Assembly: GCA_965220645.1 (NCBI GenBank)
Contig: OZ244836.1
Coordinates: forward strand, 3,072,335-3,136,334
Direction: 5' to 3'
Length of the DNA: 64,000 bases
Source of the DNA: Candidatus Aldehydirespirator sp.
GTDB taxonomy: Bacteria; Actinomycetota; Acidimicrobiia; Acidimicrobiales; Aldehydirespiratoraceae
In this document: positions 1 through 64,000 of the stretch, piece by piece
Layout of the letters: each line of letters opens with the position of its first letter
Numbering within the stretch: position 1 is the stretch's first letter
Translations under genes and position numbers: made by a program
The notes under the pieces: generated by a model
What the model was told of the DNA's origin: nothing
The model's database searches: none
What the model saw: only the letters and a program-made list of their open reading frames with translations

Positions 1-20
1 GGCACGGCGATCGCGAACAT
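1..20 (-). CDS. 5' end of the next ABC permease gene (presumed LivM-type); only 6 codons lie in the window
   Basis: The ATG at 20..18 overlaps a TGA (22..20), opens MFAIAV and runs off the window edge. The position after livH fits livM, but the fragment is too short to verify. Confidence 0.3.
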
Positions 21-68
21 CACACTCGCTCCGTCCGGACGGCGAGGGCGAACATCACACTCGTTCCG
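13..68. repeat. 35-bp tandem duplication of the livH stop / downstream start junction
   Basis: GCGAACATCACACTCG(C/T)TCCG occurs at 13-33 and again at 48-68. Each copy carries the TGATG/ATGA-type stop-start overlap on the minus strand. Confidence 0.85.
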
Positions 69-942
69 CGTGGGCCACGTTGACGAGGCCGCCGGGTCGG
101 AAGATGAACAGCAGCGCGATCAAACTGAACACCACCCCCTGGGTCAGGGCGGCGGCCGTTCCGGGGAGCCAGGTGCGCAGCATGACCTCGGCGAGCCCCA
201 GGGCGAGACCCCCGATCACCGCTCCCTTGAGGCTTCCGAGTCCGCCGATGAGAGCGGCCAGCACACCGCTGAGCATCGGGTTGATCCCCGAGGTGGGCGA
301 GGTGTGGCCGGCCCGCATCAGCCAGAAGATCCCGGCGATGCCGGCCAGCGCTCCCGACAGGGCGAAGGCGCCCCGGATCACGCGGTCGGAGTTGACGCCC
401 ATCAGGCGGGCGGCGTCGAAGTCGGCCGCGGCGGCCCTGATCGACAGCCCGAACATGGTGCGCTGGAGGATCGCGGCGGTGAGGGCCAGCGTCACGATCG
501 CCACGATGATCACGAGGGTATCGAACAGCTCCACCCGTATGGGCCCGATCAAGAAGGTGTCGGCGATCCAGCCCGGCTCCGCGAACGTCTGGACCCGGGC
601 GCCGACGTACATCAAGAAGATGGCCGCCACCAGGAAGTGGATGCCGAAGGAGGTGAGCAGCTGGGTGAACTCCGACGAGCCCCGTACCCGGCTGAACGCG
701 ATCCGCTCGATGAGCACGTTGGTGACCACGGACACCACCACGATCATGGGAGCCACCAGGTACCACGACCAGCCGTTGTTGAACGCGGCGTAGGCCGCGT
801 AGCCGCTCACTGTGATCAGCTCGCCGTGGGCGAAGTTCAGAAGGTGCATCACGCCGAAGACCACGGCCACGCCCAGCGCCAGCAGCGCGTAGATGCCGCC
901 CCGCCCGAGTCCGTCGATCAGGTTCTGGACCAGCTCGGTCAT
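55..942 (-). CDS. livH: branched-chain amino acid ABC transporter permease (LivH-type)
   Basis: This is the C-terminal 295 aa of ORF 55..1272(-). From MTELVQNLIDGLGRGGIYALLALGV onward it is a multi-TM LivH/BraD-like sequence (NFAHGEL). The ATG at 942 overlaps the upstream ATPase stop (ATGA, 939-942). The longer N-terminal extension is Arg/Gly-rich and looks spurious. Confidence 0.9.
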   Translation of the reverse strand: MTELVQNLIDGLGRGGIYALLALGVAVVFGVMHLLNFAHGELITVSGYAAYAAFNNGWSWYLVAPMIVVVSVVTNVLIERIAFSRVRGSSEFTQLLTSFGIHFLVAAIFLMYVGARVQTFAEPGWIADTFLIGPIRVELFDTLVIIVAIVTLALTAAILQRTMFGLSIRAAAADFDAARLMGVNSDRVIRGAFALSGALAGIAGIFWLMRAGHTSPTSGINPMLSGVLAALIGGLGSLKGAVIGGLALGLAEVMLRTWLPGTAAALTQGVVFSLIALLFIFRPGGLVNVAHAERV

Positions 943-1652
943 CCGGCGCTCCCCCGTACGAAGGTGTCGAAGAGGTCGGTCTCGGTGAGAAGCCCCGAGC
1001 CGGCGCCGTGACCCACCACCGCGCCGCTTCTTAGCACGTAGGCACGGTCGGCGACATCCAGCATCCGGGCTGCGTTCTGCTCCACCACCAGCAGGGTCCG
1101 GCCGCGGTCGCGCAGCTCCGTGAGCAACTCGAACACGGTGTCGACGAGCACGGGGGCCAACCCCAGCGAGGGCTCGTCCATCAGCAGCAGCCTCGGCCGG
1201 CACATCAGCGCCCTGGCGATGGCGAGCTGCTGGGCCTCGCCGCCCGACAGGTAGCCGGCCATCGTGTCCCACCGGCTCCGGAGGAACGGGAACACCTCGG
1301 CGACTTCCTCGAGCATCTCGGCGCGCTCCGCCACCGACAGGGTCACGCCTCCGATCCGCAGGTTCTCGGCCACGGTGAAGTCGACGAAGATGCGGCGATG
1401 CTCGGGGACCAGAGCCAGCCCGGACCGCAGCATCTGCTCGGGTGCGGCTCCGGTGACGTCGACGCCGTCGAACACCACCGTCCCTGCCGCTGGAGACAGC
1501 AGCCCGGCGACCGTGTTGAGCAGCGTCGTCTTGCCTGCCCCGTTGGGGCCGATGAGGCCGATCACCTCACCGGCCCCGACGGACAGGCTTGCGTCGCGCA
1601 ACGCCGAGATCGCCCCGTACCGGGTGGTCAACCCGGTCACTTCGAGCAGCAT
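939..1652 (-). CDS. livF: branched-chain amino acid ABC transporter ATP-binding protein (LivF-type)
   Basis: Walker A GPNGAGKTT, signature LSGGEAQQL and Walker B LLLMDEPSLGLAP are present. The LALVPEHRRIF segment is typical of LivF. Confidence 0.92.
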   Translation of the reverse strand: MLLEVTGLTTRYGAISALRDASLSVGAGEVIGLIGPNGAGKTTLLNTVAGLLSPAAGTVVFDGVDVTGAAPEQMLRSGLALVPEHRRIFVDFTVAENLRIGGVTLSVAERAEMLEEVAEVFPFLRSRWDTMAGYLSGGEAQQLAIARALMCRPRLLLMDEPSLGLAPVLVDTVFELLTELRDRGRTLLVVEQNAARMLDVADRAYVLRSGAVVGHGAGSGLLTETDLFDTFVRGSAG

Positions 1653-1706
1653 GGGTCTCGCCCCTGTCAGCGGCCGCTTCCGGTCAGAATCGTCGAACGG
1701 TGCGGC

Positions 1707-3275
1707 TCACCTCATCTCGACCAGGACATCCTGGCCGTTGACGATCCGCTTGATCGGGACCGCCTTGGGGGGCGTGCCGGTGGTGCCGACGTAGGTGATG
1801 GTGCCGCTGAAGCCCTCGAAGCCCTCGATCTGGGCCACGGCGTCGCCGATCTGCGCTGAATCGGTACAGCCGCAGTTGGCGATGCCCTGGATGCCCAGCA
1901 GCAGGGAGTCGACGTAGAGGCCCATAAAGCCCTGGCTCTCCAGCACCTCGCCGTCGTGGGCCGCGGAGTACCCCTGCAGCAGGCGGTCGTTGAGCCCGCC
2001 CGGCTCCACGTTGATGTGGGGGGTGTGGACGATTCCCTCGTTGTTGGCCTCGAAGGCGATCCCGGTGGCGTCGAGGGCGTCGGTGCCGATGTAGATGATG
2101 TTGTCGAACCCGGCCCCCTCGAGCTGGCCCCTCAGTGCGGTGACCTGGTAGCCGAGCGCGGCCGAGAAGAAGGCCTCATTGTTCTGGAGGACCTCCGAAA
2201 GCTCGGCCACCTGGGCGGAGAAGTCGGTGTCCACGAACCACTCGTAGGTGTGCTCGCCGACGATCTCGCCGCCCCCAGCCTCGAAGACTTCCTTGAAGAC
2301 GTCGGGGTTGTAGCCGGTGTACGGACCCGGCTGGGTGAACACGAAGGCCCGGGTGAGGCCCTGGTCGAGGGCCCATCCGGCCGCCGCGCTGGACTGGCCC
2401 CGGTCGTCGAAGCTCACCAGGAACGAGTTGTTCTCTATGTCGGACAGCGTGGGCTCGGTCGATGCGGCCACGAACACCGGAACCTGGCCGCCGGTGGCCT
2501 GCAGGATGGGCAGGGTGAAGTCGGCGAAGGGCGGGCCGATGAGGAAGTGCGCTCCCCAGTCGAGCAGCTGCTCGGCGGCCACACCGGCGGTGGTTGCGTC
2601 GCCGCCGACGTCCTCGACCCGTACCTCGACGGGCGATCCGTTGACGCCGCCGGTGCAGTTGATCAGGTTGGCGAAGTGGGGCACCAGCTTGGAGCCGGGG
2701 ATGTCGACGAAGCCGACCACATCGCTGAAGTCCATGGCCATGCCGACCCTGATCGGCTCGCCGGCCGGCGCGGCCGCGCAGTTGTTGAGGTCGGCGTTGA
2801 GCGCGGCCCTGATGTCGACGGCCTGGACCATCGGCTCGGGACCGGCCATCGCCGCCTCGGCAGCCGCGGCAGCCGCCTCAGCCTCAGCGGCAGCCGTCTC
2901 GGCCGCGGCCTGGGCGGCCTCCAGCTGTGCCTCGAGCTCCGCGACGACCTCCGGGTCCACCGATCCCTCGGCCTCGGCCATGGCGGCCTCCAGCGCCGCC
3001 TCAGCCTCCGCAGCCGCAGCCGCAGCCGCTTCGGCCTCCGCAGCCGCAGCCGCAGCCGCAGCCTCCGCAGCCTCGGCCTCCACAGCCAACGCAGCTGCCT
3101 CAGCCTCCGCTTCCGCAGCCGCAGCCGCAGCGGCAGCCGCCTCTGCCTCGGCCTCCGCAGCCGCAGCCTCGGCGTCGGCCGTGCCGGTGGCCGGGGCTGG
3201 TTCCTCGTCCTCTCCGCAGCTGGCGGCGAACAGGGCCACGACCGCTACAAGCGCGATCACTGACTTGAATTTCAT
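1707..3275 (-). CDS. ABC transporter substrate-binding lipoprotein (Leu/Ile/Val-binding family) with a long Ala/Glu-rich linker
   Basis: MKFKSVIALVAVVALFAASC is a signal peptide with a lipobox. GGAGGAGG lies 6 nt upstream of the ATG at 3275. The C-terminal 370 aa or so resemble type-I periplasmic binding proteins. The upstream part of ORF 1707..3386 is not coding. Confidence 0.85.
   Translation of the reverse strand: MKFKSVIALVAVVALFAASCGEDEEPAPATGTADAEAAAAEAEAEAAAAAAAAAEAEAEAAALAVEAEAAEAAAAAAAAEAEAAAAAAAEAEAALEAAMAEAEGSVDPEVVAELEAQLEAAQAAAETAAAEAEAAAAAAEAAMAGPEPMVQAVDIRAALNADLNNCAAAPAGEPIRVGMAMDFSDVVGFVDIPGSKLVPHFANLINCTGGVNGSPVEVRVEDVGGDATTAGVAAEQLLDWGAHFLIGPPFADFTLPILQATGGQVPVFVAASTEPTLSDIENNSFLVSFDDRGQSSAAAGWALDQGLTRAFVFTQPGPYTGYNPDVFKEVFEAGGGEIVGEHTYEWFVDTDFSAQVAELSEVLQNNEAFFSAALGYQVTALRGQLEGAGFDNIIYIGTDALDATGIAFEANNEGIVHTPHINVEPGGLNDRLLQGYSAAHDGEVLESQGFMGLYVDSLLLGIQGIANCGCTDSAQIGDAVAQIEGFEGFSGTITYVGTTGTPPKAVPIKRIVNGQDVLVEMR
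2841..3179 (-). repeat. coding low-complexity tract (Ala/Glu codon repeats), about 113 aa
   Basis: Residues 33-145 of the lipoprotein are almost only A and E (AEAEAEAAAAAA...). The antisense ORFs over this tract are artefacts of the repeat. Confidence 0.9.
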
Positions 3276-3411
3276 GGGATTGCCTCCTCCTGAGAGCGTT
3301 GGCGGCGGACCGTAGCACACCGACCGTTCGGTAGCGAACGAATTCAGGTACGGGCCTGAGAGCGTTCGGCGCGGACCGTAGCCCACCGCTCAGAGCAACG
3401 CAAATTTTTTA

Positions 3412-4032
3412 TCAAAAATGCAGAATGCAGCTATCGATGGCGCTCAGCAGGTCGTCGTAGGCGGTGCAGCAGGGGTACTGCGGGTGCTCGGCTCTCACAT
3501 TGTCCGGGGCCCGGAACAGCACTCCGGCATCGGCCGCGGCCAGCATGGTCATGTCGTTGTAGGAGTCCCCCACCGCCGCCACCCGGTAGTTGAGCGAGCG
3601 GAAGGCTTCGACGGCCCTGGCCTTCTGATCGGGCATGCGCAGCCGGTAGTCGGCGAGGCGGTCGCCCTCCACAACCAGTGTGTGGCACAGCAGCACGGGC
3701 CAGCCCAGCTGGGCCATCAGCGGGCGGCCGAACTGTTCGAATGTGTCCGACAGCAGTACCACCGGCATGCGCGACTGGAGTTCCCGCAGGAAGTCGAGGG
3801 CACCATCGAGAGGGGCCAGGCCCTCAACTACCTCCATGATCGTGGTCATGGTGATGCCAGCGGCGTCGAGGGCTGCGATCCTGCCCTTCATCAACACGTC
3901 GTAGTCGGGCTCGTCGCGGGTGGTGCGACGCAGGAAGTCGATGCCGGTGCGCTCGGCCACCGCGATCCAAACCTCGGGGGTGAGCACGCCCTCCACGTCG
4001 AGCACGGCGAGGGACTGCGACGGTGAGGGCAC
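3412..4032 (-). CDS. thrH: phosphoserine phosphatase / homoserine phosphotransferase, ThrH family
   Basis: LAVLDVEGVLTPEVWIAVAERTGI...TTRDEPDYDVLMKGRI...LLSDTFEQF...GDSYNDMTML matches ThrH along its length. The likely GTG start at 4032 overlaps the TAG of the upstream gene by one nucleotide (TAGTG). Confidence 0.85.
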   Translation of the reverse strand: MPSPSQSLAVLDVEGVLTPEVWIAVAERTGIDFLRRTTRDEPDYDVLMKGRIAALDAAGITMTTIMEVVEGLAPLDGALDFLRELQSRMPVVLLSDTFEQFGRPLMAQLGWPVLLCHTLVVEGDRLADYRLRMPDQKARAVEAFRSLNYRVAAVGDSYNDMTMLAAADAGVLFRAPDNVRAEHPQYPCCTAYDDLLSAIDSCILHF

Positions 4033-4496
4033 TAGTGCTCGGATCCGCTCATCATCTCCGCGGCGCGACGCCCTACTTCCTCGTCGTCGACATCCTCGAT
4101 GTGGGTGGCAACTCCCCAAGCGTGACCCCAGGGGTCCTCGAACTGCCCGGACCGATCACCATGGAACTGGTCCTCCACGGGCCTCAGCTCGGTGGCCCCG
4201 GCTGCCAGTGCCGCCGCGAAGGTGGCGTCGGCGTCCTCGACGTAGACGTACATCGAGATCGGGGAGCCGCCCACCGTCTTGGGGCCGATCACGCCCATCT
4301 CGGGGTACTCGTCGGACACCATGATCACCGAGTCACCCAGCAACAGCTCGCAGTGGCCGACACGGCCGTCGAAGACCATGCGGTGCCGCTCGGTGACCCC
4401 GAGGACCGCCGAGTAGAAGTCGATGGCCTCGGCCGCACCGTCCACGCACAGGTACGGCGTGATTCGCGGATAGTCATCGGGAATGGGGTTGACCAT
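4032..4496 (-). CDS. VOC/glyoxalase-family protein (PhnB-like)
   Basis: ITPYLCVDGAAEAIDFYSAVLG...DQFHGDRSGQFEDPWGHAWGVATH is the typical PhnB-like VOC pattern. Confidence 0.85.
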   Translation of the reverse strand: MVNPIPDDYPRITPYLCVDGAAEAIDFYSAVLGVTERHRMVFDGRVGHCELLLGDSVIMVSDEYPEMGVIGPKTVGGSPISMYVYVEDADATFAAALAAGATELRPVEDQFHGDRSGQFEDPWGHAWGVATHIEDVDDEEVGRRAAEMMSGSEH

Positions 4497-4569
4497 GGGG
4501 TGGAGTCCTTTCTAGGGGGATCACCAGACGACAGAGCCCGTCGGGCGTCGACGTCCAAGCGGTACCGCA

Positions 4570-5448
4570 TTATCGCCGCGCTGGGGTCCGCTTGCTCAGG
4601 CCGGCTCTGGCGCCGCCGAACCATCGGTGCCTCACAGCCTGGTTGGGTACGTCCGGGCCGGGGCGCGTCCAGTCGGCCGTGCCGCCACGGCCGTCGGTGG
4701 CGGCCACCGCGACCGTCCCGACCAGCGCCACCACGCATACGGCTGCGGTTCCCAGAACCAAGTACATCACCAGGATCTGGATCACGACGGCATCCACCGG
4801 GTCGACGCCCGCCAGCAGCAGGCCGGTCGTGGCACCGGGGAGCGCGATCAGGCCCACCACCTTGGTCCGTTCCACTTGGGGGATGAGGGCCGAGCGGGCT
4901 GCTCGCGGCGCCACGAAGCGCACCACCTGGCGGCGGCTCAGTCCCAGGGCGAGCGCGGCCTCGATCTCGCCGATCCGGTCGCGGCACAGCCCAACCGCCT
5001 GGTCCACGGCCAGCACCGCCGAGGGCACCGCGTTGCCGATGGTGATGCCGGCGATCACCACCAAGGCCGCCGGCTCGTAGGGCAGCACGCCGAAGCCGAA
5101 CGTCACTCCCAGGCTTGTGGCCGCCGACGCCAGCACTACCGCTCCGGTGACCGGCAGGAGCCAGGCGATGCGATGCCGGGCCCGGCGACGGACGACGCCG
5201 GTGCCGACGCCGACCATGACCGCCACCCAGGCCACCGCCAGCCAGCTCGCCACAGCCGATTCGAAGATCAGAGCCAACACCGCGCCCACTGCGAGCAGCT
5301 GGACCGCAGCCCGTACCGCGGCCACGGCCACGTCTCGACCGATGCGCAGGCCCAGAGCCCACCCCAACGCCAACGCAAGCGCTACTAACGACAGCGACGC
5401 CGCCACCACGGGCCAGCCGACTACGTCCAAGCCGCCTGCACCGTCCAC
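4570..5448 (-). CDS. ABC-type iron export permease, FetB/YbbM (UPF0014) family
   Basis: A multi-TM protein with the ITIGNAV...EIEAALALGLSRRQ...IPQVERTKVVGLIALPGATTG pattern of the YbbM/FetB family. The start codon is GTG. Confidence 0.75.
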   Translation of the reverse strand: MDGAGGLDVVGWPVVAASLSLVALALALGWALGLRIGRDVAVAAVRAAVQLLAVGAVLALIFESAVASWLAVAWVAVMVGVGTGVVRRRARHRIAWLLPVTGAVVLASAATSLGVTFGFGVLPYEPAALVVIAGITIGNAVPSAVLAVDQAVGLCRDRIGEIEAALALGLSRRQVVRFVAPRAARSALIPQVERTKVVGLIALPGATTGLLLAGVDPVDAVVIQILVMYLVLGTAAVCVVALVGTVAVAATDGRGGTADWTRPGPDVPNQAVRHRWFGGARAGLSKRTPARR

Positions 5449-5544
5449 CGCGCCATTGTGCCGCAGCCCGCGACACTCCTGCTTCTAGAGCCGTGCGGAG
5501 ACACAGCTACGCTCTTGAGTGAAATTACTCAGAAGTGGTGGCGT

Positions 5545-5877
5545 CTAGCCCTCGACCAGGGCGATGAGTTCTTCGTCGCTGGGGATCTCCACGCCGGGCA
5601 CGTAATACGTGTAGAGGCTGGCGATCACCTCGCCCAGGCCGGAGCCGTCGCCGGAGGCCAGCTCGGCGGTGATCACCGAACCGTGTATGTGCACCGACGA
5701 CAGCCGGCCGGTGGCCAGCATCCGGCGGGCCAACTCGTCGGGGGGGCGGTCGCCGAGGATCTCCTCGCCGGCCCGGTAGCGCTCGTGGCCCATGCCGGTG
5801 AGGGTACGGTTCAGCTCGAAGCGCACGAGGCCCGGTCGGGGCGACGAGGTGCGCAGGAAGGTGACGGGCTGGCCCAT
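5545..5877 (-). CDS. small NifU-N-terminal-like (Nfu_N-type) domain protein
   Basis: 110 aa with an ATG start and high third-position G+C. The resemblance to Nfu/NifU N-terminal scaffold-like proteins is weak, so the function is uncertain. Confidence 0.6.
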   Translation of the reverse strand: MGQPVTFLRTSSPRPGLVRFELNRTLTGMGHERYRAGEEILGDRPPDELARRMLATGRLSSVHIHGSVITAELASGDGSGLGEVIASLYTYYVPGVEIPSDEELIALVEG

Positions 5878-5889
5878 GGCGACTGCAGG

Positions 5890-6687
5890 TTACAGCCGCC
5901 CGCCCGGCGCGGGTGCGCCCCAGTAGGGGGCATCGAACAGCCGGGGATGATCATCCTCCGGCGGTGGCAGGACACGCGGCACGCCGCTCCAGCGCAGATC
6001 GTCCATGAACACCCAGCGGCGGCGGTGAATGGCGCACGGACCCCACGCGGCCAGCGCGGCGATGTGGCGGGGGCAGGGGTAGCCCTTGTTGGACGCGAAC
6101 CAGTAGGCCGGACAGCGCTCCGCGGCTGCAATCATGAGGCGGTCGCGAGTGACCTTGGCCACCACCGACGCAGCCGCTATCGACAGGCTCGACGCGTCAC
6201 CGCGCACGATGGTGGTGACCCCGGGCCGGCTGTCGCTCGCCCCGTCACCGTCGGCCGAGTCCGCCGGTGCGGCCATGAAGTCCCAGGACCCGTCCACGAG
6301 CACGTGGTCGACCTCGATGCCCAGCCCGTCCACAGCCCGCCGGGCCGCCAGACGCTGGGCGTCGGCCATGCCCAACTCGGTGCACTCCTCCACGGTGGCA
6401 TGACCGACCGAGACAGCCCGAGCCCAGGCCCGTATGCGATCGTGCAGCACCTCGCGCTCGGCCGCGGTCAGCATCTTCGAGTCGCGCACCTTGTAGATGC
6501 GCTTGTCGGGATCGGCGACCACGGCCGCCACGGTCAGTGGACCGGCCCAAGACCCCCGGCCCACCTCGTCCACGCCCGCCACCACTTCGGTGCCGCCGGA
6601 CCATAGGCCCCGCTCCACCCGCAGCCCAGGTGCCCGGCCCCGCAGGGCGCGCCGCAGAGGGGCGGCGGCGGGAGCAGTTGCAGCCAT
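5890..6687 (-). CDS. rnhB: ribonuclease HII
   Basis: VAGVDEVGRGSWAGPL...DSKMLT...IVRGDASSLSIAAASVVAKVTRD...NKGYP are RNase HII motifs. Confidence 0.92.
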   Translation of the reverse strand: MAATAPAAAPLRRALRGRAPGLRVERGLWSGGTEVVAGVDEVGRGSWAGPLTVAAVVADPDKRIYKVRDSKMLTAAEREVLHDRIRAWARAVSVGHATVEECTELGMADAQRLAARRAVDGLGIEVDHVLVDGSWDFMAAPADSADGDGASDSRPGVTTIVRGDASSLSIAAASVVAKVTRDRLMIAAAERCPAYWFASNKGYPCPRHIAALAAWGPCAIHRRRWVFMDDLRWSGVPRVLPPPEDDHPRLFDAPYWGAPAPGGRL

Positions 6688-6694
6688 CGACGCG

Positions 6695-6823
6695 ACCGTA
6701 GCCGCGCCGACTCAGTGTCTCCCGCTCTTGTGCGCTGCGCTTACGGGCCGCTCGGGCCACGGCCTCGCGGGCTGCACTCGGCGGATCTTCGTGAACCGCG
6801 ACGTGCCCGCTCGGCCTCTGGTC
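6695..6823. mobile_element. MITE-like dispersed repeat, copy A (5'-truncated)
   Basis: The core CCCGCTCTTGTGCGCTGCGCTTACGGGCCGCTCGGGCCACGGCCTCGC lies at 6721-6768 and the terminal CCGCTCGGCCTCTGG at 6806-6821. The stop of the DsrE-like gene (6822-6824) abuts this terminus. Confidence 0.7.
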
Positions 6824-7310
6824 ACAGGGTCCAGGTGGAGAGGACCAGCGCCTTGTCGCGCCAGGCCTGGATGGTGGCGTCGAGCACGTCGAGCGGGTTG
6901 AACGGGGTCACGCCCTCCATGACGTCGTCCTCGCGCATGCCGTACAGAGCGCCCATGGCGAAGCGGCAGCAGTAGACGGTGGCGCCCTCGTTGATGAGGG
7001 TCTGGAGTTGGCGGTTGTACCCGAGGTTGCCGGGGAAGCCTTCCTGGCCCACGGCCGGGTAGCCCCGGGCGGCGTTGGCCATGAGCACGGCCGGGCCGTA
7101 CAGCACGAACGTCAGCTTGAAGCCCTTGCGCTGTATGCGGGTGGCGGTGAGCATGTTCACCAGGCCGACCGAGCCCTCGAACGGCACCGTGTGCATGAAC
7201 ACGTATGCCTGGTCGCCCTCGTCGGCCTTGTAGTCGGGGAAGATCTTCTCCTCGATGTTGTGCATGACGTCGCCCTCTTGGGGCGGCGGGATGGTTACTG
7301 TCTTGGGCAT
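6822..7310 (-). CDS. DsrE/DsrF-like (DrsE_2-type) sulfur-relay family protein
   Basis: The ATG at 7310 is preceded by AAGGAGG. The sequence MPKTVTIPPP...VYCCRFAMGALYGMREDDVMEGV resembles the DsrE-like family that commonly sits next to CoA-disulfide reductases. Confidence 0.75.
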   Translation of the reverse strand: MPKTVTIPPPQEGDVMHNIEEKIFPDYKADEGDQAYVFMHTVPFEGSVGLVNMLTATRIQRKGFKLTFVLYGPAVLMANAARGYPAVGQEGFPGNLGYNRQLQTLINEGATVYCCRFAMGALYGMREDDVMEGVTPFNPLDVLDATIQAWRDKALVLSTWTL

Positions 7311-7353
7311 ATTCGCCTCCTTGTTGTTGTTGTGGGTCGCTGGTCGATGGGTC

Positions 7354-7614
7354 TCAGACTGCCGGTCCCCGAGGCCGGCTCGACGTGACGGGCCAGTCCT
7401 TTCGGTGTGACCCCGGCAGCGCGGCGATGACGCGCCGCCGCACACCCCAGGGCAGCCGACGGTACGCCGGCGCGAACACTTGCATCCAGAAGCGCTCGCG
7501 CCAGCCGCGGGCCCTCTCCGGCGCCCTGGCGCCGTAGCGAGCACCGATACGCCGCTGGGCGTCGATCGCCAGGTAGTGCTCCGAGTTGGAGCGAAGCCAC
7601 TGCGGGAATCCCAT
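7354..7614 (-). CDS. hypothetical small basic protein (86 aa)
   Basis: It starts with ATG 19 nt after the upstream stop. Codon third positions are almost all G/C, like real genes here. It sits between two co-directional genes. I recognise no domain. Confidence 0.5.
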   Translation of the reverse strand: MGFPQWLRSNSEHYLAIDAQRRIGARYGARAPERARGWRERFWMQVFAPAYRRLPWGVRRRVIAALPGSHRKDWPVTSSRPRGPAV

Positions 7615-7632
7615 GACGGCGCCGCCCGACCC

Positions 7633-8955
7633 CTACAGCCCGGCCAACAGGTTCTGGGCGGCCACTGAGATCGGCTCGTTGAGTGCGCCTATGGCGGGTG
7701 AGTACACGTTCTCCATCGTGGCCAGTTCCTCGATGGTGAGGCCAACCCGGACCGCCATGGCCAGGAAGTCCGCTCGCTCCTTGATCCCCTCGCCGCCGAT
7801 CATCTGGGACCCGATCAGCCGGAGCGATCCGGGCTCGGCCAGGAGCTTCACCGTGATGGGCTTGACGCCCGGGTAGTAGCGGGCCCGGGTGATGCCCTGG
7901 GCCTTGCCCACAACGTGCTCAATGCCCAGCGCAGTAGCCAGCGTCTCCCCGAACGACACCCCGCCGATCATCCACTCGCCGGCCAGCAGTCCCCACGGAA
8001 CGAAGACTGCCCGGTAGTGGCGAGTCCCGCCGACGGCGTTGGTGCCGGCCGTTTTGCCCTGCGAGTAGGCGTGGGAGCCGGTCAGTCCCTGGATCGGAAT
8101 GTTGGAGACCCCGTGCGGGATCTCGGTGCAGTCGCCCGCGGCGTAGATGTTGGGATCCGAGGTCTGCATCTTCGAGTCGACGACCAGGCCGCCGGTTGTG
8201 CCCAGCTTGAGGCCGGCCGCGGCGGAGAGCGGATTGTTGGGCACCTTGTGTGTGCCGATGATGACGATGTCGGCTTCGATGTCGCCCTGCTGCGTCTCGA
8301 CGCCGCTCACGGTCCCGTCGCCCTTGAACGCCGTTACCCGGTTGCCCCACTGCATGTCGACGCCGGCGTCCTCCCAGGCCTGGCGAACCGGCTCGACGAT
8401 GTCGGGATCGAGCACGTCGGCCATGGGCCACGGGGCCGGATCGACGACGGTGCACTTGATCCCTCGGTGGACCATTGCCGCGACCATCTCCATCGCCACG
8501 AGACCCGCATCGATGATCACCGCGGAGGTGCAGGAGTCGAGGCGCTTGTCCCACTCCATGGCCTCCCGGATGTACTTGACCTCGTAGATGCCGTCGAGAC
8601 CGGCTCCGGGAACGTCCACTTGCGCATAGTTCCACCCGGTTGCGATCACCAGCCGGTCGTAGGACGCCTCACCCTCGCCGGCGACGGCGAGGGTGCGCGA
8701 CTTCGGGTCGATGGCTGTCACGGTTGTCTCGTAGTGGACGTCGATGCCGGTGGCGACGTACTGCTCCTTGGTGGCCAGGAAGAGACGCTCGAATGAGTCG
8801 ATCTCCTTTCCGTGGACGTAGGGAATGCCGCAGGGGCTGTAGGCCACATCGGTGTCCGCGGTGTAGACCACGACATCGGCGTTGGGATCGACACCCTTGG
8901 CTGCGCCCGCAGCCCCGATGCCTGCGGCGCCGCCGCCTATCACCGCTATCCGCAT
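7633..8955 (-). CDS. FAD-dependent pyridine nucleotide-disulfide oxidoreductase (CoA-disulfide reductase / NADH oxidase family)
   Basis: The N-terminus has VIGGGAAG. A single redox Cys lies in YSPCGIPY, a second dinucleotide fold in AVIIDAGLVAMEM, and the C-terminus has AAGDC. Confidence 0.88.
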   Translation of the reverse strand: MRIAVIGGGAAGIGAAGAAKGVDPNADVVVYTADTDVAYSPCGIPYVHGKEIDSFERLFLATKEQYVATGIDVHYETTVTAIDPKSRTLAVAGEGEASYDRLVIATGWNYAQVDVPGAGLDGIYEVKYIREAMEWDKRLDSCTSAVIIDAGLVAMEMVAAMVHRGIKCTVVDPAPWPMADVLDPDIVEPVRQAWEDAGVDMQWGNRVTAFKGDGTVSGVETQQGDIEADIVIIGTHKVPNNPLSAAAGLKLGTTGGLVVDSKMQTSDPNIYAAGDCTEIPHGVSNIPIQGLTGSHAYSQGKTAGTNAVGGTRHYRAVFVPWGLLAGEWMIGGVSFGETLATALGIEHVVGKAQGITRARYYPGVKPITVKLLAEPGSLRLIGSQMIGGEGIKERADFLAMAVRVGLTIEELATMENVYSPAIGALNEPISVAAQNLLAGL

Positions 8956-9001
8956 CGTGACCCTTTCGTCACAGAACTGTCTCCCGGCGTGCGACTAAGC
9001 C

Positions 9002-9103
9002 ATCCGAAATGTCGGATGAGATAACTACGTATCGGAACCTAAACCCGCCCTCAACCAGTGTCAAACCGCTCGCGCCCAGCGCGCGCCCCCTCAAACCGCC
9101 CGA
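9002..9103 (-). promoter_or_regulatory. regulatory module A: 16-bp palindrome plus CCTAAACCC / TCAAACCGC direct repeats, upstream of the CoADR-like operon
   Basis: The palindrome ATCCGAAATGTCGGAT lies at 9002-9017. CCTAAACCCGCCC is at 9038-9050, GTCAAACCGCT at 9060-9070 and CTCAAACCGCCCG at 9090-9103. The same layout recurs at 18085-18155. Confidence 0.55.
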
Positions 9104-9504
9104 ACCGACAGCTCGGGAGTGTTGCGGATCGTGTTGGTCACATAGCACACCCGGGCGGCTGCTTCGAGCAGGCGGTCCTTGACGGCATCCTCGCAGCCGA
9201 CGTCGACCCGGATCTCAAGGGCCGAGAAACTCGGACCGTCGTAAGTGCCGGTCACCTCCACACCCAGGTGGGCCAACTCGATGCCGCGCTTGCCGGCCGC
9301 GTAGGCCACCGCGAGGGTGAAGCACGATGAGACGGCGGCCAGCAGCAACTCGGTGGGCTGGGGGCCCTCGTTGGTCCCGCCCACACTCTCGGGCTCGTCC
9401 ACCGGGATCGTGAAGTCGCCGCTGGACACGTCGCAGCGGTAAGCGCCCAGCCACCGAGCCGAGACTGTAAGGGTCGGGGAACTCACGGCGGGTCGGCCTC
9501 TCAT
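9091..9504 (-). CDS. OsmC/Ohr family peroxiredoxin-like protein
   Basis: GGTNEGPQPTELLLAAVSSCF...RVCYVTNT is the OsmC-family pattern with both conserved Cys. The ATG at 9504 is preferred over the TTG at 9525 used in the ORF track. Confidence 0.8.
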   Translation of the reverse strand: MRGRPAVSSPTLTVSARWLGAYRCDVSSGDFTIPVDEPESVGGTNEGPQPTELLLAAVSSCFTLAVAYAAGKRGIELAHLGVEVTGTYDGPSFSALEIRVDVGCEDAVKDRLLEAAARVCYVTNTIRNTPELSVRAV

Positions 9505-9592
9505 AGCGCTGGCGCAGCCCGTCAACTATACGACACCGGTAGATCACAAGCGAAAAGGCCGTCGTCTAGGATGCACGCCCGGAGGTGGAGCA

Positions 9593-10231
9593 ATGAGTCA
9601 CCAGGCTGCGACTGAGAGCGCAGATCGGACCGCTTCGGAGCGTTCGGCCCAGGTGTCCGGCGAGAACCTGAGCGCGGTCGTGAACTCGATCGGACCCAAG
9701 ATCCGCCACCTGCGAAAGCAGTGGAGCCTGTCGCTGCAGCAGCTCGCCGACCGGTCCGACGTGTCGACCGCGGCCATTCACAAGGTGGAGTAGGGCACCA
9801 TGGTGCCGACCATCACGACCCTGCTGAAGCTGGCCGCAGCCCTCGAGCAGCCCGTGGCGTACTTCGTGGACGAGGAGCTTGAGTCACCGTCCTACGTGGT
9901 GTTCACTCCGGCAGCCGAGCGCAGGTCGATCTACACCCCCCATGAAGGCCTCACCTTGGAGGGCATCTCGGGCCCCTACGGGCAGTACTTCGTGGCCACC
10001 GCGATCGCCGAGGTGGAGCCCGGAGGCGACAGCGGCGAATCCCCGCTGCGCCACGCCGGCGAGGAACTGATCCACCTACTGTCGGGACGGCTCGACGTCG
10101 ACGTCTCCGGTCAGACGTTCCAGCTGCGCAGGGGCGACTCGATCCATTTCCGAACCGACCACGAGCATCGCTGGCGCAACCCCGCCAGGAGCCCCGCTCG
10201 TGCCGTGTGGACCGCCCTCAGACCCACCTGA
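9593..10231 (+). pseudogene. XRE-family HTH + cupin transcriptional regulator interrupted by an in-frame TAG (9791-9793)
   Basis: ORFs 9593..9793 and 9800..10231 are in the same frame. The joined sequence LSLQQLADRSDVSTAAIHKVE*GTMVPTITTLLKLAAAL is one continuous XRE helix-turn-helix. The C-terminal half is a cupin (GEELIHLLSGRLDV...GDSIHF). Confidence 0.65.
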
Positions 10232-10286
10232 GCGACGGCCCGCGGCCGAACTGGGGCCAGCGACACGCCAAGCAACAGCCCCTACA

Positions 10287-10343
10287 AATTCAATACCCCG
10301 GGCGCATGCCACGAGGGCATTGGCGACACCGGGGAATTGAATT
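10287..10343. other. nested hairpin in an AT-rich intergenic region
   Basis: AATTCAATACCCCGG (10287-10301) pairs with CCGGGGAATTGAATT (10329-10343) with one mismatch. An inner ATGCC/GGCAT stem lies at 10306-10320. Confidence 0.5.
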
Positions 10344-10432
10344 ACAACCAAGTATACGCTCGATCATCATGGACTTCAACAAACCCAAAGCTCGCAAAAA
10401 ATCCAAAGCTAGCAAAGGGAGGTAGACTGGAC

Positions 10433-10448
10433 ACCCTGCAAGCAGGGT
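10433..10448. promoter_or_regulatory. perfect 16-bp palindrome ACCCTGCAAGCAGGGT upstream of the ATPase gene
   Basis: Read directly from the sequence, 89 nt upstream of the ATG at 10537. The 2-nt centre is too small for an RNA hairpin loop, so a protein-binding site is more likely. Confidence 0.35.
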
Positions 10449-10536
10449 CAGGGATGCAATGGCACTACGAGCAGCGATCCTCTCAGGCGGCGAGCGCCGC
10501 ATCTTGGAGGCCCCGCGGGCGCGGCGGGTGTAGAGC

Positions 10537-11661
10537 ATGGCCAGCGGCAACCCTTTCAGGCCGTCGTTCGGGGCCTCGCCACCCGTGCTCGCAGGGCGCG
10601 CGGGGGTGCTGGATGCGCTCGGGGAGGCCCTGGACAGCGGTGCGGGTCACCCCGACTTCACGTCGCTGCTCACTGGAGTGCGCGGCGCGGGCAAGACGGT
10701 GACGCTCAACGCTGTGCAGGAGGACGCGCGCGACCGCGGCTGGCTGGTGATCGCGGAGACCGCCAGCGGGGATCTGTGCAGCAGACTGGTCGCCGCGGTG
10801 CTGGAGCTGTCGGGTGGCGACCACGGGCAGACTGGACGGCCGCGCCTGGCGGGAATCAGTGCACTAGGCGTGGGCATCGAGTTCACCCGAGCCGACCCGG
10901 TTGACGCTGGGGCGACCGACGCCCGGTTGCGGTCCGTTCTGACCGACCTTGGCTCCCGCCTCGCATCCGAGCGGAGAGGGCTGCTCATCACGCTCGACGA
11001 ACTACAGGGCGGCAAGCCGTCGGAGTTGCGCGAGTTTGCCACAACGCTTCAGCACGTCACGCGGCGCGAGGAACTGCCCATCGCGTTCGTGGGCGCGGGC
11101 CTTCCCAGCATCGACGACACCGTGCTACAGGATTCAGCCATCACGTTCCTGCAGCGCTGCTCCCGCCATGAGATCGCCGAGCTGTCCGACGCGGCCACTG
11201 TGACGGCCTTCGCTGAGCCGATAGCCGCGCATGGAGGACGCATCAGCGACGACGCGCTGCGTCGCGCCGTTGAAGCCAGCAATGGATACCCCTTCATGGT
11301 GCAGCTCATCGGCTTCCACTCCTGGCGGGCCGCATCCTCGGACCCGCCGCACCTGAAGATCGCCGACGTGTCGTCGGGTATAGCCGAGGCCGAGCGCCGG
11401 CTCCCCCACCTGGTGCTGGCGCCTATGTGGCGGTCGATGTCGGGAGTGGACCGCCAGTTCGCCCTCGCCATGGCCCAAGACGACGCCGAGACCTCGACCG
11501 CGGACATCTCAAAGCGCCTCGGTCGCAGTTCCAGCTACATAAGCACCTACCGGTCGCGGCTCATCCGAGCCGGCTTCATCCGCAGCACCGGCCACGGCCG
11601 CGTCGACTTCGCCCATCAAGCCACCCGCGCGTGGCTGCGATCCCCCGACCGAACCCCCTGA
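10537..11661 (+). CDS. AAA/STAND-like ATP-binding protein with a C-terminal winged-helix domain
   Basis: The N-terminus is NPFRPSFGASPPVLAGR. Walker A is GVRGAGKT and Walker B is LLITLDELQ. The C-terminus STADISKRLGRSSSYISTYRSRLIRAGFI looks like a wHTH. Confidence 0.85.
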   Translation: MASGNPFRPSFGASPPVLAGRAGVLDALGEALDSGAGHPDFTSLLTGVRGAGKTVTLNAVQEDARDRGWLVIAETASGDLCSRLVAAVLELSGGDHGQTGRPRLAGISALGVGIEFTRADPVDAGATDARLRSVLTDLGSRLASERRGLLITLDELQGGKPSELREFATTLQHVTRREELPIAFVGAGLPSIDDTVLQDSAITFLQRCSRHEIAELSDAATVTAFAEPIAAHGGRISDDALRRAVEASNGYPFMVQLIGFHSWRAASSDPPHLKIADVSSGIAEAERRLPHLVLAPMWRSMSGVDRQFALAMAQDDAETSTADISKRLGRSSSYISTYRSRLIRAGFIRSTGHGRVDFAHQATRAWLRSPDRTP

Positions 11662-11685
11662 CAGTTCGGCCAATATGATCAACTC

Positions 11686-14277
11686 GTGGAGACCGAGCCA
11701 GGCGGCGCGCCGACGAGCGCACCGGGCGGTTGGTCCCTGGATCCTACGCTTGTTCACCCTCCCTCCGCCGTCGGTGGGAGGAGCGCACCTGCCGGTTGGT
11801 ACCCGGACCCTGCGGACGTGTCAAGGCAGCGACTATGGGACGGCCATCAGTGGACCGACGAAGTAAGCACGGTGGTCAGCGCCTCTGCGGATGCGACGGA
11901 ACCACCCCCTTCTGAGCCGCCGCGTGGCGCTGACTCGGGGCCGCACAGTCCGCCGCTAGCGTCGCTCGGCAGACGACTAACGGCAAGAGTCATCGACTCC
12001 TTATGTCTGCTAGCAGCACTGTACCTGATCGCATCGCTAGCATCGAGATACGCAAGTTACGAACTATCTGACGTATTGAATGGCGAATTAAGCTCGCGGT
12101 TGATCCTGCTCGTGCCACTGTTCTTATGGGAATTCGTTCCACAGGCGTTCACCGGACGCACCTTAGGCAAGGCTCTGCTTGGTATTCGTATCACCAGAGG
12201 TGACGACTCTCCTAGCAACCGATTCCTGGCTGCCTTCGTTCGTTCTGTCGGAATGCTGCTCTTTCTTCTGCCACTCATATTTCTCATAAGCTGCATCACG
12301 GTATTCAGAAAGAAGCGCCGCACGATTCCGGATATGCTCGCCGGAACGTCAGTTGTGAGGGTCGCTACGGCACCGATCTGGCGACTAGTGATAGCCGTGC
12401 TCGTGATCATGATTCTGACCTCATCTGTGGGCTACAGCTATCTTGAGGTGTGGCGACCAGCGGCCAGAATAGGCAATGAGTGGGAGCCCTTGAAATCCTT
12501 TTACGATGCCGATCAAGTTCGAGCCGAAGTTGTCGCCAACATCGACATACTGGACTACGACTTTGTGGTACTCCGCAAGTCTGGAGACACATCCGTATGG
12601 GACATTGCCTACTTCACGGGTGATCCAGAAGACGAGGAAGCTCTCACGGATGAGCTTTGGGAAGACTTCCTCATGGTCGAGTGCTACCGGTATAGGGATG
12701 ACACCTCCGGTTCGCCGGGCGTCGCCTTCGATTGGCCCCAACTAACTCCTTCCGGCGGAACCGATGTGGAACTGTCTTGGCGTGCGAGCACGGGAGCGTC
12801 CGGACAAGCTGTGGGGCTGATGAACTATGAGTCAGAAGATGTGAGTGGTGCCTGGATCGCGACAGCCGGTCTGACGGAGGACGACATTCGGAACAATCTG
12901 CGCGAGAGTGGCCGCTCACCTGATGAACTCGACGGAATACCGGTTGTCTTGCATGACTTCTACGAGGCGTTGCTGGAGGCCGACAGGGTCACGCTCACGG
13001 CCGGGGCCACGAGCAACACCTGGGACCTGCCCGAGGACTCAAGCTCGCTCAGGAGTCTGGTCGAACGATGCGAGGAGGCAAGCGCCCAAGACTCGTCTCC
13101 CGTTGAAGCAACGCCCTCTACGGAAGCAAGCAGCAGCGAGGCGAGCACCGGAGGCTCCTTGCCTGGCGATGTGGATCGCAGTACGACTTCGGCATGCGAA
13201 TTCTCGGACCGGTCAGCCGCTGTAAGAGGCGCTGTCTTCCAAATGTTCGCCGGGGGCGGCATCGGCACGGCTTTCTATGTCGGCAACGACGAGTGGATAA
13301 CCGCGGCCCATGTCGTGGAGAACCAGCGCAGCGTCGTCCTGCGAAACGGCGCCACAGAGCTTTCAGCCACCGTCAAGGGCGGCGATCTGATGGCGGATCT
13401 TGCCCTGTTGGAAGCAAACGGCGACGGGATCGCAGCGCTTCGCTTCGGATCTCTGCGAGAAGTTGGTGCAGGCTTCACTGTTTTCGCGATCGGCTTTCCG
13501 CTGTACGAGGCAGCCGAGTCGTCAGTCACGAGCGGTGTGCTCTCCAGGGTTGAGCAGTACGAGGACTTGGGCGAGGTCATCGTGACGGACGCGTCGGTGA
13601 ATCCCGGCAACAGCGGAGGACCGCTCGTGGACGAGTGCGGCGATGTAGTAGGAATGATCATCGCCAAACATGTGGGAGCTGATGTTGAAGGCATCGGCTA
13701 CGCAGTCCCCGAGACGACGCTACAAGATCAGATCCCGTCTCTTCGCACAGCTGGACCCGATAGCATCGCAAGTGGTCGATCCGACGCCAGCGTCAATCGT
13801 GGAGGTTACACTGACGGCTCAACCGAAGAGGGTTGGATCTTCGGCGAAGATGCAAATGTCGATGGCGGATTTGAGTACTATTCTCTAGAGGCTGAATGGC
13901 ACTCTAGTTACATATCTGGGTACGGCCTTACACTGTTTCTGGTCTGTAGCACGACAGGATCATTGTCAAACGACTATATCTCTGTCTCGACGCCATTCCT
14001 GATCTTCAACGACTACAACTACGACAGTTCAACGGTCCGCTACAGGTTCGAGGACATGACAGCACCCTTCACTGAGCAGTCGTGGTGGAGTTCCGAAGAT
14101 GTCGAATCTTGGCTGTTCGCTCCAGAGGACACTTCATTCGCCGAGCACCTTGGTCGTGCCGGCTCGGGACGCCTGTACATGGAGTTCATTCCCGGCAGCA
14201 CCGTGGGAGATGTGGAGAGCGCCGAATTCATCGTCGATGGCGCGTCGGAGGTCTTGCGAGCGCTCGACTGCTGGTAG
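11686..14277 (+). CDS. multidomain membrane protein: DUF2510-like + RDD + unknown domain + trypsin-like serine protease + unknown C-terminal domain
   Basis: GWYPDPADVSRQRLWDGHQWTDE is the DUF2510 motif (aa 36-58). An RDD-type region with 3-4 TM helices spans aa 93-250. The S1 triad is ITAAHVV (H542), MADLALL (D571) and GNSGGPL (S643). G+C is clearly lower than in the flanks. Confidence 0.88.
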   Translation: METEPGGAPTSAPGGWSLDPTLVHPPSAVGGRSAPAGWYPDPADVSRQRLWDGHQWTDEVSTVVSASADATEPPPSEPPRGADSGPHSPPLASLGRRLTARVIDSLCLLAALYLIASLASRYASYELSDVLNGELSSRLILLVPLFLWEFVPQAFTGRTLGKALLGIRITRGDDSPSNRFLAAFVRSVGMLLFLLPLIFLISCITVFRKKRRTIPDMLAGTSVVRVATAPIWRLVIAVLVIMILTSSVGYSYLEVWRPAARIGNEWEPLKSFYDADQVRAEVVANIDILDYDFVVLRKSGDTSVWDIAYFTGDPEDEEALTDELWEDFLMVECYRYRDDTSGSPGVAFDWPQLTPSGGTDVELSWRASTGASGQAVGLMNYESEDVSGAWIATAGLTEDDIRNNLRESGRSPDELDGIPVVLHDFYEALLEADRVTLTAGATSNTWDLPEDSSSLRSLVERCEEASAQDSSPVEATPSTEASSSEASTGGSLPGDVDRSTTSACEFSDRSAAVRGAVFQMFAGGGIGTAFYVGNDEWITAAHVVENQRSVVLRNGATELSATVKGGDLMADLALLEANGDGIAALRFGSLREVGAGFTVFAIGFPLYEAAESSVTSGVLSRVEQYEDLGEVIVTDASVNPGNSGGPLVDECGDVVGMIIAKHVGADVEGIGYAVPETTLQDQIPSLRTAGPDSIASGRSDASVNRGGYTDGSTEEGWIFGEDANVDGGFEYYSLEAEWHSSYISGYGLTLFLVCSTTGSLSNDYISVSTPFLIFNDYNYDSSTVRYRFEDMTAPFTEQSWWSSEDVESWLFAPEDTSFAEHLGRAGSGRLYMEFIPGSTVGDVESAEFIVDGASEVLRALDCW

Positions 14278-14335
14278 CTCAGCCCTTCGGAGTAAGCGGC
14301 GCGCTTCGACCGAGTTCTTGACGGGCCTGTGACGC

Positions 14336-15736
14336 TCAGGGCAGCCGGCGGTCGAGGTCGAGCAGGGCTTGCTTGAAGCACTCGATGGGTGCCCGGGCGA
14401 CTCCTGCGCCCACCTGGCCCGATCCGTCGGAGACGTGGACGATCCCGGTGTTCACCGCGGGCGTTGTCGAGCTCTCGACGACCCGCCGGACGTCGACCCC
14501 CAGCGGCGTGCCGGCGTCGTCGAGCACGGGCAGGCGCAGCCGGGTGCTGGTGCCGGCACAGATCCGGCTCATAGCCGCGGTGACCGCGGCGGCGTCGGCC
14601 ATCCTGCCGCCGAGGAACCCCGCCACCGCGGGCGAGTTGGCCGCCGCGGCGCCGCCGAGCCCGACCAGCTCCAGCACGGCGCTGTCCCCGATGTCGGGCG
14701 CACTGGTGTCCGGTCCCTGGTCTGGGTGGTACAGGGCATCCTGAACCGGAGGCGACGGGGCGATGTGCCACGTCTCGGAGCAGCCGGCCAGACGGATGCC
14801 GTAGGTGGTGCCGTTGCGGGCCATCGTCGTGACGATGCTGGAGCCGGTCACCTGCCCGGCCCAACCGGTCAGGGCGCGGGCGCCGGCCATGGCAATGTTG
14901 AGGAACATCAAGTGGTTGGTGCTCAGGAAGTCGGCCACCTCCCCGATTCTGTCCGTACCGGCACGGACCAGGTGCGGTAGCAGGTCTCGCAGCAGGAGGT
15001 TGGTCGTGGCCTGGACCCGCATGTGGACGTCATCTCCCATCGTGATGCCCTGAGCGGCCAGAGAGAAGACGTCTATGGGCCCGGACCTGTCCAGGGCCCG
15101 GGCCAGTGCGGGGCCGAGCGCGTCGCGCAGGAACCTGAGGCGATCGATGGCCGCCTCGGAGTCCACCCCGAACCAGGCAACGGCCCCCGCGCCCTGGTTG
15201 AGGCTGGAGTAGGCCGTCGTGCCGCCTTGCTCGACCGACACCACATACACCGGAGCGGACGGCCCGATGGCACTCGCCATGGGCACCACCGTGGAGTGCT
15301 CGTTGGCGGCCTCGAGGCGAACCTCTCCGGCGTCCAGCATTCGGTCGGCAGCTTCGCGGTGCGGGGCCCAGCCCTCGGCCACAACCGCAGCCCTGACCGA
15401 GCGCCGCAGCGGATCGCACATCTCAGCCCAGCCGATGGGCGGGCCGCAGTGCAGGATCGTCGGGGACTCGAAACCATCGATAACTGCTCCGGCAGTCTCG
15501 ACCCCCAGCAGCATCGGCACCCCGCGGTCGAGGCGATCGATCACTTCGGCGTTGGCCGCGTCAATGCGGTCCGAGGCGGGGCCCAGCAGCCTGGCCAGCG
15601 CGGCCACAGCCTCCGCGTCGCCGCCCGCCGGGATACGCCAGTCCACCCCGACCGCGGGCGCGCCCTGGTCCCGTACGGCCGTCTCGAACCGCTCGAGCCC
15701 GATGTTGACAACCGAAACCCGTTCGGGCAGCTCCAC
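14336..15736 (-). CDS. DUF1116 (YlbE-like) family protein
   Basis: 466 aa. The overall pattern (VVNIGLE.F...VDWRPPAGGD, LNQGAG, TTMARNG, GDSAVLE..GLGG) matches the YlbE/DUF1116 family that accompanies FdrA. The start codon is GTG. Confidence 0.8.
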   Translation of the reverse strand: MELPERVSVVNIGLERFETAVRDQGAPAVGVDWRIPAGGDAEAVAALARLLGPASDRIDAANAEVIDRLDRGVPMLLGVETAGAVIDGFESPTILHCGPPIGWAEMCDPLRRSVRAAVVAEGWAPHREAADRMLDAGEVRLEAANEHSTVVPMASAIGPSAPVYVVSVEQGGTTAYSSLNQGAGAVAWFGVDSEAAIDRLRFLRDALGPALARALDRSGPIDVFSLAAQGITMGDDVHMRVQATTNLLLRDLLPHLVRAGTDRIGEVADFLSTNHLMFLNIAMAGARALTGWAGQVTGSSIVTTMARNGTTYGIRLAGCSETWHIAPSPPVQDALYHPDQGPDTSAPDIGDSAVLELVGLGGAAAANSPAVAGFLGGRMADAAAVTAAMSRICAGTSTRLRLPVLDDAGTPLGVDVRRVVESSTTPAVNTGIVHVSDGSGQVGAGVARAPIECFKQALLDLDRRLP

Positions 15737-15745
15737 AACGACCCT

Positions 15746-16300
15746 CTAGGACATTGTGACGAGCAGAGCGCTAGGCGTGTCGCGGGCGGCGGGCAAGCGC
15801 AGGCAGGCGTCGTCAGGAATCTCGCTCTCGGCCAGGCTGCCGGCTTCAGAGAGTTCGAATGTCATGGGCTGGTGAGGCAGGCCGAAGTAAGGAAGGGGCG
15901 GACCGTTGTGCTTCCAGCCGAGCCGCTCGAAGAAGTTGACGTTCTGGAGTTGGACAAAGGCGTCCATCACGTCACCGCCCGCTGCGGCCGCCGTCGAGAC
16001 CGCGAACCGAACCAGCCGCATGCCCACGATTCCGGCTCGGTGACCGGGCAGTACTGCTAGCCGATCGCCCTTCCATCGGCCGGCCGTGTCGGTGCGGTAC
16101 AGCCGAACTGTGCCGACGGCCACCGATCCCCGCCCCGCAAGAACGTGGACTGTCTCAGGGTCGCGATCCCAGTCGTCGACATCGGTGAACGGAATGACCC
16201 GCTGTTCCTCCACGAAGATGCGGTGACGGATGCGCATATGCCAGCTCAGGGCAGGCGAAGTCAAGGCCCGCCAGCACACGATCCGATCCGATGGGCTCAA
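15746..16300 (-). CDS. GNAT family N-acetyltransferase (MSMEG_0567/sll0786-like)
   Basis: MRIRHRIFVEEQRVIP...VLAGRGSVAVGTVRL...GDRLAVLPGHRAGIVGMRLVRFAV...NVNFFERLGW is a GNAT fold. The start is uncertain: TTG 16300 is chosen because it lies just after the radical SAM stop, and GTG 16279 and ATG 16237 are alternatives. Confidence 0.75.
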   Translation of the reverse strand: MSPSDRIVCWRALTSPALSWHMRIRHRIFVEEQRVIPFTDVDDWDRDPETVHVLAGRGSVAVGTVRLYRTDTAGRWKGDRLAVLPGHRAGIVGMRLVRFAVSTAAAAGGDVMDAFVQLQNVNFFERLGWKHNGPPLPYFGLPHQPMTFELSEAGSLAESEIPDDACLRLPAARDTPSALLVTMS

Positions 16301-16343
16301 CTGCGATCCGCCTGAGGCGTCGGGGTGTTCACGACCACTGCGA

Positions 16344-17462
16344 TCAGCCCGTCGCTCGCACCGGTATGAGGCTGCGGTTCCCGTTGGATTGCAGCTCCCT
16401 CTCCATCGCACCGACCGGCGAGCAGGCCTGGCAACGGGCACAGCCGGCGGCGACCTTGTCCGCGGTCAGCCCCCGCTCCACCAGGTAGGGCGCGACCTTC
16501 CGGGCGACCCGCTCGACGTAGTCGGAGGTGGGGGGCATCCAATCGCCCATGAGCGAGCCCGGAACCGGTCGCAGTGGCACGATGAACGGGTACACGCCAA
16601 TATCGGCCGCCCGACGGCAGCCGTCGACCATCAGATCAGGATCCTCTCCCATGCCCAGGATCACATAGGTGGAGACCTGGCCCTCACCGAAGCGCTCCAC
16701 CGCATACTCCCAAGTCTCGAAGTAGCGCTCGATGCCGGTGCGGTACTTGGGGGGCGCAACCCACTCGAGCACGGCCGGGTCGAAGGTCTCCACGTGGATC
16801 CCCACTGAGTCGATACCCCGGTCAGCCACTTGGTCGATCACGCTCAGGTCGTCGGGCGGCTCGAACTGCACCTCGACCGGCAAGCCGGAGGACTCCTTCA
16901 TGGCCTCCCCGCACTTGGCCACGTACAAAGCGCCCTTATCGCGGCCGTAGGTGGAACCGGTCGTCAAGGTGATGTCCACCGCGCCATCCAGTTCCTTGGC
17001 CGCCACCGCCACCTCGGCCAGCTGCGCGGGCCGCTTGACCAGCACTGTGCTGCCCGAGGCAAGGGACACCCCGATCCCGCAGAAGCGGCACTGGTCCTGG
17101 TTGCCCCAGTAGGCGCAGGTCTGCAGCACGGTGCTGGCCAGCGAGTCGAGGTGCATGAGGGCTAGCTGCCAGTACGGGACGCCGTCGGCGGTGGTGAGGC
17201 CATAGAAGCGGGGCCGGTCGGCCGGAGCGGCCCCAGCCAGGCGGATCCCGTCGGCGTAGATCCCGAAGCCCTCGTCCTCGGGCTCCAGAGAGTAGGGGGA
17301 GTCGGCCACGAAGGAGGCGTCCACGGGCACGGTGACCGCGGTGCCCTCGATCCAGACCATCCCCGCGTCCGAGGGGCCAGCGCCACCCGGTCGGCGCTCG
17401 AAGGGGGCGTTTATCCGTAGGCCCTTGAACTGGAGATCGATGATGAGCTCTGCCAGCGACAC
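16344..17462 (-). CDS. radical SAM protein (MSMEG_0568-like)
   Basis: A Cys cluster lies in LQTCAYWGNQDQCRFCG, there is a TIM-barrel-like core, and the C-terminus has CARCQAC. The position next to the GNAT gene matches the Nit1C-type cluster. Confidence 0.75.
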   Translation of the reverse strand: MSLAELIIDLQFKGLRINAPFERRPGGAGPSDAGMVWIEGTAVTVPVDASFVADSPYSLEPEDEGFGIYADGIRLAGAAPADRPRFYGLTTADGVPYWQLALMHLDSLASTVLQTCAYWGNQDQCRFCGIGVSLASGSTVLVKRPAQLAEVAVAAKELDGAVDITLTTGSTYGRDKGALYVAKCGEAMKESSGLPVEVQFEPPDDLSVIDQVADRGIDSVGIHVETFDPAVLEWVAPPKYRTGIERYFETWEYAVERFGEGQVSTYVILGMGEDPDLMVDGCRRAADIGVYPFIVPLRPVPGSLMGDWMPPTSDYVERVARKVAPYLVERGLTADKVAAGCARCQACSPVGAMERELQSNGNRSLIPVRATG

Positions 17463-17534
17463 TACCCAATTCCTACCACCGGACAGCCGGCTCCGCCGTG
17501 TCCGCCGCGGTAGGGATTCGTGATGGCTCCCCTG

Positions 17535-18062
17535 TTAGGGAATGCTGTTCCCCGTGGCGAGGACTATGGCCGGGACCCAGAAGGTGTAGATCGCGGTTAC
17601 GGCCAGGATCCCGCCCAAGGGCTTCGCTTGCATCTTGCCGTAGGTGGTGGCCGTCACTGACAGGAAGGCGACCAGCCAGACGATCAGGATCGACCTGAGC
17701 ATCCACTCCCCGGGCAGGGCATCCCACCAGAAGAGAGGAAGGATGGCCGTCGGGACGCCCAGGTTGCCAACCACGCGCAAGTCCCATCCGTTCATCTCGG
17801 CCTTGCCGAGCACCACGAAGAACAGGCCGTAGAACACGATCAGTCCAGCCAGGACGACGGAAGCGTCATCCAGAGGCCGAGCCCACATGATGTAGACGGC
17901 TTGCACCAGGTTGAGCACACCGACGAGGAAGGACGCGTGGCCGATGCCGACAAGCGGATTCGTTCCACCCTCCTTCTGGTCGGCGCCCACTCCGAGGAAG
18001 TAGAGCGCATTGAGCCACACGACTAAGCCAGTGGCTATGAAGACGACGGTGATAGGAGGCAT
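17535..18062 (-). CDS. AmiS/UreI family amide/urea channel
   Basis: About 175 aa with six predicted TM helices, a typical AmiS/UreI size and pattern. The ATG at 18062 is preferred over the ORF-track start at 18107, which would read through the upstream palindrome. Confidence 0.75.
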   Translation of the reverse strand: MPPITVVFIATGLVVWLNALYFLGVGADQKEGGTNPLVGIGHASFLVGVLNLVQAVYIMWARPLDDASVVLAGLIVFYGLFFVVLGKAEMNGWDLRVVGNLGVPTAILPLFWWDALPGEWMLRSILIVWLVAFLSVTATTYGKMQAKPLGGILAVTAIYTFWVPAIVLATGNSIP

Positions 18063-18084
18063 AACAAGCCTTTCATCGGTCTCG

Positions 18085-18155
18085 ATCCGACATTTCGGAT
18101 GAGACATACTTATCTCGCAACCTAAACCCTGAGCATGGGCAGGTCAAACCCGCCC
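18085..18155 (-). promoter_or_regulatory. regulatory module B: palindrome plus CCTAAACCC / GTCAAACCCGCCC repeats, upstream of amiS
   Basis: The palindrome ATCCGACATTTCGGAT lies at 18085-18100, CCTAAACCC at 18121-18129 and GGTCAAACCCGCCC at 18142-18155. It aligns with 9002-9070 at about 33 of 46 positions over the first block, by hand count. Confidence 0.55.
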
Positions 18156-18168
18156 GGGGCGCGCTCGG

Positions 18169-18690
18169 CTATTTATCCCCGAGACTGCCGAGATGGTGGA
18201 CGCTGTGGTCGTGCGCGCGGTGGTCGTGGTCGCTGTGGTCGTGCGCGCGGTGGTCGTGGTCGCCGTGGTCGTGATGGGTGTGATCGTGGTCGTGCGCGCC
18301 GTGGTCGTGGTCGCCGTGGTCGTGATGGGTGTGATCGTGGTCGTGGTCGCCGTGGTCGTGGTCGCCGTGGTCGTGACCGGGCGGGCGGGCGGCGAACGTG
18401 GCGGCCAGCTCGTCTACCTCGGGCTCAGCGACTATCGCAAGCTCCGAGACGATCGACTCGAGCGCCTCCTGCCAGCGCTCGTAGTAGCGGTACTCGCCGG
18501 AGGGCTCCGCCTCCCAGCGCTGCACGGCGGCGATGAGGTGGTCGCGGAACTCGTCCCAGGTGAACAGGCCCTTCTCCACTAGGGCCATGGCCATCGCGAA
18601 GCTCCGGCCCTCCCAGGGCGCGCCGAACACCAGCTCGCCGTTGAGCCGGGGCGGGGCGGCCGGGCCTTCGATGTCGAGCGTCAGGGCCAC
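18169..18690 (-). CDS. nitrile hydratase accessory (activator) protein with a His/Asp-rich C-terminal tail
   Basis: LVFGAPWEGRSFAMAMALVEKGLFTWDEFRDHLIAAV is the NHase accessory-protein signature. The tail (aa 106-166) contains 28 His among 61 residues by hand count. Confidence 0.85.
   Translation of the reverse strand: MALTLDIEGPAAPPRLNGELVFGAPWEGRSFAMAMALVEKGLFTWDEFRDHLIAAVQRWEAEPSGEYRYYERWQEALESIVSELAIVAEPEVDELAATFAARPPGHDHGDHDHGDHDHDHTHHDHGDHDHGAHDHDHTHHDHGDHDHRAHDHSDHDHRAHDHSVHHLGSLGDK
18193..18375 (-). repeat. coding His/Asp codon repeat (GTGGTCGTG-type units)
   Basis: Tandem degenerate units encode HDHGDHDH... Confidence 0.9.
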
Positions 18691-18700
18691 CGGTGCCTGC

Positions 18701-19300
18701 TCAGCCTCCGCTGACTGTGGCCACTCCCACCATGGCGTCGCGGGTCACCAGCGCGGCCAAATCCTCCTCGGAGAGATCCCCGGTGCCGGTGGGACGCTGG
18801 GGCAGGACCAGGTAGCGGTTCTCGGCGCTGGAGTCCCAGACCCGCACGTCCACGCCGTCATCAAGGTCGAGTCCCATCTCCCGCAGCAGGGTGCGGGGCT
18901 CGCGCACCATGCGGCTGCGGTAGGCCGGGTCCTTGTACCACTCGGGCGGCAGGCCCAGAACCGGCCACGGGTAACACGAGCACAGGGTGCAGACCACGAC
19001 GTTGTGCACATCGTTGGAGTTCTCGACTACGACGATGTGCTCGCCCTGGGGGCCGGCGAATCCCAGTTCCTTGACGGCGCCGGTGCCGTCGGCGAGCAGG
19101 CGCTGGCGGTACTCGCCATCGACCCAGGCCTTGGCCACGACCTTGGCACCGTTCATGGGGCCGACATCGTTGACGAAGCGGTTGATGAAGCCGTCGAGCA
19201 CCTCGGACTTGACCAGGCCGCGCTCGGTCAGCAGTGACTCCAGCGCCTCGGCCCGAACCGGCGGCGGTGGCCGGTCCTTGGTGTGGGAGTGGTCAGCCAT
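18701..19300 (-). CDS. nthA: nitrile hydratase alpha subunit, cobalt type
   Basis: The metal-binding motif is [11 protein letters not shown]. Thr and Tyr at these positions are characteristic of Co-type enzymes (Fe-type has CSLCSCT). Confidence 0.93.
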
Positions 19301-19960
19301 CTAGGTCGCCTCCAGGTAGCTCTCGAACAGATCGATCCGAAGCTTGGCCGCCTCCGCGCCGGGGCCCCACAGCTCGGTCGAGTCGTACTCCACCGTGTAC
19401 ACGTGCTGAGGGTTCTCGCCCGTAAAATGGGCGTTGGTGTCGGGCAGCAGCGCCGACGGCCGCAGGGCGTGCACCGTGCCGGTTCGGCCGCGCACATACC
19501 CCGGCAGGCGGGTGTGACCGTCGGTGTGAATGTCCTTGGCCCGCACCCGGTCGCCAACTGAGAAGGCGGGGGGGTCATCGATCTCGCGCAGCGACCCGGC
19601 GCCGCCCCGCTCGTAGACGGGCTTGTTCTCTTCCACACCGGCCGGCTCGTCGACCGACTCCCCCGTCAGGTTTCGGGCCCGGGCCTCTACCGCGCCGGGA
19701 GGGATCACCCCGCTGTCAACGAGCAGCGTCTCGGCGCACGCCAGCCAGCGCCCGTAGTAGCCGTCGGCCAGGTAGTCGTAGGGGTGCAGGCGCTCGAGGC
19801 CGTGGCGGAAGGCGTCGAGGTTGGTCCCCGACAGGCCCATCGACATGGCCCCCATGGCGAAGGCCCTGCCGTGCCAGGGCTCGCGGAACACCGGCTCGTC
19901 GGGGTCGATGGCCACGGTGCCCCAGCCCTGCATTCCCCCCATGTCGTGTATGCCGTCCAT
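19301..19960 (-). CDS. nthB: nitrile hydratase beta subunit
   Basis: The N-terminus is MDGIHDMGGMQG, followed by EPWHGRAFAM. The stop directly abuts the alpha-subunit start. The beta-alpha-accessory order is as in Co-type operons. Confidence 0.92.
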   Translation of the reverse strand: MDGIHDMGGMQGWGTVAIDPDEPVFREPWHGRAFAMGAMSMGLSGTNLDAFRHGLERLHPYDYLADGYYGRWLACAETLLVDSGVIPPGAVEARARNLTGESVDEPAGVEENKPVYERGGAGSLREIDDPPAFSVGDRVRAKDIHTDGHTRLPGYVRGRTGTVHALRPSALLPDTNAHFTGENPQHVYTVEYDSTELWGPGAEAAKLRIDLFESYLEAT

Positions 19961-19980
19961 CGGAGCCTCCCCGTCGGTCG

Positions 19981-20014
19981 ATTCTTCAGCCGGTGGCCCG
20001 GTGTGTCAACTATA
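19981..20014 (-). promoter_or_regulatory. putative promoter of the nitrile hydratase genes
   Basis: On the minus strand TTGACA (20009..20004) is followed after 17 nt by AAGAAT (19986..19981). TATAGT (20014..20009) is an alternative -10. GGGGAGG precedes the ATG at 19960. Confidence 0.4.
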
Positions 20015-20083
20015 AGACAGTGACAGGTCGCAAGAGAAACGCAGAACTGCCTGGCCCTGACGCACGGAACTGGATCGGAAGAC

Positions 20084-21673
20084 TCAAGAGGCGCCGGCCA
20101 GCTCGCGGGCTCGGGTCAGCAGCCTCTCCTCGGCGCGGGAGTAGCGCTCCTGCGCCTCGATCGCCCCCGCCCGCAGATGGGCAGCCCGGGCGGTGAATTC
20201 CTCGGCCATCGATCTCACCTCGCCCGGGGACGCTCCGCCCGTCGCCCTCCGGGTGGCCACGATCCGGCGCAGGTCCAGGGCGTCGGCCAGCGCGGCCGCG
20301 TCGAGTCCGAGCCGCCGCCCGCACACCTCGGAGGCCGCTTCGTCGAGCATCTCGGAGGTGATGTCCAGGCCGGTGAGTCCCCGGCGGCTGGCTGCCCGCA
20401 CGGCCCGTCCCACCACGTGGTACGCGGTGCGATAGTCGACGCCGGCGGCCACCATCACGTACTCGGCCAGATCGGTGGCCTGGGTGAAGCCGCGTGCGAG
20501 TTCGGACCACATCCGCTCGGCGTTCACCGTCAGGGTTCTAACCACCCCAGCCGTCAGGGCGCTGACCCGGATCGTGAAGTCCAGCGCCCGGGGAATCTCG
20601 CCGTAGGCGAAGATCAGGTTGTCGCTACGAGCCGACGGACTCTTGACCACGGCCAGGAACCCGCTCATGCGGCCGATCAGCACGCCGCTCGCTCCCCGGA
20701 TGATGGAGAGCGCGTAGGGGTTGCGCTTCTGGGGCATCAGCACCGAGGCCCGAGTGAACGGCCCGGCCAGGTCGACGTAGTCGAACTCCTGGCTCGACCA
20801 GATCTCAAGGTCCTCGGCCAGCTTGGCCTGGTTGGCGATCATGCTCGCCGAGGTGGCCAGCAGGTCGATGAACACGTCGGTCTGCCACATGGCGTCACGG
20901 GTGTGGGCGATGACGCCGTCGAATCCCAGCTCGCCCGCGATGGCGGCCCGGTCGTCGAGCAGCCGGCTGCCGTTAACGCAGCCCGCGCCCGCGGGGCTGG
21001 TGTTCACCTGCTCAAGGGCAGCCAAGAACCGCTCGCCGTCGCGCAGGGCGGGCGGGACGAAGGCGAGCAGGTAGTGACCGAAGGTGGAGGGCTGGGCCTG
21101 CTGAAGGTAGGTCTGGTCTCCCATGAACGTCTCAGCGTGTTCGGCAGCCACCGCGGCCGCGGCCGACGCGAAATCGGCTCCGACCTCTATGAGGCGGGCC
21201 GTCTGCGAGCGCAACAGCAGCCGCAGCGCCACCCGGGCGGCCTCCCGGCGGGGACGGCCGGCGTGGAGCCATCCGGCCGAATCGCCGATCCGTTCAACGA
21301 AGTGGCGCTCCCGCGAGTTGTAGACCTCGCCGAAGGCGGAGTCGTAGGGGAAATCGGCCGGGTCGGTGCCGTAGGCGTCCAGCAGCACCTTCAGCAGGTC
21401 GGCCGCCGCCGCCTGGGGTACCAGACCCCGGCTGCGCAGGTCCAGTACATGGCCGAGGTCAGCGAGATTCAGGCCGTGGTGCAATAGCGGGGCGTCGGCG
21501 ATCTCCCACGCGAAGCCGGCGTCGACCAGTTCCTGGGCCGGTGCCTCCGACGACGGCCCAGCCACTCGTGGACCCCGTCCGGCCTCTCGCCGGTTCTGCG
21601 TCATCGGTCCGAACGCATGGGAGAAGGCGGTCTCATTGCCATCGCACCGAGCGAGCGTAGTGCTGGCTCTCAC
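20084..21673 (-). CDS. argininosuccinate lyase family protein (fumarate-lyase superfamily)
   Basis: The signature SVLMPQKRNPYA is present, and the QAQPSTFGHYL region is ArgH-like. A GTG at 21673 overlaps the upstream stop (GTGA). An ATG at 21604 is an alternative start. Confidence 0.85.
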   Translation of the reverse strand: MRASTTLARCDGNETAFSHAFGPMTQNRREAGRGPRVAGPSSEAPAQELVDAGFAWEIADAPLLHHGLNLADLGHVLDLRSRGLVPQAAAADLLKVLLDAYGTDPADFPYDSAFGEVYNSRERHFVERIGDSAGWLHAGRPRREAARVALRLLLRSQTARLIEVGADFASAAAAVAAEHAETFMGDQTYLQQAQPSTFGHYLLAFVPPALRDGERFLAALEQVNTSPAGAGCVNGSRLLDDRAAIAGELGFDGVIAHTRDAMWQTDVFIDLLATSASMIANQAKLAEDLEIWSSQEFDYVDLAGPFTRASVLMPQKRNPYALSIIRGASGVLIGRMSGFLAVVKSPSARSDNLIFAYGEIPRALDFTIRVSALTAGVVRTLTVNAERMWSELARGFTQATDLAEYVMVAAGVDYRTAYHVVGRAVRAASRRGLTGLDITSEMLDEAASEVCGRRLGLDAAALADALDLRRIVATRRATGGASPGEVRSMAEEFTARAAHLRAGAIEAQERYSRAEERLLTRARELAGAS

Positions 21674-22575
21674 ACCCCACGATGATCGCCAGCCTGGGAG
21701 GAATGCCAGCGCAGGACCCGCTTCTCGACCGCGATCAGCAGCAGGACGAAGGCGACGCCGATGAAGGCCAGGACGAAGACGCTGCCCCAGAGTTGATCGA
21801 CAAGCAGTCGGGACTGGGCCACCCGGGCCGCGTTGCCCAGCCCCTCCCTGGAGTTGAAGAACTCGCCGATGACCGCTCCGACCAACGCCAAGCCGACGCA
21901 GATCCGGCCCGCGGCGAACAGGTACGGCAGCGAGTGCGGGATTCGCAGCCGCCAGTAGATCTCCCAGCGGCTGGCATTCACCGAGCGCAGCAGCTCATGG
22001 GTCTCCTCGTCGATTGAACGGAGCCCGATCAGCGCGTTGGCAACGAATGGAACCCAGGCGAACAGCATGGCAGTCAGGATCTTTGGCCAGGCCGTGAACC
22101 CGAACCACAGCAAGAAGATCGGCACCAGCACCGCCACTGGCGTCGACTGCATGAGCACGATCACCGGCATGGTCGCTCGCTCGACGAACTGAGAGTGCGC
22201 CATCCCCGTGGCGACGAGAAGGGCGGCTACAAAGGCGATGACGAACCCCCAGAAAGCCTCCTGCACGGTAACAAGGCCGTTTCGCCAGTAGAAGTCCGGA
22301 TTCTCGACCACATGTCGGATCACGTCGGAGGGAAGCGGCAGCGTGAGGGGCCGCAGGTTGCGGACCTGGACGTATATCTCCCATCCCACGAAGAAGGCGG
22401 TCAGGCCGGCGAAGGGCGCAATCAGCAGGGCCGCCCGGCGCACAGGCCGGCGGGGCACCTCGGGCGGATCCTCAGCGAACAGCCCATCAGCGACGTCCGG
22501 GGCGTCGGGAGGGCCGGAGCCTCCATCCGGCGCCGGCCGAGGCGGCTCGCCCGAAGAAGTGTCGCGACCACCCAT
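21670..22575 (-). CDS. ABC transporter permease (NitT/TauT family)
   Basis: This is an SsuC/TauC-like permease (STPVAVLVPIFLLWFG..., EAA-loop-like LRSVNASRWEIYWRLRIP). The ATG at 22575 overlaps the ATPase stop (TGATG). The ORF-track TTG at 22587 is an alternative. Confidence 0.85.
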   Translation of the reverse strand: MGGRDTSSGEPPRPAPDGGSGPPDAPDVADGLFAEDPPEVPRRPVRRAALLIAPFAGLTAFFVGWEIYVQVRNLRPLTLPLPSDVIRHVVENPDFYWRNGLVTVQEAFWGFVIAFVAALLVATGMAHSQFVERATMPVIVLMQSTPVAVLVPIFLLWFGFTAWPKILTAMLFAWVPFVANALIGLRSIDEETHELLRSVNASRWEIYWRLRIPHSLPYLFAAGRICVGLALVGAVIGEFFNSREGLGNAARVAQSRLLVDQLWGSVFVLAFIGVAFVLLLIAVEKRVLRWHSSQAGDHRGV

Positions 22576-23366
22576 CAGTTCGACCAACCGTGTAGCAACG
22601 CGGCCCGGACCTCGGCCAGGATGTGGTGGTAGTCGTCACTGTCCTCCACGTCGGCGCGGCGCGGTCTGGGCAGCGGGACATCGATGATCTTGGTGACGCG
22701 TCCCGGCCTGGCCCCTAGAACAGCCACCCGGTCCGACAGCACCACCGCCTCGGGAATCGAATGCGTCACGAACAGCACGGTGCTGCCGATGCGCTCCCAC
22801 AGATCGAGCAGCAGATACCGCATGTCGGCCCGGGTTATCTCATCGAGGGCCGAGAACGGCTCGTCCATCAACAGCACGGGCGCGCCGAGAGCGAAGGCCC
22901 GTGCGATGCTGACCCGTTGCTGCAGGCCTCCGCTCAACTCCCGAGGCAGCGAGTCCAGGAAGGGCGTCAGGCCGATGTCGTCAAGCATCTGGAGCTGGTC
23001 GTCGGCGGACATGCCGGGATTGTCCGGCCGGCGGTTCACGTCTCCGAGCAGCGACACGTTCCTGCGCACCGTCCGCCACGGCAGCAGGGCCGGGTGCTGG
23101 GGCACGAAGCCGTAGCGCTTCTGCCGGCGGGCATCCTCCGGCAACTGGCCGTTGACAACCACCGTGCCGCGGTCAGGCGCCAGGAGTCCCCCGGCCAGGC
23201 GCAGCATGGTGGACTTGCCGCAGCCGGACGGTCCGATCAGGCTGACGAACTCCGACTGACGCACATCCAGGCTTACCCTCGACAGAGCATGCACGAGCCG
23301 GTCCTTGAGTCTGAACCACTTCGAGACCGACTCGAAGCTGACGGCCGGTGCGGTCACCACATGCAC
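22575..23366 (-). CDS. ABC transporter ATP-binding protein (NitT/TauT family)
   Basis: Walker A GPSGCGKST, signature LSGGLQQRV and Walker B VLLMDEPFSALD are present. Confidence 0.92.
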   Translation of the reverse strand: MHVVTAPAVSFESVSKWFRLKDRLVHALSRVSLDVRQSEFVSLIGPSGCGKSTMLRLAGGLLAPDRGTVVVNGQLPEDARRQKRYGFVPQHPALLPWRTVRRNVSLLGDVNRRPDNPGMSADDQLQMLDDIGLTPFLDSLPRELSGGLQQRVSIARAFALGAPVLLMDEPFSALDEITRADMRYLLLDLWERIGSTVLFVTHSIPEAVVLSDRVAVLGARPGRVTKIIDVPLPRPRRADVEDSDDYHHILAEVRAALLHGWSN

Positions 23367-24088
23367 ATCCCGCCGGTGACGTTGATTGCCTGACCCGTCA
23401 TGTAGCTCCCACTTTCAGAGGCCAAGAAGGCAACGGCGGAGGCTACATCGGCGGGATCGCCGAGCCGACCGAGCGGGCTCTTGGCCGTCCACGCCGCGAT
23501 CTGGTCGGCGGTGCGGGTGTCAGCACCCATCTCGGTGAGGACATAGCCGGGACAGACCGCGTTGACCGTCACGCCGTGGGGACCGAGTTCCATGGCCGCG
23601 ATCCGGCTGAGGGCCACCACCGCTGCCTTCGACGCCGCGTAGGCCGCTTCCCCCGGCGTACCCAACTTGGCCGCCATCGATGCCACGTTCACGATCCGAC
23701 CTCCGGCGCCGGCCGCGATCATGGCCGGCGCCAGCGCCTGGATCACAACCACCATGGAGCGAACGTTCACCCGGTGGACGCGATCCCACTCCTCGAGCGC
23801 CATCTCCAGCAGCGGTGTCTTCGAGAACACGCCCGCGTTGTTCACCACCAGCCAGTAGGGCCCGTCCCCAACATCTGCTGCCAGCGCTTGCCGGGTCGCC
23901 GCGGCGTCGGCCAGGTCGACGACGACACTGGTAGCTCCGAGGCCGCGGGCGACATCCTCGACGGCGGGGTCGACGTCGAGCAGGACGGCGTGCATGCCTT
24001 CTTCGGTCAGCCGCTCCGCGATCCGGCGGCCGATCCCTCTCGCCGCGCCGGTCACGAGACAGCGGCGGCCCCGGAGTCCGTCAGCCAT
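23354..24088 (-). CDS. SDR family oxidoreductase (FabG-like)
   Basis: TGAARGIG, NNAG and YAASKAAV motifs are present. Confidence 0.9.
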   Translation of the reverse strand: MADGLRGRRCLVTGAARGIGRRIAERLTEEGMHAVLLDVDPAVEDVARGLGATSVVVDLADAAATRQALAADVGDGPYWLVVNNAGVFSKTPLLEMALEEWDRVHRVNVRSMVVVIQALAPAMIAAGAGGRIVNVASMAAKLGTPGEAAYAASKAAVVALSRIAAMELGPHGVTVNAVCPGYVLTEMGADTRTADQIAAWTAKSPLGRLGDPADVASAVAFLASESGSYMTGQAINVTGGMCMW

Positions 24089-24111
24089 GTGGGGGTCGGG
24101 GCTCTCGACGG

Positions 24112-24759
24112 CTACGCGACTGGATCGGCACCCAGGATCTGGGCCCGAAAGCCGGGGTCGCTGAGCAGATCTTTGACAGTGTGGACGATCGCCTGGGTGT
24201 GGGCGTCGATCTCGATGTTGACCGAGTCGCCCACGCTCACCAAGCCGAGCGTCGTCCGCTCGAGCGTCTCGGGGATCAGGCTCACCGCGATCCGGTGGCT
24301 CTCGCGATCGACTCCCGAGATGGTCAGGCTGGCACCGTCAATGGCGACCCACCCCTTCCATAGCAGGTAGGGCATGAGCGACTCATCGACGTCGAACCAC
24401 ATCGTGCGGTTGTCGCCTTCCGCGGCTATCTCGCACACGGTGGCCGTCCCCGACACATGGCCGGACAGCACATGCCCTCCGAGTTCATCGCCGAAGCGCA
24501 GCGAACGCTCGATGTTGACGGGGTCGCCGACCGACAGAGCACCAAGGTTCGTGCACTGCATCGTCTCCGCGATCACATCGAACCGCGCCTTCGAGCCGTC
24601 GATGTCAGACACGGTCAGGCACGTCCCGTTGTTGGCCACGCTTGCGCCGGTCTGAAGTACGTCAGCGTGGGGGCCGAGGTCGACGGTGAGACGGCAGATG
24701 CCTTCTGCCGCCTCGATGCCGACGACCCGGCCCATCCCCTGGACGATTCCCGTGAACAT
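24112..24759 (-). CDS. ribE: riboflavin synthase (alpha chain) homologue
   Basis: The N-terminus is MFTGIVQGMG. The two-lumazine-binding-repeat layout is present (GASVANNGTCLTV / GWVAIDGASLTI). Confidence 0.88.
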   Translation of the reverse strand: MFTGIVQGMGRVVGIEAAEGICRLTVDLGPHADVLQTGASVANNGTCLTVSDIDGSKARFDVIAETMQCTNLGALSVGDPVNIERSLRFGDELGGHVLSGHVSGTATVCEIAAEGDNRTMWFDVDESLMPYLLWKGWVAIDGASLTISGVDRESHRIAVSLIPETLERTTLGLVSVGDSVNIEIDAHTQAIVHTVKDLLSDPGFRAQILGADPVA

Positions 24760-24818
24760 GCCGTGCGTTCCCGCCTGCTTGTGCGGCTATGTCGATCGAT
24801 GCTCCGGCCGGCTGAGGG

Positions 24819-26114
24819 TCAGGGCCCCGGCCAGATCAGTTCCGCTCCGTCGTAGACGCTCTCGGCGAAGCCCGGATCCACCATGGACTGCCAGTCGGGA
24901 GTCGACTCCCACACGCCGGCCTGCACCAAGGCGTCGATCTCAGATCCGAAGAGGTCGAGATCGGGGATTCCCACACCGGCGCCAGCCGGGGCGAGATCGG
25001 CGATCAGGGCGGACTCCACGCCCCAGCGGTAGCGCTCCGCCTCCATGGCGAAGTACAGCGGGTTGCCGGCCGCGTCGATCAGATCGAAGGCGTTCTCCAC
25101 GGCGATGTCCGGGTTCGCGGCCGCGAAGGCTTGGCCCCGGATCAGGGCCCGCACCACGTCGGCCACCAGGCCGGGGTTGTCGTCGATCATCGACTGCGTC
25201 GTGAACGTGACGCCGAAGCTGGAGGGCACGCCGAAGTCGAGCGGATCGAGCATCGTGAAGGCCACGCCGTTGTTGGTCAGAGTGTTGGGCTCGTTGGACT
25301 TGTACACCGGCAGGGCGTCGATGCCCAGATCTAGGTGCGCCACCGGGTCGAATCCGTCCAGCAGGATCTCCTCGAAGCAGCTCCGCTCGATTCCCGACAA
25401 TGCGACGGAAGCCTGCAGCGAGTACGGCAGGTCGCCCTTGATTCCTATGAGGCTGCCGCACAGCCCGGAGAAGTCCTCGATGTCGCTTCCCTCTGGCAGC
25501 ACGATGGCCTCTATCGCGGTGCGACCCCAGTGGATCAGGGCCACGAGATCGCCCTCGCCGGCGACGTTGTTGGCCACCATCTCGGCGAACGATCCGGATG
25601 CTCCGAACTGGGCCTGCCCCTCGATGACCAGCGCCCCGTTGGACGGAGCGAAGCCGGGCTGGATCTCGAAGTCGATGCAGAGTTCCTCGAAGTAACCCTG
25701 GGCATCAGCCACGATCGCATCGATGATCCCGGCCGCGGCCGCGAAATCGAACCCGGTAACGAAGGTCATCTTGCCGGCGTCGCGGTTGGCCTGGCAGCGC
25801 TCCGCAGCCGCGTCCGGCTCAGGCTCAGCGGCCGGCTCAGGCTCAGCAGCCGGCTCGGGCTCGGGCTCAGCAGCCGGCTCAGGCTCAGCAGCCGGCTCAG
25901 GGTCAACAGCCGGCTCGGGCTCAGGCTCTGCAGCCGGTTCGGGCTCGGCTGCCGCCTCAGGGTCAACAGCCGGCTCAGGGTCAACAGCCGGCGCCGGTTC
26001 AGGCGCGGCCGCATCTTCGGCGTCGTCGCCGCTGCACGCAGCCGCCACCAGCGCCAGCACGAGCACGGCCAGCAATATCAGCCGTAGCCGTCTGAATGAA
26101 TCGTGGTGCCTCAT
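24819..26114 (-). CDS. ABC transporter substrate-binding lipoprotein (NMT1/SsuA-like) with a (PEPA)n linker
   Basis: The ATG at 26114 is preceded by GGGAGGG. The lipobox is LVAAACSG. An acidic Pro/Glu/Ala repeat precedes an SsuA/NMT1-like domain. The 171 aa upstream in the ORF track are spurious. Confidence 0.85.
   Translation of the reverse strand: MRHHDSFRRLRLILLAVLVLALVAAACSGDDAEDAAAPEPAPAVDPEPAVDPEAAAEPEPAAEPEPEPAVDPEPAAEPEPAAEPEPEPAAEPEPAAEPEPDAAAERCQANRDAGKMTFVTGFDFAAAAGIIDAIVADAQGYFEELCIDFEIQPGFAPSNGALVIEGQAQFGASGSFAEMVANNVAGEGDLVALIHWGRTAIEAIVLPEGSDIEDFSGLCGSLIGIKGDLPYSLQASVALSGIERSCFEEILLDGFDPVAHLDLGIDALPVYKSNEPNTLTNNGVAFTMLDPLDFGVPSSFGVTFTTQSMIDDNPGLVADVVRALIRGQAFAAANPDIAVENAFDLIDAAGNPLYFAMEAERYRWGVESALIADLAPAGAGVGIPDLDLFGSEIDALVQAGVWESTPDWQSMVDPGFAESVYDGAELIWPGP
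25815..26006 (-). repeat. coding tandem repeat encoding (A)EPEP(A) units
   Basis: GGCTCAGGCTCAGC(A/G)GCCGGCTC-type units. Residues 37-100 of the lipoprotein are PEPAAEPEPEPA... Confidence 0.9.
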
Positions 26115-26242
26115 CTCGCCCTCCCTCGAAGCGAAGACCATCGCCGGACCATCTCGTTGCATCCGGCTCCAAGCGCAGTCTGCCAGCGCCCAGCGACCGA
26201 TGCCAAGGCTGCGCCCAGTCGGGGCCACCGAGGGCCACCGGC

Positions 26243-27598
26243 CTATGTTTGCCCCCACTCGTCGGGCTCGGCCGCCCTCCGCTGCGTGGCCGCGGCCACC
26301 ACGGCGTCGACCATTTCCGCGGCGCTGCCGATCGCGGGGCGGTCCAGGCCCTCGAACTCTGCCGGTGTGGCGATCCCCTCCAGTACCTCCGCCAGCGGGC
26401 GGCCGCTGAGGCGGGCCGTCCGGTACGCCTTCTGAAGCTCGTCGTTGGCCTGGTGCTTGCCCAGCCTCACCGAGAGGCGTCTGAGCAATTCCTGGGACCC
26501 GAAGTCGCCCATCATCTCCAGGTTGGCAGACATCATGCCGGTGTCCACTTCGATGCTCGTCACGAGGCCGCGGGCCAGGCTGAGCTGGGCCAGCAGGTAG
26601 TGGCCCAGCTCGGGCAGCAGCACCCACTCGGTCTTCCAGGTTCTGCCGTCGCGCTCGTGGTCGCCGACCATGGTCTCGACCAGGACGCCCGCGGCCGAGC
26701 GCACCAGCCGCGCCAGCGTGACCATCTGCTCGCTGCGCTCCGGGTTGCGCTTGTGGGGCATGGTGAAGCTCCCCACCGTGTCCTCCGAAGCCGCCTCGGC
26801 GAGTTCTGCGATCTCGCGCCGCTGGAGGTTGTACACCTCGTTGGCGATCCGAGCCATGGTGGCCGACACCAGAGCCGCATTGCTGGCGAACTCAGCGAGC
26901 CGGTCCCGCGCCGTGGTCCACGAGATGGCCGGATCGCCCAGCCCGAGGCGCTCGCAGAAGCGGCGGCGCAACTCCGGGCCGAGGTCCCCGTAGAAGCCCA
27001 GCGCCCCCACCGCGCCGGCGAGCTGGCCAACAAGCAGGCGAGGACGGCTCTGGAGCCAGCGCTCCATGTGCCGGGCCGTCTCGTCAGCCCAGGAGGCGGC
27101 CTTCAGCCCGAACGTCACCGGGGCACCCGGCTGGCCGTGCGTGCGGCCCAGCATGGGCGTGTCGCGATGACGCTCAGCCAGCTCGAGCAGCGAGCCCTCC
27201 ACTGCCCGCAGATCCCGCCACACGATCGCCCCGACGTCGCGCATCTCCAGCGCGGCTGCGGTGTCGGAGACGTCCTGCACGGTGGCGCCGTAGTAGACGT
27301 GCTCGCGAGCCTGCTCGGGCAACTGGGCCTGCAGCTCGACCACGAGCCCCACGGCGGAGTGCGAGGTCCGCCGGGTGTGGGCTCCCAAATCGGCCGGATC
27401 CAGGATCTCTGCATCGAGGCCGTCAATGGCCCGCGCCGATGTCTCGGGGATGATCTGAAGATCGGCCTGTGCGGCTGCGAGAGCCTTGAGCACTTGCACC
27501 CAGCGAGACAGCCGGGCCCGTTCAGAGAAGAGGGCCAGGGACTCCGGTGTGGACCACCCGTGCCCGTAGACGGCCGAGTCGATCAGGTGCGCGTCCAC
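26243..27598 (-). CDS. adenylosuccinate lyase family protein (fumarate-lyase superfamily)
   Basis: GRTHGQPGAPVTFG and the signature GSFTMPHKRNP are present. The length and N-terminus are PurB/PcaB-like. Confidence 0.88.
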   Translation of the reverse strand: MDAHLIDSAVYGHGWSTPESLALFSERARLSRWVQVLKALAAAQADLQIIPETSARAIDGLDAEILDPADLGAHTRRTSHSAVGLVVELQAQLPEQAREHVYYGATVQDVSDTAAALEMRDVGAIVWRDLRAVEGSLLELAERHRDTPMLGRTHGQPGAPVTFGLKAASWADETARHMERWLQSRPRLLVGQLAGAVGALGFYGDLGPELRRRFCERLGLGDPAISWTTARDRLAEFASNAALVSATMARIANEVYNLQRREIAELAEAASEDTVGSFTMPHKRNPERSEQMVTLARLVRSAAGVLVETMVGDHERDGRTWKTEWVLLPELGHYLLAQLSLARGLVTSIEVDTGMMSANLEMMGDFGSQELLRRLSVRLGKHQANDELQKAYRTARLSGRPLAEVLEGIATPAEFEGLDRPAIGSAAEMVDAVVAAATQRRAAEPDEWGQT

Positions 27599-28500
27599 GT
27601 GCCGTCCCCGGAGCCGGTCAGCGCCCGCAGGGCCTGGTGCACCTCAGTGAGGGTGGCGCCCCAGGGCACCGTCACCGTGTCCCCGTGCTGTTCCAGACCC
27701 TCTTCGAGCATGCAGCAGCGGCTCAGAATGAGCCCATCGCTGGCCTCATCGGCGCCGATGAGCCGGCGAGGGCACCAGTCGATGGTGCGGGGCGCCTCGA
27801 CTCCGTAGAACCAGCGGTGGATCTGCTGGGAGCGTTCACAGCCGAGCAGGGTCGAACCAGTGAAGGGCGGTCGTTCGTCAAGGTGGGACACGGCCACGCC
27901 CTCGATATCGATCCCCCCTCCCCGGCAGGGAACGATCAGCCCATCGGGCGGAGGCTCGGTCACCAGCCTGCGGCTGTCGACGATCCGACCGTCCACCGCT
28001 ATCGGGGGCAGGTCCTCGGCGGTGTCCAGCACCCTGGCCACCTGGTCGACGAGCTTGGACGGCTCGGGCGGCACCACATCCACCACGGTGATCCGGACCG
28101 GGTCGGCGTTGAGCAGGAAGCTGACATGGCGGTACCGGCCCTCCACCACGACGCAGCGCCGGTCTGGACGCCTGAGGGCCATCCGGGCCAGGTGCGAGGC
28201 GATGCCGGGATCGGCGTCGTCGTCGCGCACGTAACCGCATTCGTCGGTCGAGGCCAGCACCCGCACAGCCACCGGATCCGAGAAGAGGTCGTCGCTGGTG
28301 TCGCGGGCCAACTCCACCAGCGCGCAGCGTTCGGGGTCGCGCGTTAGTCGCGCCACCACGAACCTGGTCCTGCGGTAGGCCTCGCGTCCCGTGAAGTGGG
28401 CCACAAGATCGTCGGGCGACAGACTGGAGACCGCCGCCACCGACACCTGCCGGTACCGCGACGGCATGATGTTGGGCGCGGCGGCGTCTAGGTCGAACAT
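27583..28500 (-). CDS. hypothetical protein (no recognised domain)
   Basis: A 305-aa ORF from the ATG at 28500. It overlaps the neighbouring genes at both ends (13 and 16 nt) inside a tight operon. Its composition is coding-like. Confidence 0.65.
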   Translation of the reverse strand: MFDLDAAAPNIMPSRYRQVSVAAVSSLSPDDLVAHFTGREAYRRTRFVVARLTRDPERCALVELARDTSDDLFSDPVAVRVLASTDECGYVRDDDADPGIASHLARMALRRPDRRCVVVEGRYRHVSFLLNADPVRITVVDVVPPEPSKLVDQVARVLDTAEDLPPIAVDGRIVDSRRLVTEPPPDGLIVPCRGGGIDIEGVAVSHLDERPPFTGSTLLGCERSQQIHRWFYGVEAPRTIDWCPRRLIGADEASDGLILSRCCMLEEGLEQHGDTVTVPWGATLTEVHQALRALTGSGDGTWTRT

Positions 28501-29276
28501 GCGGACCGAAGGCGGGTTCGGAGGGTGTCGGACCGGAGCCCGCGCCTGAGGGCCTCCACTCCGAGCACTTCGACGACGGAGATGTTCGCGAGGTTGACGT
28601 TCGCTCCCAGACGATTGACGAGCCATGCTTGCTGATCGATGCGTGGAGCCTCGTACACCACCGGGGCATCGGATCCAAGGCTCTCGAGGGCGTCGACGAG
28701 TTCTGCCCTGACCGCTCCGTCCGCGTCGTAGAGGCCCACGGTCCCGCTCTCGCGGCCCTCAGCCACCAGCCAGCAAGCGCCGCTGTCGATGTCGCGCTTC
28801 GCCTCTTCGAGCCACTGGTGGGGCCGAACCGACTCGCGGGGATCCTTGCTCCCTACCTCGGCGAACACTTCGAAGCCGTGCTGGCAGGCCCGGGCGATCA
28901 GGTCGTGCTTGGAGGCGGCCGGCAGGTCGGTTGCGCCACGGGACACCTCCACGCAGCCGAATTCCAGTTGGTGGGCCCAGTCGAAGAACTCTTCGGCGCG
29001 GCCCTGCCACCACGCCGCCTCGAGCAGTGTCCCGCCGGGGCAAGCCTTGACCTGGTGCGACTGCAGCAACTCGATCTTGGATGCGATGGCGCTGTCCACG
29101 TAGGCGGTGCCGAATCCGAACTTCCAGACATCTACGAACGCTCCATGAGCCCTCAGCCGCGCGTCCATGCCCTCCACGGAGGTGCCCTTGTCGATGACGT
29201 GGGTTATTCCGGCGCGTCGGGGCTTGGCCGTTCGGGCTGCGGTCTCGAGGAACCGGGGAGACTCGGAGGTGGGCAT
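28488..29276 (-). CDS. (2R)-phospho-3-sulfolactate synthase (ComA) family protein
   Basis: KPRRAGITHVIDKG...FVDVWKFGFGTAYV...GGTLLEAA...FGCVEVSRG follows the ComA-family pattern. Confidence 0.8.
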   Translation of the reverse strand: MPTSESPRFLETAARTAKPRRAGITHVIDKGTSVEGMDARLRAHGAFVDVWKFGFGTAYVDSAIASKIELLQSHQVKACPGGTLLEAAWWQGRAEEFFDWAHQLEFGCVEVSRGATDLPAASKHDLIARACQHGFEVFAEVGSKDPRESVRPHQWLEEAKRDIDSGACWLVAEGRESGTVGLYDADGAVRAELVDALESLGSDAPVVYEAPRIDQQAWLVNRLGANVNLANISVVEVLGVEALRRGLRSDTLRTRLRSACST

Positions 29277-29297
29277 CTGTGTGATCTGGGTGCGGCG

Positions 29298-30164
29298 TCA
29301 CACCGCGGTGCGCCGCAACTCCAGTCTACGAGGCAGTTCCGTGGCGGCCAGAGCGACGCCGGCCACCAGTGCCCGACCCGAGGTGGCACCCACTGCGGCC
29401 AGTGCCGCCGCAGCACTGCGCATCCCGTGGTGATCCCCGGACGCGGCGGCGTCCAGCAGAGCATGTGCGGGCTGGATGCTCTGGCCGGCTGCGGCCCATC
29501 TCAGGAAGGCGCGGCTCAACCGGGTGGTGCGTGCGACCGAGGCCAAGTCGCTCAGGGCACGACGGTGGCTCGGGTTGACGGCGCAGACCAGCAGGATCCC
29601 CGCCAGCACGTCGTCGCCGCTGGGGGTGAGCCCGCTGCCCCGGCCCTGAAGCTGGCGGAACACGGCGGCCAGGTCGCCGCGGCGCGCTTCGCGGGTCGCC
29701 ACTTCCCAGACAGGTGCCAGTTCGGTGTCGGCAATCGAGGCCAAACTACGCCATGCCCTTGAGGCGGCGGTGAGCCGTTCGGGCAGGCGCGGCGTCCAGC
29801 GCGGGCATCGGTCAAGGCGAACATGTAGCTGGCCCGCTCTCAATACGGCTCCCGAGACGCTCACCGGATCGTGCCGAGCAGGCAGCTTGGCCAACTCTTC
29901 GACGATGAGGTGCAGAGGACCCGGCCAGGATCGGGGACCCAACACCGCGAACAACGCCCCGGAGGGGCCCGAGACATAGAACCCCTCACGGAAGACCGCC
30001 TCCACCCGGCCGGCGAACCCCTCCGGCGTCGCCTCCAGCACGGCCTGACCAACCGAGACTGCGGAGACTGGACCCGCCGCTGCGGTACCGTTCGGCCGTG
30101 CCGTCCCCGGAGCCATCGTCGCCGGAGCCGCCATCCCCGGAGCCGCCATCGCCGGAGTCATCAT
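29298..30164 (-). CDS. DUF2877 (YlbF-like) family protein
   Basis: The GRGSGLTPSGDDVLAGILL motif is typical of DUF2877. The start is uncertain. The ATGs at 30164-30116 lie in a 15-bp repeat that overlaps the divergent gene, and a GTG at 30041 (VLEATPEGF...) is an alternative. Confidence 0.75.
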   Translation of the reverse strand: MMTPAMAAPGMAAPATMAPGTARPNGTAAAGPVSAVSVGQAVLEATPEGFAGRVEAVFREGFYVSGPSGALFAVLGPRSWPGPLHLIVEELAKLPARHDPVSVSGAVLRAGQLHVRLDRCPRWTPRLPERLTAASRAWRSLASIADTELAPVWEVATREARRGDLAAVFRQLQGRGSGLTPSGDDVLAGILLVCAVNPSHRRALSDLASVARTTRLSRAFLRWAAAGQSIQPAHALLDAAASGDHHGMRSAAAALAAVGATSGRALVAGVALAATELPRRLELRRTAV

Positions 30165-31102
30165 CGCTGGACCGGCTGGTCGCCGCCGTTCGGGATCATG
30201 CAGGCCTGCGCGCCAAGAGAGCGATCGGCGCTGTCCGCCGGGTGGTCGAGACCTCGGATCCGCTCACCGGTCCCGGCGACGACGGCGCGGTCGTGGAAAT
30301 GCCCCGCGGAGGCTCGGTAATCGTGTGCGGCGAGGCGATCAACCCTGCGTTCGTGGCATCCGATCCCCGGGCTGCGGGGATGGCGGCAGTGCTCGCGAAC
30401 GTCAACGACCTGGCGGCCATGGGGGCCATACCCCGGGGCATCGTCAACACGGTCGTGGCGTCGGCTCCGGTAGCGGCCGAGGCGCTGCGGGGCATGGCCG
30501 ACGCGGCCGCCCTCTACGAGGTCCCCATCGTGGGCGGACACATCAGCGAGCATCGAGGCGAACCGGCACTGTCGGCCTTCGCCGTGGGGGACGCCGACCG
30601 GGTCCTCTCGGTGAGCCGGGCCCAGCCTGGTCAGGACCTCGTGTTCGCTTGCTGCCTGGACGGCCGCATGCGGACCGACTTCCCGTTCTTCACCACGCTC
30701 GGACCTCAGGGACCCCGCCTGGCCCAGGACGTGCGCCTGCTGTCCGAGGTCGCTCGCGAGGACCTGGCGTGCGCGGCCAAGGACGTGAGCATGGCGGGTG
30801 CGGTCGGCTCGCTGGCGATGCTTCTCGAGCCCGGCCGACTCGGCGCCACCGTCGACCTGGACCGGCTCCCAGCACCGGCTGGAGTGAGCCTGGACCGCTG
30901 GCTCGTCTGCTTCCCTAGCTACGCCTTCTGGCTCACCACGGACCGACCGGGCCCCTGCGTCGATCTGTTCCGCTCGGCGGGGCTCACCGCAGCCGTCACC
31001 GGTTCCATAACCGCCAGCGGTGTCCTCGAGTTGCGCCGGGGATCGTCCAGCCGCGCCGTGATCGACATGAGACAGGAACCGGTCACCGGGCTGTGGCCCT
31101 GA
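30098..31102 (+). CDS. AIR-synthase-related (PurM/ThiL/HypE superfamily) protein, sll0787-like
   Basis: GPGDDGAVVEM is the DDAAV-type motif. NVNDLAAMGA and a PurM-like C-terminal domain are present. The only in-frame start upstream of the conserved N-terminal helix is the GTG at 30098. Confidence 0.8.
   Translation: MPSPEPSSPEPPSPEPPSPESSSLDRLVAAVRDHAGLRAKRAIGAVRRVVETSDPLTGPGDDGAVVEMPRGGSVIVCGEAINPAFVASDPRAAGMAAVLANVNDLAAMGAIPRGIVNTVVASAPVAAEALRGMADAAALYEVPIVGGHISEHRGEPALSAFAVGDADRVLSVSRAQPGQDLVFACCLDGRMRTDFPFFTTLGPQGPRLAQDVRLLSEVAREDLACAAKDVSMAGAVGSLAMLLEPGRLGATVDLDRLPAPAGVSLDRWLVCFPSYAFWLTTDRPGPCVDLFRSAGLTAAVTGSITASGVLELRRGSSSRAVIDMRQEPVTGLWP
30105..30164. repeat. 15-bp tandem repeat x4 (C(C/G)CCGGAG(C/T)C(G/A)(C/T)CAT)
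   Basis: Units lie at 30105, 30120, 30135 and 30150. The tract is open on both strands: PEPSS/PEPPS on plus and MAAPG on minus. Confidence 0.85.
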
Positions 31103-31154
31103 GCGCGCCGGCCGGCGCGATTGCGCCGTGGGTGCCGCACCCGTTGGCATCACC

Positions 31155-31811
31155 TCAGGCTCCGGCATCCTCGACCCGGCTCCTCATGGCTTGCCGGTCC
31201 TCGGCGAAGCGTTGCGGGTCACCCGACTCGCAGTCATCGAACGAAGCCTCATCGACGCGGGACCTGCCGCCGTCGGGGTCCCCCATTTCCGTGACCGTCA
31301 CCACATACAGGGGCGTCATGGTGGAGGGGTCGGCCTCGACCATGCTCACCACGGCCAGCCCGGTGGCCAGGTGCAACTCCACGCACTGGTAGGGGTCGAC
31401 GAGCCCCGCGGCTAGATCGCCCTGCTTGTGGATCACCGCCCACGCCCTGCCCGCCTCGCGTGCCGCCGCGATGCGCTCACGGCGCTGATGCTCGGCTCTC
31501 TCGGCCAGCAGCTCGCGGCGGCGGACGGCGAACCCGCAGCCTGCGGTCGCCTCTGTGAGGCCGTAGGCGACCGGTTCGCCGGTGGCCCTCGCCGCCTCGT
31601 CCAGGATGGCGGCGCGATGCTCCCAGCGCTGGGACAGTTCCTCGAGATCGGAAACCTCGGCCAGAGCGTCAGCCACCGCACGGACCAGCCGCACGGCCGA
31701 TTGGTAGGCGTCAGGATTCGTGGTGGCCGTCGGATAGAGGCGGCGCTCGCTCTCGTTCCAATGGGCGGCCAGCACTGCAGTGGGGTCTGCGTCGCGCACA
31801 CCGTTGGGCAT
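31155..31811 (-). CDS. hypothetical protein (no recognised domain)
   Basis: The ATG at 31811 has AAGGAG 8 nt upstream. The product is 218 aa and acidic/helical. Confidence 0.65.
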   Translation of the reverse strand: MPNGVRDADPTAVLAAHWNESERRLYPTATTNPDAYQSAVRLVRAVADALAEVSDLEELSQRWEHRAAILDEAARATGEPVAYGLTEATAGCGFAVRRRELLAERAEHQRRERIAAAREAGRAWAVIHKQGDLAAGLVDPYQCVELHLATGLAVVSMVEADPSTMTPLYVVTVTEMGDPDGGRSRVDEASFDDCESGDPQRFAEDRQAMRSRVEDAGA

Positions 31812-31973
31812 CGTCGTCGCTCCTTGTCGCCTGCGGCGCCCCGGCGGACCCGAGGCTTGGCATGGCCCGTCGCCTTTCATCTACTATAAGAAAGTCGGTT
31901 CTGCTATCGGCAGACTTGAGGGCTCCGTGCCGGTTCCGACGCACCCGGCGGGGTCGGGCGAGAGGAGTGAGCC

Positions 31974-32951
31974 TTGGCCGAGACCGCGATTCTCGCTCTC
32001 GGAGGCAACGCACTCACCCGCGAGGACCAGCGCGGCACCCTGGAGGAGCAGTACGCCAACGCCCTCGCCATGGCCCACTCGGTCCGCTCGCTGATCCGCA
32101 AGGGATGGAACGTGGTGATCGTGCACGGCAACGGTCCCCAGGTCGGCAATCTGGCCATCCAGCACGAGGGCTCGACCGACCTGGTGCCCGCACTGCCCCT
32201 GTTCACCCTGGGAGCCATGACGCAAGGGCAACTGGGGAGCCTCATCTGCCTGGCGCTCAACGAGGTGTGCAAGCGCGAGATCGCGGGAGCGGTGTCGATC
32301 ATCACGCACGTCGAGGTCGACCCAGACGACCCGGCCCTGTCACACCCCACCAAGCCCATCGGCCCATTCTTCGACCGAGCCGAGGCAGCCGCGCTGGAAT
32401 CGGCGAAGGGGTGGGCCATGGCCGAGGATTCTGGGCGGGGCTACCGGCGAGTGGTTCCGTCCCCGCGGCCGATGGCGCCCATCGAGGCCGCGGCCATCTC
32501 GGCGCTGGTCGACCTCGGCTACATCGTTGTGGCCGGCGGCGGAGGCGGCATCCCGGTGGCGCGCTCGGCCGACGGCGCCTACCGGGGCGTCGACGCCGTC
32601 ATCGACAAGGACTTCGCCGCGGAGCGGATTGCGGACTCCGTGGGCGCCCAGGCCCTGGTTATGGTGACCGGGGTGGACGCGGTGCGCCTCAACTTCGGTA
32701 CGCCTCAGGAGCGGATCATGACCGAGATGACCGCATCCGATGCCCGGCTCCATCTGGCCGACGGGCAGTTCCCTCCCGGGAGCATGGGACCGAAGGTAGA
32801 GGCCGCGATCGAGTTCGTGGAGTCGCCGGGACGGATTTCAGCCATAACCACGCCCGAACTGGTCTACGCGACCCTCGATGAGCCCGGCGGCGTGATCGCG
32901 GGTCCTCGGGGCACGAGGATCGTGCCCGACCCGGTGCCCGCATTGACATGA
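31974..32951 (+). CDS. arcC: carbamate kinase
   Basis: ILALGGNAL...VIVHGNGPQVGNL...GGGGIPV are carbamate kinase motifs. The TTG start follows GAGAGGAGTGAG. Confidence 0.9.
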   Translation: MAETAILALGGNALTREDQRGTLEEQYANALAMAHSVRSLIRKGWNVVIVHGNGPQVGNLAIQHEGSTDLVPALPLFTLGAMTQGQLGSLICLALNEVCKREIAGAVSIITHVEVDPDDPALSHPTKPIGPFFDRAEAAALESAKGWAMAEDSGRGYRRVVPSPRPMAPIEAAAISALVDLGYIVVAGGGGGIPVARSADGAYRGVDAVIDKDFAAERIADSVGAQALVMVTGVDAVRLNFGTPQERIMTEMTASDARLHLADGQFPPGSMGPKVEAAIEFVESPGRISAITTPELVYATLDEPGGVIAGPRGTRIVPDPVPALT

Positions 32952-33066
32952 TGAGGACCGAAGTTCGCGGGCACCGTGAAAGCCCGCCCGTGTCGACATG
33001 ATGAGGACCGAAGTTCGCGGGCACCGTGAAAGCCCGCCCGTGTCGACATGATGAGGACCGAAGTCG
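32945..33066 (+). repeat. 50-bp tandem repeat (2 full copies plus a partial one) spanning the arcC stop / fdrA start junction
   Basis: ACATGATGAGGACCGAAGT... recurs with ATGs at 32948, 32998 and 33048. The first two open the 17-codon ORF MMRTEVRGHRESPPVST, and each ends in a TGA that overlaps the next ATG. Confidence 0.9.
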
Positions 33067-34601
33067 TAGCGGACTGCTACGTCGACAGTGTGCGGCTGCT
33101 GGAGGCCACCCGGGCGATGCGCGAGGCGACCGGCGTGGACCGGGCCTGGGCGCTGATGGCCACTCCGGCCAATCTCGATGCCCTGGCCGCCGAGGGCCTG
33201 ACCGATCAGCTCAGCGGCGCGGCGGCGAACGACCTGGTCCTGGCAGTCAGAGGATCCGGCGATGAGCTGACCGCAGCCCTGGAGGCGGGACGGCGCATGC
33301 TGTTCGAAGCGACCGAGCCCGGCGGCGCAGCTCACTCAATGCCGGCGGGGACGCGCCCTGCCAGCCTCGACGACGCTCTGGCCGAGGCTCCCGATGCCAA
33401 CGTCGCCATCGTCTCGGTCCCCGGTCCGTATGCGGCCCTGGAGGCCCACAAGGCCCTGACCCGCGGCCTCGACGTTCTGCTGTTCAGCGACAACGTGCCC
33501 CTGGCCGACGAGATCGGTCTGAAGCAACGGGCGTGCTCTCTGGGCCGGCTGGTGATGGGCCCGGGCGCTGGCACTGCAGCACTAGGTGGCATTGGGCTCG
33601 GCTTCTCGAACCGGGTGGCACCAGGGCCGGTGGGGGTGGTCGCGGCCGCGGGCACGGGCGCCCAGGAGGCCATGACCCTGCTCGACCGCTGGGGATCGGG
33701 GGTCTCCCATGTGGTCGGAGTGGGAGGCCGCGACCTGTCCGAAGCGGTCGGAGGGCTGATGGCCGAGGCCGCCATGGATGCCCTAGACGGTGACGCCGGC
33801 ACCGAGTTGACGTTGCTGGTGTCCAAGCCGCCCGCTGCTGGCGTGGCCGAGCGCCTGCTGAGCAAGCCCAGGAACAAGCCGATCGTGGCCGCGCTGATCG
33901 GGCTGGGGACACCGGTGGCCGCACCGGATGGCGTGACGGTGTGCAACACGCTCGAGCAGGGCGTGGTGGAGGCGCAGGCCCGACTCGCTCAACCCGGCGG
34001 AGACCCGCTCGGTTCCATCGACGCGGAGATCGCCGCACTGACTACACACCTCGACCCGTCCAGAAAGCGGATGGTGGGGCTGTTCAGCGGGGGCACCCTG
34101 GCCTACGAGGCAATGACCATCACCAGCCGCCACATTGGCTCCGTGTTCTCGAACACGCCGCTGGAGGCGGCATGGGCGCTGCCTGCGCCCCCCGACGGCC
34201 ACCTGTGCCTCGACCTGGGTGAGGAGGAGTACACCCGGGGGCGCCCCCACCCCATGATCGATCCCGAGGCAAGGCTCGAACTGCTGCGTGACCAGGCTTC
34301 GGACCCGAGCGTGGCTGTCGTGTTGCTCGATGTGGTGATCGGCGACGGCTCCCATCCGGACCCCGCCGCCATGCTCGCTCCGACCGCGGCGGAGATTGTC
34401 AAGTCGGGCGCGGCCGTCGTGGCCTACGTGCTGGGCACCGACCGGGATCCCCAAGGCTTCGAGCGGCAGCGATCAATCATGCGCGAGTCGGGATGCGTCG
34501 TGGCCGAGACGAACGCCCGGGCCGCCCTGGCCGCGGCCGCGCTCGTGAACCGCGACCCCGCGCTCGTCCATCACGACTTGGCGACCTCGTTCACGGTGTG
34601 A
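33048..34601 (+). CDS. fdrA: FdrA family protein (succinyl-CoA-synthetase-alpha-like)
   Basis: The N-terminus CYVDSVRLLEATRAM, a CoA-ligase-like glycine-rich region (VVAAAGTGAQE) and the 517-aa length are typical of FdrA. Confidence 0.85.
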   Translation: MMRTEVVADCYVDSVRLLEATRAMREATGVDRAWALMATPANLDALAAEGLTDQLSGAAANDLVLAVRGSGDELTAALEAGRRMLFEATEPGGAAHSMPAGTRPASLDDALAEAPDANVAIVSVPGPYAALEAHKALTRGLDVLLFSDNVPLADEIGLKQRACSLGRLVMGPGAGTAALGGIGLGFSNRVAPGPVGVVAAAGTGAQEAMTLLDRWGSGVSHVVGVGGRDLSEAVGGLMAEAAMDALDGDAGTELTLLVSKPPAAGVAERLLSKPRNKPIVAALIGLGTPVAAPDGVTVCNTLEQGVVEAQARLAQPGGDPLGSIDAEIAALTTHLDPSRKRMVGLFSGGTLAYEAMTITSRHIGSVFSNTPLEAAWALPAPPDGHLCLDLGEEEYTRGRPHPMIDPEARLELLRDQASDPSVAVVLLDVVIGDGSHPDPAAMLAPTAAEIVKSGAAVVAYVLGTDRDPQGFERQRSIMRESGCVVAETNARAALAAAALVNRDPALVHHDLATSFTV

Positions 34602-35770
34602 CCCTGCCGGCGCGTATCGCCATCGCCACCTACTCGGTCAGGCCTCGTGGCGGGGCCGTGCACAGCGTGGAACTGGCCGAAGCCCTGGCGGAGGAGGGAG
34701 TCGACGTGACCCTCATCGCCCTGGGCGACCCGGCTGAGGGCTTCTTCCGTCCCACCACGGTGCCGGTGCACATCGTCGAAGCCCCACCCCGGACCGGAAC
34801 CCTGACCGACCGGGTCTTCTCTCACATCGAAGCCCTGACATCGGGGCTGACCGGGCTCGGGGGCCGCTTCGACATCGTGCACACGCAGGACTGCATCTCG
34901 GCCAGAGCCGCGGCCCGGGTTCGCGATCGTGGGGCGGGGTTCCGGGTGTTCCGCACGGTGCACCACATTGATGACTTCACAACCCCGGCGCTGATCGAGT
35001 GCCAGGACGCGGCCATCACCGAGCCGGACCGTGTGCTGGTGGTGAGCGAGCCGTGGAGGAGGCGCCTTCTCGACGACTACGGCGTGACAGCGGCAGTGGT
35101 AACCAACGGGGTGAGGGTGGAGCGGTTCGCCGGCGCGACGCGGTCTCCGGACGAGCGCGACTCCCTGCGGTCCCGGATCTCCGCCGGGGGGCGCCACCTG
35201 TACCTGACGGTGGGGGGCATCGAGCCCCGGAAGGGATCGCGCTATCTGGTCGAGGCGCTGGGTCTGCTCAAGGCCATGCCGGGCCCACCCCCGATGCTGG
35301 CGGTGGTGGGCGGGCACTCCTTCCAGGACTACCAGGCCTACCGCGACGAGGTGCTCGGGTCGCTGGACTCCCATGGCTTGCGTCTAGGAGACGACATGGT
35401 GCTGGTCGGAACGGTCCCCGACGTCGAGTTGCCCGGATGGTTCGGCGCCGCCGACAGCTTCGTGTTCCCGTCGATCAGTGAAGGCTGGGGTTTGGTGATT
35501 CTGGAGGCTCTGGCCGCCGGGCTGCCGGTGGTGGCCTCTGATATCGAGGTCTTCGGTCAGTTCCTGACCCACGACACCGACGCGTTGCTGACCGAGGCGG
35601 CCAACCCGGCCTCGCTGGCGGCCGGCATGGCCCGGGTGCGGGACGACCCCGATCTGGTGCGCCGGCTGCGGGCCAACGGGGCGGCAACCGCCGGCCGCTA
35701 CTCGTGGGCCAGCACCGCCCGACGCCACATGGAGTTGTACGCCGAGGCGCACGCCCCCTCCCGAAATTGA
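34598..35770 (+). CDS. GT4-family glycosyltransferase (MSMEG_0565-like)
   Basis: The N-terminus is RIAIATYSVRPRGGAVHSVELAEAL. The C-terminal motif is PSISEGWGLVILEALAAGLPVVASD. The GTG at 34598 overlaps the fdrA stop (GTGA). Confidence 0.85.
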   Translation: MTLPARIAIATYSVRPRGGAVHSVELAEALAEEGVDVTLIALGDPAEGFFRPTTVPVHIVEAPPRTGTLTDRVFSHIEALTSGLTGLGGRFDIVHTQDCISARAAARVRDRGAGFRVFRTVHHIDDFTTPALIECQDAAITEPDRVLVVSEPWRRRLLDDYGVTAAVVTNGVRVERFAGATRSPDERDSLRSRISAGGRHLYLTVGGIEPRKGSRYLVEALGLLKAMPGPPPMLAVVGGHSFQDYQAYRDEVLGSLDSHGLRLGDDMVLVGTVPDVELPGWFGAADSFVFPSISEGWGLVILEALAAGLPVVASDIEVFGQFLTHDTDALLTEAANPASLAAGMARVRDDPDLVRRLRANGAATAGRYSWASTARRHMELYAEAHAPSRN

Positions 35771-35810
35771 TGCGGATGTTGGACCTCACGGGTCGTCATC
35801 TGCATCAATT
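35765..35810. terminator. hairpin between convergent genes (AAATT-hairpin family)
   Basis: AATTGATGCGGATG (35765-35778) pairs with CATCTGCATCAATT (35797-35810) with one mismatch. The stop codons of both flanking genes (35768-35770 plus strand, 35805-35807 minus strand) lie inside the arms. Confidence 0.55.
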
Positions 35811-36497
35811 CCGAGCCGGTCGGGACAGCAGGGTGCCGGTGACCAGGGCCAGCGTCGCCCAGGCCGCGGCCAGTCCGCCCAGCGAGGCCAGACGGAAACG
35901 CCACACCAGGTCGGTGGGCGCGTCGACGGGGTCGGGACTGCCGGGCAGGGCCACGAAGATCACCGCCAGCCCGGCGGCATAGAACGCGGCTGTCGCCCAC
36001 GCCTTCGCCACCGGGGCCAGATCGACTCCCCGATGGAACCGCCACACGGCCCAGGTCAACAGGATCGAGAGAGCCAGCACCGCGAAGTAGAGCAGGGTGC
36101 GCTCGTTGACGGTGTCGGGGTCGCCGACTGCCGGCGGGTTGGCCGGATACTTCAGGAAGGGCACCAGTACCACGGCCACAAACCCGAAGAACCCCAGCCC
36201 AACCGAGGCCGCCAGAGGCGTGGACGCGGCCAGCCGGGGCCCCACCGCGGCGAGCACGACCGCGAACATGACACCCAGGGCCAGCCCGAACACGACCAGC
36301 CCGATCGCCCCTCCGATCTCCTGCACGCCCCGCCCGAAGAGATCCTCGTGATGGGCGCCGCTGGTGGCGTGGCTGATGCTGTCCTCCAATGCGATGGCGT
36401 CCCGTATCGGTCCCCGACCGGCGGTTGCCGCGAACAGGGCCGACGCCACCCCGGCGGCCAGACCGGCCAGGCAGCCGACCCCGAGGATCCGCTTCAT
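35805..36497 (-). CDS. cbtA: cobalt transporter subunit CbtA
   Basis: A multi-TM protein with the CbtA-like pattern (SGAHHEDLFGRGVQE, FLKYPANPPAVGDPDT). It follows cbtB after 16 nt. Confidence 0.8.
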   Translation of the reverse strand: MKRILGVGCLAGLAAGVASALFAATAGRGPIRDAIALEDSISHATSGAHHEDLFGRGVQEIGGAIGLVVFGLALGVMFAVVLAAVGPRLAASTPLAASVGLGFFGFVAVVLVPFLKYPANPPAVGDPDTVNERTLLYFAVLALSILLTWAVWRFHRGVDLAPVAKAWATAAFYAAGLAVIFVALPGSPDPVDAPTDLVWRFRLASLGGLAAAWATLALVTGTLLSRPARN

Positions 36498-36513
36498 GGA
36501 GCGGGCCGTGCGC

Positions 36514-36717
36514 TCAGTGGCAGGGGACGCCCGCGAAGTGACGGCCGTCGTGGAAGAACTCGTGGAGCGTCCCGGCGACATGGCTGAGCACGACGCCGTT
36601 CTCGAGCATCACGAAGTAGGAGGCCACCGCAGCGAGCGCGACGAGCGCCCAGGCCCATACCGGGACGTCAACCTCTGGAATGGCTGGCGCGACGGAGGGA
36701 AGGGCGTGCGTTTCCAT
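36514..36717 (-). CDS. cbtB: cobalt transporter subunit CbtB
   Basis: 67 aa with one TM helix and the C-terminal motif HEFFHDGRHFAGVPCH that is characteristic of CbtB. Confidence 0.8.
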   Translation of the reverse strand: METHALPSVAPAIPEVDVPVWAWALVALAAVASYFVMLENGVVLSHVAGTLHEFFHDGRHFAGVPCH

Positions 36718-36799
36718 GAGTTCAGTGTCGCACAAGACAGGAGCCGCTACCAATACCGCCGCCGGCGACGGCGACGGCGACCCGTGGCTGTCGGGCTCA

Positions 36800-38248
36800 T
36801 CAAGACTCCCGTGTACCCGTGGATAGCAGGGCCTCGCCGGCAAGGTCCGTAGATGCCCAAGACTCGTCGAACCCGCAGCGCAGCCGCGTGGCGGGGTCAT
36901 CGACTTGGGCCGGTTGAAGATCCCACAGCAGTGCGGGTCGGGTGCCGTGCCAGCGCACCGAATACGACAGCACGCCGTGGCGGGTCACCAGCGAACGGGC
37001 GTCGATGGAGGCTCCCCTCCACGCTTCGGGCGGTGCGGGCAGCATCACGAGATGATCGGCGGCCTCAGCGACCAGGCAATCCAGCAAGGCCTCGGCTCCG
37101 GCGAGGCCGTCACCGCCGAACGCGACGCCGTCCCGGACGGCGGCCGTGAGGCTGTCGCCGGTCACAACTGTTCGCGGCATCGAGGCCGGCGCAGGCGTCC
37201 TGGCCAGCAGGCGGCGAGCGTCGCGGGCCGCCGCGGGCGCCTCCGTTTCCAGGACGGCAGCCACCTGTTCCAGCGTGAGCGGATCGAGGCATTCGCCCGC
37301 GGCCGCAGCCAGAGGACCGGCCAGGTCTGCCAGTCCCGAGGCCCGACCGGTTCGCAGCCGGCGCGATGCCAGGGCCCGCAGCGCCGCGGTGGCCGAAGTC
37401 GACGGCAGCAGTGAGCGTTCGGCCGCGCCTACCAGCGCCACCCTGGCCCTGTCGGCCTCATCGGGCAGGCCCACCCGGTCGAGCACAACCGCGGCCCGTG
37501 CCACCGCCGCGGGCTCCGAACAGCCCGCAACCAGGATCGACGCTGCGATCCCCCGCCGCCAGGCCCGCACGGCAGTGTCGTCGGGCAGTTCCACCGAAGC
37601 AGCCCGCTCCACCACAGCCCGCCAGCCGGCCGCGATCTCCTCCGGTGAGCTGCCGGCCACCGGATCGCCCGCAACATCGACGGTTACCCGCAACGGCACC
37701 TGAGGAGCCAGCGGGACGACCGCCGCGGCCGCGGCCAGCCCATCACGGCTTCGGGCCTCGCAATCCCCCGCGGGTGGCTCGGCCCGCACGGCCCGCCATA
37801 CCTCACCGTCGTCGACAGCTGCCGCCCCTCCCGGTGCACGTGGAAGGCTCACCGCGACCTGACCATCGACCAGCAGCCGCGATCCCTTCACCGCGGCGGT
37901 GTTGATCGACCCGGTCACACCGACGGCCAGACTCACCGGCATGGGCGTGTCGTTCATGAACTCCAGCACCACCGCCCGGCCTCCCGTGTCGCGCCCCGCC
38001 CCGGCCCTCAGCACCACATCGCCGCCGGGCACTCTCATGTGCGTCGCGGTGACCGGCATGTCGTCGATCAGATGGGCGCGCACCGCCGTCTCCTCTGCCG
38101 CGACATGCCAGCGATCCTCGGCTCCCACGGCCCAGCCCACTCGCCACCCAGCGCCGACCGGAGCCACCGTTCCCGACCGGTCCACCGCGGCCACCGGCCC
38201 GTCGAGGTCTCCGAGCAGCTCCTCTAGCCGAGAGTCCTGCGACGTCAC
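36800..38248 (-). CDS. hypothetical Ala-rich protein (482 aa)
   Basis: A long ORF whose GTG start overlaps the gpsA stop (GTGA). I recognise no domain. It is kept because of translational coupling and the lack of a better ORF on either strand. Confidence 0.6.
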   Translation of the reverse strand: MTSQDSRLEELLGDLDGPVAAVDRSGTVAPVGAGWRVGWAVGAEDRWHVAAEETAVRAHLIDDMPVTATHMRVPGGDVVLRAGAGRDTGGRAVVLEFMNDTPMPVSLAVGVTGSINTAAVKGSRLLVDGQVAVSLPRAPGGAAAVDDGEVWRAVRAEPPAGDCEARSRDGLAAAAAVVPLAPQVPLRVTVDVAGDPVAGSSPEEIAAGWRAVVERAASVELPDDTAVRAWRRGIAASILVAGCSEPAAVARAAVVLDRVGLPDEADRARVALVGAAERSLLPSTSATAALRALASRRLRTGRASGLADLAGPLAAAAGECLDPLTLEQVAAVLETEAPAAARDARRLLARTPAPASMPRTVVTGDSLTAAVRDGVAFGGDGLAGAEALLDCLVAEAADHLVMLPAPPEAWRGASIDARSLVTRHGVLSYSVRWHGTRPALLWDLQPAQVDDPATRLRCGFDESWASTDLAGEALLSTGTRES

Positions 38249-39249
38249 CGGCGGGCTTCGCTGGTGGGTGGCCGGTCGAGCAATGCTCGGTAGGCCGCGG
38301 TGGCGGGGCGGCCGTCCTCGATAACGGCCCGAACCTCCTCGGTGATCGGCATGACCACACCCAGCGAGCGGGCCAGCGACGCCACCACCGGGGTGGACTT
38401 CACGCCTTCGGCCACCTGGTCCATGGACGCCACGATCTCAGCGATGGACTCGCCCCGCCCCAGGCGCTCGCCCACATGGCGGTTGCGGCTCTGAGCGCTG
38501 ACGCAGGTGGCCACAATGTCGCCGATCCCGGCCAGGCCCGCGAACGTCAACGGGTCTCCACCGAGAGCCACACCCAGACGGGTCACCTCGGCCAGGCCCC
38601 GCGTGATGAGCGCGGCCCGGGTGTTGTCTCCGGACCCCAGCCCATCCGAGATGCCGGCGGCCAGAGCGATCACGTTCTTCGTGGCGCCTGCGATCTCAGC
38701 CCCGACGACGTCGGTGTTGGTGTACACCCGGAAGTCGCCGGCGCAGAACGTGTCCCGCAGTTGGTCGGCCAGCGGCCCGTCGGCCGGTGCCATGGCCAGA
38801 ACGGCCGCGGCGGCGTGCCCCGCCAAGATCTCCTTGGCCAGGTTCGGGCCCGTCAGCACCCCGACCGGGCAACCGGGGAGCTCGTCCGCCACCACCTCGG
38901 TCATTCGCTTGCGGGTGTGCGCTTCCAGGCCCTTGGTGAGCGACACGACCGGTGTCCGGTCGCCTACGTGGGGACGCAGCAGCCGCAGCATTTCGCGGAA
39001 CCCGTGGGAGGGCACGCCCATCACCACCGCTTCGGCACCGTCGACCGCCTCGCCGATGTCGGCGGTAGCCCGTAGATCAGGATGCAGCGTCCGGCCCGGC
39101 AGGTATCGGGGGTTCTCGCCGATCGAGTTGACAGCGTCGGCCACGGCCGGGTCGCGGGCGTACAGGACCGTGGGGGCATTGTGAGCGCAGAGATGAGCGA
39201 CAGTGGTGCCCCACGACCCGCCCCCGATCACCGAGACCCGGACGTTCAC
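38245..39249 (-). CDS. gpsA: NAD(P)H-dependent glycerol-3-phosphate dehydrogenase
   Basis: VIGGGSWGTTVA, NPRYLPG, KGLE and the C-terminal GpsA pattern are present. Confidence 0.93.
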   Translation of the reverse strand: MNVRVSVIGGGSWGTTVAHLCAHNAPTVLYARDPAVADAVNSIGENPRYLPGRTLHPDLRATADIGEAVDGAEAVVMGVPSHGFREMLRLLRPHVGDRTPVVSLTKGLEAHTRKRMTEVVADELPGCPVGVLTGPNLAKEILAGHAAAAVLAMAPADGPLADQLRDTFCAGDFRVYTNTDVVGAEIAGATKNVIALAAGISDGLGSGDNTRAALITRGLAEVTRLGVALGGDPLTFAGLAGIGDIVATCVSAQSRNRHVGERLGRGESIAEIVASMDQVAEGVKSTPVVASLARSLGVVMPITEEVRAVIEDGRPATAAYRALLDRPPTSEARR

Positions 39250-39365
39250 AACCGCAACCGTAGAGGCCGAGCGGATGGAGAGCGACTCAGAAGAAGGGCT
39301 CTGACGCGTTCGCGCTCGCTCATAGACTCGCCCCGATCATCGAACGGAACGCCCGGAGGCACCCG

Positions 39366-39992
39366 GTGGTATTGATGGAAGTCCCTAGCGAGCCCGCGAC
39401 CGCGGTGATCGTGCCGATCCGCTCATTCGACGGAGCCCTGTCACGGCTCGCCAGCATCCTCGGCCAGCCCGGCTGCCGGGATCTGATGCGCGTGATGGCG
39501 AGCCGAGTGGTGGCCGCGGCCGACGGGCTGCCGGTACACGTGGTCACCGACGACGGCAATGTGGCCGCCTGGGCCGCCGGCTTGGGCGCGGCCGTCGTGC
39601 CCGCCGGTCGTCCCGGCCTGACCAGCGCAGTATCGGTGGCCGTCGATCACCTGGCCTCGGCGGGATTCGAGCGCGCCGTGGTAGCCCACGCCGACCTGCC
39701 CTTGGCCCGCACCCTGCGGCCCGCGGTCGGCCCCGGGCTGACAATCGTGCCCGACCGGCAGCGAGACGGCTCCAATGTCGTGTGTGTGCCCACCGCGGTC
39801 GGCTTCCGCTTCTCCTACGGTCCGGACTCCTTCAGCCGGCACGTGGCCGAGGCCGAGCGGCTGGGGCTGGCCGTGACGGTTGTGGAGGACGGCGCCCTGG
39901 CCGCGGACATCGACCACCCCGAGGACCTGCTGGCACTGCCCGCCGCAGACCGCCTCGCCCTGGGCCTCGATGGGCTCGCCGTCAGCCCGTGA
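39366..39992 (+). CDS. fbiD: 2-phospho-L-lactate / phosphoenolpyruvate guanylyltransferase (CofC/FbiD)
   Basis: AVIVPIRSFDGALSRL and a MobA-like fold are present. It is divergent from gpsA, as in mycobacteria. GGAGG lies 7 nt before the GTG at 39366. Confidence 0.8.
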   Translation: MVLMEVPSEPATAVIVPIRSFDGALSRLASILGQPGCRDLMRVMASRVVAAADGLPVHVVTDDGNVAAWAAGLGAAVVPAGRPGLTSAVSVAVDHLASAGFERAVVAHADLPLARTLRPAVGPGLTIVPDRQRDGSNVVCVPTAVGFRFSYGPDSFSRHVAEAERLGLAVTVVEDGALAADIDHPEDLLALPAADRLALGLDGLAVSP

Positions 39993-40720
39993 CCACCGTC
40001 GATGTGGCCGTGCCCGCCCGGGCTCTCGCGATCGGCGCCCACCCCGACGACATCGAGTTCGGCTGCGGGGCGACGCTGGTCAAATGGGCCGACGCCGGCT
40101 GCGAGGTGAGCCTGCTGGTCTGCACCGACGGCTCCAAGGGAACCTGGGACGCCGACGCCGACATCGCGGCCCTGGTGGCCCGCCGCCAGCAGGAGCAGGC
40201 CGAGTCGGCCCGCCGACTCGGTGCCCGCGGCGAGGTGCGCTTCCTGGGCGAGGTGGACGGCGAGCTGGAGGTGACCATGGCTCTGCGCAGCCGGATGGCC
40301 AAGGTCATCCGGGAGCTGCGCCCCGATGTGGTGCTGGGGCACGACCCGTTCACGCGCTGGCGCCTCCATCCCGACCATCGGGCCGCCGGGTTCTTGTGCA
40401 TGGACGCGCTGGTTGCGGCCCGCGACGCCCACTTCTTCCCCGAGCACGGCGTCCCCAACCATCGCCCGGCCGAGCTGCTGCTGTTCGAGTGCGAGGACCC
40501 CGATCACGTCGAGCAGGTGGCCGAGGCCCAGATCGAGGCCAAGGTGAGCGCCCTGCTGGCCCACGAAAGCCAGTACGTGAGCACCCACCGCATCGACCCG
40601 GAGGACGACGGCACCGGCAAGGCCGAGTTCCGGGCCAGCATCTTCGAGAAGTGCCGCGCCGCGGGGCGCAGGGCAGGCCTGACCTACGGCGAGGCATTCA
40701 AGCGCGTCGAGCGCGTTTAG
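39989..40720 (+). CDS. PIG-L (LmbE-like) family deacetylase
   Basis: ALAIGAHPDDIEFGCGATL...HPDHRAAG are PIG-L motifs. The GTG start overlaps the fbiD stop (GTGA). Confidence 0.85.
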   Translation: MTTVDVAVPARALAIGAHPDDIEFGCGATLVKWADAGCEVSLLVCTDGSKGTWDADADIAALVARRQQEQAESARRLGARGEVRFLGEVDGELEVTMALRSRMAKVIRELRPDVVLGHDPFTRWRLHPDHRAAGFLCMDALVAARDAHFFPEHGVPNHRPAELLLFECEDPDHVEQVAEAQIEAKVSALLAHESQYVSTHRIDPEDDGTGKAEFRASIFEKCRAAGRRAGLTYGEAFKRVERV

Positions 40721-40800
40721 GGGCTGCGCGGATAGGTGAGACTCCGTCGGGTCGCAGCGGTGTCATTCCCGCTCTTGTTCGCTGCGCTCACGGGCCGCTC
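40716..40800. mobile_element. MITE-like dispersed repeat, copy B (3' part diverged)
   Basis: The terminal repeat TTTAGGGGCTGCGCGGATAGG (40716-40736) contains the TAG stop of the PIG-L gene. The core CCCGCTCTTGTTCGCTGCGCTCACGGGCCGCTCGGGC follows it. Confidence 0.7.
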
Positions 40801-40877
40801 GGGCACGCGTCGGCCACGCGGGGCAGCAACTCCCGCAGCGTAGGGCGGCTGCGTCCAGGCGCTACCGTCGGCACGGC

Positions 40878-43325
40878 ATGAGCGACGCCATCGACCCCGC
40901 ACGCGGTGCGCCGCCGGCACCCAAGGGACTCACGGCCGCCGAGGTCGAGCAGCGCAGGCGCGAGGGCCGCACCAACGACGTGCCCGACGCCCCGGTCCGC
41001 ACCGTGGGCCAGATCGTGCGCAACAACGTGCTCACCCCGGTCAACGCCATCATCGGCTCGATGTTCGTGCTCATCATGGTGGCCGACTTCCCGGCCGACG
41101 CGCTGTTCGCCGGGGTGGTGGTGTCCAACAGCGTCATCGGCATCGCCCAGGAGCTGAAGGCCCGCCGCACGCTGCGCAAGCTGGCCGTGCTGTCGGCCCC
41201 CCGGGCCAGGGTGGTTCGCGACGCCCAGGCACTGGAGGTCGGCACCAGCGAGGTGGTGGCCGACGACATTCTGGAGCTGCGGCCCGGCGACCAGGTAGTG
41301 GTGGACGGTGAGGTGGTGGCGGCCCGCGGCCTCGAGATCGACGAATCGCTGCTCACCGGCGAGAGCGACCCGGTCGACAAGGCCCCCGGCGACGGCGTGA
41401 TGTCGGGGTCGTTCGTGAACGCCGGGGCCGGGTGGTACCGCGCCACTGCCATCGGCGCCGACTCCTACGCGGCCCGGCTGTCGGGGGAAGCCCGCCGGTT
41501 CAAGCTGGCCGGCAGCGAGCTCAGGGGCGGCGTCAACGTCGTCCTGCGCCGCTTGACGTGGATCATCCCGCTGGCCGCGGTGCTGCTGCTCGGGAGGCTG
41601 CTGGCCACCGAGGACCGCTGGCAGGAGGCGCTGCGGGGCACCGTCGCCGCCGCAGTGGCCATGGTGCCCGACGGGCTGGTGCTGCTGACCAGCCTGTCGT
41701 TCATCACCGGAGTGATCGCCCTGGCCCGGAGGCAGGCCCTGGCCCGCGAGCTCGCGTCGGTCGAGCTGCTGGCCAGAGTGGACACGCTGTGCCTCGACAA
41801 GACCGGGACGATCACAACCGGGGAGATCTCCTTCGAGCGGGTCGAGCCGCTGGGGTCGGTTACCGGCGCCGAGGCGACCGAGGCGCTGGCCTCGCTGGCG
41901 GCGGCCGACCCGGCTCCCAACGCCACCCTGGCCACCATCGTGGATGCGGTCGGTCGGCCGGCCGCCGGGTGGGAGCTCACCGGCATCGTGCCGTTCTCGT
42001 CGGCCCGCAAGTGGGCGGCGGCCAGTTTCGAGGGCCGGGGCACCTACCACCTGGGCGCGCCCGATGTGCTGCTGGGGACCGGCGACGCCAGCGACGCGGC
42101 CCGGTCCAAGGCTGCGGCCGCCTCCGCCGACGGCGAGCGGGTGCTGGTGGTGACCCGCTCCGGCACGGCGCAGCCGCCCGGCGACGCCCTTCCCGATGAC
42201 CGGGAGCCGCTGTGCCTGGTGCATCTCGGCGACACGCTGCGATCCGACGCACCCGAGATCTTCGCCTACTTCCGCGACCAGGGCGTCGACCTCAAGGTCA
42301 TATCCGGCGACCATCCCGCCACCGTGGCCGCGGTGGCCCACCGGGCCGGCATCACCCGCAACCCAGACGACCCCGGCGACCCCGGAGAACCCGGTGACGC
42401 CATGGCGTCGGGACGGCTGCACCCGCCCGCCCTCGACGCCCGCCGGCTTCCCACCGAGCCCGGCGCGCTGGCCGACATCCTGGAGTCCTCCACCGTGTTC
42501 GGGCGGGTCGACCCGCACCAGAAGCGGGCCATGGTCCACGCCCTCCAGTCCCGGGGTCGCACCGTGGCTATGACCGGCGACGGCGTCAACGACGTGCTCG
42601 CCCTCAAGGACGCAGACATGGGCATCGCCATGGGCACGGGATCGTCCGCGGCCCGCGCCGTGGCCCAGCTGGTGCTGCTGGACAACCGCTTCGCCACGTT
42701 GCCCCGGGTGCTGGCCGAGGGCCGCCGGGTGATCAACAACATCGAGCGGGTCGCCAACCTGTTCATCACCAAGGCGGCCTACGCGGTGCTGCTCACCGTG
42801 CTGATCGGCGTGGCCGGCTCGCCGTTCCCGTTCCTGCCCCGCCATCTGACCCTGATCGGCACATTCTCGGTGGGCGTGCCCGGCTTCTTCCTGGCCCTGG
42901 CCCCCAACCACCGCCTCGTCAAGCCCGGCTTCCTCAGCCGCGTTCTGCGCTTCTCGCTGCCTGCGGGCACGGTGGCCGCGGCGGTGACTTTCGCGCTCTA
43001 CGAGATCGTTCGCCGCCTCGACAATGTGAACCTCGATGAGGCCCGCACGGCGGCCACCATGACGCTGCTGGGCCTCGGCCTAGTGATCCTGCTGCTCATC
43101 AGCCGACCGCTGAGACCCTGGAAGGTGGGCCTCGCCGCCTCCATGGCCGCCTCCTACGGGGCGGCGATGGCCTTGCCGGCCCTGCGAGAGTTCTTCCAAC
43201 TCGACGCGCCGTCGCTGGGCGGGTGGCTGTGGGTGTTCGGCGCGGTCGTGGTCGGCGGCGTCGGGGCATGGCAGGCGGTCGATCTGAGGGAGAGGATCGC
43301 CGAGCGCCGCGGGGCCCTGACATGA
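40878..43325 (+). CDS. cation-translocating P-type ATPase
   Basis: TGESDPV, the phosphorylation site CLDKTGTITTGE, and MTGDGVNDVLALKDADMGIAMG are present. The protein has 815 aa and about 10 TM helices. Confidence 0.92.
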   Translation: MSDAIDPARGAPPAPKGLTAAEVEQRRREGRTNDVPDAPVRTVGQIVRNNVLTPVNAIIGSMFVLIMVADFPADALFAGVVVSNSVIGIAQELKARRTLRKLAVLSAPRARVVRDAQALEVGTSEVVADDILELRPGDQVVVDGEVVAARGLEIDESLLTGESDPVDKAPGDGVMSGSFVNAGAGWYRATAIGADSYAARLSGEARRFKLAGSELRGGVNVVLRRLTWIIPLAAVLLLGRLLATEDRWQEALRGTVAAAVAMVPDGLVLLTSLSFITGVIALARRQALARELASVELLARVDTLCLDKTGTITTGEISFERVEPLGSVTGAEATEALASLAAADPAPNATLATIVDAVGRPAAGWELTGIVPFSSARKWAAASFEGRGTYHLGAPDVLLGTGDASDAARSKAAAASADGERVLVVTRSGTAQPPGDALPDDREPLCLVHLGDTLRSDAPEIFAYFRDQGVDLKVISGDHPATVAAVAHRAGITRNPDDPGDPGEPGDAMASGRLHPPALDARRLPTEPGALADILESSTVFGRVDPHQKRAMVHALQSRGRTVAMTGDGVNDVLALKDADMGIAMGTGSSAARAVAQLVLLDNRFATLPRVLAEGRRVINNIERVANLFITKAAYAVLLTVLIGVAGSPFPFLPRHLTLIGTFSVGVPGFFLALAPNHRLVKPGFLSRVLRFSLPAGTVAAAVTFALYEIVRRLDNVNLDEARTAATMTLLGLGLVILLLISRPLRPWKVGLAASMAASYGAAMALPALREFFQLDAPSLGGWLWVFGAVVVGGVGAWQAVDLRERIAERRGALT

Positions 43326-43403
43326 GCCGCGATGTCGCCGAGCGCCGCGGGGCCCTGACATGAGCCGCGATGTCGCCGAGCGCCGCGTCGGGGCAGCGAC
43401 ATG
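43300..43403 (+). repeat. 38/41-bp tandem repeat spanning the P-type ATPase stop / SDR-like start junction
   Basis: ATGAGCCGCGATGT recurs with ATGs at 43322, 43360 and 43401. The first two open MSRDVAERRGALT and MSRDVAERRVGAAT, and each ends in a TGA that overlaps the next ATG. Confidence 0.9.
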
Positions 43404-44066
43404 AGCCGCGATGTTCTGGTCGTCGGCGGGGGCGACCCCGGGGCCGCGCTGGCTGCTGAGCTGTCGGGCGACGTGCTGGTGGTCGATCCGGAGCCCGGCG
43501 ACATCGACGACGGCTTCGTGGACCGCCTGGCCCGCACCGACGGCTCTGCGGTCGACGGCCTCGACCTAGTGGTGCACGCCCTGTACCCGGCCGCGAGCCG
43601 AACCCCGGCCCGCATCGAGGAGATGAGCACCGACGACTGGGCCGCGGCCTGCGACGATCCGCTGGAGGCGGCCATCCGCCTGGCCCGGGGCGCGCACCGT
43701 CATCTGGCCGCCCGGCACGGAACGATCGTGTTCTGCGTGCCGCTGATCGGCGCGGCCGGCGCGGCGAGCCTCGTGGCTCTGGCCGGGCTGGCCGAGGGGC
43801 TGCGGATCCTGGCCCGGTCACTGGCCCGGGGCTGGGGCGCCGACGGGATCCGGGCCCACGCGGTGACCCTGCACCCTTCGATGTTCCTTGCGCCCGAGCA
43901 CGCAGCCGCGGCCGCCGAGTCCACCGCCCTGCACGACCCCGCGCTGGGCCGCCTGCCGTCGACGGCCGAGATCGCCGCCGTGATCGACGCCCTGGCCGAC
44001 ACCAAGGCCGCTGGCCTCACCGGCGCGTCGCTGGTGATGGACGGCGGCACCTGGATGGCCGGATGA
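43401..44066 (+). CDS. SDR-like (atypical short-chain dehydrogenase) protein
   Basis: A Rossmann-like N-terminus (VLVVGGGDPG) and a C-terminal GASLVMDGG are present. The catalytic motifs are degenerate. Confidence 0.7.
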   Translation: MSRDVLVVGGGDPGAALAAELSGDVLVVDPEPGDIDDGFVDRLARTDGSAVDGLDLVVHALYPAASRTPARIEEMSTDDWAAACDDPLEAAIRLARGAHRHLAARHGTIVFCVPLIGAAGAASLVALAGLAEGLRILARSLARGWGADGIRAHAVTLHPSMFLAPEHAAAAAESTALHDPALGRLPSTAEIAAVIDALADTKAAGLTGASLVMDGGTWMAG

Positions 44067-44857
44067 CCACCGATCCGATGACCGGGGCGCCGGGCGGGCA
44101 GGTGCTGGAGAGTCAGGTCGCGGTGGTGACCGGGGCCGGGCAGGGCGTCGGGGCCGGGATCGCGACGGCGCTGGCCGCCGCGGGAGCCGCGGTCGTGATC
44201 GCCACCCGCCGAGCCGCCAACGGCGAGCCCGCCGCCGAGTCGATCCGGGCCGCCGGCAATGAGGCCGTCTTCGTTCGCTGCGATGTCACCGAGGCCGGCG
44301 ACGTGGCGGCCACGGTGGCCGAAGCGGTGGAGCGCTTCGGCGGGCTGGACATCGTGGTTCACAACGCGGTTGCTCACGCGGGGCGGCCCGGAGGGGTGCA
44401 TCTCACCGGCAGCCACCGGATCCGGCCTCAGATCGCCACCGCCACCACCGCGAGCTTCCTCTGCGCCCGGGCGTCGCTGCCTCACCTCCGCCGGAGGCCG
44501 GGCACCTTGATCCTGCTCACGTCGCCCGCAGGAGTGGAGGGATCGGCCAACCTACCCGTCTACGCCACGGTGAAGGCCACCCAGCGCGGGATCGTCAAGA
44601 GCCTGGCCCGGGAGTGGGGTCCGCACGGCGTGCGGGTCAACGCCATCGCCCCGGTGGCCCGCACCCCGGCCATGGAGGCGGCCGTGGCCGCCAATCCCGA
44701 CCTGGAGACCCGCCTGGTCGCCCGCACACCGCTGGGCCGCCTGGGCGACCCCACCGCCGACATCGGCCCGGTTGCGGTGTTCCTGGCCTCCGAAGGCGCC
44801 CGCTACATCACCGGCCAGACCATCGTCGCCGACGGTGGAGGCTTCCTGGGTCTGTAG
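44063..44857 (+). CDS. SDR family oxidoreductase
   Basis: VTGAGQGVG, HNAV and YATVKAT are present. The ATG overlaps the upstream stop (ATGA). Confidence 0.88.
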   Translation: MTTDPMTGAPGGQVLESQVAVVTGAGQGVGAGIATALAAAGAAVVIATRRAANGEPAAESIRAAGNEAVFVRCDVTEAGDVAATVAEAVERFGGLDIVVHNAVAHAGRPGGVHLTGSHRIRPQIATATTASFLCARASLPHLRRRPGTLILLTSPAGVEGSANLPVYATVKATQRGIVKSLAREWGPHGVRVNAIAPVARTPAMEAAVAANPDLETRLVARTPLGRLGDPTADIGPVAVFLASEGARYITGQTIVADGGGFLGL

Positions 44858-45042
44858 ACGGCCCCGGACGCGTCTGGCACGGCCGGGTTCCCGCTCTTGT
44901 TCGCTGCGCTCACGGGCCGCTCGGGCCGTGACTCCCGCTCCTGTTCTCTACGCTCACGGGCCGCTCGGGCCCGGGGCCTCGCTCGGAATCTCGCGTACTT
45001 GCTCACGGACTTCTGCCTGTCCGCTCGGCCTCTGGGTGCTAG
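44852..45042. mobile_element. MITE-like dispersed repeat, copy C (two tandem cores)
   Basis: The cores start at about 44889 and 44932. The TIR-like CTGTAGACGGCCCCGGA contains the SDR stop (44855-44857). The terminal CCGCTCGGCCTCTGGGTGCTAG lies at 45021-45042. Confidence 0.7.
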
Positions 45043-45052
45043 ACCGGGTGCC

Positions 45053-45925
45053 GTGGGTGAGGTCCATCTGCTAGTAAGCCCCCGAGGCGGCAGGGGACGG
45101 GCCGCGGCCGCCGCCCCGATCGTCCGCCGGGTGATCGAGCAGTCCGGCCACAAGCCGGTTGACATCAGCGGGGGCTCCGCCGAGGAGTCGGCCACCGCGG
45201 CCCGGGCCGCGGTGGCGGCGGGTGCAGAGCGGGTGATCGCGGTGGGTGGTGATGGCACCGTGCACCTCGCCGTTCAGGGCGTGGCCGGCACCGACACCGC
45301 CCTAGGAATAGTGCCCGCAGGCACCGGGAACGACTTCGCCCGAGCCTTCGGACTGCACGGCCGCAGCGTCGAGGGGGCCACAGCCACCGCATTGGGACCG
45401 ACCCGGCCGGTGGACGCCATCGGCACCGACCGGCCGAGGTGGGTGACGTTCAGCGTGACCGGCGGCTTCAGCGTGGATGTCAATGTGCGGGCCGATCGGC
45501 TTCAGTTCCCCAAAGGGCCGAGCCGCTACACGGTGGCAACCCTGCTCACCATGCCGGGGCTGCGCCACCGCGAGCTGGCCGTCACCGTCGACGGGCAGCG
45601 AACCGAGTGGCGTAGCGCCCTGTTCGCAGTGAACAACACACCGACCTTCGGAGGCGGCATGGCCATCTGCCCCGACGCCAAACCCGACGACGGGATGCTG
45701 GACGTGTGCGTAGTGGGCCCGGCCAGCCGGACCACCATGCTGCGCCTGCTCCCGAAGGTGTTCGAGGGCAACCACGTCGGCCATCGCCATGTTCACCTGC
45801 TGCGGGGGCGCACAGTGACTATCGAGGGTGAGCCCATGGACCTCGTCGGCGACGGCGAGGAACTCGGCACCGTACCGATCACGCTGGAGGCCGTGCCCGG
45901 TGCGCTGCGGCTCGCCGCCGGCTAA
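45053..45925 (+). CDS. diacylglycerol/lipid kinase family protein
   Basis: VIAVGGDGTVH and GIVPAGTGNDFAR motifs are present. The GTG at 45053 is chosen because the upstream part of ORF 44897.. is repeat sequence. Confidence 0.82.
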   Translation: MGEVHLLVSPRGGRGRAAAAAPIVRRVIEQSGHKPVDISGGSAEESATAARAAVAAGAERVIAVGGDGTVHLAVQGVAGTDTALGIVPAGTGNDFARAFGLHGRSVEGATATALGPTRPVDAIGTDRPRWVTFSVTGGFSVDVNVRADRLQFPKGPSRYTVATLLTMPGLRHRELAVTVDGQRTEWRSALFAVNNTPTFGGGMAICPDAKPDDGMLDVCVVGPASRTTMLRLLPKVFEGNHVGHRHVHLLRGRTVTIEGEPMDLVGDGEELGTVPITLEAVPGALRLAAG

Positions 45926-46063
45926 GAGGCCGAGCGGATAGGGAGCGAACTCGGTCCATACGGGCGAGGCCGTGGCCCGAGCGGCCCGTGAGCGCAGCGA
46001 ACAAGAGCGGGAGTGACACCGCTGCGACGCGACGGGCTGTCGCCTATCCGCGCAGCCTCTAAG
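45922..46063. mobile_element. MITE-like dispersed repeat, copy D (most complete, 142 bp, with terminal inverted repeats)
   Basis: The left end is CTAAGAGGCCGAGCGGATAGG (45922-45942). The right end CCTATCCGCGCAGCCTCTAAG (46043-46063) is its inverted repeat at 18 of 21 positions. The TAA of the lipid kinase and the TAG of the minus-strand phosphatase both lie inside the TIRs. Confidence 0.8.
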
Positions 46064-46877
46064 CCACGGGAGCGAGGACTTCGAGCAGTTCGTCCGCGAA
46101 GTCGGGACGGCAGATGACCAGCCCGGGCGTGCGCGGGCGCGGGTTGTTGAACCGCAGCGGCGAGCCGTCGGCGCACGAGGCGTGCAGACCGGCGGCCAGG
46201 GCCACCGCGGCAGGGGCGCACGTGTCCCACTCGGAGAGCCCGCCGGCGTGCACATAGGCGTCCATCTCGCCGCGCACTACCGCCATTGCCTTGACTCCGG
46301 CAGAGCCCATGGCCACCACCTCGGCGTCCAGCCTCTCCGCCAGCATGCGGCCGTCGCTATAGCCCCGCGACCGAGCCACCACCACCCTGCGGCGCCCGAC
46401 GCGGCACATGGTGGGCTCCGACGGCGGATCGGTGGCGAAGGTAGTGCCCCAGGCGGGTACCGCCACCGCAGCGGCGGTCGCTACGCCTCGCTCGCATAGC
46501 GCCACATGCACCGACCATGCCCCGGTCACGCCGAAGTCGTAGGAGCCGTCGATCGGGTCGACGATCCAGACCCTCTCGGCGTCGAGCCTTCGCCGGTCGT
46601 CGCGGCCCTCCTCCGACAGCACCGGGTCGCCGGGGCGGTGGCGGCTCAGCTCCTGCGTCAGGAACTCGTGGGCCTGACGGTCGCCCGCCTCCTCCAATCC
46701 CCACCCCTGCGGTGCCGACGGGTCGCTCAGCAGGCCGAGCAGCCGCTGACCGCAGTCGTGGGCCAGCCGAGCCGCCAGGGCGTGATCGCAGTCGTGGGCC
46801 AGCCGAGCCGCCAGGGCGTGATCGCAGTCGTGGGCCAGCCGAGCCGCCAAGGCGTGATCGCCTCCGTCGTCCGTCAC
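46059..46877 (-). CDS. inositol monophosphatase / CysQ-like 3'(2'),5'-bisphosphate nucleotidase family protein
   Basis: LSEEG, WIVDPIDGSYDF and WDTCA motifs are present. The GTG at 46877 overlaps the upstream stop (GTGA). The N-terminus carries 3 copies of DHALAARLAHDC. Confidence 0.85.
   Translation of the reverse strand: MTDDGGDHALAARLAHDCDHALAARLAHDCDHALAARLAHDCGQRLLGLLSDPSAPQGWGLEEAGDRQAHEFLTQELSRHRPGDPVLSEEGRDDRRRLDAERVWIVDPIDGSYDFGVTGAWSVHVALCERGVATAAAVAVPAWGTTFATDPPSEPTMCRVGRRRVVVARSRGYSDGRMLAERLDAEVVAMGSAGVKAMAVVRGEMDAYVHAGGLSEWDTCAPAAVALAAGLHASCADGSPLRFNNPRPRTPGLVICRPDFADELLEVLAPVA
46751..46858 (-). repeat. in-frame 36-bp tandem repeat x3 inside the CysQ-like gene
   Basis: CGCAGTCGTGGGCCAGCCGAGCCGCCAGGGCGTGAT occurs at 46751, 46787 and 46823. 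It encodes DHALAARLAHDC three times. Confidence 0.9.
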
Positions 46878-47512
46878 TCGTCTGGAGGACGGCGGTGCAC
46901 GGTCACCGCGTAGCTGCCGCCATCGAAGGGCTCGCGGTCCCAGGTGGTCCAGCGATGCTCCATCTCCAGGCCGGCGTCGGCCGCGTACCGGTCGTAGTGG
47001 GCGAAGGTCAGCGGGCTCAATCCCAGGCGGAAGCCGGTCACGAGCCGGCCGCCGGGGCTCAGGTGCCGGGCCATGTTGGCCACGATCGCCGCCTCGGTGC
47101 CGACCTCCACGAACACGATCACGTTGCCCGCCATCACGATCAGGTCGAACTCTCGCCTCGCCGACGCCCCCGGCTCCGGGCCACCGATCTCCACGTCCAC
47201 CAAGTCGCCCAGGACCCACTGGAGGTGCGGGGCCTTGCTGCGGGCCTCGTCGAGCATGCATGTGTCGATGTCCACGCCGACGACGTCGAGGCCGCGACGG
47301 TCGAGCTCCATGGCGACCCGGCCGGTGCCGCAGCCGGCGTCCAGCACCAAGCCCGGCTCGAACCAGCACACCAGGTCGGTCTCCCCGTGGACCCACTCGC
47401 CCCGGGCCTCCATCCGCCGCCAGCGGTCATCGTAGACGTCGCTCTGCGACGCCCCGCCGATCTCCCACCAACGGCTCACCTCGCTGACCCTAACCGGGCC
47501 CGTACCCGGCAA
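46874..47512 (-). CDS. class I SAM-dependent methyltransferase
   Basis: VLDAGCGTGRVAMEL is motif I and DLIVMAGNV follows it. The start is uncertain: TTG at 47512 or GTG at 47479. Confidence 0.82.
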   Translation of the reverse strand: MPGTGPVRVSEVSRWWEIGGASQSDVYDDRWRRMEARGEWVHGETDLVCWFEPGLVLDAGCGTGRVAMELDRRGLDVVGVDIDTCMLDEARSKAPHLQWVLGDLVDVEIGGPEPGASARREFDLIVMAGNVIVFVEVGTEAAIVANMARHLSPGGRLVTGFRLGLSPLTFAHYDRYAADAGLEMEHRWTTWDREPFDGGSYAVTVHRRPPDE

Positions 47513-47577
47513 CGTCGCGGTCCGTTAGCCTCAGCACCGACAGCCGCTACTGCCTGCCATCCACCCAGGGAGGGTTC

Positions 47578-48792
47578 ATGGAGTTCGGGATATTCCAGAA
47601 CGGCTACATACCGGGCCCCTCTGCGCACGTCTGTGAGCACGAGCACCTCATGCTGATGCGGGAGGCGTCGTACCCCATCCTGGCCGACAAGCACAACTGG
47701 AAGTTCGCCTGGTTCGGGGAGCACCACTGCCTCACCGAGTACAGCCACATGTCGTCGCCCGAGGTGATGATCGGCTGGATCGCGGCCCAGACCGACTACA
47801 TCCACCTGGGCACGGCCATCACCAGCCTGCCCGCCACCAAGGAGCACCCGGTTCGCATTGCGGAGCGGGCCGCCATGCTCGACCACTTCTGCGAGGGCCG
47901 ATTCGAGTTCGGCACCGGCCGGGGCGCAGGCAGCCACGAGGTCGCCACATTCAACGGCACCCTCACCTCCGAGACCAAGGCCATGTGGAACGAGGTGATC
48001 GCCGAGATCCCCCGCATGTGGGCCCAGCGCGACTACTCCTACGAGGGCGAGCACTTCAGGGTGCCGCCCAACCACAACGTCCTCCCCAAGCCACTCAACG
48101 GCACCCATCCGCCGCTGTGGGTGGCCTGCGGCAACCCGGCCACGTTCGCCACCGCCGGCAGCATGGGCATCGGGGCGATCGCCTTCAACTTCGAGCCGGC
48201 GCCCGCGCTCAAGGGCCGCATCGACAGCTACAAGGAGGCCGTCGCGGAGTGCTCGGAGCCCCACGGCTCCTACATGAACGACAACGTGATGATGACCAAC
48301 GCCGTGATCTGCCTGGAGGACCGCGACCGGGCCCGCGAGATCGCCCTGATGCACGGCCGGGGCTACCTGTACTCGATGGTGTGCCTCTACCACGACACCA
48401 TCCCCAAGCGGGAGGGCGCCCCCACCTGGCCCGAGCCGCCCACCGGCCTGCCCGACGAGGCCACCCTCGACTTCGCCATCGACGCCGGCTACATGCTGTG
48501 CGGCACGCCCGAGGAGGTCTGCGAGCAGCTGGAGAAGTCGTACGTGGCCGTGGGCACCGACCAGCTGGTGTTCGGCCTGCCCAACGAGGGCTTCGAGTAC
48601 GACGAGATCCTCGAGATGATCGAGATCTTCGGCGACCAGGTGATCCCCGAGTTCGACAAGGACCGCGTCCACTCCACTGAGAAGTACCGGGCCAACGCGG
48701 TGCGCAAGTACCCGGAGTGGAACACGCCGCCGCCGGACATCAAGACGACGCCGCCTCCCAGCGCGTCGATGCCGATCCCCTACCGGCACTGA
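47578..48792 (+). CDS. LLM-class flavin-dependent oxidoreductase (luciferase-like monooxygenase)
   Basis: MEFGIFQNGY...FAWFGEHH...GTAITSL is the pattern of luciferase-like monooxygenases. Confidence 0.88.
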   Translation: MEFGIFQNGYIPGPSAHVCEHEHLMLMREASYPILADKHNWKFAWFGEHHCLTEYSHMSSPEVMIGWIAAQTDYIHLGTAITSLPATKEHPVRIAERAAMLDHFCEGRFEFGTGRGAGSHEVATFNGTLTSETKAMWNEVIAEIPRMWAQRDYSYEGEHFRVPPNHNVLPKPLNGTHPPLWVACGNPATFATAGSMGIGAIAFNFEPAPALKGRIDSYKEAVAECSEPHGSYMNDNVMMTNAVICLEDRDRAREIALMHGRGYLYSMVCLYHDTIPKREGAPTWPEPPTGLPDEATLDFAIDAGYMLCGTPEEVCEQLEKSYVAVGTDQLVFGLPNEGFEYDEILEMIEIFGDQVIPEFDKDRVHSTEKYRANAVRKYPEWNTPPPDIKTTPPPSASMPIPYRH

Positions 48793-48806
48793 CGTCCAGA
48801 GGCTTC

Positions 48807-48843
48807 ATCGCGTTTTCTTGGCGATATAGCAACAAAGCGCGAT
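48807..48843. terminator. imperfect hairpin between convergent genes
   Basis: ATCGCGTTTTCTTGGC, then the loop GATATA, then GCAACAAAGCGCGAT. It is AT-rich relative to its surroundings. Confidence 0.45.
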
Positions 48844-48866
48844 ATACACCCCGGCCGGGTGGCGGC

Positions 48867-49880
48867 TCAGCCTCTGACGAGTTCCACGGCTTGGCGGCAC
48901 TCCTGCTCGGAACGGGCGGCCACGTTGAGCATGGTGACCGGCGACTCCTCCCAGGCCGCCAGCCGCTCCCGGATGCGCTCGGCCGGACCGACCAGCGAGA
49001 TCTCGTCGGCGAACTCAGCGGGCACGGCCGCGATGGCCTCGTCCCGCCGTCCCTCGAGGAACAGCCGCTGAACCCGGTAGGCGGCCTCCTCGTATCCCAT
49101 CCGGGCCATGAGCTTGGTGTGGTAGTTCTGGCCCTCGGCCCCCATGCCGCCGATGTAGAAGCCCAGGCTGGCCCGCACCGGCCAGAGGGCATCGGTGATT
49201 CCGTCGAGGTCGCAGACCTTCAGCGTGGTGTGCACCGCGATCTCGAAGCCCTCCGGGGCGGCGGCGAGCTGGGAGGCGTACACGTCGGGGCGCATCGGCG
49301 AGTAGTACAGCGGCAGCCAACCGTCGGCGATCTCGGCGGTCTGGGCCACGTTGCGAGGCCCCTCCGCGCCGATCCAGATGGGGATGGGCCGCAGCGGGTG
49401 GGTCATGATCTTCAACGGCTTGCCGAGGCCTTCCGCGCCCTCGCCGGCGTAGGGGTGCTGGAAATGCTCGCCATCGAAGGAGAGTGGGCCGCGGCGCTCG
49501 AAGACCTGCCGCAGGATCTCGACGTACTCGCGGGTGCGGGCCAGCGGCCGCTGCGAGGGCCGGCCGTACCAGCCCTCGACCACTTGGGGCCCGGAGACGC
49601 CCAGGCCGAGGATCGCCCGCCCGCCGGAGATGTGGTCGAGGGTGACGGCGTGCATGGCTGTGGCCGTGGGGGTGCGGGCTGCGAGTTGGGCGACGCCGGT
49701 GCCGAGGCGGATCCGCTCGGTGGCCGCCGCAATGAGCACGAGAGGCGAGAAGGCGTCGGAGCCCCAGGATTCGCCGGTCCAGGCCGCGTCGAACCCGGCT
49801 CGCTCGGCCGCGGCGGCCAACTCCACCAGGCCGTCGGGCATTCCCCGGGCCCAGTAACCCAGCGTGAGCCCCAACTGCAC
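48867..49880 (-). CDS. LLM-class F420-dependent oxidoreductase
   Basis: MQLGLTLGYW...ESWGSDAF...LGLGVSGPQVVEGWYG is typical of the Rv3520c-like F420-dependent LLM family. The start codon is GTG. Confidence 0.85.
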   Translation of the reverse strand: MQLGLTLGYWARGMPDGLVELAAAAERAGFDAAWTGESWGSDAFSPLVLIAAATERIRLGTGVAQLAARTPTATAMHAVTLDHISGGRAILGLGVSGPQVVEGWYGRPSQRPLARTREYVEILRQVFERRGPLSFDGEHFQHPYAGEGAEGLGKPLKIMTHPLRPIPIWIGAEGPRNVAQTAEIADGWLPLYYSPMRPDVYASQLAAAPEGFEIAVHTTLKVCDLDGITDALWPVRASLGFYIGGMGAEGQNYHTKLMARMGYEEAAYRVQRLFLEGRRDEAIAAVPAEFADEISLVGPAERIRERLAAWEESPVTMLNVAARSEQECRQAVELVRG

Positions 49881-49896
49881 GCCGGCACGCTAACGC

Positions 49897-50000
49897 CCCA
49901 GAGGCCGAGCGGACCGACGACAGCTCAGCTGACGATGCCGAGGGCGTTGAGCGAGGCCGTGGCCCGAGCGGCCCGTGAGCGAAGCGAACAAGAACGGGCA
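49897..50000. mobile_element. MITE-like dispersed repeat, copy E (inverted orientation; right boundary uncertain)
   Basis: CAGAGGCCGAGCGGA lies at 49899-49913. The core reverse complement GAGCGAGGCCGTGGCCCGAGCGGCCCGTGAGCGAAGCGAACAAGAACGGG lies at 49949-49998. Confidence 0.65.
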
Positions 50001-50096
50001 TCCCAAAGGCGGGGCAGACAGAGCGCGGCTTCGCCGCTGTCGGGTCGCCGGTCCTGGTAGCTTGGGCGCGGTTCTTGGGCGGGCGGTGACAACCCC

Positions 50097-51434
50097 ATGA
50101 CCACACGATCCCCTTGCCGCTCGTTTCCTCCGGCCCGCCGACGCCGCGGGATGGTCGTACTCGTGCTGCTGTTGACGGTCGCGGCCGCGGCGGGTTCGGC
50201 CGGCGCTCAGAGCGACGAGGAGATCATCCAAGGGGAGAAGCAGTCCATCAGGGACACCAAGGCCCAGCGCGAGGAGCTGGACAGGGCTGCGGCCGCCGCG
50301 ACCGAGGGCCTAGACGCGGCCACCGCCGAGGCCGAGGACCTGATCGACGCGCTGAACCGGGCCCAGGCCGCGGTCGACGCCCAGCAGGCGGCCCTCGACG
50401 AGGCCGAGCGGGCCGTGGCCGACGCCCTGGCGGTGGTGCGCGAGGCCGAGGAGAGGATCGCCGAGCTCGAAGAGGAGCTTCTCGCCACCCAGGAGGGTCT
50501 GCGGGAGGCCGTGATCGAGTCGTACGTGTCGTTCCAGGCGCCCAGCGGGACTTTCAGCGTGCTGGGCAACGACCCGTGGCAGAACGCCCACGAGGAGGCT
50601 CTGGCCGGTTTCGCCACCGGGAGCCGGATCGACGACATCGACGAGCTGCGCCGGCTGGGCGAGGAGCTGGAGCGCTGGCGGCTGCTGGCCGCTGAGGCCG
50701 CCGACGAGGCCGAGTCCCATCGCCAGCAGGCGATCCTTATCCTGTCCGACCTTCAGGCGGCGACCGACCTCGAGGCCGAGCTGTCGGTGGCGGCCGAGGA
50801 GCGCGTGGAGCGCAGGCTCTACGAGGTCCAGACACTCAAGCAGATCGACGCGCAGTACGCCGCGGAGATCGAGACGGCCGAGCGCGGGATAGCCGCGGCG
50901 CTGGCCCGCCAGCGGGCCGCGGAGGAGGCCCGCCGCAGGGCCGAGGAGGAAGCCCGCCGGCAGGCCGAGGAGGAAGCCCGGCAGCGGGCCGCGGAGGAGG
51001 CCGGGCAGCCGCTGGCCGAGCCGGTGGACCCGACTGATCCGAACCTGCCGCTCGTTTGGGTGAGCGGCTTTGAGGTGCACACACAGATCGCAGACGCGGT
51101 CGGGAGCCTGGTCACAGCCATGGATGCTGAGGGCTTCAACCTGGGCGGCTGGGGATACCGGACCGCCCAGGAGCAGATCACCCTGCGCCGGTCCAACTGT
51201 GGCACGTCGGAATGGGCCGTCTGGAGCCAGCCGTCCAGCAGCTGCCGGCCGCCGACGGCCCGGCCGGGCCGCAGCAACCACGAGAGGGGCCTGGCCATCG
51301 ACTTGACCAACAACGGTCGGCTCATCACCAGCCGCAACAGCGCGGTGTTCCAGGCACTACAGCGCATAGCGCCCCCCTTGGGGCTCCAGAACCTCCCCAG
51401 CGAGCCCTGGCACTGGTCAGTAGACGGCCGCTGA
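50097..51434 (+). CDS. secreted coiled-coil protein with a C-terminal M15 (VanY-like) D-Ala-D-Ala carboxypeptidase domain
   Basis: It has a signal peptide (RRRRGMVVLVLLLTVAAAAGSAGAQ), about 270 aa of Ala/Glu/Arg-rich coiled coil, then RSNHERGLAIDL and EPWHW, the zinc-peptidase motifs of M15B. Confidence 0.82.
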   Translation: MTTRSPCRSFPPARRRRGMVVLVLLLTVAAAAGSAGAQSDEEIIQGEKQSIRDTKAQREELDRAAAAATEGLDAATAEAEDLIDALNRAQAAVDAQQAALDEAERAVADALAVVREAEERIAELEEELLATQEGLREAVIESYVSFQAPSGTFSVLGNDPWQNAHEEALAGFATGSRIDDIDELRRLGEELERWRLLAAEAADEAESHRQQAILILSDLQAATDLEAELSVAAEERVERRLYEVQTLKQIDAQYAAEIETAERGIAAALARQRAAEEARRRAEEEARRQAEEEARQRAAEEAGQPLAEPVDPTDPNLPLVWVSGFEVHTQIADAVGSLVTAMDAEGFNLGGWGYRTAQEQITLRRSNCGTSEWAVWSQPSSSCRPPTARPGRSNHERGLAIDLTNNGRLITSRNSAVFQALQRIAPPLGLQNLPSEPWHWSVDGR

Positions 51435-51455
51435 CCCTGCCAACCCGTCCCCACC

Positions 51456-51506
51456 CGAAATTCTTGTCCTAAAGGTCGCCCCAGGCCCTCAACTACAAGA
51501 ATTTCG
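51456..51506. terminator. hairpin between convergent genes (AAATT-hairpin family)
   Basis: CGAAATTCTTGT (51456-51467) pairs with ACAAGAATTTCG (51495-51506). This is a perfect 12-bp inverted repeat with a 27-nt loop. Confidence 0.55.
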
Positions 51507-51524
51507 CCGTTCGCAGCCCGCGGG

Positions 51525-52304
51525 CTACCCCGTGTGGGTCCAGACGGGGCGGCGCTTCTCGATGAACGCCTTGGGCCACTCGGCGCCGTCGCCGCGGGCC
51601 GCGTTGGCCGCCATCACGTCGGTGGCCAGCCCGTAGGCGTCGCCGACGGCCAGGTCCATCTGGGCGTAGAGGGTCTGCTTGCCGATGCCCTTGGCGTAGC
51701 GGCTGCCGCGGGTGGCCCGGCCCAGCAGGTCCAGGGTGGCCTCGTCGAGCTCCACCGGCGGCACCACCCGGTTGACGAGCCCCCATTCGAGCGCGGTGGA
51801 CGCGTCGATGGTGTCGCCGGTGAGAGCCATCTCCACGGCCCGCTTGCGGCCCAGGGGCCGGGCCACCGCCACCATCGGGGTGTGGCAGAACAGCCCTCCC
51901 TTGCCGCCGGGGGTGGCGAAGGCGGCCTCGGTGCTGGCCACGATCAGATCCGCGCTCGCCGCCAGCTGGGCACCGGCCGCGGTGGCCAGGGCGTGCACCT
52001 TGGCCACCACCACCTGGGGGATCTCGGCCATGGCGGTCATGGCTGAGGTGCACAGCGCGAACAGCTCGCGCAGCTCGGCCTCGGTCATGTCGGCCATCTC
52101 GGCCAGGTCGTGTCCGGAGGAGAACACCGGCCCGTTGGCGGCCAGCACCACCCCGGCCACGTCGCTCTCGGCGCCCGTGGCCCGCAGCGTGTCGTCGAGC
52201 TCGGCGAGCATCTCCGACGACAGGCAGTTGCGTCGCTCGGGCCGGTTGAGGGTGATCGTCACGTAACGCTCGTCACGCTTGTACAGCAGGTTCTGGTAGT
52301 CCAT
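51525..52304 (-). CDS. enoyl-CoA hydratase/isomerase (crotonase) family protein
   Basis: VTITLNRPERRNCLS and FSSGHDL motifs are present. The ATG at 52304 has GGGGAG upstream. The ORF-track extension to 52352 runs into the repeat element. Confidence 0.88.
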   Translation of the reverse strand: MDYQNLLYKRDERYVTITLNRPERRNCLSSEMLAELDDTLRATGAESDVAGVVLAANGPVFSSGHDLAEMADMTEAELRELFALCTSAMTAMAEIPQVVVAKVHALATAAGAQLAASADLIVASTEAAFATPGGKGGLFCHTPMVAVARPLGRKRAVEMALTGDTIDASTALEWGLVNRVVPPVELDEATLDLLGRATRGSRYAKGIGKQTLYAQMDLAVGDAYGLATDVMAANAARGDGAEWPKAFIEKRRPVWTHTG

Positions 52305-52320
52305 CGAGATCTCCCCTGTC

Positions 52321-52427
52321 GTGTCTTTCGCGCTCTTGTTCGCTTCGCTCACGGGCCGCTCGGGCCACGGCCTCGCTCAACGCCTTTCGAAGTCCCCCCA
52401 GACTATTGCCATCCGCTCGGCCTCTAG
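52321..52427. mobile_element. MITE-like dispersed repeat, copy F (5'-truncated)
   Basis: The core GCGCTCTTGTTCGCTTCGCTCACGGGCCGCTCGGGCCACGGCCTCGCTC is present. The terminal CCGCTCGGCCTCTAGG contains the TAG stop (52424-52426) of the minus-strand LLM gene. Confidence 0.7.
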
Positions 52428-53404
52428 GAGTCTGCCAAAGCGGGCAGCACTTGTTCGGCCGTTAGCTGGACGCTCGACCAGGCCTGGTCGATGGGCATGC
52501 CGCCCACCAGGGGGTGCAGGGCGAGGGTGCCGGTGCTGCGGGCCAGGTCGACCGCCTCGGCGGGGGTGAGCACCTGGTAGATGCCCTCGGCTCGCAGCTC
52601 GTCGACGGTGGTGGCCACCGAGCACACCGCCGAGGTCTGGCCGGGGGGCTGCCAGCCCTTGTAGGTCATGGCCTCCAGCATGAAGCAGTCTCCGTGCTCG
52701 GCCCACACGCGGTCGGGGTCGTCGGCCACGGTCAGCATCACCACGTTGTCGGGCGCTATGCAGAAGCCCTGCGTGCCGTGGCGCTCGCACTCGGCGTAGT
52801 ACAGGGCCTCGATCTCACCGAACTTGCCCGGCAGCTGCATGGGCAGGCCCAACCGGGCGGCGCGCCGGGCCGCCGCGGGCGACGATCCCCCTACCAGCAC
52901 CATGGGGTGGGGCCGGGTGTGGGGCATGGGCAGCACCTGCACGGTCTCGCCGTTGTGGGTGAAGGGCTCGCCCTTCCAGGCGGTGAGCATCACCTCCAGC
53001 GCCTCGTCGAGCACCTTGCCGCGGCGCTTCCAGTCCTTGCCCATAGCGGCGTACTCCACCGGCCGGTAGCCGAGGCCGGTGACGATCACCAGCCGGCCCG
53101 GGCTGACCAGGTCGATCACCGCGATGTCCTCCGCGGCCCGGATCGGGTCGTGCAGGGGCAGCAGCAACGCCGAGATGGTGACCATGAGGTTGTCGGTGCT
53201 CGACAGGATCATGGCCGCGTTGAGCAGCGGCGTGGGGCACCACGCCATGGGTGAGCTGTGGTGCTCCTCCAGCGACACCGCGTTGAAGCCGTGGCTGTCG
53301 GCGTAGCGGGCGATCTCCAGTCCGGCCCGGTAGCGGTCGCTCATGGCCTGGCCGTCGGCCGGATCGGGCGACACGAAGTTGTAGCGGATCAGCGAGAAGG
53401 CCAT
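52424..53404 (-). CDS. LLM-class flavin-dependent oxidoreductase
   Basis: From the ATG at 53404 the sequence MAFSLIRYNF...FNAVSLEEHH...VTGLGYRP is luciferase-like. The ORF-track extension upstream covers a tandem repeat. Confidence 0.85.
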   Translation of the reverse strand: MAFSLIRYNFVSPDPADGQAMSDRYRAGLEIARYADSHGFNAVSLEEHHSSPMAWCPTPLLNAAMILSSTDNLMVTISALLLPLHDPIRAAEDIAVIDLVSPGRLVIVTGLGYRPVEYAAMGKDWKRRGKVLDEALEVMLTAWKGEPFTHNGETVQVLPMPHTRPHPMVLVGGSSPAAARRAARLGLPMQLPGKFGEIEALYYAECERHGTQGFCIAPDNVVMLTVADDPDRVWAEHGDCFMLEAMTYKGWQPPGQTSAVCSVATTVDELRAEGIYQVLTPAEAVDLARSTGTLALHPLVGGMPIDQAWSSVQLTAEQVLPALADS

Positions 53405-53434
53405 GACCCCAGTGTGCCCGCACCAGCCTCCCGC

Positions 53435-53569
53435 CGCGCCGGCCCGACCGATCTCGGGAGCACAACCTGCGCTACAGGCCCACAACCAACCCGAGATCTC
53501 GGCCCCGCGCCGGCCCGATCTCGGGAGCACAACCTGCGCTACAGGCCCACAACCAACCCGAGATCTCGG
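53435..53569. repeat. about 71-bp tandem repeat x2, each unit containing a 9-bp-stem hairpin
   Basis: Unit 1 is 53435-53502 and unit 2 is 53506-53569. GATCTCGGG pairs with CCCGAGATC within each unit. The repeat lies between the leuA stop and the LLM start. Confidence 0.85.
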
Positions 53570-53588
53570 AGCGGGCCGGCGGGCGATG

Positions 53589-55322
53589 TCAGCCGAGCAT
53601 GCCGGCAGCGTGCATTCGGTTGATTGCGCTGACCACGGCTCGCAGCGAGGCCGACACGATCGACTCGTGCAGGCCCACACCCCAGGTGGTGTAGCGGTCG
53701 CCGGTGTCGACCTCTACATAGGCCGCGGCAGTGGCGTCGCTGCCGGTCCCGATGGCGTGCTCGTAGTAGTCGTGGATCTTGCCCGCGAAGAGCCCATTGG
53801 CCTGCAGAGCGGTGACGAACGCGTCGATCGGCCCGTTGCCGATCCCTGCGATGGTGCGCTCCTCCCCGCCCACGCGCAGCCGGGCCTCGAGATCGGTTCG
53901 GGACGCTCCGATGGTGTCGGTGGTGGCCCGATGGCCGATCAGCTCGACCCAGGCCCTCTCCGGCTCCACGTAGGAGGAGACGAACCGGCGGTGGATCTCG
54001 TAGGAGGTGATCTCCGTGCCGGTGTCCTCGGTGACGGTCTGGATCTGTTTGGAGAAGTCCACCTGCAGGCCCCGGGGCAGGTCCAGGCCGTACTCGTGCA
54101 GCAGCACGTAGGCCACGCCGCCCTTGCCGGACTGGCTGTTGACCCGCACAACCGCCTCGTAGCTGCGACCGAGGTGACGGGGATCGACGGGCAGGTAGGG
54201 GACGTCCCATACGTCGTACTCCCCCACCAGGGATTCGCCCGGCGCCACGTCGTAGATGGCGGCGATGCCCTTCTTGATGGCGTCCTGGTGGCTGCCCGAG
54301 AAGGCTGTGTACACCAGGTCGCCGACGTACGGGTGGCGCTCGGGCACCGTCATGCGGTTGGCGTACTCGAACACCCGGCGAGCCTCCTCGATGTCGCTGA
54401 TGTCGAGTTCGGGGTCCACGCCCTGGGTGAACAGGTTGAGCGCGATCGTGACCACGTCCACGTTGCCGGTGCGCTCGCCGTTGCCGAACAGGGTGCCCTC
54501 CACCCGGTCGGCGCCGGCCATGAGGCCGAACTCGGCCGCGGCCACTGCGGTGCCCCGGTCGTTGTGGGGATGAAGCGACAGCACGATCGAGTCACGGTCG
54601 CGGATGTCGCGGTGGAAGCGCTCGATCATGTCGCCGTAGATGTTGGCCGAGGACATCTCCACGGTGGCGGGCAGGTTGAGGATCAGCGGCCAGTCCGGAG
54701 AGGGGCCGATCACGTCCATCACGGCCTCGCACACCTCCACGGTGAAGTCGGGCTCGGTGCCGGTGTAGCTCTCCGGCGAGTACTCGAACCGGATGCCGTC
54801 CGCGTCTCCGGCCTGCCGGGCTCTGTCGAGGCCGCGCATGCACTGCTCGGCGCCGTTCACCGCGATCGACACGATGCCGGCCCGGTCGGTGCGGAACACC
54901 ACTCGCCGCTGGGTGACGGAGGTGGAGTTGTAGAGATGCACGATGGCCCGGGGCGCCCCGGCCACAGCCTCGAACGTCCGGTCGATGAGTTCGTCGCGCG
55001 CCTGGGTGAGCACCTGGATGGTGACGCCGTCGGGGATCAAGTCCTCTTCGATGAGCTTGCGGCAGAAGTCGAAGTCGGGCTGGGAGGCGGCGGGGAAGCC
55101 CACCTCGATCTCCTTGAAGCCCATGTCGACGAGATGGTCGTACATGCGCTGCTTGCGGGGTATGTCCATCGGGTCGACGAGGGCTTGGTTGCCGTCCCGC
55201 AGGTCGACGGAGCACCAGACCGGCGCCGTGGTGAGCCGCCGGTCCGGCCAGGTGCGGTCGGCGAGGTCGACCGCGGGGTAGGGCCGGTACTTGGTGAACG
55301 GCATGTTCTTGGGCGTGGGCAT
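53589..55322 (-). CDS. leuA: 2-isopropylmalate synthase (long, actinobacterial type)
   Basis: From the ATG at 55322 the sequence is MPTPKNMPFTKYRPYP...WCSVDLRDGNQAL...LHPHNDRGTAVA. The product is 577 aa with a C-terminal regulatory domain. Confidence 0.93.
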   Translation of the reverse strand: MPTPKNMPFTKYRPYPAVDLADRTWPDRRLTTAPVWCSVDLRDGNQALVDPMDIPRKQRMYDHLVDMGFKEIEVGFPAASQPDFDFCRKLIEEDLIPDGVTIQVLTQARDELIDRTFEAVAGAPRAIVHLYNSTSVTQRRVVFRTDRAGIVSIAVNGAEQCMRGLDRARQAGDADGIRFEYSPESYTGTEPDFTVEVCEAVMDVIGPSPDWPLILNLPATVEMSSANIYGDMIERFHRDIRDRDSIVLSLHPHNDRGTAVAAAEFGLMAGADRVEGTLFGNGERTGNVDVVTIALNLFTQGVDPELDISDIEEARRVFEYANRMTVPERHPYVGDLVYTAFSGSHQDAIKKGIAAIYDVAPGESLVGEYDVWDVPYLPVDPRHLGRSYEAVVRVNSQSGKGGVAYVLLHEYGLDLPRGLQVDFSKQIQTVTEDTGTEITSYEIHRRFVSSYVEPERAWVELIGHRATTDTIGASRTDLEARLRVGGEERTIAGIGNGPIDAFVTALQANGLFAGKIHDYYEHAIGTGSDATAAAYVEVDTGDRYTTWGVGLHESIVSASLRAVVSAINRMHAAGMLG

Positions 55323-55556
55323 CGTCTCTGTCCTTGATCGGCGGATGTTCGGGGTCGTCTGAGGTGCGGTCGGGTTGGGGTGTGCTGGGGCGGAACCGAC
55401 CCCGGAAAGCACAAATCCCCCCGGCCGGCGGCACGAGGGGATTCGGCGAGCACCGATATGTGGCGCTCGCCTACACGAGAAGCAGGAGGTCGGCGAAGGT
55501 GGTCACGGCAATCAACGCTAGCTCCCTCAGCGCTGGTGTCCAACACTTCGGCCGGG

Positions 55557-56477
55557 ATGGCGGCCAACAACTCGGACTTGGGCGTGCGTTCGGCGTGCAA
55601 TCCGCGCCATGCTTGGGGGGTGAGCTACTTGGTTTGGGAGGCGACGCTGCCCGATCTCCGGTCGCCGATCCTGGTGACCGCCTACCAGGGCTGGTTCGAC
55701 GTGGGCGGAGCGGCGACGGGTGCTCTTGAGTGGCTGAGCGAACGCAGCGATTCGATCCGGGTAGCGCACATCGACCCCGAGGAGTTCTTCAACTTCGCTG
55801 AGCAGCGGCCCAACGTGCGCCTGCGCCACGGCCGGCGCGACATCGTGTGGCCCTCCAGTGACGTGCACGTGCTGCGCCCGCCCGATGCTCGTCACGACCT
55901 GGTGCTGGTGGTGGGCGCCGAGCCGCAGCTCCGCTGGCGAACCTACGCCGAGGTGATCGTCGATCTGGCCGACCGCAGCGAGGCGGCCGCGCTGGTCACC
56001 GTCGGCGCGCACATCGCCGACATACCCCACACCCGCCCCTTCGGCGTGACCGGCTCCACCACGGACACCGGCCTGGCCGAGGCGTGGGGCCTGGACCAGC
56101 CCTCCTACGAGGGTCCCACAGGGGTCGTGGGGGTCCTCCACGAACGCTTCGGGAGGGTGGGGCTCCCGGCGGCATCGCTGCGGGTGGCTGTGCCCCACTA
56201 CGTCTCGGGCGCCCCCAACCCCAAGGGGGCGAGGGCGCTGCTGGAGCGCTTCGAGCGGGTGACCGGGCTCCCCACCGGCTGGGCCGAACTCGACGAGGCC
56301 GCCGCAGAGTGGGAGCAGCGGGTCAACGACGCCATGAACTCCGACGATGACGTGATCGCCTATGTGAAGCGTCTCGAGGCCCGAGCCGACGCCCGGGCCA
56401 AGCGCAGCGTCCCCAGTCCCGACGATCTAGGCGCCGAGTTCGAGCGCTTCCTGCGCCAGCAGGACAACCCCGGCTGA
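55557..56477 (+). CDS. PAC2 (proteasome assembly chaperone 2) family protein
   Basis: PILVTAYQGWFDVGGAA...YEGPTGVVGVL...VAVPHYV are PAC2 family motifs. The start is uncertain: ATG 55557, GTG 55620 or TTG 55629. Confidence 0.8.
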   Translation: MAANNSDLGVRSACNPRHAWGVSYLVWEATLPDLRSPILVTAYQGWFDVGGAATGALEWLSERSDSIRVAHIDPEEFFNFAEQRPNVRLRHGRRDIVWPSSDVHVLRPPDARHDLVLVVGAEPQLRWRTYAEVIVDLADRSEAAALVTVGAHIADIPHTRPFGVTGSTTDTGLAEAWGLDQPSYEGPTGVVGVLHERFGRVGLPAASLRVAVPHYVSGAPNPKGARALLERFERVTGLPTGWAELDEAAAEWEQRVNDAMNSDDDVIAYVKRLEARADARAKRSVPSPDDLGAEFERFLRQQDNPG

Positions 56478-56507
56478 TAGAGCCGGACCGAGCCAGGAGG
56501 CAAGGAG

Positions 56508-56975
56508 ATGTCTGTCACCGCCATCGCCGCACCCACCACCATCCACCGGGGCGACGAGGAGTTGCCTTGGGCGGACGCCGGCGGCGGGATCGAGCTCAAA
56601 GTGCTGATGGTGCGCGAGGACGAGGGCCTGTGGATCGTGCGCAACCGGTTCGCTCCCGGCGTGGTCATACAGACCCACCGCCACACCGGCCCGGTGTACG
56701 CCCACACCCTCAGCGGCGCCTGGAAGTACATCGAGTACCCGGAGGTCAACCGGGCCGGGTCGTTCCTGTTCGAGCCGGCCGGCAGCGTCCACACCCTCAC
56801 CACGCCCGGCGACAACACCGAGCCGACCGATGTGTGGTTCCAGATCCACGGCGTGAACCTCAACCTCGACGCCGACGGCAACGTGGAGTCGATAACCGAC
56901 GGGCCCGGCGTGCTGGCCGCCTACTACGCCCTGTGCGAGGCCCAGGGCCTGCCCCGGCCCAACGTCGTCACCTGA
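56508..56975 (+). CDS. cupin-fold protein (2,4'-dihydroxyacetophenone dioxygenase-like family)
   Basis: HRHTGPVYAHTLSGAW...FEPAGSVHTL are cupin His motifs. AGGAGG and AAGGAG lie upstream of the ATG. Confidence 0.78.
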   Translation: MSVTAIAAPTTIHRGDEELPWADAGGGIELKVLMVREDEGLWIVRNRFAPGVVIQTHRHTGPVYAHTLSGAWKYIEYPEVNRAGSFLFEPAGSVHTLTTPGDNTEPTDVWFQIHGVNLNLDADGNVESITDGPGVLAAYYALCEAQGLPRPNVVT

Positions 56976-56988
56976 ACCCGGCCTCACC

Positions 56989-57035
56989 AAATTGATGTAG
57001 ATGTTGCCCCTGGAGGGCCATAACTACATCAATTT
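56989..57035. terminator. hairpin between convergent genes (AAATT-hairpin family)
   Basis: AAATTGATGTAG (56989-57000) pairs with CTACATCAATTT (57024-57035), a perfect 12-bp inverted repeat. Confidence 0.55.
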
Positions 57036-57039
57036 CGGG

Positions 57040-57843
57040 CTACAAGCCGAAGGAGCCGTCGAGGCGGGTCTTCCAGTTGCCCGAGGCCACCGTGCCCCCG
57101 TCCACCAGGATCGACGCCCCGTTGACGAAGCTGGCCATGTCCGAGGCCAGGAACACGATCACGGCCGCGCACTCGTCGGCCGCGCCCATCCGCCGCAACG
57201 GGGTGGGGTAGGTACCGTCGATGACGTGGGTCCCGCCCTCGGCCAGGGCAACGTCGCCGGGAGTGGGCATCATGTCGGGGGCCACGCAGTTGACCCGGAT
57301 GCCCCGGTACCCGTACTCCACCGCCAGGGTCTTGGTTAACTGCTCCACCGCCGCTTTCATGGCCGCGTACACCCCGAATGCCGGGGCGGCGTGGTAGGCC
57401 TCCACCGAGGTCACGTTGACGATGGCACCGCCGTCCGACATCAACGGGATGCCGTGGCGGACGCAGTTGGTGACCGTGGAGAAGTTCTCGCGGATCAGGG
57501 CGTGCTCCCCCTTGGGAGATACGTCGTCGAAGCGGGCCCGGAAGGTGCCGCCCGCGTTGTTGACGAGCACGTCGATGGGTCCGAGCTCGTCGAGGGTGCG
57601 CTGCATGAAGGCGGCCACCGCGTCGTCGTCGCGGGCGTCGAGCATGTCGGACAGGCAGCGGCGGCCCGCTGCCTCGATCCCGGCGGCCACGTCGGGCAGC
57701 AGCGTGGGGTCCTTGTCGAGGATGGCGACATCGGCGCCGAAGCGGGCCAGGGCCAGCGCGGTGGACGCCCCGATGCCGCGGGCCGCGCCGGTCACCACCG
57801 CCACCCGGTCGGTGAGCAGGATACTGTCGGGGGAAGGGTTCAC
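57040..57843 (-). CDS. SDR family oxidoreductase
   Basis: VTGAARGIG, NNAG and YAAMKAAV are present. The GTG start follows GAGAGGAGAG. Confidence 0.9.
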   Translation of the reverse strand: MNPSPDSILLTDRVAVVTGAARGIGASTALALARFGADVAILDKDPTLLPDVAAGIEAAGRRCLSDMLDARDDDAVAAFMQRTLDELGPIDVLVNNAGGTFRARFDDVSPKGEHALIRENFSTVTNCVRHGIPLMSDGGAIVNVTSVEAYHAAPAFGVYAAMKAAVEQLTKTLAVEYGYRGIRVNCVAPDMMPTPGDVALAEGGTHVIDGTYPTPLRRMGAADECAAVIVFLASDMASFVNGASILVDGGTVASGNWKTRLDGSFGL

Positions 57844-57924
57844 GGCTCTCCTCTCGATGCTTGCTGACGATACTGCGCAACCGCTACCGGTAGGGTTGCT
57901 GGCCCGCGACGGGAGGAGAGAGCC

Positions 57925-58701
57925 GTGGGCGACTTCGTTCGAGTCGAGACCAGCAGTGGCGTGGCCACCATCCGCATCGACCGGCCCAAGATGAACGCCT
58001 TCGACCCCCAGATGCTCGACGAGCTGACCGAGGCCGCCAACTCCATCGCCGCCGACGGTGACGTGAGGGCGGCGGTGGTGTGGGGCGGGCCGAGAATCTT
58101 CGCGGCCGGCGCCGACATCGGCGGCTTCACCGGCCTCGACCCGGCCCAGGCCCAGGGGCTGTCACGGCAGTTCAACGACGCCTTCCTGGCGGTGGAGAAC
58201 ATGCCCCAGATCACGGTGTCGGCCGTGAACGGCTACGCGCTCGGCGGCGGCATGGAGCTGGCCATGGCCACCGACTTCAGGGTGGCCGCCTCCGACGCGG
58301 CGTTCGGCCAGCCCGAGATCCTTCTCGGGATCATCCCCGGCGGCGGGGGCACCCAGCGCCTGCCCCGGCTCGTCGGCGTCACCAGGGCCAAGGAGATCAT
58401 CTACACGGGCCGGAACGTGTACCCCGACGAGGCCCTCGCCATCGGCCTCATCTCGTCGGTGCATCCCTCCGAAGCGACCTACGACGCCGCGGTCGAGATG
58501 GCCGCGGGCTATGCGGCCGGCCCGGCTGCGCTGCGCATGGCCAAGCAGGCGGTGATGGACGGCCTGCCGCTCTCCCTCGCCGACGCGGTGGCCCGGGAGA
58601 CCGAGCACTTCGGCGACTGCTTCACCACCGACGACACCGCCATCGGCGTGGCCAGCTTCCTGGAGAAAGGCCCCGGCAAAGCCACCTTCACCGGCCGCTA
58701 G
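57925..58701 (+). CDS. enoyl-CoA hydratase (crotonase family)
   Basis: ATIRIDRPKMNAF, FAAGADI and NGYALGGGMELAMATD are present. Confidence 0.9.
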   Translation: MGDFVRVETSSGVATIRIDRPKMNAFDPQMLDELTEAANSIAADGDVRAAVVWGGPRIFAAGADIGGFTGLDPAQAQGLSRQFNDAFLAVENMPQITVSAVNGYALGGGMELAMATDFRVAASDAAFGQPEILLGIIPGGGGTQRLPRLVGVTRAKEIIYTGRNVYPDEALAIGLISSVHPSEATYDAAVEMAAGYAAGPAALRMAKQAVMDGLPLSLADAVARETEHFGDCFTTDDTAIGVASFLEKGPGKATFTGR

Positions 58702-58724
58702 CCGCCGGGCGGCAGCGTTCAGCT

Positions 58725-59513
58725 CTAGGCCACGTCGAGCCAGCTGAGCCTGACCGCGGCCAGGATCAGGCCCGCAGCCGACACCGCGGCCAGCACCACC
58801 AGCGCAGTGGTGGTGGTGTAGGGGTCGAAGCCGTAGTCGATCCCGCCGAGGTGGCTCAGCACCGACCGGGTGTAGCCCCTCAGCGACAGGCGGGCCGCGA
58901 AGTCTCCCAGCCCAACGGCCAGGCCCTCCCACAGCAGGATGTAGCCGATGCCCCACATGATCGGCTTGCGGACCAGCAGGCCGACCAACACGAACAGCGA
59001 CGAGTAGGCGGCCGTGCCCAGCGCGGCCGCCGCGGCCGCGCCCCACACGAGATCCGCGGACCCGGCGACCCGGTCGGCCGCCAGCCACCCGCCCAGCGCG
59101 GTCGGGACCACCGTCAACGGCAGCGCCGCGGTGGCCGCGGCAGCCGCGGCCCCGGCCACCACCGGGCCCCGGTCCATGGGACGCAGCCACAGGTACACCA
59201 GGGTGCCGTCCTCGCGGGTCTCGCCCAGCACCGACGAGCCGAACACCAGAGCCACGATGGGCACGATGATGATCAGCCCGAAGCCGTCGGCGTAGCTGGC
59301 GCCGTCGCTCAGCAGCCCGGCCGCGGACCGTTCGCTGTCGCCGGCGGTGACGCCGACCAGCCAGCCCACCAGGATCATCAGCGCGCCCAGCGCGCCCAGC
59401 GCGGCCAGCCGGCCCGGCGTGATGACCTGGCGGACCAGCACCCGATAGGTCAGCGTGGCGGCCCGCAGTCGGGGCACATGCCGGCGCGCCGGCGAGGCAG
59501 CAGGGGCAGTCAT
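58725..59513 (-). CDS. ABC-2 type transporter permease
   Basis: From the ATG at 59513, which overlaps the ATPase stop (ATGA). The 262-aa multi-TM product is Ala/Leu/Val/Gly-rich. The ORF-track N-terminal extension is spurious. Confidence 0.75.
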   Translation of the reverse strand: MTAPAASPARRHVPRLRAATLTYRVLVRQVITPGRLAALGALGALMILVGWLVGVTAGDSERSAAGLLSDGASYADGFGLIIIVPIVALVFGSSVLGETREDGTLVYLWLRPMDRGPVVAGAAAAAATAALPLTVVPTALGGWLAADRVAGSADLVWGAAAAAALGTAAYSSLFVLVGLLVRKPIMWGIGYILLWEGLAVGLGDFAARLSLRGYTRSVLSHLGGIDYGFDPYTTTTALVVLAAVSAAGLILAAVRLSWLDVA

Positions 59514-60562
59514 CGCTTCTCCACCAGGTAGCGGAACACCGATTCGAGGTCCTCGTCGAGGGGGGCGACCCTCGACAGGCGAGCCTCGAGCCGCTGGGCC
59601 AGTGGTGCGACTTCGCGGCCGAGGCGGTCGACGTCGCGGGTGTCGACCACGACGGAGTCCGCACCGACGCTGACTCCCACCGCGGTGCCCGACTCGACCA
59701 GAGCGGCCGCGAACTTCCGGGGGTGGTCGACGGCGATGCGGATCCGGTGGGGGCGGTCGTCCATCAGCTCGCGCAGCTCGCGGTAGTCGCCGGTGGCGGC
59801 CAGCCGTCCCTGGGCGATCACCAGGATCCTCGACCCCAGGCGGGCGACCTCCTCGAGCACGTGGCTCGACACCAGCACGCAGCGGCCCTCGTCTCCCAAT
59901 CCGTGGAACAGTTCGATCATGCGGCGCCGCTGCACGGGGTCGAGCCCGGCGAGGGGCTCGTCGAGGATCAGCACCTCGGGGTCGTGCACCAGCGCGGCGG
60001 CCAGCTTCACCCGCTGGCGCATGCCCTTGGAGAACCCCGACACCGGTCGGGAGTCGTCGGCGTCGAGGTCCACCACTCCCAGAGCCCGCCGGGCGGCCCG
60101 CTCGGGCTGTGGTACGGCCTCCGAGGCGGCCGCCACCGTCACGAACTGCAGGGCGCTGAGCCGGTCGAACAGGCCGTCCTGCTGGGGGACGAGGCCGATG
60201 CGGCCCCGCACCTCCCGGTCGCGGCGGGCGTCTGAGCCCAGCACCCGCACGGTGCCGTTGGTGGGCGGGGTCAACCCGCACATCACCCTGAACAGGGTGG
60301 ACTTGCCCGCGCCGTTGGGGCCGAGCAGGGCGGTGACCCCGGCCCGCACCGAGAAGGTCACGTCCGATACCGCCACCACGTCGCCGAACACCTTCGACAC
60401 GCCGTTGACCTCGACCATGGCCGAGCCATTGGGCGGTGGAGGAGGCGGCGGGGTCGGCGGCGGCGGCCCGGGCGCGGGAGGCTGGGGCGCGGGAGGCTGG
60501 GGCGCGGGAGGCTGGGGCGCGGGAGGCTGGGGCGCGGGAGGCGCGGGAGGCTGTGTGCTCAT
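59510..60562 (-). CDS. ABC transporter ATP-binding protein with a Pro-rich N-terminal extension
   Basis: Walker A GPNGAGKST, signature FSKGMRQRV and Walker B VLILDEPLAGLD are present. The ATG at 60562 overlaps the upstream stop. Residues 4-45 are (PPAPQ)n followed by a poly-Pro run. Confidence 0.88.
   Translation of the reverse strand: MSTQPPAPPAPQPPAPQPPAPQPPAPQPPAPGPPPPTPPPPPPPNGSAMVEVNGVSKVFGDVVAVSDVTFSVRAGVTALLGPNGAGKSTLFRVMCGLTPPTNGTVRVLGSDARRDREVRGRIGLVPQQDGLFDRLSALQFVTVAAASEAVPQPERAARRALGVVDLDADDSRPVSGFSKGMRQRVKLAAALVHDPEVLILDEPLAGLDPVQRRRMIELFHGLGDEGRCVLVSSHVLEEVARLGSRILVIAQGRLAATGDYRELRELMDDRPHRIRIAVDHPRKFAAALVESGTAVGVSVGADSVVVDTRDVDRLGREVAPLAQRLEARLSRVAPLDEDLESVFRYLVEKR
60428..60553 (-). 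repeat. coding 15-bp tandem repeat (GGCGCGGGAGGCTGG x5) plus a poly-Pro tract
   Basis: It encodes PPAPQ x4-5 and then PGPPPPTPPPPPPP. Confidence 0.9.
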
Positions 60563-61542
60563 CGGCTCAGCGCCAGTCGTCGGTAGCGCCACCACACCAC
60601 GGCCGAGCCCAACGCCACCCACGCCAGGTTGGCGGCGGCCACGAACATCGTGGACAGCTGCTCGCGTCCGGCTCCCGGATTGAAGTCGTCGTCTGGTCCG
60701 CGACCCTCATCTCCGATGGGATCGATCCCCTCGACGGAGTAGATCCTGTTCTTGAGCTCGTCGGAGATCCCGCCGAGGTCGAAGGCGTAGATGTTGGCGC
60801 TCATGTCGGCCGCCTCGACCAGCGCCAGCGTCACGAACCCGCTGCCCCACAGCAGCAGGATCACGCCGACCGAGGCGAAGGCCCGGCGGTCGGTGAGGCT
60901 GGCCGCGGCCAGGCTGGCCGCGGTGAACGCGGCCGAGATGGCCGCGCCGGCCACCATGATCTGCACGAAGATCTTGAGCCACTCGATGATCCCGTCGGGC
61001 CCGGAGCCCTCGATGGTGTAGGCCACCAGCAGGAACAGCACCGGGCCGATGGTGAGCACGGCCAGGGTGAGGGCCACCGCCAGCGCCTTGGAGCCGAGGT
61101 AGCTCCACCGCTGAAGCGGGGTCGACAGGTACAGCTCGAGCATCCCGCTGCGGCGATCCGAGACCAGGATGTCGGGCACGACGATGCCGCAGTAGAAGAA
61201 CAGCGCGACGGTGATGAATCCGTAGTACTCGTGGTAGTCGGGCAGAACCTCCTCGGTGATGAGATCGACGTCGAGCACCACCGCGAGACCGACGAACACC
61301 ACCGCCGGCACCAGCGCGATCACCACCGCCAGCCAGGGCAGGATCTTGTGGCGGGCCGGGCGTCCGAGTCCCAGGGTGTGGCGCACCGAGTAGCGGATCA
61401 TCGAGCGGACCGCGCCCGGCAGGCCGGTGCGGGGACCGTCGTAGGACCGGTAGCCCTGGTCGATGATCTGGGCCGCCTCGCCGGCGGCCGAGGACGCAGT
61501 CGGGGCGGGGGTGTCGCTCATCGGCGCTGGTGGTTCGCTCAT
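60559..61542 (-). CDS. ABC-2 type transporter permease
   Basis: 327 aa and multi-TM. The ATG at 61542 overlaps the upstream ATPase stop (ATGA). Confidence 0.78.
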   Translation of the reverse strand: MSEPPAPMSDTPAPTASSAAGEAAQIIDQGYRSYDGPRTGLPGAVRSMIRYSVRHTLGLGRPARHKILPWLAVVIALVPAVVFVGLAVVLDVDLITEEVLPDYHEYYGFITVALFFYCGIVVPDILVSDRRSGMLELYLSTPLQRWSYLGSKALAVALTLAVLTIGPVLFLLVAYTIEGSGPDGIIEWLKIFVQIMVAGAAISAAFTAASLAAASLTDRRAFASVGVILLLWGSGFVTLALVEAADMSANIYAFDLGGISDELKNRIYSVEGIDPIGDEGRGPDDDFNPGAGREQLSTMFVAAANLAWVALGSAVVWWRYRRLALSR

Positions 61543-62462
61543 CGGGGGGCGTCCTCGAAGAGGTCCTCGAGCGTGCGGCGCCGGGTGTCGAGGCGGCGGA
61601 TCCGGGCACCGGCCGCGGCCACCGCGTCGCGTGACCGGTCGCAGAGCTCCTCGAACGCCGCGCCCCGCAGCATGAGCGTGGCCTCGTGGCGCCGCACCTC
61701 CAGGCCGGCGGCGCGCAGCGCGGCCTCCACCGTGTCGACCGACCCCGCCGGCTCGGCCACCTCCACCAGTTCGAGGGCGATCCCGTCGCCCGCGCCGACC
61801 AGTTCGCTGATCGGCCCGCAGGCCACGAGGCGGCCGGCGTCGAGGGCCACCACGTTGTCGCAGACCCGTTCGACCTCCTCGAGCTGGTGCGACGACAGCA
61901 CCACGTTGATCGAGAAGTCCCGGCTGATCTGGCCGATGAGGGTGAGCATCTCGCTGCGCTGCACCGGGTCGAGGCCGTCGGTGGGCTCATCGAGCAGCAC
62001 GAGCCTGGGGTCCGAGGCGATGGCCTGGGCCAGCTTCACCCGCTGGCGCTGGCCGGTGGACATGGTGCCCAGCGTCCGTTGGCGCTCCTCCCCCAGCCCG
62101 ACCAGCCACAGGGTGTCGGAGGCACGGTTGCGGGCCTCGCTGCGGGGCAGTCCCCGCAGCTCGGACAGGTGCCGGACGAAGTCGACGGCCCGCATCTCGT
62201 CGGGCAGCACGTTGCGCTCGGGCGCGAAGCCGACCTGACCCCTCAGGCGGTATCCGGCCGTCTGCGGGTCGAGGCCCAGCACGTTGACCGATCCCGACGT
62301 CGGGACCCGCAGCCCGAGCATGGCGTTGAGCAGGGTCGTCTTGCCCGCGCCGTTGGCGCCCACCAGCCCGGTCACGCCGGGCTGCATCTCGAGGTCGAGG
62401 CTGTCGAGGGCGACGGTGGGGCCGAAGCGCTGCGTCAGCCCCTGCGTCTCGACTATGGCCAC
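61539..62462 (-). CDS. ABC transporter ATP-binding protein
   Basis: Walker A GANGAGKTT, signature MSTGQRQRV and Walker B LVLLDEPTDGLD are present. The start is set at GTG 62462, just before VAIVETQGLTQRFG. The longer ORF-track N-terminus is Pro/Gly/Arg-rich junk. Confidence 0.82.
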   Translation of the reverse strand: MAIVETQGLTQRFGPTVALDSLDLEMQPGVTGLVGANGAGKTTLLNAMLGLRVPTSGSVNVLGLDPQTAGYRLRGQVGFAPERNVLPDEMRAVDFVRHLSELRGLPRSEARNRASDTLWLVGLGEERQRTLGTMSTGQRQRVKLAQAIASDPRLVLLDEPTDGLDPVQRSEMLTLIGQISRDFSINVVLSSHQLEEVERVCDNVVALDAGRLVACGPISELVGAGDGIALELVEVAEPAGSVDTVEAALRAAGLEVRRHEATLMLRGAAFEELCDRSRDAVAAAGARIRRLDTRRRTLEDLFEDAPR

Positions 62463-62650
62463 CCGCGGAGCATACGGCCGCCCGGTTCTGTTGTTGCCGG
62501 CAGTCTGTGGCTGCGCGGCTGTCGTGTGCACGGGTCCACTGTGTGGCCCGCGGCCTCGCCTCCCAATCGGGAATGACCCTGAACCGTCCCTGAGGGACGG
62601 GGCCGCCGCCGGGGGCGGACCGCCGGCCACGAAGAGCGGCCGGCGGGGTT

Positions 62651-64000
62651 TCAGACGAGCAGGGCGTCGGTGAGGATCTCGACTAGGGCGGGGCCCTGAT
62701 GGTCAAGGGCCGCGGCGAGGGCGCCGTCGAGCTGATCGGGGACGGCCACGCGGAAGCCGCGGGCGCCGCACAGCTCGGCGAAGGCGGCGAAGTCGGGGTT
62801 GTTCAGCGAGGTCTGCCACACGTCGAGCTCGGCGGCCCGCTGCTCCTTGGAGATCTTGCCCAGTTCGTTGTTGTTCAACAGCACGTGGGTGATGTCCATG
62901 CCGTGCTTGGCCGCGGTGGTGAGCTCCATGGCGTACTGGCCGAACCCGCCGTCGCCCGACACCGACACCACGGCCCGGCCGGCGTGCTCGGGCTGGCTGC
63001 GGGTGGCGGCCCAGCAGCCCATGGCCGCGGGCAGGGCAAAGCCGATGGATCCGAGGTAGCCCGACATCAGCACGGTCTGGCCCCTGGTCTCGAAATAGCG
63101 CCCGAAGGAGTAGGCGTGGTTGCCCACATCCACCGCCATGATGGCGTCGGCGGGCACCAGCCGGCTCAGCGCGTCGAACACCGACGCCGCGTTGAGGCCC
63201 TCGCCCCGGTCGTCGGCCCGGCGCCGGGCCTTCTCGGTCCGCCAGATGGCCCACCGCTCGGCCACCTCGGGCCGCAGGTCCTGGCACCGGCGCTCTTCGG
63301 GCATCGCCTCGGCGAGGGCCCGGGCCGCCACCCCGACCTCGGCCAGCACCGGCACGTCCACCGGATGGAACCGGCCCAGCGCCATCGGGTCGAAGTCGAC
63401 CTGCACGATGGGCTTGTAGTCGGCGATGCCGGTGTGGTTGGCGAACGACACCCCGAAGGTCAACAGCAGGTCGGACTCGTTCATGAACCAGCTGGCGATG
63501 GGGGTGCCCGAGCGGCCCAGCACGCCGCAGGCCAGCCGATGGCGGTCGCCGATCAGCCCCTTGCCCTTGAACGTGGTGGCCACCGGCGCGCCGATCTGCT
63601 CGGCCAGCGCGGTGATGCCGGCCATGGCCGAGCGGGCGCCGTGGCCCACGATGATCAGCGGCCGCCGGGCGGCGGCCACCGCCTCCACCGCGGCGGCCAG
63701 GGCCTCGGCGGGCGGCTCGACGGCCCGAGAGGCGGTGCGTCCCTGCGGCGAGCCCGCCGACCCGGCCCCGCCGGAGGGCGCGGGCAGCACCTGCACCTCG
63801 TCGGGTAGCACCAGGTGGCCGACGTCCCGCTCGACGATCGCGGTCTTGCAAGCCAGAGTCATCAGCTCGGCGTAGTTGGAGCCAGCCTGCACCGTTGCTG
63901 AGTAGCGAGCCACGTCCGCGAAGGCAGCCGACAGGTCGGTGTCCTGGAACGCGCCCCGGCCCCGCACCACCGAGGGCACCTGGCCCGACAGGCCCAGCAC
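62651..64000 (-). CDS. thiamine-pyrophosphate-dependent enzyme (pyruvate oxidase / acetolactate synthase family), N-terminus beyond the window
   Basis: The TPP-binding motif is GSIGFALPAAMG...SGDGGFGQYAMELTTAAKHGMDITHVLLNNNELG. The central FAD/ADP-binding-like domain is also present. The ORF is open to position 64000. Confidence 0.85.
   Translation of the reverse strand: MLGLSGQVPSVVRGRGAFQDTDLSAAFADVARYSATVQAGSNYAELMTLACKTAIVERDVGHLVLPDEVQVLPAPSGGAGSAGSPQGRTASRAVEPPAEALAAAVEAVAAARRPLIIVGHGARSAMAGITALAEQIGAPVATTFKGKGLIGDRHRLACGVLGRSGTPIASWFMNESDLLLTFGVSFANHTGIADYKPIVQVDFDPMALGRFHPVDVPVLAEVGVAARALAEAMPEERRCQDLRPEVAERWAIWRTEKARRRADDRGEGLNAASVFDALSRLVPADAIMAVDVGNHAYSFGRYFETRGQTVLMSGYLGSIGFALPAAMGCWAATRSQPEHAGRAVVSVSGDGGFGQYAMELTTAAKHGMDITHVLLNNNELGKISKEQRAAELDVWQTSLNNPDFAAFAELCGARGFRVAVPDQLDGALAAALDHQGPALVEILTDALLV

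Follow-up and report, generated by a model that had tools for sequence, protein, structure and literature searches.

Nitrogen starvation is known to regulate the cyanobacterial Nit1C gene cluster. The function of Nit1C-type clusters has been an open question since 2005, and nitrogen starvation, the assimilation of cyanide and resistance to peroxide have all been associated with their products. The signature genes of Nit1C/gpr clusters encode members of the NitB, MSMEG_0568 and MSMEG_0567 families (PMC1199592, PMC11049912, PMC6039565), and the Nit1C genes are co-regulated and travel together from one phylum to another (PMC1199592). In M. smegmatis, the gpr cluster is under the control of GlnR and additionally features a SoxR box (PMC6039565, PMC3662644), and in Pseudomonas the Nit1C cluster is controlled by the sigma-54 activator NitA (PMC11049912). 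In the original description of the Nit1C cluster, Podar et al. (PMC1199592) did not detect a binding site that was conserved.

Here, we analysed a 64-kb stretch of DNA (the window) from Candidatus Aldehydirespirator sp., in which two minus-strand operons, starting with a gene for a CoADR-like flavoprotein and with amiS, respectively, are preceded by similar upstream regions, termed below the CoADR and amiS modules. The original prediction assigned the two operons to a thiol/persulfide module and to a separate nitrile-hydratase-linked cluster. Family matches paint a different picture. The 162-aa 'DsrE' protein turned out to be a member of the Sll0783/MSMEG_0572 (NitB) family (TIGR04044, 201 bits against a cut-off of 110), and the radical SAM and GNAT proteins were assigned to the families MSMEG_0568 (TIGR04043, 364 bits, cut-off 304) and MSMEG_0567 (TIGR04045, 88 bits, cut-off 68), respectively. 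Since all three signature families are represented, the two operons are best viewed as halves of one Nit1C-like cluster, which explains why they should share control. The cluster also encodes a cobalt-type nitrile hydratase, with the alpha subunit matching TIGR01323 (296 bits), the beta subunit TIGR03888 (209 bits) and the accessory protein TIGR03889. The CoADR-like flavoprotein scores 260 bits against the CoADR cut-off of 579, and TIGR04046, the family looked for as the MSMEG_0569-type flavoprotein, is outside its top matches. A relative of AIR synthase resembling sll0787 is encoded 12 kb away (30098-31102; 243 bits, cut-off 321), and a glycosyltransferase of the MSMEG_0565 family is present elsewhere in the window. 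No nitrilase, be it of subfamily 1 (sll0784 family) or another, was found among the genes examined, the neighbouring hydrolytic enzyme being the nitrile hydratase. This variant of the cluster is widespread, occurring in Acidimicrobiales, other Actinomycetota and some Proteobacteria.

The similarity between the upstream regions of the two operons is centred on exact 16-bp palindromes of the form ATCCGA-N4-TCGGAT, ATCCGAAATGTCGGAT at 9002-9017 and ATCCGACATTTCGGAT at 18085-18100, both located precisely where they had been predicted. The two palindromes are reverse complements of one another. No other exact palindrome of this form exists in the 64-kb window, and the two matches obtained with two mismatches correspond to the chance level. 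In addition, both regions contain AACCTAAACCC (9036-9046 and 18119-18129) and GTCAAACC (9060-9067 and 18144-18151). An ungapped alignment of the minus strand showed that the two modules agree in 34 of the 45 positions between GGGTTTAGGTT and the palindrome end, in line with the earlier count by hand of about 33 of 46, and in 42 of 68 positions if counted from the -35 region on. When the region of the CoADR module was compared with the window using blastn, the amiS module was the sole significant non-self match (E = 1e-5). Each region is thus the only significant match of the other in the window, and the proposal of a shared cis-regulatory module is supported.

A common dispersed repeat would be incompatible with such a view. 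However, there are only two copies of the module in the window. A strict pattern scan of JGI metagenomes produced five exact matches in four stretches, all of them 5' of CoADR or AmiS orthologues, which argues that the module is not a dispersed repeat of the REP or MITE type. Likewise, in 80 related loci module copies are found at orthologous promoter positions only, always in front of CoADR or AmiS orthologues. A separate, truly dispersed repeat is present elsewhere in the window.

Read on the minus strand, both modules display the anatomy of a promoter: a -35 hexamer, 17 nt, a -10 hexamer, 18 nt, the palindrome, a Shine-Dalgarno sequence (GAAAGG) and an ATG codon. The individual elements, including matches to a conserved 9-nt word S defined further below, are the following:

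9059-9064, minus strand: predicted -35 hexamer TTGACA of the CoADR operon, present in 30/30 orthologous promoters at 17-18 nt from the -10 hexamer
9036-9041, minus strand: predicted -10 hexamer TAGGTT of the CoADR operon after a 17-nt spacer, present in 29/30 orthologues (column identity 0.99)
9029-9037, minus strand: S1, TTCCGATAC, matching the S word at 8/9 positions and overlapping both the 3' end of the -10 hexamer and the predicted transcription start
9002-9017, either strand: 16-bp palindrome of the CoADR module, combining ATCCGACAT (minus strand, 9009-9017) with ATCCGAAAT (plus strand, 9002-9010)
8953-8967, minus strand: Shine-Dalgarno sequence GAAAGGG (8961-8967) and ATG (8953-8955) of the CoADR-like gene (7633-8955)
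18142-18147, minus strand: predicted -35 hexamer TTGACC of the amiS operon, with TTGAC present in 25/25 orthologues at 17-18 nt spacing
18119-18124, minus strand: predicted -10 hexamer TAGGTT of the amiS operon after a 17-nt spacer (column identity 0.97)
18112-18120, minus strand: S1-like TTGCGAGAT, matching S at 6/9 positions, immediately 3' of the -10 hexamer
18085-18100, either strand: 16-bp palindrome of the amiS module, combining ATCCGAAAT (minus strand) with ATCCGACAT (plus strand) as overlapping inverted S words
18079-18105, minus strand: extended inverted repeat GTCTCATCCGA-AATG-TCGGAT(C)GAGAC, predicted to fold into a hairpin of 11 bp with a single bulge in the leader RNA of amiS
18060-18074, minus strand: Shine-Dalgarno sequence GAAAGG (18069-18074) and ATG (18060-18062) of amiS (17535-18062)

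With transcription starts placed from the -10 boxes only, both modules have the features of sigma-70/HrdB-type promoters (a hexamer close to TTGACA, a spacer of 16-18 nt and TANNNT), and AACCTAAACCC contains what is by its sequence a -10 hexamer of the actinobacterial TANNNT type. This changes the interpretation of two elements of the original prediction, as GTCAAACC and AACCTAAACCC, thought to be repeats recognized by a regulator, correspond to the -35 and -10 hexamers, respectively. GTCAAACC itself is present in both modules, but the additional GTCAAACC(C)GC repeat proposed at 9090-9103 corresponds to the end of the coding sequence of the OsmC-like gene, whose stop codon (9091-9093) it overlaps. 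It is not conserved, relatives reading GCCGTCTGA at this position. A generic scan for E. coli-type promoters reported none at either module, because TAGGTT shares only 3/6 positions with TATAAT; the promoters were read by hand and then backed by conservation. We also considered promoters of the SigH/R type (GGAAT-N18-GTT) and the SigF/sigma-B type (GGTTT-N16-GGGTAT), but GGTTT and GGGT vary in relatives, whereas TTGAC and TAGGTT are kept. An ATG at 18107, in frame with amiS and inside the hairpin, was dismissed as the start of an N-terminal extension or of a uORF, neither the frame nor the ATG being conserved.

For the comparison with relatives, a set of 86 related loci was assembled, including 10 kb of flanking sequence at both ends. 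The identity of the window is 99.9% to a metagenome contig from ENA (locus L002) and 99.2% to a 3.6-Mb contig (locus L001). Homologues of CoADR and a scan of a genome collection place the window in Candidatus Aldehydirespirator, order Acidimicrobiales. Conservation of the segment between the -10 hexamer and about +28 extends to about 30 related species of Acidimicrobiales. TTGAC is found in 55/55 orthologous promoters at 17-18 nt spacing, and TAGGTT in 49/55. Column identities are distributed along the promoter as follows:

-10 hexamer: 0.97-0.99 (about 30 species)
18 nt past the -10 hexamer: 0.80-0.92, with 0.92 at CoADR (30 species)
left palindrome arm: 0.98-1.0 (CoADR 1.0, amiS 0.98)
palindrome centre: 0.91-0.92 (CoADR 0.92)
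right palindrome arm: 0.74-0.80 (CoADR 0.74, amiS 0.80)
spacer between -35 and -10: 0.59-0.70
remaining leader downstream: 0.51-0.53

This footprint delimits a functional block extending from about -40 to about +28. Most relatives carry ATCCGACACGTCGG upstream of CoADR rather than a perfect palindrome. The perfect ATCCGA/TCGGAT palindrome 5' of CoADR is peculiar to the lineage of the window, and locus L007, with 99% CoADR identity, already differs. In sister lineages (L037-L039), amiS and CoADR are adjacent, with amiS as the upstream gene, and share one module in front of them, indicating that the two modules of the window are paralogous copies. Judging from this arrangement, they are paralogues of one ancestral promoter that drove an amiS-CoADR operon, and they parted when the cluster was rearranged.

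Paralogy by itself would also be expected if the modules were simply duplicated strong constitutive promoters with their 5' UTRs, conserved by descent or because of general needs and having no dedicated regulator. Such a possibility would agree with the -35 and -10 boxes being near consensus for Actinomycetota and with the large amount of flanking DNA that the closest relatives have in common. On the other hand, it does not explain why the transcribed block past the -10 hexamer is as conserved as the core hexamers, while both the spacer between the hexamers and the remaining leader drift. It is also at odds with the finding that a 9-nt word from this block is common to two promoters of the TATAGT type and to promoters of other phyla, embedded in unrelated surrounding sequence. 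We therefore consider purely constitutive promoters a highly improbable explanation.

The 9-nt word, S = AT[AC]CGA[ACT]A[CT], is given by the conserved left arm and centre of the palindrome and was derived from the palindromes of the window together with the CoADR leaders of Alphaproteobacteria (TCATACGAAAT, TTATACGATAT). In terms of S, the palindrome represents two overlapping inverted words at a predicted position of about +13 to +28. This description supersedes an alternative one, in which an inverted repeat TCGG-N9-CCGA around the CoADR -10 hexamer together with direct repeats spaced by 20 bp constituted the main feature; these repeats occur in CoADR-type promoters but are absent from amiS-type ones. 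The window contains six S matches compared with 2.25 expected. Five of them are in three promoter regions (four in the two palindromes and one at 9528-9536, between the OsmC-like and XRE-cupin genes) and one is inside an ORF. The match at 9528 took no part in defining S. Two additional promoters of the window thus come into consideration, one with this exact match and the other with a degenerate one:

9521-9536, plus strand: GTCAACTATACGACAC, including the exact S word at 9528-9536 (in the sense of the XRE-cupin gene), conserved in about 27 related species
20005-20020, plus strand: GTCAACTATAAGACAG, including a degenerate S (7/9) at 20012-20020, a variant kept in about 17 related species

Both sites coincide with a minus-strand -10 hexamer TATAGT. 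In the first case, the hexamer (9525-9530) belongs to the OsmC-like gene, and the GTCAACTATACGACAC site is at the same time about 45 nt upstream of the predicted start site of the XRE-cupin gene. In the second case, the hexamer (20009-20014) is upstream of the gene for the nitrile hydratase beta subunit (start 19960). In loci L037-L042, the S site of the nitrile hydratase promoter is common to the divergent XRE-cupin gene.

S was then counted in the collected loci. The definition of S was post hoc, based on sequences already inspected, and phylogenetic relatedness links many of the counted loci; with this in mind, S is about 30- to 200-fold enriched at cluster promoters, across phyla, over a background density of 0.039 per kb (1.55 Mb of loci):

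XRE-cupin genes, S within 300 nt upstream: 30 observed, 0.9 expected
CoADR, S upstream: 42 observed, 0.7 expected
AmiS, S upstream: 30 observed, 0.15 expected

The matches upstream of XRE-cupin genes represent about seven independent lineages, including Alpha- and Gammaproteobacteria in which the XRE-cupin gene is 8-10 kb away from CoADR. In seven Nocardioides-type loci, S is positioned between the -35 and -10 hexamers of another gene, and further S sites occur at other cluster promoters in Nocardioides-type and proteobacterial loci. The exact S word is absent from the CoADR promoters of the Nocardioides type, which have CGA-containing variants only. The 275-aa gene preceded by an S box in Nocardioides-type loci matched no NCBIfam family. 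Many S sites, such as those over the -10 hexamers of the OsmC and nitrile hydratase promoters, are in untranscribed positions, indicating that S acts on DNA. Taken together, the distribution of S suggests that four promoters (CoADR, amiS, OsmC/XRE and nitrile hydratase) form one small regulon.

If S is a DNA site, how well does the palindrome conform to an operator? An inverted half-site is indeed present just past the core promoter, and S1 lies over the -10 hexamer. However, the two half-sites are not equally constrained (1.0 for the left one and 0.74-0.80 for the right one) and their spacing is not fixed, the centre comprising 3-5 nt. With the left arm so much better kept than the right one, the alignment does not fit a simple symmetric operator. 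Moreover, the geometry of S pairs varies. They are arranged head-to-head with a 4-nt centre in the window, have 3- or 5-nt centres in relatives and are tail-to-tail in L044 and L046, while several promoters have a single S. Such variability would be unusual for one rigid dimer.

Alternatively, the palindrome might act mainly at the RNA level, as a stem-loop close to the 5' terminus of the mRNAs of amiS and CoADR. The stem-loop might increase transcript stability, influence translation or be the target of an RNA-binding protein or a ligand, and the similarity at the DNA level would be a consequence. Indeed, all 25 distinct amiS leaders have a predicted hairpin, ranging from -10 to -20 kcal/mol, and in the window the hairpins have z-scores against shuffled sequences of -3.5 for amiS (fold of -14.5 kcal/mol) and -4.3 for CoADR. 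Departures in the right arm often keep G-U pairs of the sense strand (three in L024, two each in L008 and L011), the outer stem shows three compensatory changes at the level of clades (C-G to U-A, G-C to A-U and U-A to C-G), and the stem is retained with loops of 3, 4 or 5 nt. The sense strand folds into a more stable structure than the antisense strand in 16/23 informative cases, but the sequences are related and the difference is not significant (p about 0.08). Covariation in a model-fitted alignment is hardly different from the background: 86.4% of cells pair compared with 85.6% in shuffles, and only one pair is changed on both sides. A covariance model built from the amiS leader retrieves every amiS leader but CoADR leaders only weakly, and its covariation is not significant; the CoADR leaders of relatives show neither a consistent fold nor a strand bias. 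In L037 and L038, the conserved word is in the loop instead of the stem, and its recurrence at untranscribed promoter positions also argues against RNA as the primary level of action. The Rfam search gave no match above the gathering score in the window and none in the amiS module up to E = 10; for the CoADR module, the single match at the same threshold was a chance one, to the model of a eukaryotic lncRNA (13 bits, E = 6.9). Neither palindrome is followed by a U-tract, and the terminator scan had no match on the gene strand; an intrinsic terminator or attenuator can thus be discarded. Dual hexaloop targets of the ANTAR/AmiR type were rejected as well, since there is a single hairpin with a loop of 3-5 nt.

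On balance, we find it unlikely that the palindrome functions mainly as RNA, and view an RNA role as a secondary possibility next to that of a DNA site. The two roles might also be combined in a single element, serving both as a DNA operator and as a leader hairpin, in which case it would represent a new small cis-regulatory RNA of Nit1C-like/nitrile hydratase clusters. Although very doubtful, this idea has a recognizable signature: the conserved hairpin of the amiS leader with a sequence-invariant 5' arm or loop, and the stem with a conserved 13-nt loop in CoADR leaders of the Nocardioides type (GAAAGTC...GACTTTC). If it were true, the RNA would answer to a pathway metabolite or an RNA-binding factor, adding post-transcriptional control.

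Returning to S as a DNA site, the shared module is best explained by one regulator acting on both operons, as proposed originally. The candidate put forward at that time was the product of the following gene:

9593-10231, plus strand: XRE-cupin gene of PuuR-like architecture (HTH_3 and Cupin_2 domains), conserved in synteny, candidate repressor

Several observations speak for this choice. In 72/82 loci of Actinomycetota and Proteobacteria, the XRE-cupin and CoADR-like genes are syntenic, and in about 30 genera the two are directly divergent. Together with the core word upstream of its own gene, this synteny lends good support to the candidate. Among the transcription factors of the cluster, XRE-cupin alone travels with it; no other conserved one was found. 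Across phyla, from Ruegeria to Aldehydirespirator, the helix-turn-helix shows hardly any variation, including the recognition helix VSxAAIHK(V/I)E, which fits the presence of one conserved half-site. Thus, the adjacent XRE-cupin protein is most likely the regulator of the S sites and, by prediction, a repressor. It should not be taken for an equivalog of PuuR, with which it has only the domain architecture in common: PuuR (NF007408) is its best NCBIfam match, but with 67 bits against a cut-off of 211. The nearest solved structure, 1Y9Q, is that of an uncharacterised HTH_3/cupin protein solved without DNA.

Alternatively, S might be bound by a different protein, for example, a global regulator of the nitrogen or redox type whose gene is elsewhere in the genome. 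There are precedents, as the canonical Nit1C/gpr clusters are under unlinked or different regulators, GlnR together with the SoxR box (PMC6039565, PMC3662644) and NitA (PMC11049912). In addition, loci L048, L050 and L052 have S-type promoters and no XRE-cupin gene within 10 kb. In the window itself, the XRE-cupin gene, called interrupted in the original prediction, is a pseudogene, and yet the S sites are intact. The interruption, however, is not a frameshift but one in-frame TAG at 9791-9793, in place of which three near-identical genomes have CAG. Since the nonsense change is single and recent, the S sites had no time to decay. Furthermore, none of the four promoter regions matches the GlnR box (Gn2AC-n6-GnAACA or gTnAc-n6-GaAAc), and the presence of S upstream of the XRE-cupin gene in independent lineages is what is usually seen with autoregulation. 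It therefore seems quite unlikely that S is bound by a protein other than the one accompanying the cluster.

Overall, we propose, with a probability of roughly 60%, that the two paralogous modules are sigma-70/HrdB-type promoters combined with repressor sites, that they belong to a Nit1C-like regulon of four promoters, and that XRE-cupin is the most likely regulator. In this model, a TTGAC(A/C)-17 nt-TAGGTT promoter would be followed directly downstream by sites for a DNA-binding repressor specific to the cluster. S would be the recognition unit, present as S1 at the end of the -10 hexamer and the transcription start and as two inverted overlapping copies in the palindrome, and a protein bound to the palindrome would block RNA polymerase binding or promoter escape. 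S over the -10 hexamers of the OsmC/XRE and nitrile hydratase promoters would bring all four promoters under one control. The regulon would then coordinate a rearranged Nit1C-like cluster comprising nitrile hydratase, the AmiS channel, the radical SAM and GNAT proteins, and the CoADR-like and Sll0783/NitB-like proteins. XRE-cupin would repress the cluster and sense a pathway metabolite through its cupin domain, with the effector relieving repression. The promoter-like anatomy, the footprint of conservation, the enrichment of S, the synteny and the paralogy are shown by the sequences, whereas we infer that there is repression, which protein exerts it and that an effector exists.

If this model is correct, it has several implications. 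The cluster variant offers a compact operator word and a dedicated predicted regulator with a small-molecule-binding cupin domain, and the ligand of this domain, once found, would directly indicate what the pathway consumes or produces. The S word helps to delimit the genes belonging to the unit, candidates including Xcb-like (coenzyme M biosynthesis-like) genes. Finally, if XRE-cupin is a repressor, a strain with the TAG allele should express the cluster constitutively; this natural nonsense allele provides a ready comparison for metatranscriptomes.

As a kind of system, the promoter-operator arrangement proposed here is ordinary. The operator word and the pairing of this regulator with this cluster appear to be undescribed in the literature searched, in which we found nothing relevant on XRE-cupin regulators of nitrile hydratase or Nit1C clusters. 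Compared with 5'-terminal stabilising stem-loops and other leader hairpins, the amiS hairpin is similarly positioned a few nucleotides from the inferred 5' end and upstream of a free Shine-Dalgarno sequence. It differs in that one arm is conserved in sequence whether paired or not, covariation is weak and there is no Rfam family. There is also a resemblance to the operators of XRE repressors (Cro/CI-type helix-turn-helix) that have a cupin sensor domain at the C-terminus, such as E. coli PuuR. The candidate regulator likewise combines HTH_3 and Cupin_2 domains, and in both cases short, partly palindromic sites occupy the -10, the start and the early transcribed region at several promoters of one catabolic cluster, including the promoter of the regulator itself. 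The targets are different, putrescine catabolism for PuuR and a Nit1C-like/nitrile hydratase cluster here, and the S word is not known to be related to the PuuR box. With Nit1C (nitBCDEFGH) and gpr (MSMEG_0565-0572), the cluster of the window has in common the three signature families, all above their cut-offs. Unlike those clusters, it features a cobalt-type nitrile hydratase instead of a nitrilase and a CoADR-like flavoprotein, and it is split into several operons. Its predicted control is also distinct from the known regulation of Nit1C, relying on sigma-70-like promoters, a downstream S box and an XRE-cupin neighbour.

The candidate repressor gene of the window, encoding the XRE-cupin protein (9593-10231, plus strand), carries an amber stop at 9791-9793, where one C-to-T change converts Gln67 (CAG) to a stop codon within the helix-turn-helix. 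Apart from this codon, the gene is identical to the intact orthologues (212 aa) in L001 and L002, two contigs nearly identical to the window; the orthologue in the relative L007 is also intact and differs at one residue of the helix-turn-helix. Either the gene has been inactivated very recently, or the codon reflects a strain variant or an error in the assembly. About 4 kb (10537-14277), holding two genes, separates the XRE-cupin gene from the AllG-like gene:

10537-11661, AAA_16 ATPase with a winged helix
11686-14277, DUF2510-RDD-trypsin protein

The window shares this segment with L001 and L002, but the related locus L003, L007 and most relatives lack it. It has the look of a strain-specific insertion.

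For amiS, automatic ORF calling starts at an ATG (18105-18107) that lies in frame, 15 codons upstream, within the leader hairpin. We rejected this start, since relatives preserve neither the reading frame nor the ATG; translation therefore likely begins at 18062. The neighboring nitrile hydratase accessory protein carries at its C terminus a long tail rich in His and Asp (18169-18400), for which imperfect tandem repeats (GTGGTCGTG and similar) code. Near-identical contigs differ in its length (173 aa in the window versus 146 aa in L001), and the tail may be cobalt-binding.

In Nocardioides-type loci, the exact S word, the 9-nt core of the proposed operator, is found between the −35 and −10 elements (CTCTACT-ATCCGA[CT]A[CT]-N10-TATAGT):

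about 9030-9190, minus strand, S word between −35 and −10 in L056, L057, L059, L061, L064, L068 and L073

The gene behind this promoter, located directly downstream of the XRE-cupin gene (275 aa in L057), appears to be leaderless, and its protein has no NCBIfam match. The CoADR promoters of the Nocardioides-type loci (L055-L074) consist of TTGACG, 17 nt and TATAGT, followed by AAACGAAAGTCAACCATGGTGGGCGACTTTC. The latter is a putative stem of 6-7 bp (GAAAGTC/GACTTTC, in some cases with G-U pairs) that encloses a strongly conserved 13-nt loop, and this loop includes the palindrome ACCATGGT.

The S word also occurs in other arrangements. Upstream of the XRE-cupin gene in one locus there is a perfect 22-bp inverted pair, ATACGACAC-ATAT-GTGTCGTAT, and two alphaproteobacterial loci have tail-to-tail pairs:

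L054 15403-15424, inverted pair
L044 16864-16879, tail-to-tail pair ATATCGTATCCGACAC
L046 17370-17385, tail-to-tail pair ATATCGTATACGACAC

Separately, the CoADR leader of the related locus L036 (about 9880-9930) features a 24-nt tandem duplication spanning the S1 site (GTTCCGATACGCAG..ATCTCA), the S-like copy after the CoADR −10.

A dispersed G+C-rich repeat with the core GAGCGAGGCCGTGGCCCGAGCGGCCCGTGAGCG is present in at least seven copies in the window and recurs in relatives:

window 6738, 40785, 44907, 44951, 45958, 49944 and 52346, repeat copies
L007 about 9870-9990, repeat copy
L017 about 4100-4210, repeat copy

In L007 and two further loci (L019 and L020), the promoter-operator is separated from the CoADR start codon by an inserted copy of about 100 nt, and L017 has a copy in its OsmC leader.

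Finally, relatives of bacterial coenzyme M biosynthesis genes adjoin the Nit1C-like genes in the window (20084-36000). They are the XcbC-like, XcbD-like, XcbA-family and ComA genes below; the other four genes listed share the region:

20084-21673, XcbC-like lyase
21670-22587, sulfonate-type ABC permease
26243-27598, XcbD-like
27583-28626, XcbA family
28488-29276, ComA phosphosulfolactate synthase
30098-31102, sll0787-type AIR-synthase-like gene
33048-34601, FdrA
34493-35770, MSMEG_0565-family glycosyltransferase

In the related locus L006/L040, ComA and two lyases are encoded directly upstream of nitrile hydratase. Taken together with the Xcb-like and ComA neighbors in the window, this arrangement suggests that Nit1C-type chemistry is linked to a sulfonated thiol.

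Follow-up and report, generated by a model that had tools for sequence, protein, structure and literature searches.

INTRODUCTION

RDD proteins form a very large family of membrane proteins. Reports on them have so far concerned a cation/proton antiporter activity, the inhibition of a membrane protease by SppI, an RDD protein that binds and inhibits SppA (PMC7568657), and a proposed binding site within the membrane that faces the cytoplasm (PMC12419801). The family is usually described with three transmembrane (TM) segments (PMC5996927). Among membrane-anchored proteases, a related arrangement is found in MarP, in which four N-terminal TM helices are followed by an S1 protease domain and which activates RipA (PMC12183614).

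Here we describe a gene that joins an RDD anchor to an S1 protease in a single polypeptide. It is located in a 64,000-nucleotide stretch of contig OZ244836.1 of Candidatus Aldehydirespirator sp. (hereafter, the window), and all coordinates are counted from the first nucleotide of this stretch. Homologous loci on other contigs are denoted by L and a number.

RESULTS

A single intact ORF with a rare five-part layout

The ORF at 11686..14277 on the + strand is single and complete (GTG start, 863 aa), exactly as it had been called in the initial annotation. That annotation had also read a five-part architecture from the translation, and Pfam gave the same picture: matches to DUF2510, RDD and an S1 protease (Trypsin_2), and two regions without any match. 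The motif positions reported earlier were correct to 1–2 residues (GWYPDP begins at aa 37). The features within the gene are as follows.

11686..14277, + strand: complete ORF, DUF2510-RDD-TM-orphan domain-linker-S1C protease-orphan beta domain
11712..11748 and 11778..11814, + strand: direct repeat, two copies of 37 nt (family D1, 81% identity)
11791..11886, + strand: DUF2510 (PF10708), aa 36–67, E 2.4e-9, 37.2 bits against a cut-off of 24
11956..12345, + strand: RDD (PF06271), aa 91–220, E 1.6e-17, 64.5 bits against a cut-off of 24.1
12370..12447, + strand: extra transmembrane helix, aa ~229–254, Kyte-Doolittle maximum 2.41, preceded by an RKKRR loop
12448..13071, + strand: orphan middle domain, aa 255–462, acidic, mixed alpha/beta, C333 and C462 invariant
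13072..13194, + strand: Ser/Thr/Glu-rich linker, aa 463–503, variable in sequence and length, with alignment indels
13195..13752, + strand: HtrA/DegP-type S1C protease, aa 504–689, Trypsin_2 3.6e-25, triad H542/D571/S643, C504 and C651 invariant
13834..14274, + strand: orphan C-terminal domain, aa 717–863, beta-sandwich-like with two short helices, C754 and C862 invariant

The ORF was found on 10 or more independent metagenome contigs with amino-acid identities of 64–100%, and intact single-frame copies were also present in L012, L002, L011, L008 and L009/L010. Pairwise comparisons gave dN/dS values of 0.1–0.38 over all domains, indicative of purifying selection. Conservation in so many independent contigs, together with purifying selection in every domain, argues that the ORF did not arise by chance. 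Across the 11 aligned family members the H/D/S triad, the RDD signature and six cysteines are invariant, with one pair of cysteines in each of the middle, protease and C-terminal domains. We concluded that the gene is real and intact and that it encodes an HtrA-type serine protease with a membrane anchor and two orphan domains.

The layout had been called unusual, and it is rare indeed: a search among 5.8 billion protein clusters yielded only ∼10 close relatives with the five-part layout. Next after the family members came ordinary HtrA proteins with PDZ, aligned over the protease domain alone; the true HtrA matches in this search carry PF13180, PF17820 and PF00595.

The gene is a foreign cassette in a variable chromosomal slot

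The gene occupies a slot bounded by the following features.

10537..11661, + strand: AAA_16 ATPase with a winged-helix C-terminus, 374 aa (AAA_16 4e-11, HTH_24 3.3e-6, GC3 0.83)
11682..14337: swap-in cassette, containing only the protease gene, plus 4 nt upstream and ∼60 nt downstream of it
14336..15736, − strand: AllG-family protein (allG; Pfam AllG 9.4e-67), right edge of the variable slot

Homology to L014 and L017 stops at 11681 and restarts at 14338, so that the breakpoints are exact. The GC3 of the protease gene is 0.645, the lowest among 43 long ORFs (median 0.861), compared to 0.83 for the AAA_16 gene and 0.87 for allG on its two sides, and it was likewise 0.645 in every host locus. 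AllG synteny extends over L005, L011, L012 and L014–L020, and seven syntenic contigs have a different envelope-anchored protein in the same slot, an SLH-anchored one of equally foreign composition that has an HExxH motif. By its composition, the protease gene is foreign, and it forms a cassette of one gene with precise ends in a chromosomal hotspot. We found neither flanking repeats nor att-like sites around this cassette, no tRNA within the window and no Rfam element at 8–18 kb. Between strains, the gene is as diverged as its flanks (84–87% DNA identity); therefore, it looks to have been vertically inherited for some time at this locus, and such divergence also fits a stable physiological role.

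We also considered whether the upstream ATPase and the protease form an obligate pair. This is unlikely, as the AAA_16-wHTH gene is of native composition and is found with either cassette, and in L003/L011 an Abi_2 gene stands in its place while the protease remains.

Distribution and decay

The gene is restricted to a narrow group of uncultured Acidimicrobiia. Among 185,579 species-representative genomes, a single one contained so much as a remnant; viral contigs had no copy, and JGI metagenome contigs yielded nothing beyond a distant trypsin match (31%). The copy in L008 is linked to an integrase. The 277-aa neighbours in L008 and L006 were compared and turned out to be unrelated to each other.

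Truncated or deleted copies were observed at four loci (L001, L004, L005 and L006), with an internal deletion in L005 and stubs in L004 and L006. Frameshifted copies occur in L003 and L013, both on 5x–8x long-read contigs; those of L013 are probably assembly errors, because this locus is 99.95% identical to the window. Decay on this scale at six loci could mean that the gene is a decaying passenger with no current function in its host genome. We regard this as highly improbable: the window and five or more further distinct loci have copies that are intact over 863–990 codons, dN/dS is well under 1 in every domain, no catalytic, RDD or cysteine position varies, and the frameshifts come from the low-coverage contigs just mentioned.

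The initial annotation did not include its being a foreign, strain-variable cassette, its defence and integrase neighbours elsewhere, or its frequent truncation and deletion.

The N-terminal anchor combines DUF2510, RDD and an additional helix

The match to DUF2510, for which a motif at aa 36–58 had been pointed out, extends in Pfam to aa 67 and exceeds the gathering score. PHROGs phrog_21924 matches aa 30–65 in addition, and a literature search on DUF2510 found no paper. The two 37-nt repeats (11712..11814) encode 'APxGW..DP'; the first copy is a degenerate additional start of DUF2510, and the second opens the Pfam match.

The RDD match spans all the profile positions (1–137 of 137). Besides the gathering score, the Arg residues before TM1, the Asp in TM1 and the C-terminal Asp are all present, and the family members that retain the RDD region all have R96/R97/R101, D104 and D216. 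Hydropathy places three hydrophobic segments within it, at aa 100–120, 137–155 and 179–206. An RDD-type region had been proposed for aa 93–250; its presence holds, but this span merges the Pfam RDD (aa 91–220) with the extra helix at aa ∼229–254. The RDD segment is mosaic (dS 1.12 relative to L002), and outside the family the closest RDD protein has no more than 34% identity (E 1.6e-5).

An HtrA-type protease domain without PDZ

Trypsin_2 matches aa 527–657 above the gathering score (E 3.6e-25), and H542, D571 and S643 (the last in GNSGGP) are invariant in 11 of 11 aligned members, which bears out the chymotrypsin-fold protease and the triad that had been read from the translation. Among PDB sequences it matches the DegP-like 5y28 (E 2.5e-19, with the GNSGG region aligned), and the domain is ∼30% identical to DegP/HtrA structures, including HtrA1. 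Its dN/dS is 0.11–0.25. The absence of PDZ noted at first also stands: no PDZ model matches the full-length protein at E≤0.1 in Pfam, and residues 686–863 have no Pfam match of any sort at E≤10.

Of the traits of the HtrA/DegP (S1C) group, the chymotrypsin-fold domain with the HtrA-type His-Asp-Ser triad is present and the C-terminal PDZ is missing. The NCBIfam model TIGR02037 scored 90.1 bits against a cut-off of 416, and other HtrA, DegS and DegQ models scored 46–85 bits against cut-offs of 408–800. The MarP model (NF033740) reached 67.4 bits against a cut-off of 250 and aligned over model positions 213–379 (protease) only (E 1.2e-18); the NCBIfam HtrA and MarP models align to the protease part alone.

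Could the protein simply be an ordinary envelope quality-control HtrA/MarP paralogue with lineage-specific decorations, which breaks down exported proteins that misfold or switches on an enzyme of the cell wall? The HtrA/DegP-like protease domain and purifying selection in all domains are in keeping with this, and membrane-tethered S1 proteases are common in Actinomycetota, MarP with its four TM helices and its role in RipA activation being an example (PMC12183614). The lack of PDZ and the NCBIfam scores far under the cut-offs argue otherwise. So does the genomic record: a single-gene cassette with foreign GC3 that gives way to unrelated genes in sister strains, is internally deleted in L005 and is reduced to stubs in L004 and L006, with a remnant in just one of the species-representative genomes, is unlike housekeeping proteases. 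A quality-control role is thus distinctly unlikely.

Two domains without detectable relatives flank the protease

The middle domain (aa 255–462) is acidic and followed by the Ser/Thr/Glu linker, as the initial annotation had it, and no motif was recognised in the region in that reading or in ours. Residues ∼255–505 and ∼686–863 had no match in Pfam (E≤10), in PHROGs or among PDB sequences, either as single sequences or as profiles. This speaks against their being common carbohydrate- or peptidoglycan-binding modules, since neither region matches any sequence family in these three collections. HMMER was run exhaustively over 1.84 billion representative proteins and found relatives of the middle domain in its own family only. 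The dN/dS is 0.17–0.31 for the middle domain, 0.22–0.36 for the C-terminal domain and 0.14–0.67 across pairs for the linker.

AlphaFold2 models were built from alignments of 11–14 sequences. That of the middle domain was poor (pLDDT 48), and its Foldseek matches were disregarded (TM≤0.2). The C-terminal domain gave a moderate model (pLDDT 57, pTM 0.58; pLDDT 70–89 for the last ∼85 residues). It ends in an invariant ...AL[DN]CW and sits where HtrA proteins have PDZ. The beta-looking domain earlier placed at aa 690–863 is beta-sandwich-like in the model, spans aa 717–863 and has no database match. For neither orphan-domain model did Foldseek return a match in PDB or BFVD at E≤0.001, the AlphaFold and Foldseek check that had been suggested for both regions; the best match of the C-terminal domain, IalB (3dtd; E 5e-3, TM 0.38–0.46), is weak and generic, with beta-sandwiches next. 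The two domains that flank the protease thus had no detectable relatives in these searches.

Several candidates were rejected. The two orphan domains show no relationship with one another, being neither mutual duplicates nor internally repeated (hhalign probability <1%). Apparent stand-alone C-terminal domains (P0014–P0016) are truncated remnants of the same gene. The match to P0018 is to a short fn3-like motif, 'ITGLMNYE', repeated 8 times, and not a domain-level homology; we read no more from it than a hint of beta structure.

Membrane topology

The initial annotation predicted that the protease and both unknown domains lie outside the membrane. Charge, cysteines and the HtrA-type protease favour this placement and a literal helix count speaks against it; we infer that the middle domain, the protease and the C-terminal domain are plausibly outside. 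Loops 156–186 and 207–229, which flank the third hydrophobic segment, have six K/R each, and loop 122–137 has none. The putative ectodomain is strongly acidic (106 D+E against 33 K+R).

From these features we propose that DUF2510, whose module we infer to be cytoplasmic, and the two basic RDD loops face the cytoplasm, that the third hydrophobic segment would be re-entrant, and that the extra helix (aa 229–254) would carry the chain outside. This would make a tethered ectodomain of the middle domain, the protease and the C-terminal beta domain, with one disulfide per module (C333-C462, C504-C651 and C754-C862).

A reversed topology, with four true TM helices and the N-terminus inside, would leave residues 255–863 in the cytoplasm and make the protein a membrane-bound intracellular protease, e.g. 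an effector acting on cytoplasmic targets. Four hydrophobic segments can be counted. Defence-associated S1 proteases (RT-protease, Avs effectors) are cytoplasmic, and the PADLOC matches are to models of this kind. A three-TM RDD (PMC5996927) with an extra helix also brings the C-terminus back inside if the N-terminus is inside. This arrangement, however, puts the RKKRR loop (6 K/R) outside, contrary to the positive-inside rule, and HtrA-type domains generally lie outside the cytoplasm. Paired cysteines and acidic Ser/Thr-rich linkers are typical of exported actinobacterial proteins, and here each module has a cysteine pair and the linker is of this type. In L001, the ORF that precedes the ectodomain has a basic N-terminus and a single TM signal-anchor. 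Moreover, the third RDD helix is inconsistently predicted; that of SppI is likewise ambiguous, and the topology of RDD proteins is experimentally unresolved (PMC7568657). We consider the reversed orientation rather unlikely, and the protease is probably extracytoplasmic, tethered by the RDD anchor.

DISCUSSION

The gene is an unusual accessory envelope protease and not a housekeeping one, because it is a foreign, strain-variable cassette limited to a narrow group of uncultured Acidimicrobiia. The reading we favour, with a probability of roughly 0.55, is that the gene was acquired horizontally, varies between strains and encodes an accessory protease of the cell envelope. The two orphan domains may replace PDZ in substrate recognition or gating, and the RDD anchor would hold or regulate the protease at the membrane, comparable to SppI binding and inhibiting SppA. 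That the anchor regulates the protease is what the analogy with SppI may suggest; it is extrapolated from one system with a different class of protease (S49). Likely substrates would be envelope proteins or incoming foreign proteins, and the benefit could be conditional, in surface remodelling or in conflict with phages or competitors. A conditional benefit fits a gene that is gained, swapped and lost between close strains.

A narrower proposal is that the gene serves anti-phage or anti-competitor defence, alone or together with the upstream AAA_16-wHTH ATPase; the tethered protease would destroy incoming proteins at the envelope, or the RDD module would act as effector after the ectodomain senses an attack. 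At the other loci, the gene lies near established or candidate defence genes: Tiamat TmtA (E 1.7e-265), together with an integrase, in L001, Abi_2/PD-T4-5 (AbiD-like) upstream of the protease gene in L003/L011, and an upstream NYN gene matching HEC-09 in L009. Sister strains have an AbiE pair and an AAA_14/DUF4143 gene in the same region. The gene's foreign GC3, its patchy occurrence, the mosaicism of its modules and its frequent decay are also typical of defence genes, and S1 domains are known in defence proteins, with PADLOC matches to RT-Protease_XI (1e-15), PDC-M35A and Avs1b. However, in the full-length PADLOC scan every match fell within the protease domain and none in the orphan domains or the anchor; PADLOC-DB 2.0 gave no match beyond this generic shared domain, and the architecture fits no defence model. 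The ectodomain is the most conserved part, unlike an arms-race surface, the ATPase has native composition, remains with the other cassette and is lost while the protease stays, and viral contigs had no copy. The evidence for defence is adjacency, and island location by itself does not prove a conflict-related role. We therefore hold a dedicated defence function to be unlikely; if true, it would represent a new kind of envelope-level defence component.

A broader and quite doubtful extension is that the slot after the AAA_16-wHTH gene takes up, one in place of another, hydrolase effectors anchored in the envelope (the RDD protease and the SLH/HExxH protein), which together might form an undescribed envelope-level defence or exclusion system, RDD being in general a membrane regulator of extracytoplasmic proteases.

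Under the favoured reading of an accessory envelope protease, envelope proteases can act as swappable cassettes in variable, defence-rich islands of uncultured Acidimicrobiia. The family adds two protein domains without detectable relatives, and the natural fusion of RDD to a protease gives independent genomic support for the RDD-protease link and a single-polypeptide system for testing it.

Four known systems can be compared. The N-terminal 220 residues satisfy both Pfam models and keep the R/D/D signature of ordinary DUF2510-RDD proteins of Actinomycetota, but those are short membrane proteins without the 600-residue protease ectodomain found here. The HtrA/DegP/DegQ/DegS proteases (MEROPS S1C) share the catalytic domain (Trypsin_2, GNSGGP, H/D/S, ∼30% identity) and, as predicted for the present protein, the envelope location. 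They have PDZ where an orphan beta domain is found here and lack the extra orphan 200-aa domain ahead of the protease; their anchor is a signal peptide or a single helix and not a polytopic RDD, and they are core genes, whereas the present gene is a mobile accessory. MarP (Rv3671c) of Mycobacterium tuberculosis, also from Actinomycetota, is alike in having an N-terminal multi-pass anchor followed by an S1 protease without PDZ (PMC12183614). Its anchor consists of four helices instead of RDD and one helix, it lacks the two additional orphan ectodomains, and it is a conserved chromosomal gene with RipA as substrate, whereas ours is a variable cassette for a predicted protease. The SppA-SppI (YteJ) pair of Bacillus subtilis is similar in coupling an RDD-family protein to a membrane-tethered serine protease (PMC7568657). 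SppA, however, is an S49 protease with a Ser/Lys dyad and not an S1C protease with a Ser/His/Asp triad, and the coupling there takes place in trans within an operon, whereas here RDD and protease are fused in one polypeptide.

The protease gene and its recognised domains

The protease gene is an ORF of 863 codons without interruption (window 11686-14277, + strand), and three regions of its product matched Pfam models above the gathering score.

Pfam domains of the protease-gene product
Residues 36-67: DUF2510
Residues 91-220: RDD
Residues 527-657: trypsin-like domain

Coordinates and motifs given in the initial annotation were right within 1-2 residues. Its assignment of residues 93-250 to RDD holds in part: the RDD domain is present, and the remainder is one additional hydrophobic helix (~229-254). 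The protease domain is ~30% identical to the solved DegP, DegQ and HtrA1 structures across the GNSGGP active-site region. As had been proposed for a chymotrypsin-fold protease devoid of a PDZ domain, the triad H542, D571 and S643 is invariant in 11/11 aligned family members, and no PDZ model matched anywhere in the product. In the product, an RDD membrane module is fused to a catalytic domain of the HtrA type that stands between two private domains; the gene is intact and under selection.

We also observed a 37-nt direct repeat (81% identity; window 11712-11748 and 11778-11814) encoding two 'APxGW..DP' motifs; therefore, the start of DUF2510 is present twice at the N-terminus, the second copy being degenerate.

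The two orphan domains

The middle (residues 255-505) and C-terminal (residues 686-863) regions gave no Pfam match even at E<=10 and none in PHROGs or PDB sequences, with either single-sequence or family-profile queries. These searches found no common binding modules, in agreement with the earlier description of two domains of no recognisable family. In a PADLOC scan of the full-length protein, all matches lay in the protease domain. When the middle domain was run exhaustively with HMMER against 1.84 billion cluster representatives, there were three matches: its own family, a frameshifted family fragment of greater divergence (P0017; 59% identity) and a subtilase of 3,663 aa (P0018), matched through a short fn3-like motif that it repeats. 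The C-terminal domain, in a word-index search, matched only truncated copies of the protease gene. The anchor module is also devoid of a close relative, the next RDD protein being 34% identical (E 1.6e-5).

P0018 is secreted and has ~20 fn3-like repeats with Asp-rich, calcium-binding-like linkers between them, followed by a C-terminal subtilase S8 domain and a P-domain; the motif 'ITGLMNYE' is common to its repeats and the middle domain. Kinship between the two orphan domains, or of either with the protease domain, was rejected, as were internal repeats inside them (hhalign probabilities <1%).

In pairwise comparisons the middle domain had a dN/dS of 0.17-0.31 and the C-terminal domain one of 0.22-0.36, which argues that these regions are not junk; the protease domain had 0.11-0.25 and the inter-domain linkers up to ~1 or more. 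From shallow family alignments, AlphaFold2 gave weak models: a mixed alpha/beta middle domain (pLDDT 48) and a C-terminal beta-sandwich with two short helices (pTM 0.58; pLDDT 70-89 over the last ~85 residues). With these models, Foldseek found no match at E<=0.001 among PDB and viral models, the top match being the IalB protein 3dtd (E 5e-3, TM 0.38-0.46), followed by generic sandwiches; the fold comparison is also in line with the initial annotation. We concluded that both regions are real domains without detectable relatives.

The five-part architecture, originally described as unusual, is shared by only ~10 close relatives at 64-84% identity in a set of 5.8 billion protein clusters, and each of them is metagenomic; the next matches are ordinary HtrA proteins with PDZ, aligned over the protease domain alone. 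One of 185,579 species-representative genomes, a MAG of 'Candidatus Aldehydirespirator' (Acidimicrobiia), had a trace of the gene, a remnant of 83 residues. Viral contigs yielded no copy, and JGI metagenome contigs no more than a distant trypsin match (31%).

Membrane topology

Hydrophobic segments lie at residues 100-120, 137-155, 179-206 and 229-254. The loop 122-137 has no K/R, and the loops 156-186 and 207-229 have six each, so that both flanks of the third segment look cytoplasmic. This suggests that the third segment is re-entrant and that the extra helix (229-254) carries the chain outside. The third RDD helix is ambiguous in SppI of Bacillus subtilis as well, which is predicted to have 'two or three' helices (PMC7568657), and a cytoplasm-facing intramembrane site has been proposed for RDD (PMC12419801). 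We place the ectodomain (residues 255-863) outside the membrane with a probability of about 80-85%. This location is supported by its acidic charge (106 D+E versus 33 K+R), the Ser/Thr/Glu-rich linker, the HtrA-type catalytic domain and six invariant cysteines, two in each module (C333/C462, C504/C651, C754/C862).

A foreign cassette between the AAA_16-wHTH gene and allG

At 0.645, the GC3 of the protease gene is below that of all other long ORFs in the window (43 in all; median 0.861, sd 0.064), and its immediate neighbours are native (0.83 and 0.87). At every other locus it is ~0.65, with host core genes at 0.83-0.95. Seven syntenic contigs (L014-L020) retain the flanks (OsmC, HTH-cupin, AAA_16-wHTH / AllG, GNAT, radical SAM), and three other genes replace the protease gene after AAA_16 (L014:7146-10852, matching the slot at window 11682-14337).

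Genes of the alternative cassette
Gene 1: 621-aa secreted protein with signal peptide, SLH domain (1.9e-6) and many cysteines
Gene 2: AAA_14/DUF4143 ATPase with a weak Mrr_cat match
Gene 3: 45-aa ORF

The SLH protein has an HExxH motif ('LIHELAHVY', 'HELAH') and a GC3 of 0.645, identical to that of the protease gene. Homology of these contigs to the window breaks off 5 nt short of the GTG, at 11681, and restarts at 14338 (the allG stop); therefore, the cassette is the protease gene alone. L003 and L011 keep the protease and have an Abi_2/PD-T4-5-like gene in place of most of the AAA_16 gene; the protease gene of L005 has been destroyed by an internal deletion whose length, 1,696 nt, is not divisible by 3. 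The locus is a hotspot, in which the protease gene is a foreign cassette.

Other variable features were also observed. The A-rich, lower-GC intergenic region 10233-10536 (AT skew ~0.38; 'CCAAAGCT[C/A]GCAAA' twice) forms the left boundary of two changes: the Abi_2 replacement (at 10380) and, in L005, a 4.3-kb insertion with genes for 864 aa (fn3/PPC) and 189 aa. At a second variable spot ~6 kb downstream (window 20042-20083), L005 has an inserted AbiEi/AbiEii toxin-antitoxin pair (L005:16511-18611) that the window lacks. Identity of the window to L012 is 98.9% over 4537-16349 but 90.8% over 16300-17478 (radical-SAM gene), which suggests a local recombination tract. The ORF at 46059-47396 (- strand), with the second-lowest GC3 of the 43 (0.715), may be another foreign gene.

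Mobility and decay

Six distinct loci are intact (window included), two frameshifted and four truncated or deleted. The frameshifted loci are on long-read contigs at 5x and 8x coverage, and the frameshifts are probably assembly errors; one of the two loci, L013, is 99.95% identical to the window. Stubs of 83-103 residues remain near guaA in L004 and L006, the latter adjoining IS and integrase fragments; 7.5 kb from this stub, an SLFN/AlbA_2 and HATPase_c_4 protein (L006:17857-19530) matches pAgo-associated PADLOC models (1.4e-19).

In the most divergent intact copy (L008), the protease gene follows a tyrosine integrase, and an integrase near the L001 copy is 53% identical to it. The L001 copy adjoins TmtA (Tiamat) split in two ORFs (L001:12288-16486 and 17533-18822; PADLOC 1.7e-265 and 3.6e-96), itself next to a tyrosine integrase. 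With a 968-aa orphan protein (L001:6121-9027), these genes have the look of a defence island integrated into the contig, which is 944 kb long. In L009/L010 the protease gene adjoins an NYN gene matching HEC-09.

The L001 copy has lost DUF2510 and RDD. The position of this anchor, upstream of the ectodomain, is taken by an unrelated ORF (L001:9450-9925), whose product has a basic N-terminus, a single TM helix ('VVVVGGLLLGGCWLIG') and a Cys-containing domain of ~100 aa. From the end of this ORF it is 8 nt to the point where ectodomain homology restarts, in a different frame; the ORF could be either a pseudogene or a domain-swapped anchor broken by a frameshift. Mosaicism is evident in the RDD segment, with a dS of 1.12 between the window and L002 and of 0.1-0.4 in adjacent segments. 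The three ectodomain modules always move as a set, the anchor being exchangeable. The protease gene behaves as an accessory gene.

Putative function and comparison with known families

The gain, swap and loss pattern and the defence-rich neighbourhoods point to a conditional benefit, in surface remodelling or in conflict with phages or competitors, and not to a housekeeping role in quality control. That the protease acts directly in defence is possible, at a low probability; the single point in favour is adjacency to defence genes, and against it the PADLOC matches reach no further than the generic protease domain. The product is most likely a tethered extracytoplasmic protease, in which the orphan domains may recognise substrates or gate access in the manner of PDZ domains and the RDD anchor may regulate the protease. 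MarP of Mycobacterium tuberculosis is a precedent for the design of a multi-pass anchor with an S1 protease (PMC12183614), and SppI is an RDD protein that binds and inhibits the membrane serine protease SppA (PMC7568657). The family is tiny, its architecture rare and its function putative; as a fusion of RDD with a protease, it is of value for understanding the unsolved RDD family.

The product has the defining features of both RDD and DUF2510. It lacks the PDZ domain that defines the HtrA family, and falls short of the NCBIfam full-length cut-offs for HtrA and MarP by a wide margin. It would work like an envelope protease of the MarP/HtrA type, yet belongs to neither family.

Follow-up and report, generated by a model that had tools for sequence, protein, structure and literature searches.

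Nit1C, a nitrilase gene cluster described by Podar et al. in 2005, places the nitrilase immediately upstream of a radical SAM gene (PMC1199592), and its counterparts are Synechocystis sll0783-0787 and the M. smegmatis genes MSMEG_0565-0572, or 'gpr' (PMC6039565). In the DNA of Candidatus Aldehydirespirator sp. analysed here, a stretch of 64,000 nucleotides referred to below as the window, a nitrile-hydrolysing enzyme is likewise encoded directly upstream of the radical SAM gene, but it is a two-subunit cobalt-type nitrile hydratase (NHase), which yields an amide, and not a nitrilase, which yields an acid and ammonia. The locus raises the question of whether the NHase is part of the cluster or a chance neighbour, and of what it does there.

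The nitrile hydratase genes and their surroundings

The host is a sponge-associated actinobacterium, and its NHase is embedded in an Actinomycetota supercluster of about 30 kb composed of Nit1C hallmark families, FdrA/AllG/AllH with carbamate kinase, coenzyme-M-like XcbA-D homologues, and an OsmC/CoA-disulfide-reductase-like module. The features are the following, in coordinates of the window, with model scores in brackets.

6822..9535, minus strand: operon of OsmC (9091-9486), a CoA-disulfide-reductase-like (CoADR-like) flavoprotein (7633-8955; TIGR03385 259.8 bits, below the cut-off of 578.8), an 86-aa ORF (7354-7614) and an MSMEG_0572/Sll0783-family protein (6822-7310; TIGR04044 201.4 bits, cut-off 109.85)
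9593..10231, plus strand: XRE-HTH and cupin regulator gene, broken by an in-frame TAG (9791-9793)
14336..15736, minus strand: AllG/DUF1116-like protein (Pfam AllG 225 bits)
15746..16237, minus strand: MSMEG_0567/Sll0786-family GNAT protein, 163 aa in the gene calls of sibling contigs (TIGR04045 88.1 bits, cut-off 68.45)
16344..17462, minus strand: MSMEG_0568-family radical SAM protein (TIGR04043 364.2 bits, cut-off 303.7)
17535..18062, minus strand: membrane protein of AmiS/UreI fold with six helices, 175 aa (27.9 bits on Pfam AmiS_UreI, cut-off 25)
18169..18690, minus strand: NHase accessory (activator) protein, its C-terminal tail rich in His and Asp (TIGR03889 71.3 bits, cut-off 46; Pfam NHase_beta_N)
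18701..19300, minus strand: NHase alpha subunit, Co-type, 199 aa (TIGR01323 295.7 bits, cut-off 249.85)
19301..19960, minus strand: NHase beta subunit, 219 aa (TIGR03888 208.5 bits, cut-off 152.2; Pfam NHase_beta_N and NHase_beta_C)
19981..20034, minus strand: conserved promoter/operator region preceding NHase beta, consisting of CTTGCGACCTGTCACTGTCTTATAGT, then TTGACA, 17 nt and AAGAAT
20084..21604, minus strand: XcbC-like argininosuccinate-lyase-fold protein, called as 506 aa (NF052535 433 bits, below the cut-off of 575; Pfam Lyase_1 and ASL_C2)
21670..26000, minus strand: variable insert with NitT/TauT-type ABC permease, ATPase, SDR, riboflavin-synthase-like and NMT1-type binding proteins
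26243..27598, minus strand: XcbD-like adenylosuccinate-lyase-fold protein (NF052536 505 bits, below the cut-off of 600)
27583..28626, minus strand: XcbA-family/DUF7714 protein (NF052538 306.8 bits, cut-off 150; Pfam DUF7714 277 bits)
28488..29276, minus strand: phosphosulfolactate synthase, ComA/XcbB-like (Pfam ComA 248.7 bits; TIGR03849 246.7 bits, below the cut-off of 280)
29298..30164, minus strand: AllH/DUF2877-like protein (Pfam AllH 74.4 bits)
30098..31102, plus strand, antisense to its neighbours: sll0787-like AIR-synthase-like protein (best hit TIGR04049 243.5 bits, below the cut-off of 321.3)
31155..31880, minus strand: conserved protein with no family hit, first gene of the long minus-strand unit
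31974..32951, plus strand: carbamate kinase (Pfam AA_kinase)
33048..34601, plus strand: FdrA/AllF-like protein (NF004760 405 bits, below the cut-off of 433; Pfam Ligase_CoA and CoA_binding)
34493..35770, plus strand: MSMEG_0565-family glycosyltransferase (TIGR04047 370.5 bits, cut-off 259.85)
35805..36581, minus strand: CbtA, probable cobalt transporter subunit (Pfam CbtA 174.6 bits)

A preliminary description of this DNA had placed beta, alpha (Co-type), accessory and AmiS-type genes in that order at 17535-19960, running in the same direction as the radical SAM, GNAT and DUF1116 genes downstream. All four were found there on the minus strand, the downstream genes lie on the same strand with gaps of 9 to 106 nt, and a simple scan of that strand from NHase beta to AllG gave no terminator-like site. 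The ATG of the alpha gene directly follows the stop codon of the beta gene. The translated ORF 18701-19300 carries the Co-type metal-binding motif (V-C-T-L-C-S-C-Y, the general form sought being C-(T/S)-L-C-S-C), matches the Co-type NHase structures 1V29, 2DPP, 3QXE and 1IRE with E values of 1e-71 to 1e-80, and aligns without gaps to Co-type 4OB1 and 1V29. On the thiocyanate hydrolase model this subunit scores 192 bits, below the cut-off of 291. The best PDB match of the beta subunit is the Co-type NHase chain 3QXE_B, in the alignment with which the arginine motifs FRHxxER and TRxPxYxRG are seen; they are represented by FRHGLERL and HTRLPGYVRGRTG, and the arginines contacting the oxidised cysteines are present. 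Downstream of the subunits follows the beta-homologous accessory gene, whose product varies from 156 to 173 aa among sibling strains; its tail corresponds in the DNA to a 51-nt tandem repeat (18235-18376). Judged by these sequence features, the NHase is probably an ordinary, active cobalt-type enzyme, made of beta, alpha and a metallochaperone-like accessory protein.

Classical NHase operons, known from Rhodococcus, Pseudomonas and Bacillus, include an amidase. The Co-type beta, alpha and activator genes are common to them and to the present locus, but here the surrounding genes belong to neither nitrile nor amide catabolism and an amidase is found nowhere in the 64 kb, as the preliminary description had also observed: Pfam and NCBIfam scans of essentially all sizeable ORFs gave none, and a six-frame motif scan of the window gave neither an amidase-signature nor a nitrilase-type protein.

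The relationship to Nit1C was evident from the radical SAM, GNAT and glycosyltransferase proteins, which pass the NCBIfam models made for the Nit1C/MSMEG_0565-0572 cluster, the glycosyltransferase being a feature of some Nit1C lineages; the YchN/DsrE-like hypothetical protein 1 of about 160 aa (Sll0783 family) is also shared, and so may be the AIR-synthase-like protein, whose best hit scores below its cut-off. Unlike Nit1C, the present cluster is divided into several units on both strands, and the Sll0783-family gene lies about 9 kb from the radical SAM gene, inside the OsmC-reductase operon. No NCBIfam hits to the MSMEG_0569-type flavoprotein or the MSMEG_0570-family protein (Nit1C hypothetical protein 6) were obtained among the cluster ORFs; the cluster has the unrelated CoADR-like flavoprotein instead. 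Additional to Nit1C are OsmC and this reductase, the Xcb-like genes, and FdrA, AllG, AllH and carbamate kinase. The AIR-synthase-like gene is oppositely oriented in all relatives, and a minus-strand ORF overlapping it (30161-31168) was discarded as a shadow ORF. The carbamate kinase is 57% identical to its homologue in locus L071, and the homologue in L055 reaches 323.7 bits on TIGR00746. In L086 a homologue of 31155..31880 precedes the radical SAM gene, CbtA adjoins the glycosyltransferase gene also in L029-L040 and L084, and the variable insert is limited to some members of the clade (L009, L010, L015, L021, L022).

Bacterial coenzyme M biosynthesis by XcbA-E has been described in Xanthobacter autotrophicus (PMC9457059). 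The ComA/XcbB-, XcbA-, XcbC- and XcbD-like genes are shared with that organism in the same relative order, but the XcbC-like and XcbD-like scores are below the curated cut-offs. At the equivalog level ComA also fails, while the XcbA family passes, and the PLP enzyme XcbE, present in many relatives, is absent from the window. The sub-cut-off XcbC and XcbD scores together with the lack of XcbE indicate that the product is probably not coenzyme M itself.

Recurrence in relatives and the nitrilase position

The comparison covered 80 genome loci, those with the nearest matches to the radical SAM gene, all from metagenome-assembled genomes or unstudied isolates, and, as a separate starting point, five homologues of NHase beta. 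At least 36 of the 80 loci contain the NHase. The beta-alpha-accessory set stands between the XcbC-like and radical SAM genes in 28 clade loci, follows the XcbC-like gene in L031 and L034, and adjoins the reductase and OsmC in L060, L066 and L073; in three more contigs the NHase lies just beyond the fetched range. All five NHase beta homologues (72-84% identity) are located in the same supercluster, each within a run of NHase beta, alpha, accessory and OsmC; L088, L089, L091 and L092 have the reductase downstream of this run and a divergent XRE-cupin regulator gene, and L090 has neither in that position. More distant relatives possess a separate operon of NHase beta, alpha, accessory, OsmC, reductase, the conserved 86-aa ORF and the Sll0783-family gene. 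Placement of the NHase next to the radical SAM gene, on its upstream side, is derived and confined to the sponge-symbiont clade.

The view that the NHase occupies the nitrilase slot of Nit1C was upheld in part. The NHase abuts the radical SAM gene, the curated families pass, and no nitrilase is present: the subfamily-1 nitrilase (Nit1C gene 2) is absent from the window and from the 80 related loci, none of which encodes a CN_hydrolase or amidase-signature protein. The adjacency, however, is derived, and many relatives, including L044-L053, L062-L077, L093 and L094, lack NHase and nitrilase alike within 10 kb. Because of these relatives, which distinguish the present cluster from Nit1C, the replacement is not a simple one-for-one swap, and the nitrile step is not obligatory for the core system.

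The pairing of an AmiS channel with the NHase in this slot, also proposed earlier, was not borne out. The true start of the AmiS-like gene was set at 18062 (MPPITV...) from 110 homologues and gene calls. The match of the product to PF02293 is marginal, though it spans profile positions 4-165 of 166, and about half of its homologues carry a precomputed Pfam assignment. The AlphaFold model (pLDDT 90.8) has six helices, and its top PDB matches are the UreI structures 6NSJ and 3UX4 (TM 0.77-0.78, 17-18% identity); the best is from H. pylori, and SatP channels rank next. The protein may conduct a small uncharged solute resembling an amide or urea. Neither amidase nor urease genes were found near it in the window or beside the examined homologues. 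In a freshwater actinobacterial cluster with no NHase (L086/L087) the AmiS-like gene comes after radical SAM and GNAT, in Nocardioides aquiterrae it lies about 3 kb from the CbtAB-GT-FdrA-CK genes, and seven NHase-bearing loci of the same clade lack it. Its presence in the freshwater cluster and its absence from those seven loci argue that the AmiS-like protein is not a partner of the NHase and would belong to the supercluster as such. The amiEBCRS operon of P. aeruginosa includes AmiS, and a membrane protein of this family is nearby in both systems, but here it is tied to the radical SAM/FdrA cluster and not to the NHase.

Promoter elements and transcription units

The promoter upstream of NHase beta is the only sigma-70-like site in 14000-33200. 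The position of TTGACA-N16/17-nAnAAT is kept in the distant loci L088-L092, the block upstream of TTGACA is conserved across the clade, and this 26-nt block is unique in the window (expectation 0). It was found that TCnTATAGT has exactly three copies in the window against 0.07 expected, each marking the 5' end of one cluster unit; outside the NHase unit it occurs as TCTTATAGT at 31883-31891, before the first gene of the long minus-strand Xcb unit, and as TCGTATAGT at 9525-9533, ahead of the OsmC-reductase unit. Within the 80 loci, 86 of the 90 copies lie no more than 250 nt upstream of NHase beta, OsmC, u241, radical SAM or AllG genes. As this element is common to their promoters, the NHase, OsmC-reductase and Xcb units look like one regulon, for which the XRE-cupin protein is, by gene position only, a candidate regulator. 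In part, TCnTATAGT could be a promoter feature typical of the lineage, resembling an extended -10 or UP element, and not an operator.

Transcription from the conserved NHase promoter would probably read on through the AmiS-like, radical SAM, GNAT and AllG genes. In sibling strains a 6.5-kb AbiE/defence insertion separates the XcbC-like gene from NHase beta and is tolerated, which argues that the NHase is not co-transcribed with the Xcb unit.

Possible roles of the nitrile hydratase

The reading that we favour, tentatively, is that the NHase is a fixed accessory of a large conserved Actinomycetota supercluster, in which it serves as the nitrile-converting step. It would do the job of the classical Nit1C nitrilase but stop at the carboxamide; the nitrogen of the amide might then be freed through the carbamoyl-transfer/carbamate kinase branch, or the amide might leave the cell, no amidase being involved. 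Against this reading stand the relatives that lack both enzymes, the AbiE/defence insertion in sibling strains and the possibility that TCnTATAGT is partly a lineage-typical promoter feature; in addition, no cluster chemistry obviously makes or needs a nitrile, and the amidase that would complete nitrogen release is missing.

It is unlikely that the NHase and the AmiS-like protein form a self-contained cassette for the detoxification or scavenging of nitriles, for instance those of the sponge host, which landed beside the cluster by chance. Such an origin would suit a genome from the sponge-symbiont lineage Aldehydirespiratoraceae/UBA11606 (PMC11706023), the NHase having its own promoter and mobile or defence DNA occurring, in different strains, at both borders of its unit. 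However, the NHase orthogroup is linked to the supercluster in several arrangements, also in non-sponge metagenome genomes (L060, L066, L073 and L089-L092), a rare promoter element is common to the NHase and two other cluster units, and the AmiS-like protein shows no particular link to the NHase.

An improbable alternative is that the cluster itself makes a cyano compound, by transfer through FdrA/AllGH of carbamoyl phosphate supplied by carbamate kinase and ATP-dependent dehydration of the carboxamide by the AIR-synthase-like protein, a member of the PurM superfamily (cf. HypF/HypE), and that the NHase or the Nit1C nitrilase recycles or neutralises it. Carbamate kinase, the carbamoyl-transferase-type complex and a PurM-superfamily protein do occur together in every variant, and two unrelated nitrile-hydrolysing families are attached to related clusters (PMC1199592 and present data). 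Yet the proposal is pure analogy: the listed matches of the AIR-synthase-like protein are sll0787, methanogenesis marker 2 and ThiL/PurL/SelD, with no HypE among them, a nitrile made and hydrated within one regulon looks futile, and many variants are devoid of any nitrile-hydrolysing enzyme.

Barely credible, finally, is the link through oxamate suggested in the preliminary description, by which the NHase would hydrate cyanoformate, or some related nitrile, to an amide such as oxamate, to be handled by FdrA/AllG/AllH and carbamate kinase. Cyanoformate is chemically unstable, and transcarbamylase/carbamate kinase pairs release the amide in the catabolic direction, so that the presence of carbamate kinase points to an amide released rather than consumed. 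E. coli allFGH-allK encode oxamic transcarbamylase and a catabolic carbamate kinase (PMC11326118, PMC9843812). The window does encode homologues of all four, which are conserved together, and AllG closes the putative NHase transcription unit; but FdrA is just under the subfamily cut-off, the genes are spread over three units, and the allantoin context is absent, Pfam scans of the window ORFs having given no allantoinase, allantoate amidohydrolase or ureidoglycolate dehydrogenase, nor other allantoin- or oxalurate-pathway genes. AllFGH of E. coli was shown to be an oxamic transcarbamylase, assayed as the conversion of oxamate and carbamoyl phosphate to oxalurate, and the purified enzyme type can thus carbamoylate an amide in vitro, but in E. 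coli oxamate is a dead-end product and not a physiological substrate, with a KM of 36.9 mM (PMC11326118). Moreover, FdrA, AllG, AllH and carbamate kinase are found in essentially every variant of the cluster, regardless of the NHase.

The presence of an ordinary Co-type NHase in this large, uncharacterised cluster suggests, short of proof, that a nitrile is what clusters of this family act on. In M. smegmatis the cluster is switched on under nitrogen starvation and protects against peroxide (PMC6039565), which fits the OsmC/reductase module found here. Two unrelated enzymes, a nitrilase in the classical clusters and a Co-type NHase here, are attached to related gene sets. It is tempting to speculate, though this is quite unlikely, that the long-mysterious Nit1C-type systems do act on one specific nitrile, either endogenous or scavenged, and that in the present organisms this activity is wired to the sulfonate/thiol, FdrA/AllGH/carbamate kinase and thiol-peroxidase/reductase modules as an undescribed, amidase-free release of nitrile nitrogen responsive to nitrogen starvation and oxidative stress. 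If the proposal is true, a coenzyme-M-like sulfonate/thiol pathway, a branch generating or consuming carbamoyl phosphate and a dedicated thiol-peroxidase/reductase pair would join nitrile chemistry.

The nitrile hydratase genes and their surroundings

The nitrile hydratase (NHase), judged from its sequence, appears to be an ordinary enzyme of the standard cobalt type, encoded by three genes.

Nitrile hydratase genes
19301-19960, minus strand: beta subunit; Pfam NHase_beta_N and NHase_beta_C; TIGR03888, 208.5 bits (cut-off 152.2)
18701-19300, minus strand: alpha subunit; TIGR01323, 295.7 bits (cut-off 249.85)
18169-18690, minus strand: accessory protein, beta-related; TIGR03889, 71.3 bits (cut-off 46)

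The alpha subunit contains the motif [11 protein letters not shown] and scored 192 bits with the thiocyanate hydrolase model, under the cut-off of 291. Conserved arginine motifs were found in the beta subunit, and the closest solved structures to the subunits (1V29, 2DPP, 3QXE and 1IRE) are all of the Co-type. These family models and structure matches bear out the preliminary description, which had named beta, alpha (Co-type) and accessory genes followed by an AmiS/UreI-type gene; the radical SAM (rSAM), GNAT and DUF1116 genes that it placed downstream in the same direction do follow on the minus strand, after gaps of 72, 106 and 9 nt, respectively. The 3' end of the accessory gene (18235-18376, minus strand) consists of 2.8 copies of a 51-nt tandem repeat (96% matches) and encodes a His/Asp-rich tail (HDHGDHDH...), which is possibly cobalt-binding, and the protein has 156-173 aa among sibling strains.

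Neither an amidase nor a nitrilase was found by Pfam/NCBIfam scans of nearly all sizeable ORFs of the window or by a six-frame motif scan, so that the earlier statement that no amidase is present in the window holds. Motif scans of 80 related loci likewise showed no nitrilase or amidase-signature protein. In one of these loci (L070, ~0.2-4.6 kb) an Amidohydro_2 gene lies between the reductase and OsmC genes, a slot filled by the NHase genes in L060 and L073.

The NHase genes belong to one large system, extending from ~6.8 to 36.6 kb and wider than the NHase, rSAM, GNAT, DUF1116 and FdrA genes first recognized. The rSAM, GNAT and glycosyltransferase (GT) proteins pass the curated NCBIfam models of the MSMEG_0568, MSMEG_0567/Sll0786 and MSMEG_0565 families, respectively, and two further genes belong to, or resemble, other Nit1C-defining families.

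Further genes of, or similar to, Nit1C-defining families
6822-7310, minus strand: MSMEG_0572/Sll0783-family protein, 162 aa; passes the family model
30098-31102, plus strand: sll0787-like, AIR-synthase-like gene; best match TIGR04049, 243.5 bits, under the cut-off of 321.3; antisense to its neighbours in all relatives

An ORF opposite the latter (30161-31168, minus strand) was rejected as a novel protein, having no family match and being a shadow of the plus-strand gene; an ORF cluster 3' of AllG was also rejected, as an antisense shadow of the XRE-cupin regulator with stop codons in the window.

The system also includes an AllFGH-type module (FdrA, carbamate kinase, AllG/DUF1116 and AllH/DUF2877) and homologues of four of the five enzymes of the bacterial coenzyme M pathway (PMC9457059), namely ComA/XcbB, XcbA, XcbC and XcbD, the last two scoring under the curated cut-offs. 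The PLP enzyme XcbE was found nowhere in the window and is missing from the whole sponge-symbiont clade; it occurs in many relatives (L032, L035, L038, L044-L079, L091 and L092). NHase and XcbE are not mutually exclusive alternatives, since both are present in L060, L091 and L092. A redox module is composed of OsmC, a CoA-disulfide-reductase-like flavoprotein (the reductase) and an XRE-cupin regulator. At 6822-8955 (minus strand) the reductase, a conserved 86-aa ORF without family assignment and the Sll0783-family protein form a unit with OsmC.

The cobalt-transporter subunit CbtA is encoded at 35805-36581 (minus strand). It adjoins the GT of the cluster, as do CbtA and CbtB in Nocardioides aquiterrae (L084, 10694-11656), and this neighbourhood is found also in variants with no NHase in range. 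No Rfam RNA, including riboswitches such as a cobalamin riboswitch near CbtA, reached the gathering threshold. A variable insert contains a NitT/TauT-type ABC transporter, an SDR and a riboflavin-synthase-like protein. Between AllG and the regulator, an inserted segment (10537-14277, plus strand) codes for two proteins, one of the AAA_16/HTH type and one of 863 aa that is DUF2510-RDD-trypsin-like; the GC content of this segment is lower (0.57 for 12-14 kb) than that of the window (~0.70). In two siblings (L082 and L083), AbiEi/AbiEii and a 1549-aa protein are found instead, between the XcbC-like gene and NHase beta. One distal protein, looked up by its exact sequence in order to annotate the far end of the window, gave no match.

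Recurrence and rearrangement in related genomes

A genome-collection scan with the rSAM protein gave the 80 loci, onto which all cluster proteins were then mapped. The best matches, with 86-97% identity, were sponge-associated Acidimicrobiales labelled Candidatus Aldehydirespirator, a family described as comprising sponge symbionts, with a free-living sister lineage (PMC11706023). Across these 80 loci the multi-module cluster, or supercluster, is conserved in Acidimicrobiia, Nocardioides, Kribbella, Micromonosporaceae, Euzebyaceae and others. The usual arrangement has GT, FdrA and carbamate kinase on one strand, followed on the other by u241 (a conserved gene, 31155-31880, minus strand, in the window), rSAM, GNAT, the AIR-synthase-like gene (reversed), ComA, XcbA, XcbD, XcbE, XcbC, AllG and AllH, with the XRE-cupin/reductase/OsmC module nearby.

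NHase genes were found in the 28 loci of the sponge-symbiont clade, each time between the XcbC-like gene and rSAM; they follow the XcbC-like gene in L031 and L034, adjoin reductase and OsmC in L060, L066 and L073, and lie just beyond the fetched range on the contigs of L029, L037 and L040. In the reverse approach, starting from NHase beta, all five homologues inspected (72-84% identity) were located in the supercluster, in a run of NHase beta, alpha, accessory and OsmC. In four of them (L088, L089, L091 and L092) the reductase lies downstream, followed by the 86-aa ORF and a 162-aa ORF homologous to the Sll0783-family protein of the window, with the XRE-cupin regulator divergent; in the fifth (L090), the genes after OsmC encode a DUF1097 membrane protein and then AllG-AllH, and an XRE-cupin gene is missing from this position. 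The NHase-bearing relatives encountered are all metagenome-assembled genomes. The several settings of NHase among the 80 loci, together with the five homologues, show that its association with the supercluster is recurrent and outlasts rearrangement.

The placement directly upstream of rSAM is derived and characterizes the sponge-symbiont clade. The preliminary description had placed NHase in the slot of the Nit1C nitrilase; it is correct that NHase stands upstream of rSAM and that no nitrilase is present, but the slot is derived and many variants carry neither enzyme within 10 kb. The 120 best rSAM homologues listed were all at least 68% identical, and the two whose surroundings were examined, from an assembly labelled Paraburkholderia hospita and from Kribbella, again lie in FdrA-type clusters and not in a nitrilase-bearing Nit1C locus. 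The Nit1C gene order used for comparison therefore rests on the published cluster (PMC1199592) and the NCBIfam model definitions. The rSAM of the betaproteobacterial assembly (L093, AKAU01000078.1) is 77% identical to that of the window, and its occurrence reflects either horizontal transfer or a contaminant contig. Calvin-cycle genes stand right beside the GT-FdrA-carbamate kinase arm in two isolates, Nocardioides aquiterrae (L084) and Kribbella sp. (L094). Both have FBPase, phosphoribulokinase and aldolase there, and L084 has RuBisCO as well.

The UreI-fold protein and the oxamate link

The AmiS_UreI match of the fourth gene was marginal (27.9 bits against 25), and the gene was therefore examined further. 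Its start was set at 18062 (MPPITV..., 175 aa) by 110 homologues, 33 of which were used for an AlphaFold model with six helices and a pLDDT of 90.8. The two best PDB matches of the model were the H. pylori urea channel UreI (TM 0.77-0.78), with the related SatP acetate channels next. The gene is absent from seven loci of the same clade that have NHase (L004, L011, L020, L021, L024, L025 and L027). It lies directly 3' of rSAM-GNAT in a minimal freshwater actinobacterial cluster without NHase (L086/L087), ~3 kb from CbtAB-GT-FdrA-carbamate kinase in N. aquiterrae, and between OsmC and reductase in L088; one Dormibacteraeota homologue has an unrelated context. The protein is an optional part of the supercluster rather than a partner of NHase in export or import. 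As a predicted channel, it may serve the whole system in the passage of a small solute resembling an amide or urea.

The proposal that oxamate, as a product of NHase, links this enzyme to an FdrA/AllGH oxamate enzyme is very improbable. The chemistry is possible, since AllFGH of E. coli is a proven oxamic transcarbamylase that was assayed in the oxamate-consuming direction; however, oxamate is a dead-end product of that enzyme, with a KM of 36.9 mM (PMC11326118). Moreover, FdrA, AllGH and carbamate kinase are present in essentially every variant, with or without NHase, and no allantoin-pathway genes were found in the window, which leaves the earlier proposal unsupported.

A candidate shared promoter element and the relation to Nit1C

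The Nit1C cluster and the MSMEG_0565-0572 genes of M. smegmatis have been known since 2005; nitrogen starvation or cyanide upregulates them strongly, and they confer peroxide resistance. The Nit1C order is a hypothetical protein, nitrilase, radical SAM, acetyltransferase, AIR synthase, hypothetical protein and flavoprotein, sometimes with a GT (PMC1199592); in the window, the nitrilase position is held by the Co-type NHase. In M. smegmatis the MSMEG_0565-0572 genes are induced more than 500-fold by nitrogen starvation and are necessary and sufficient for GlnR-dependent peroxide resistance (PMC6039565), a function that fits the OsmC and reductase partners in the present cluster. No description of this gene combination, or of NHase in sponge Acidimicrobiia, was found in the literature, and the joining of NHase in a Nit1C-like core with AllFGH/carbamate kinase, Xcb-like and OsmC/reductase modules appears to be a new arrangement.

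The sole sigma-70-like site found in 14000-33200, TTGACA-17-AAGAAT (20009-19981), is located in the 123-nt gap 5' of NHase beta. Distant loci keep the -35/-10 arrangement at the same place before NHase beta, and a 26-nt block just upstream of the promoter is kept throughout the clade, even where foreign DNA is inserted upstream. Exactly three copies of the core TCnTATAGT are present in the 64 kb (0.07 expected).

Occurrences of TCnTATAGT
31883-31891, minus strand: 5' end of the u241 unit
20009-20017, minus strand: 5' end of the NHase beta unit
9525-9533, minus strand: 5' end of the OsmC unit

Of its 90 occurrences in the 80 loci, 86 precede NHase beta, OsmC, u241, rSAM or AllG by no more than 250 nt. 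This distribution of the sequence element is good circumstantial evidence that the NHase, OsmC and u241 units form one regulon, for which the XRE-cupin protein is, by its position alone, the obvious candidate regulator. Its gene (XRE-HTH and cupin; 9593-10231, plus strand) contains an in-frame TAG at 9791-9793; the sibling alleles of L081, L082 and L088 read CAG (Gln67) there and are otherwise identical. Either the window carries a null allele of this likely cluster regulator, or the TAG stems from a sequencing error.

In the reading with the best support, a Nit1C-like system would have taken up a standard Co-type NHase for its nitrile-converting step, the enzyme would be co-regulated with the redox, sulfonate and carbamoyl modules of that system, and the UreI-fold protein would pass an amide- or urea-like solute. 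Many supercluster variants have neither NHase nor nitrilase, no gene of the cluster obviously makes a nitrile, and no amidase is present; for these reasons the chance that this combined reading is right is put slightly below even. No hint to date that Nit1C-like systems have a nitrile as a real substrate is stronger than the occurrence of two unrelated nitrile-hydrolysing families on related cores.

For annotation, the reading of NHase and an amide channel as a self-contained cassette feeding an oxamate enzyme, tempting but probably wrong, is corrected by this locus. One large branch of the actinobacteria has a different nitrile-converting enzyme where the nitrilase would stand. The joining of the core to AllFGH/carbamate kinase, coenzyme-M-like enzymes and a thiol-redox module gives concrete candidate substrates and partners, the locus offers a candidate shared promoter element, and the cluster variant without NHase is available in cultivable hosts (Nocardioides and Kribbella).
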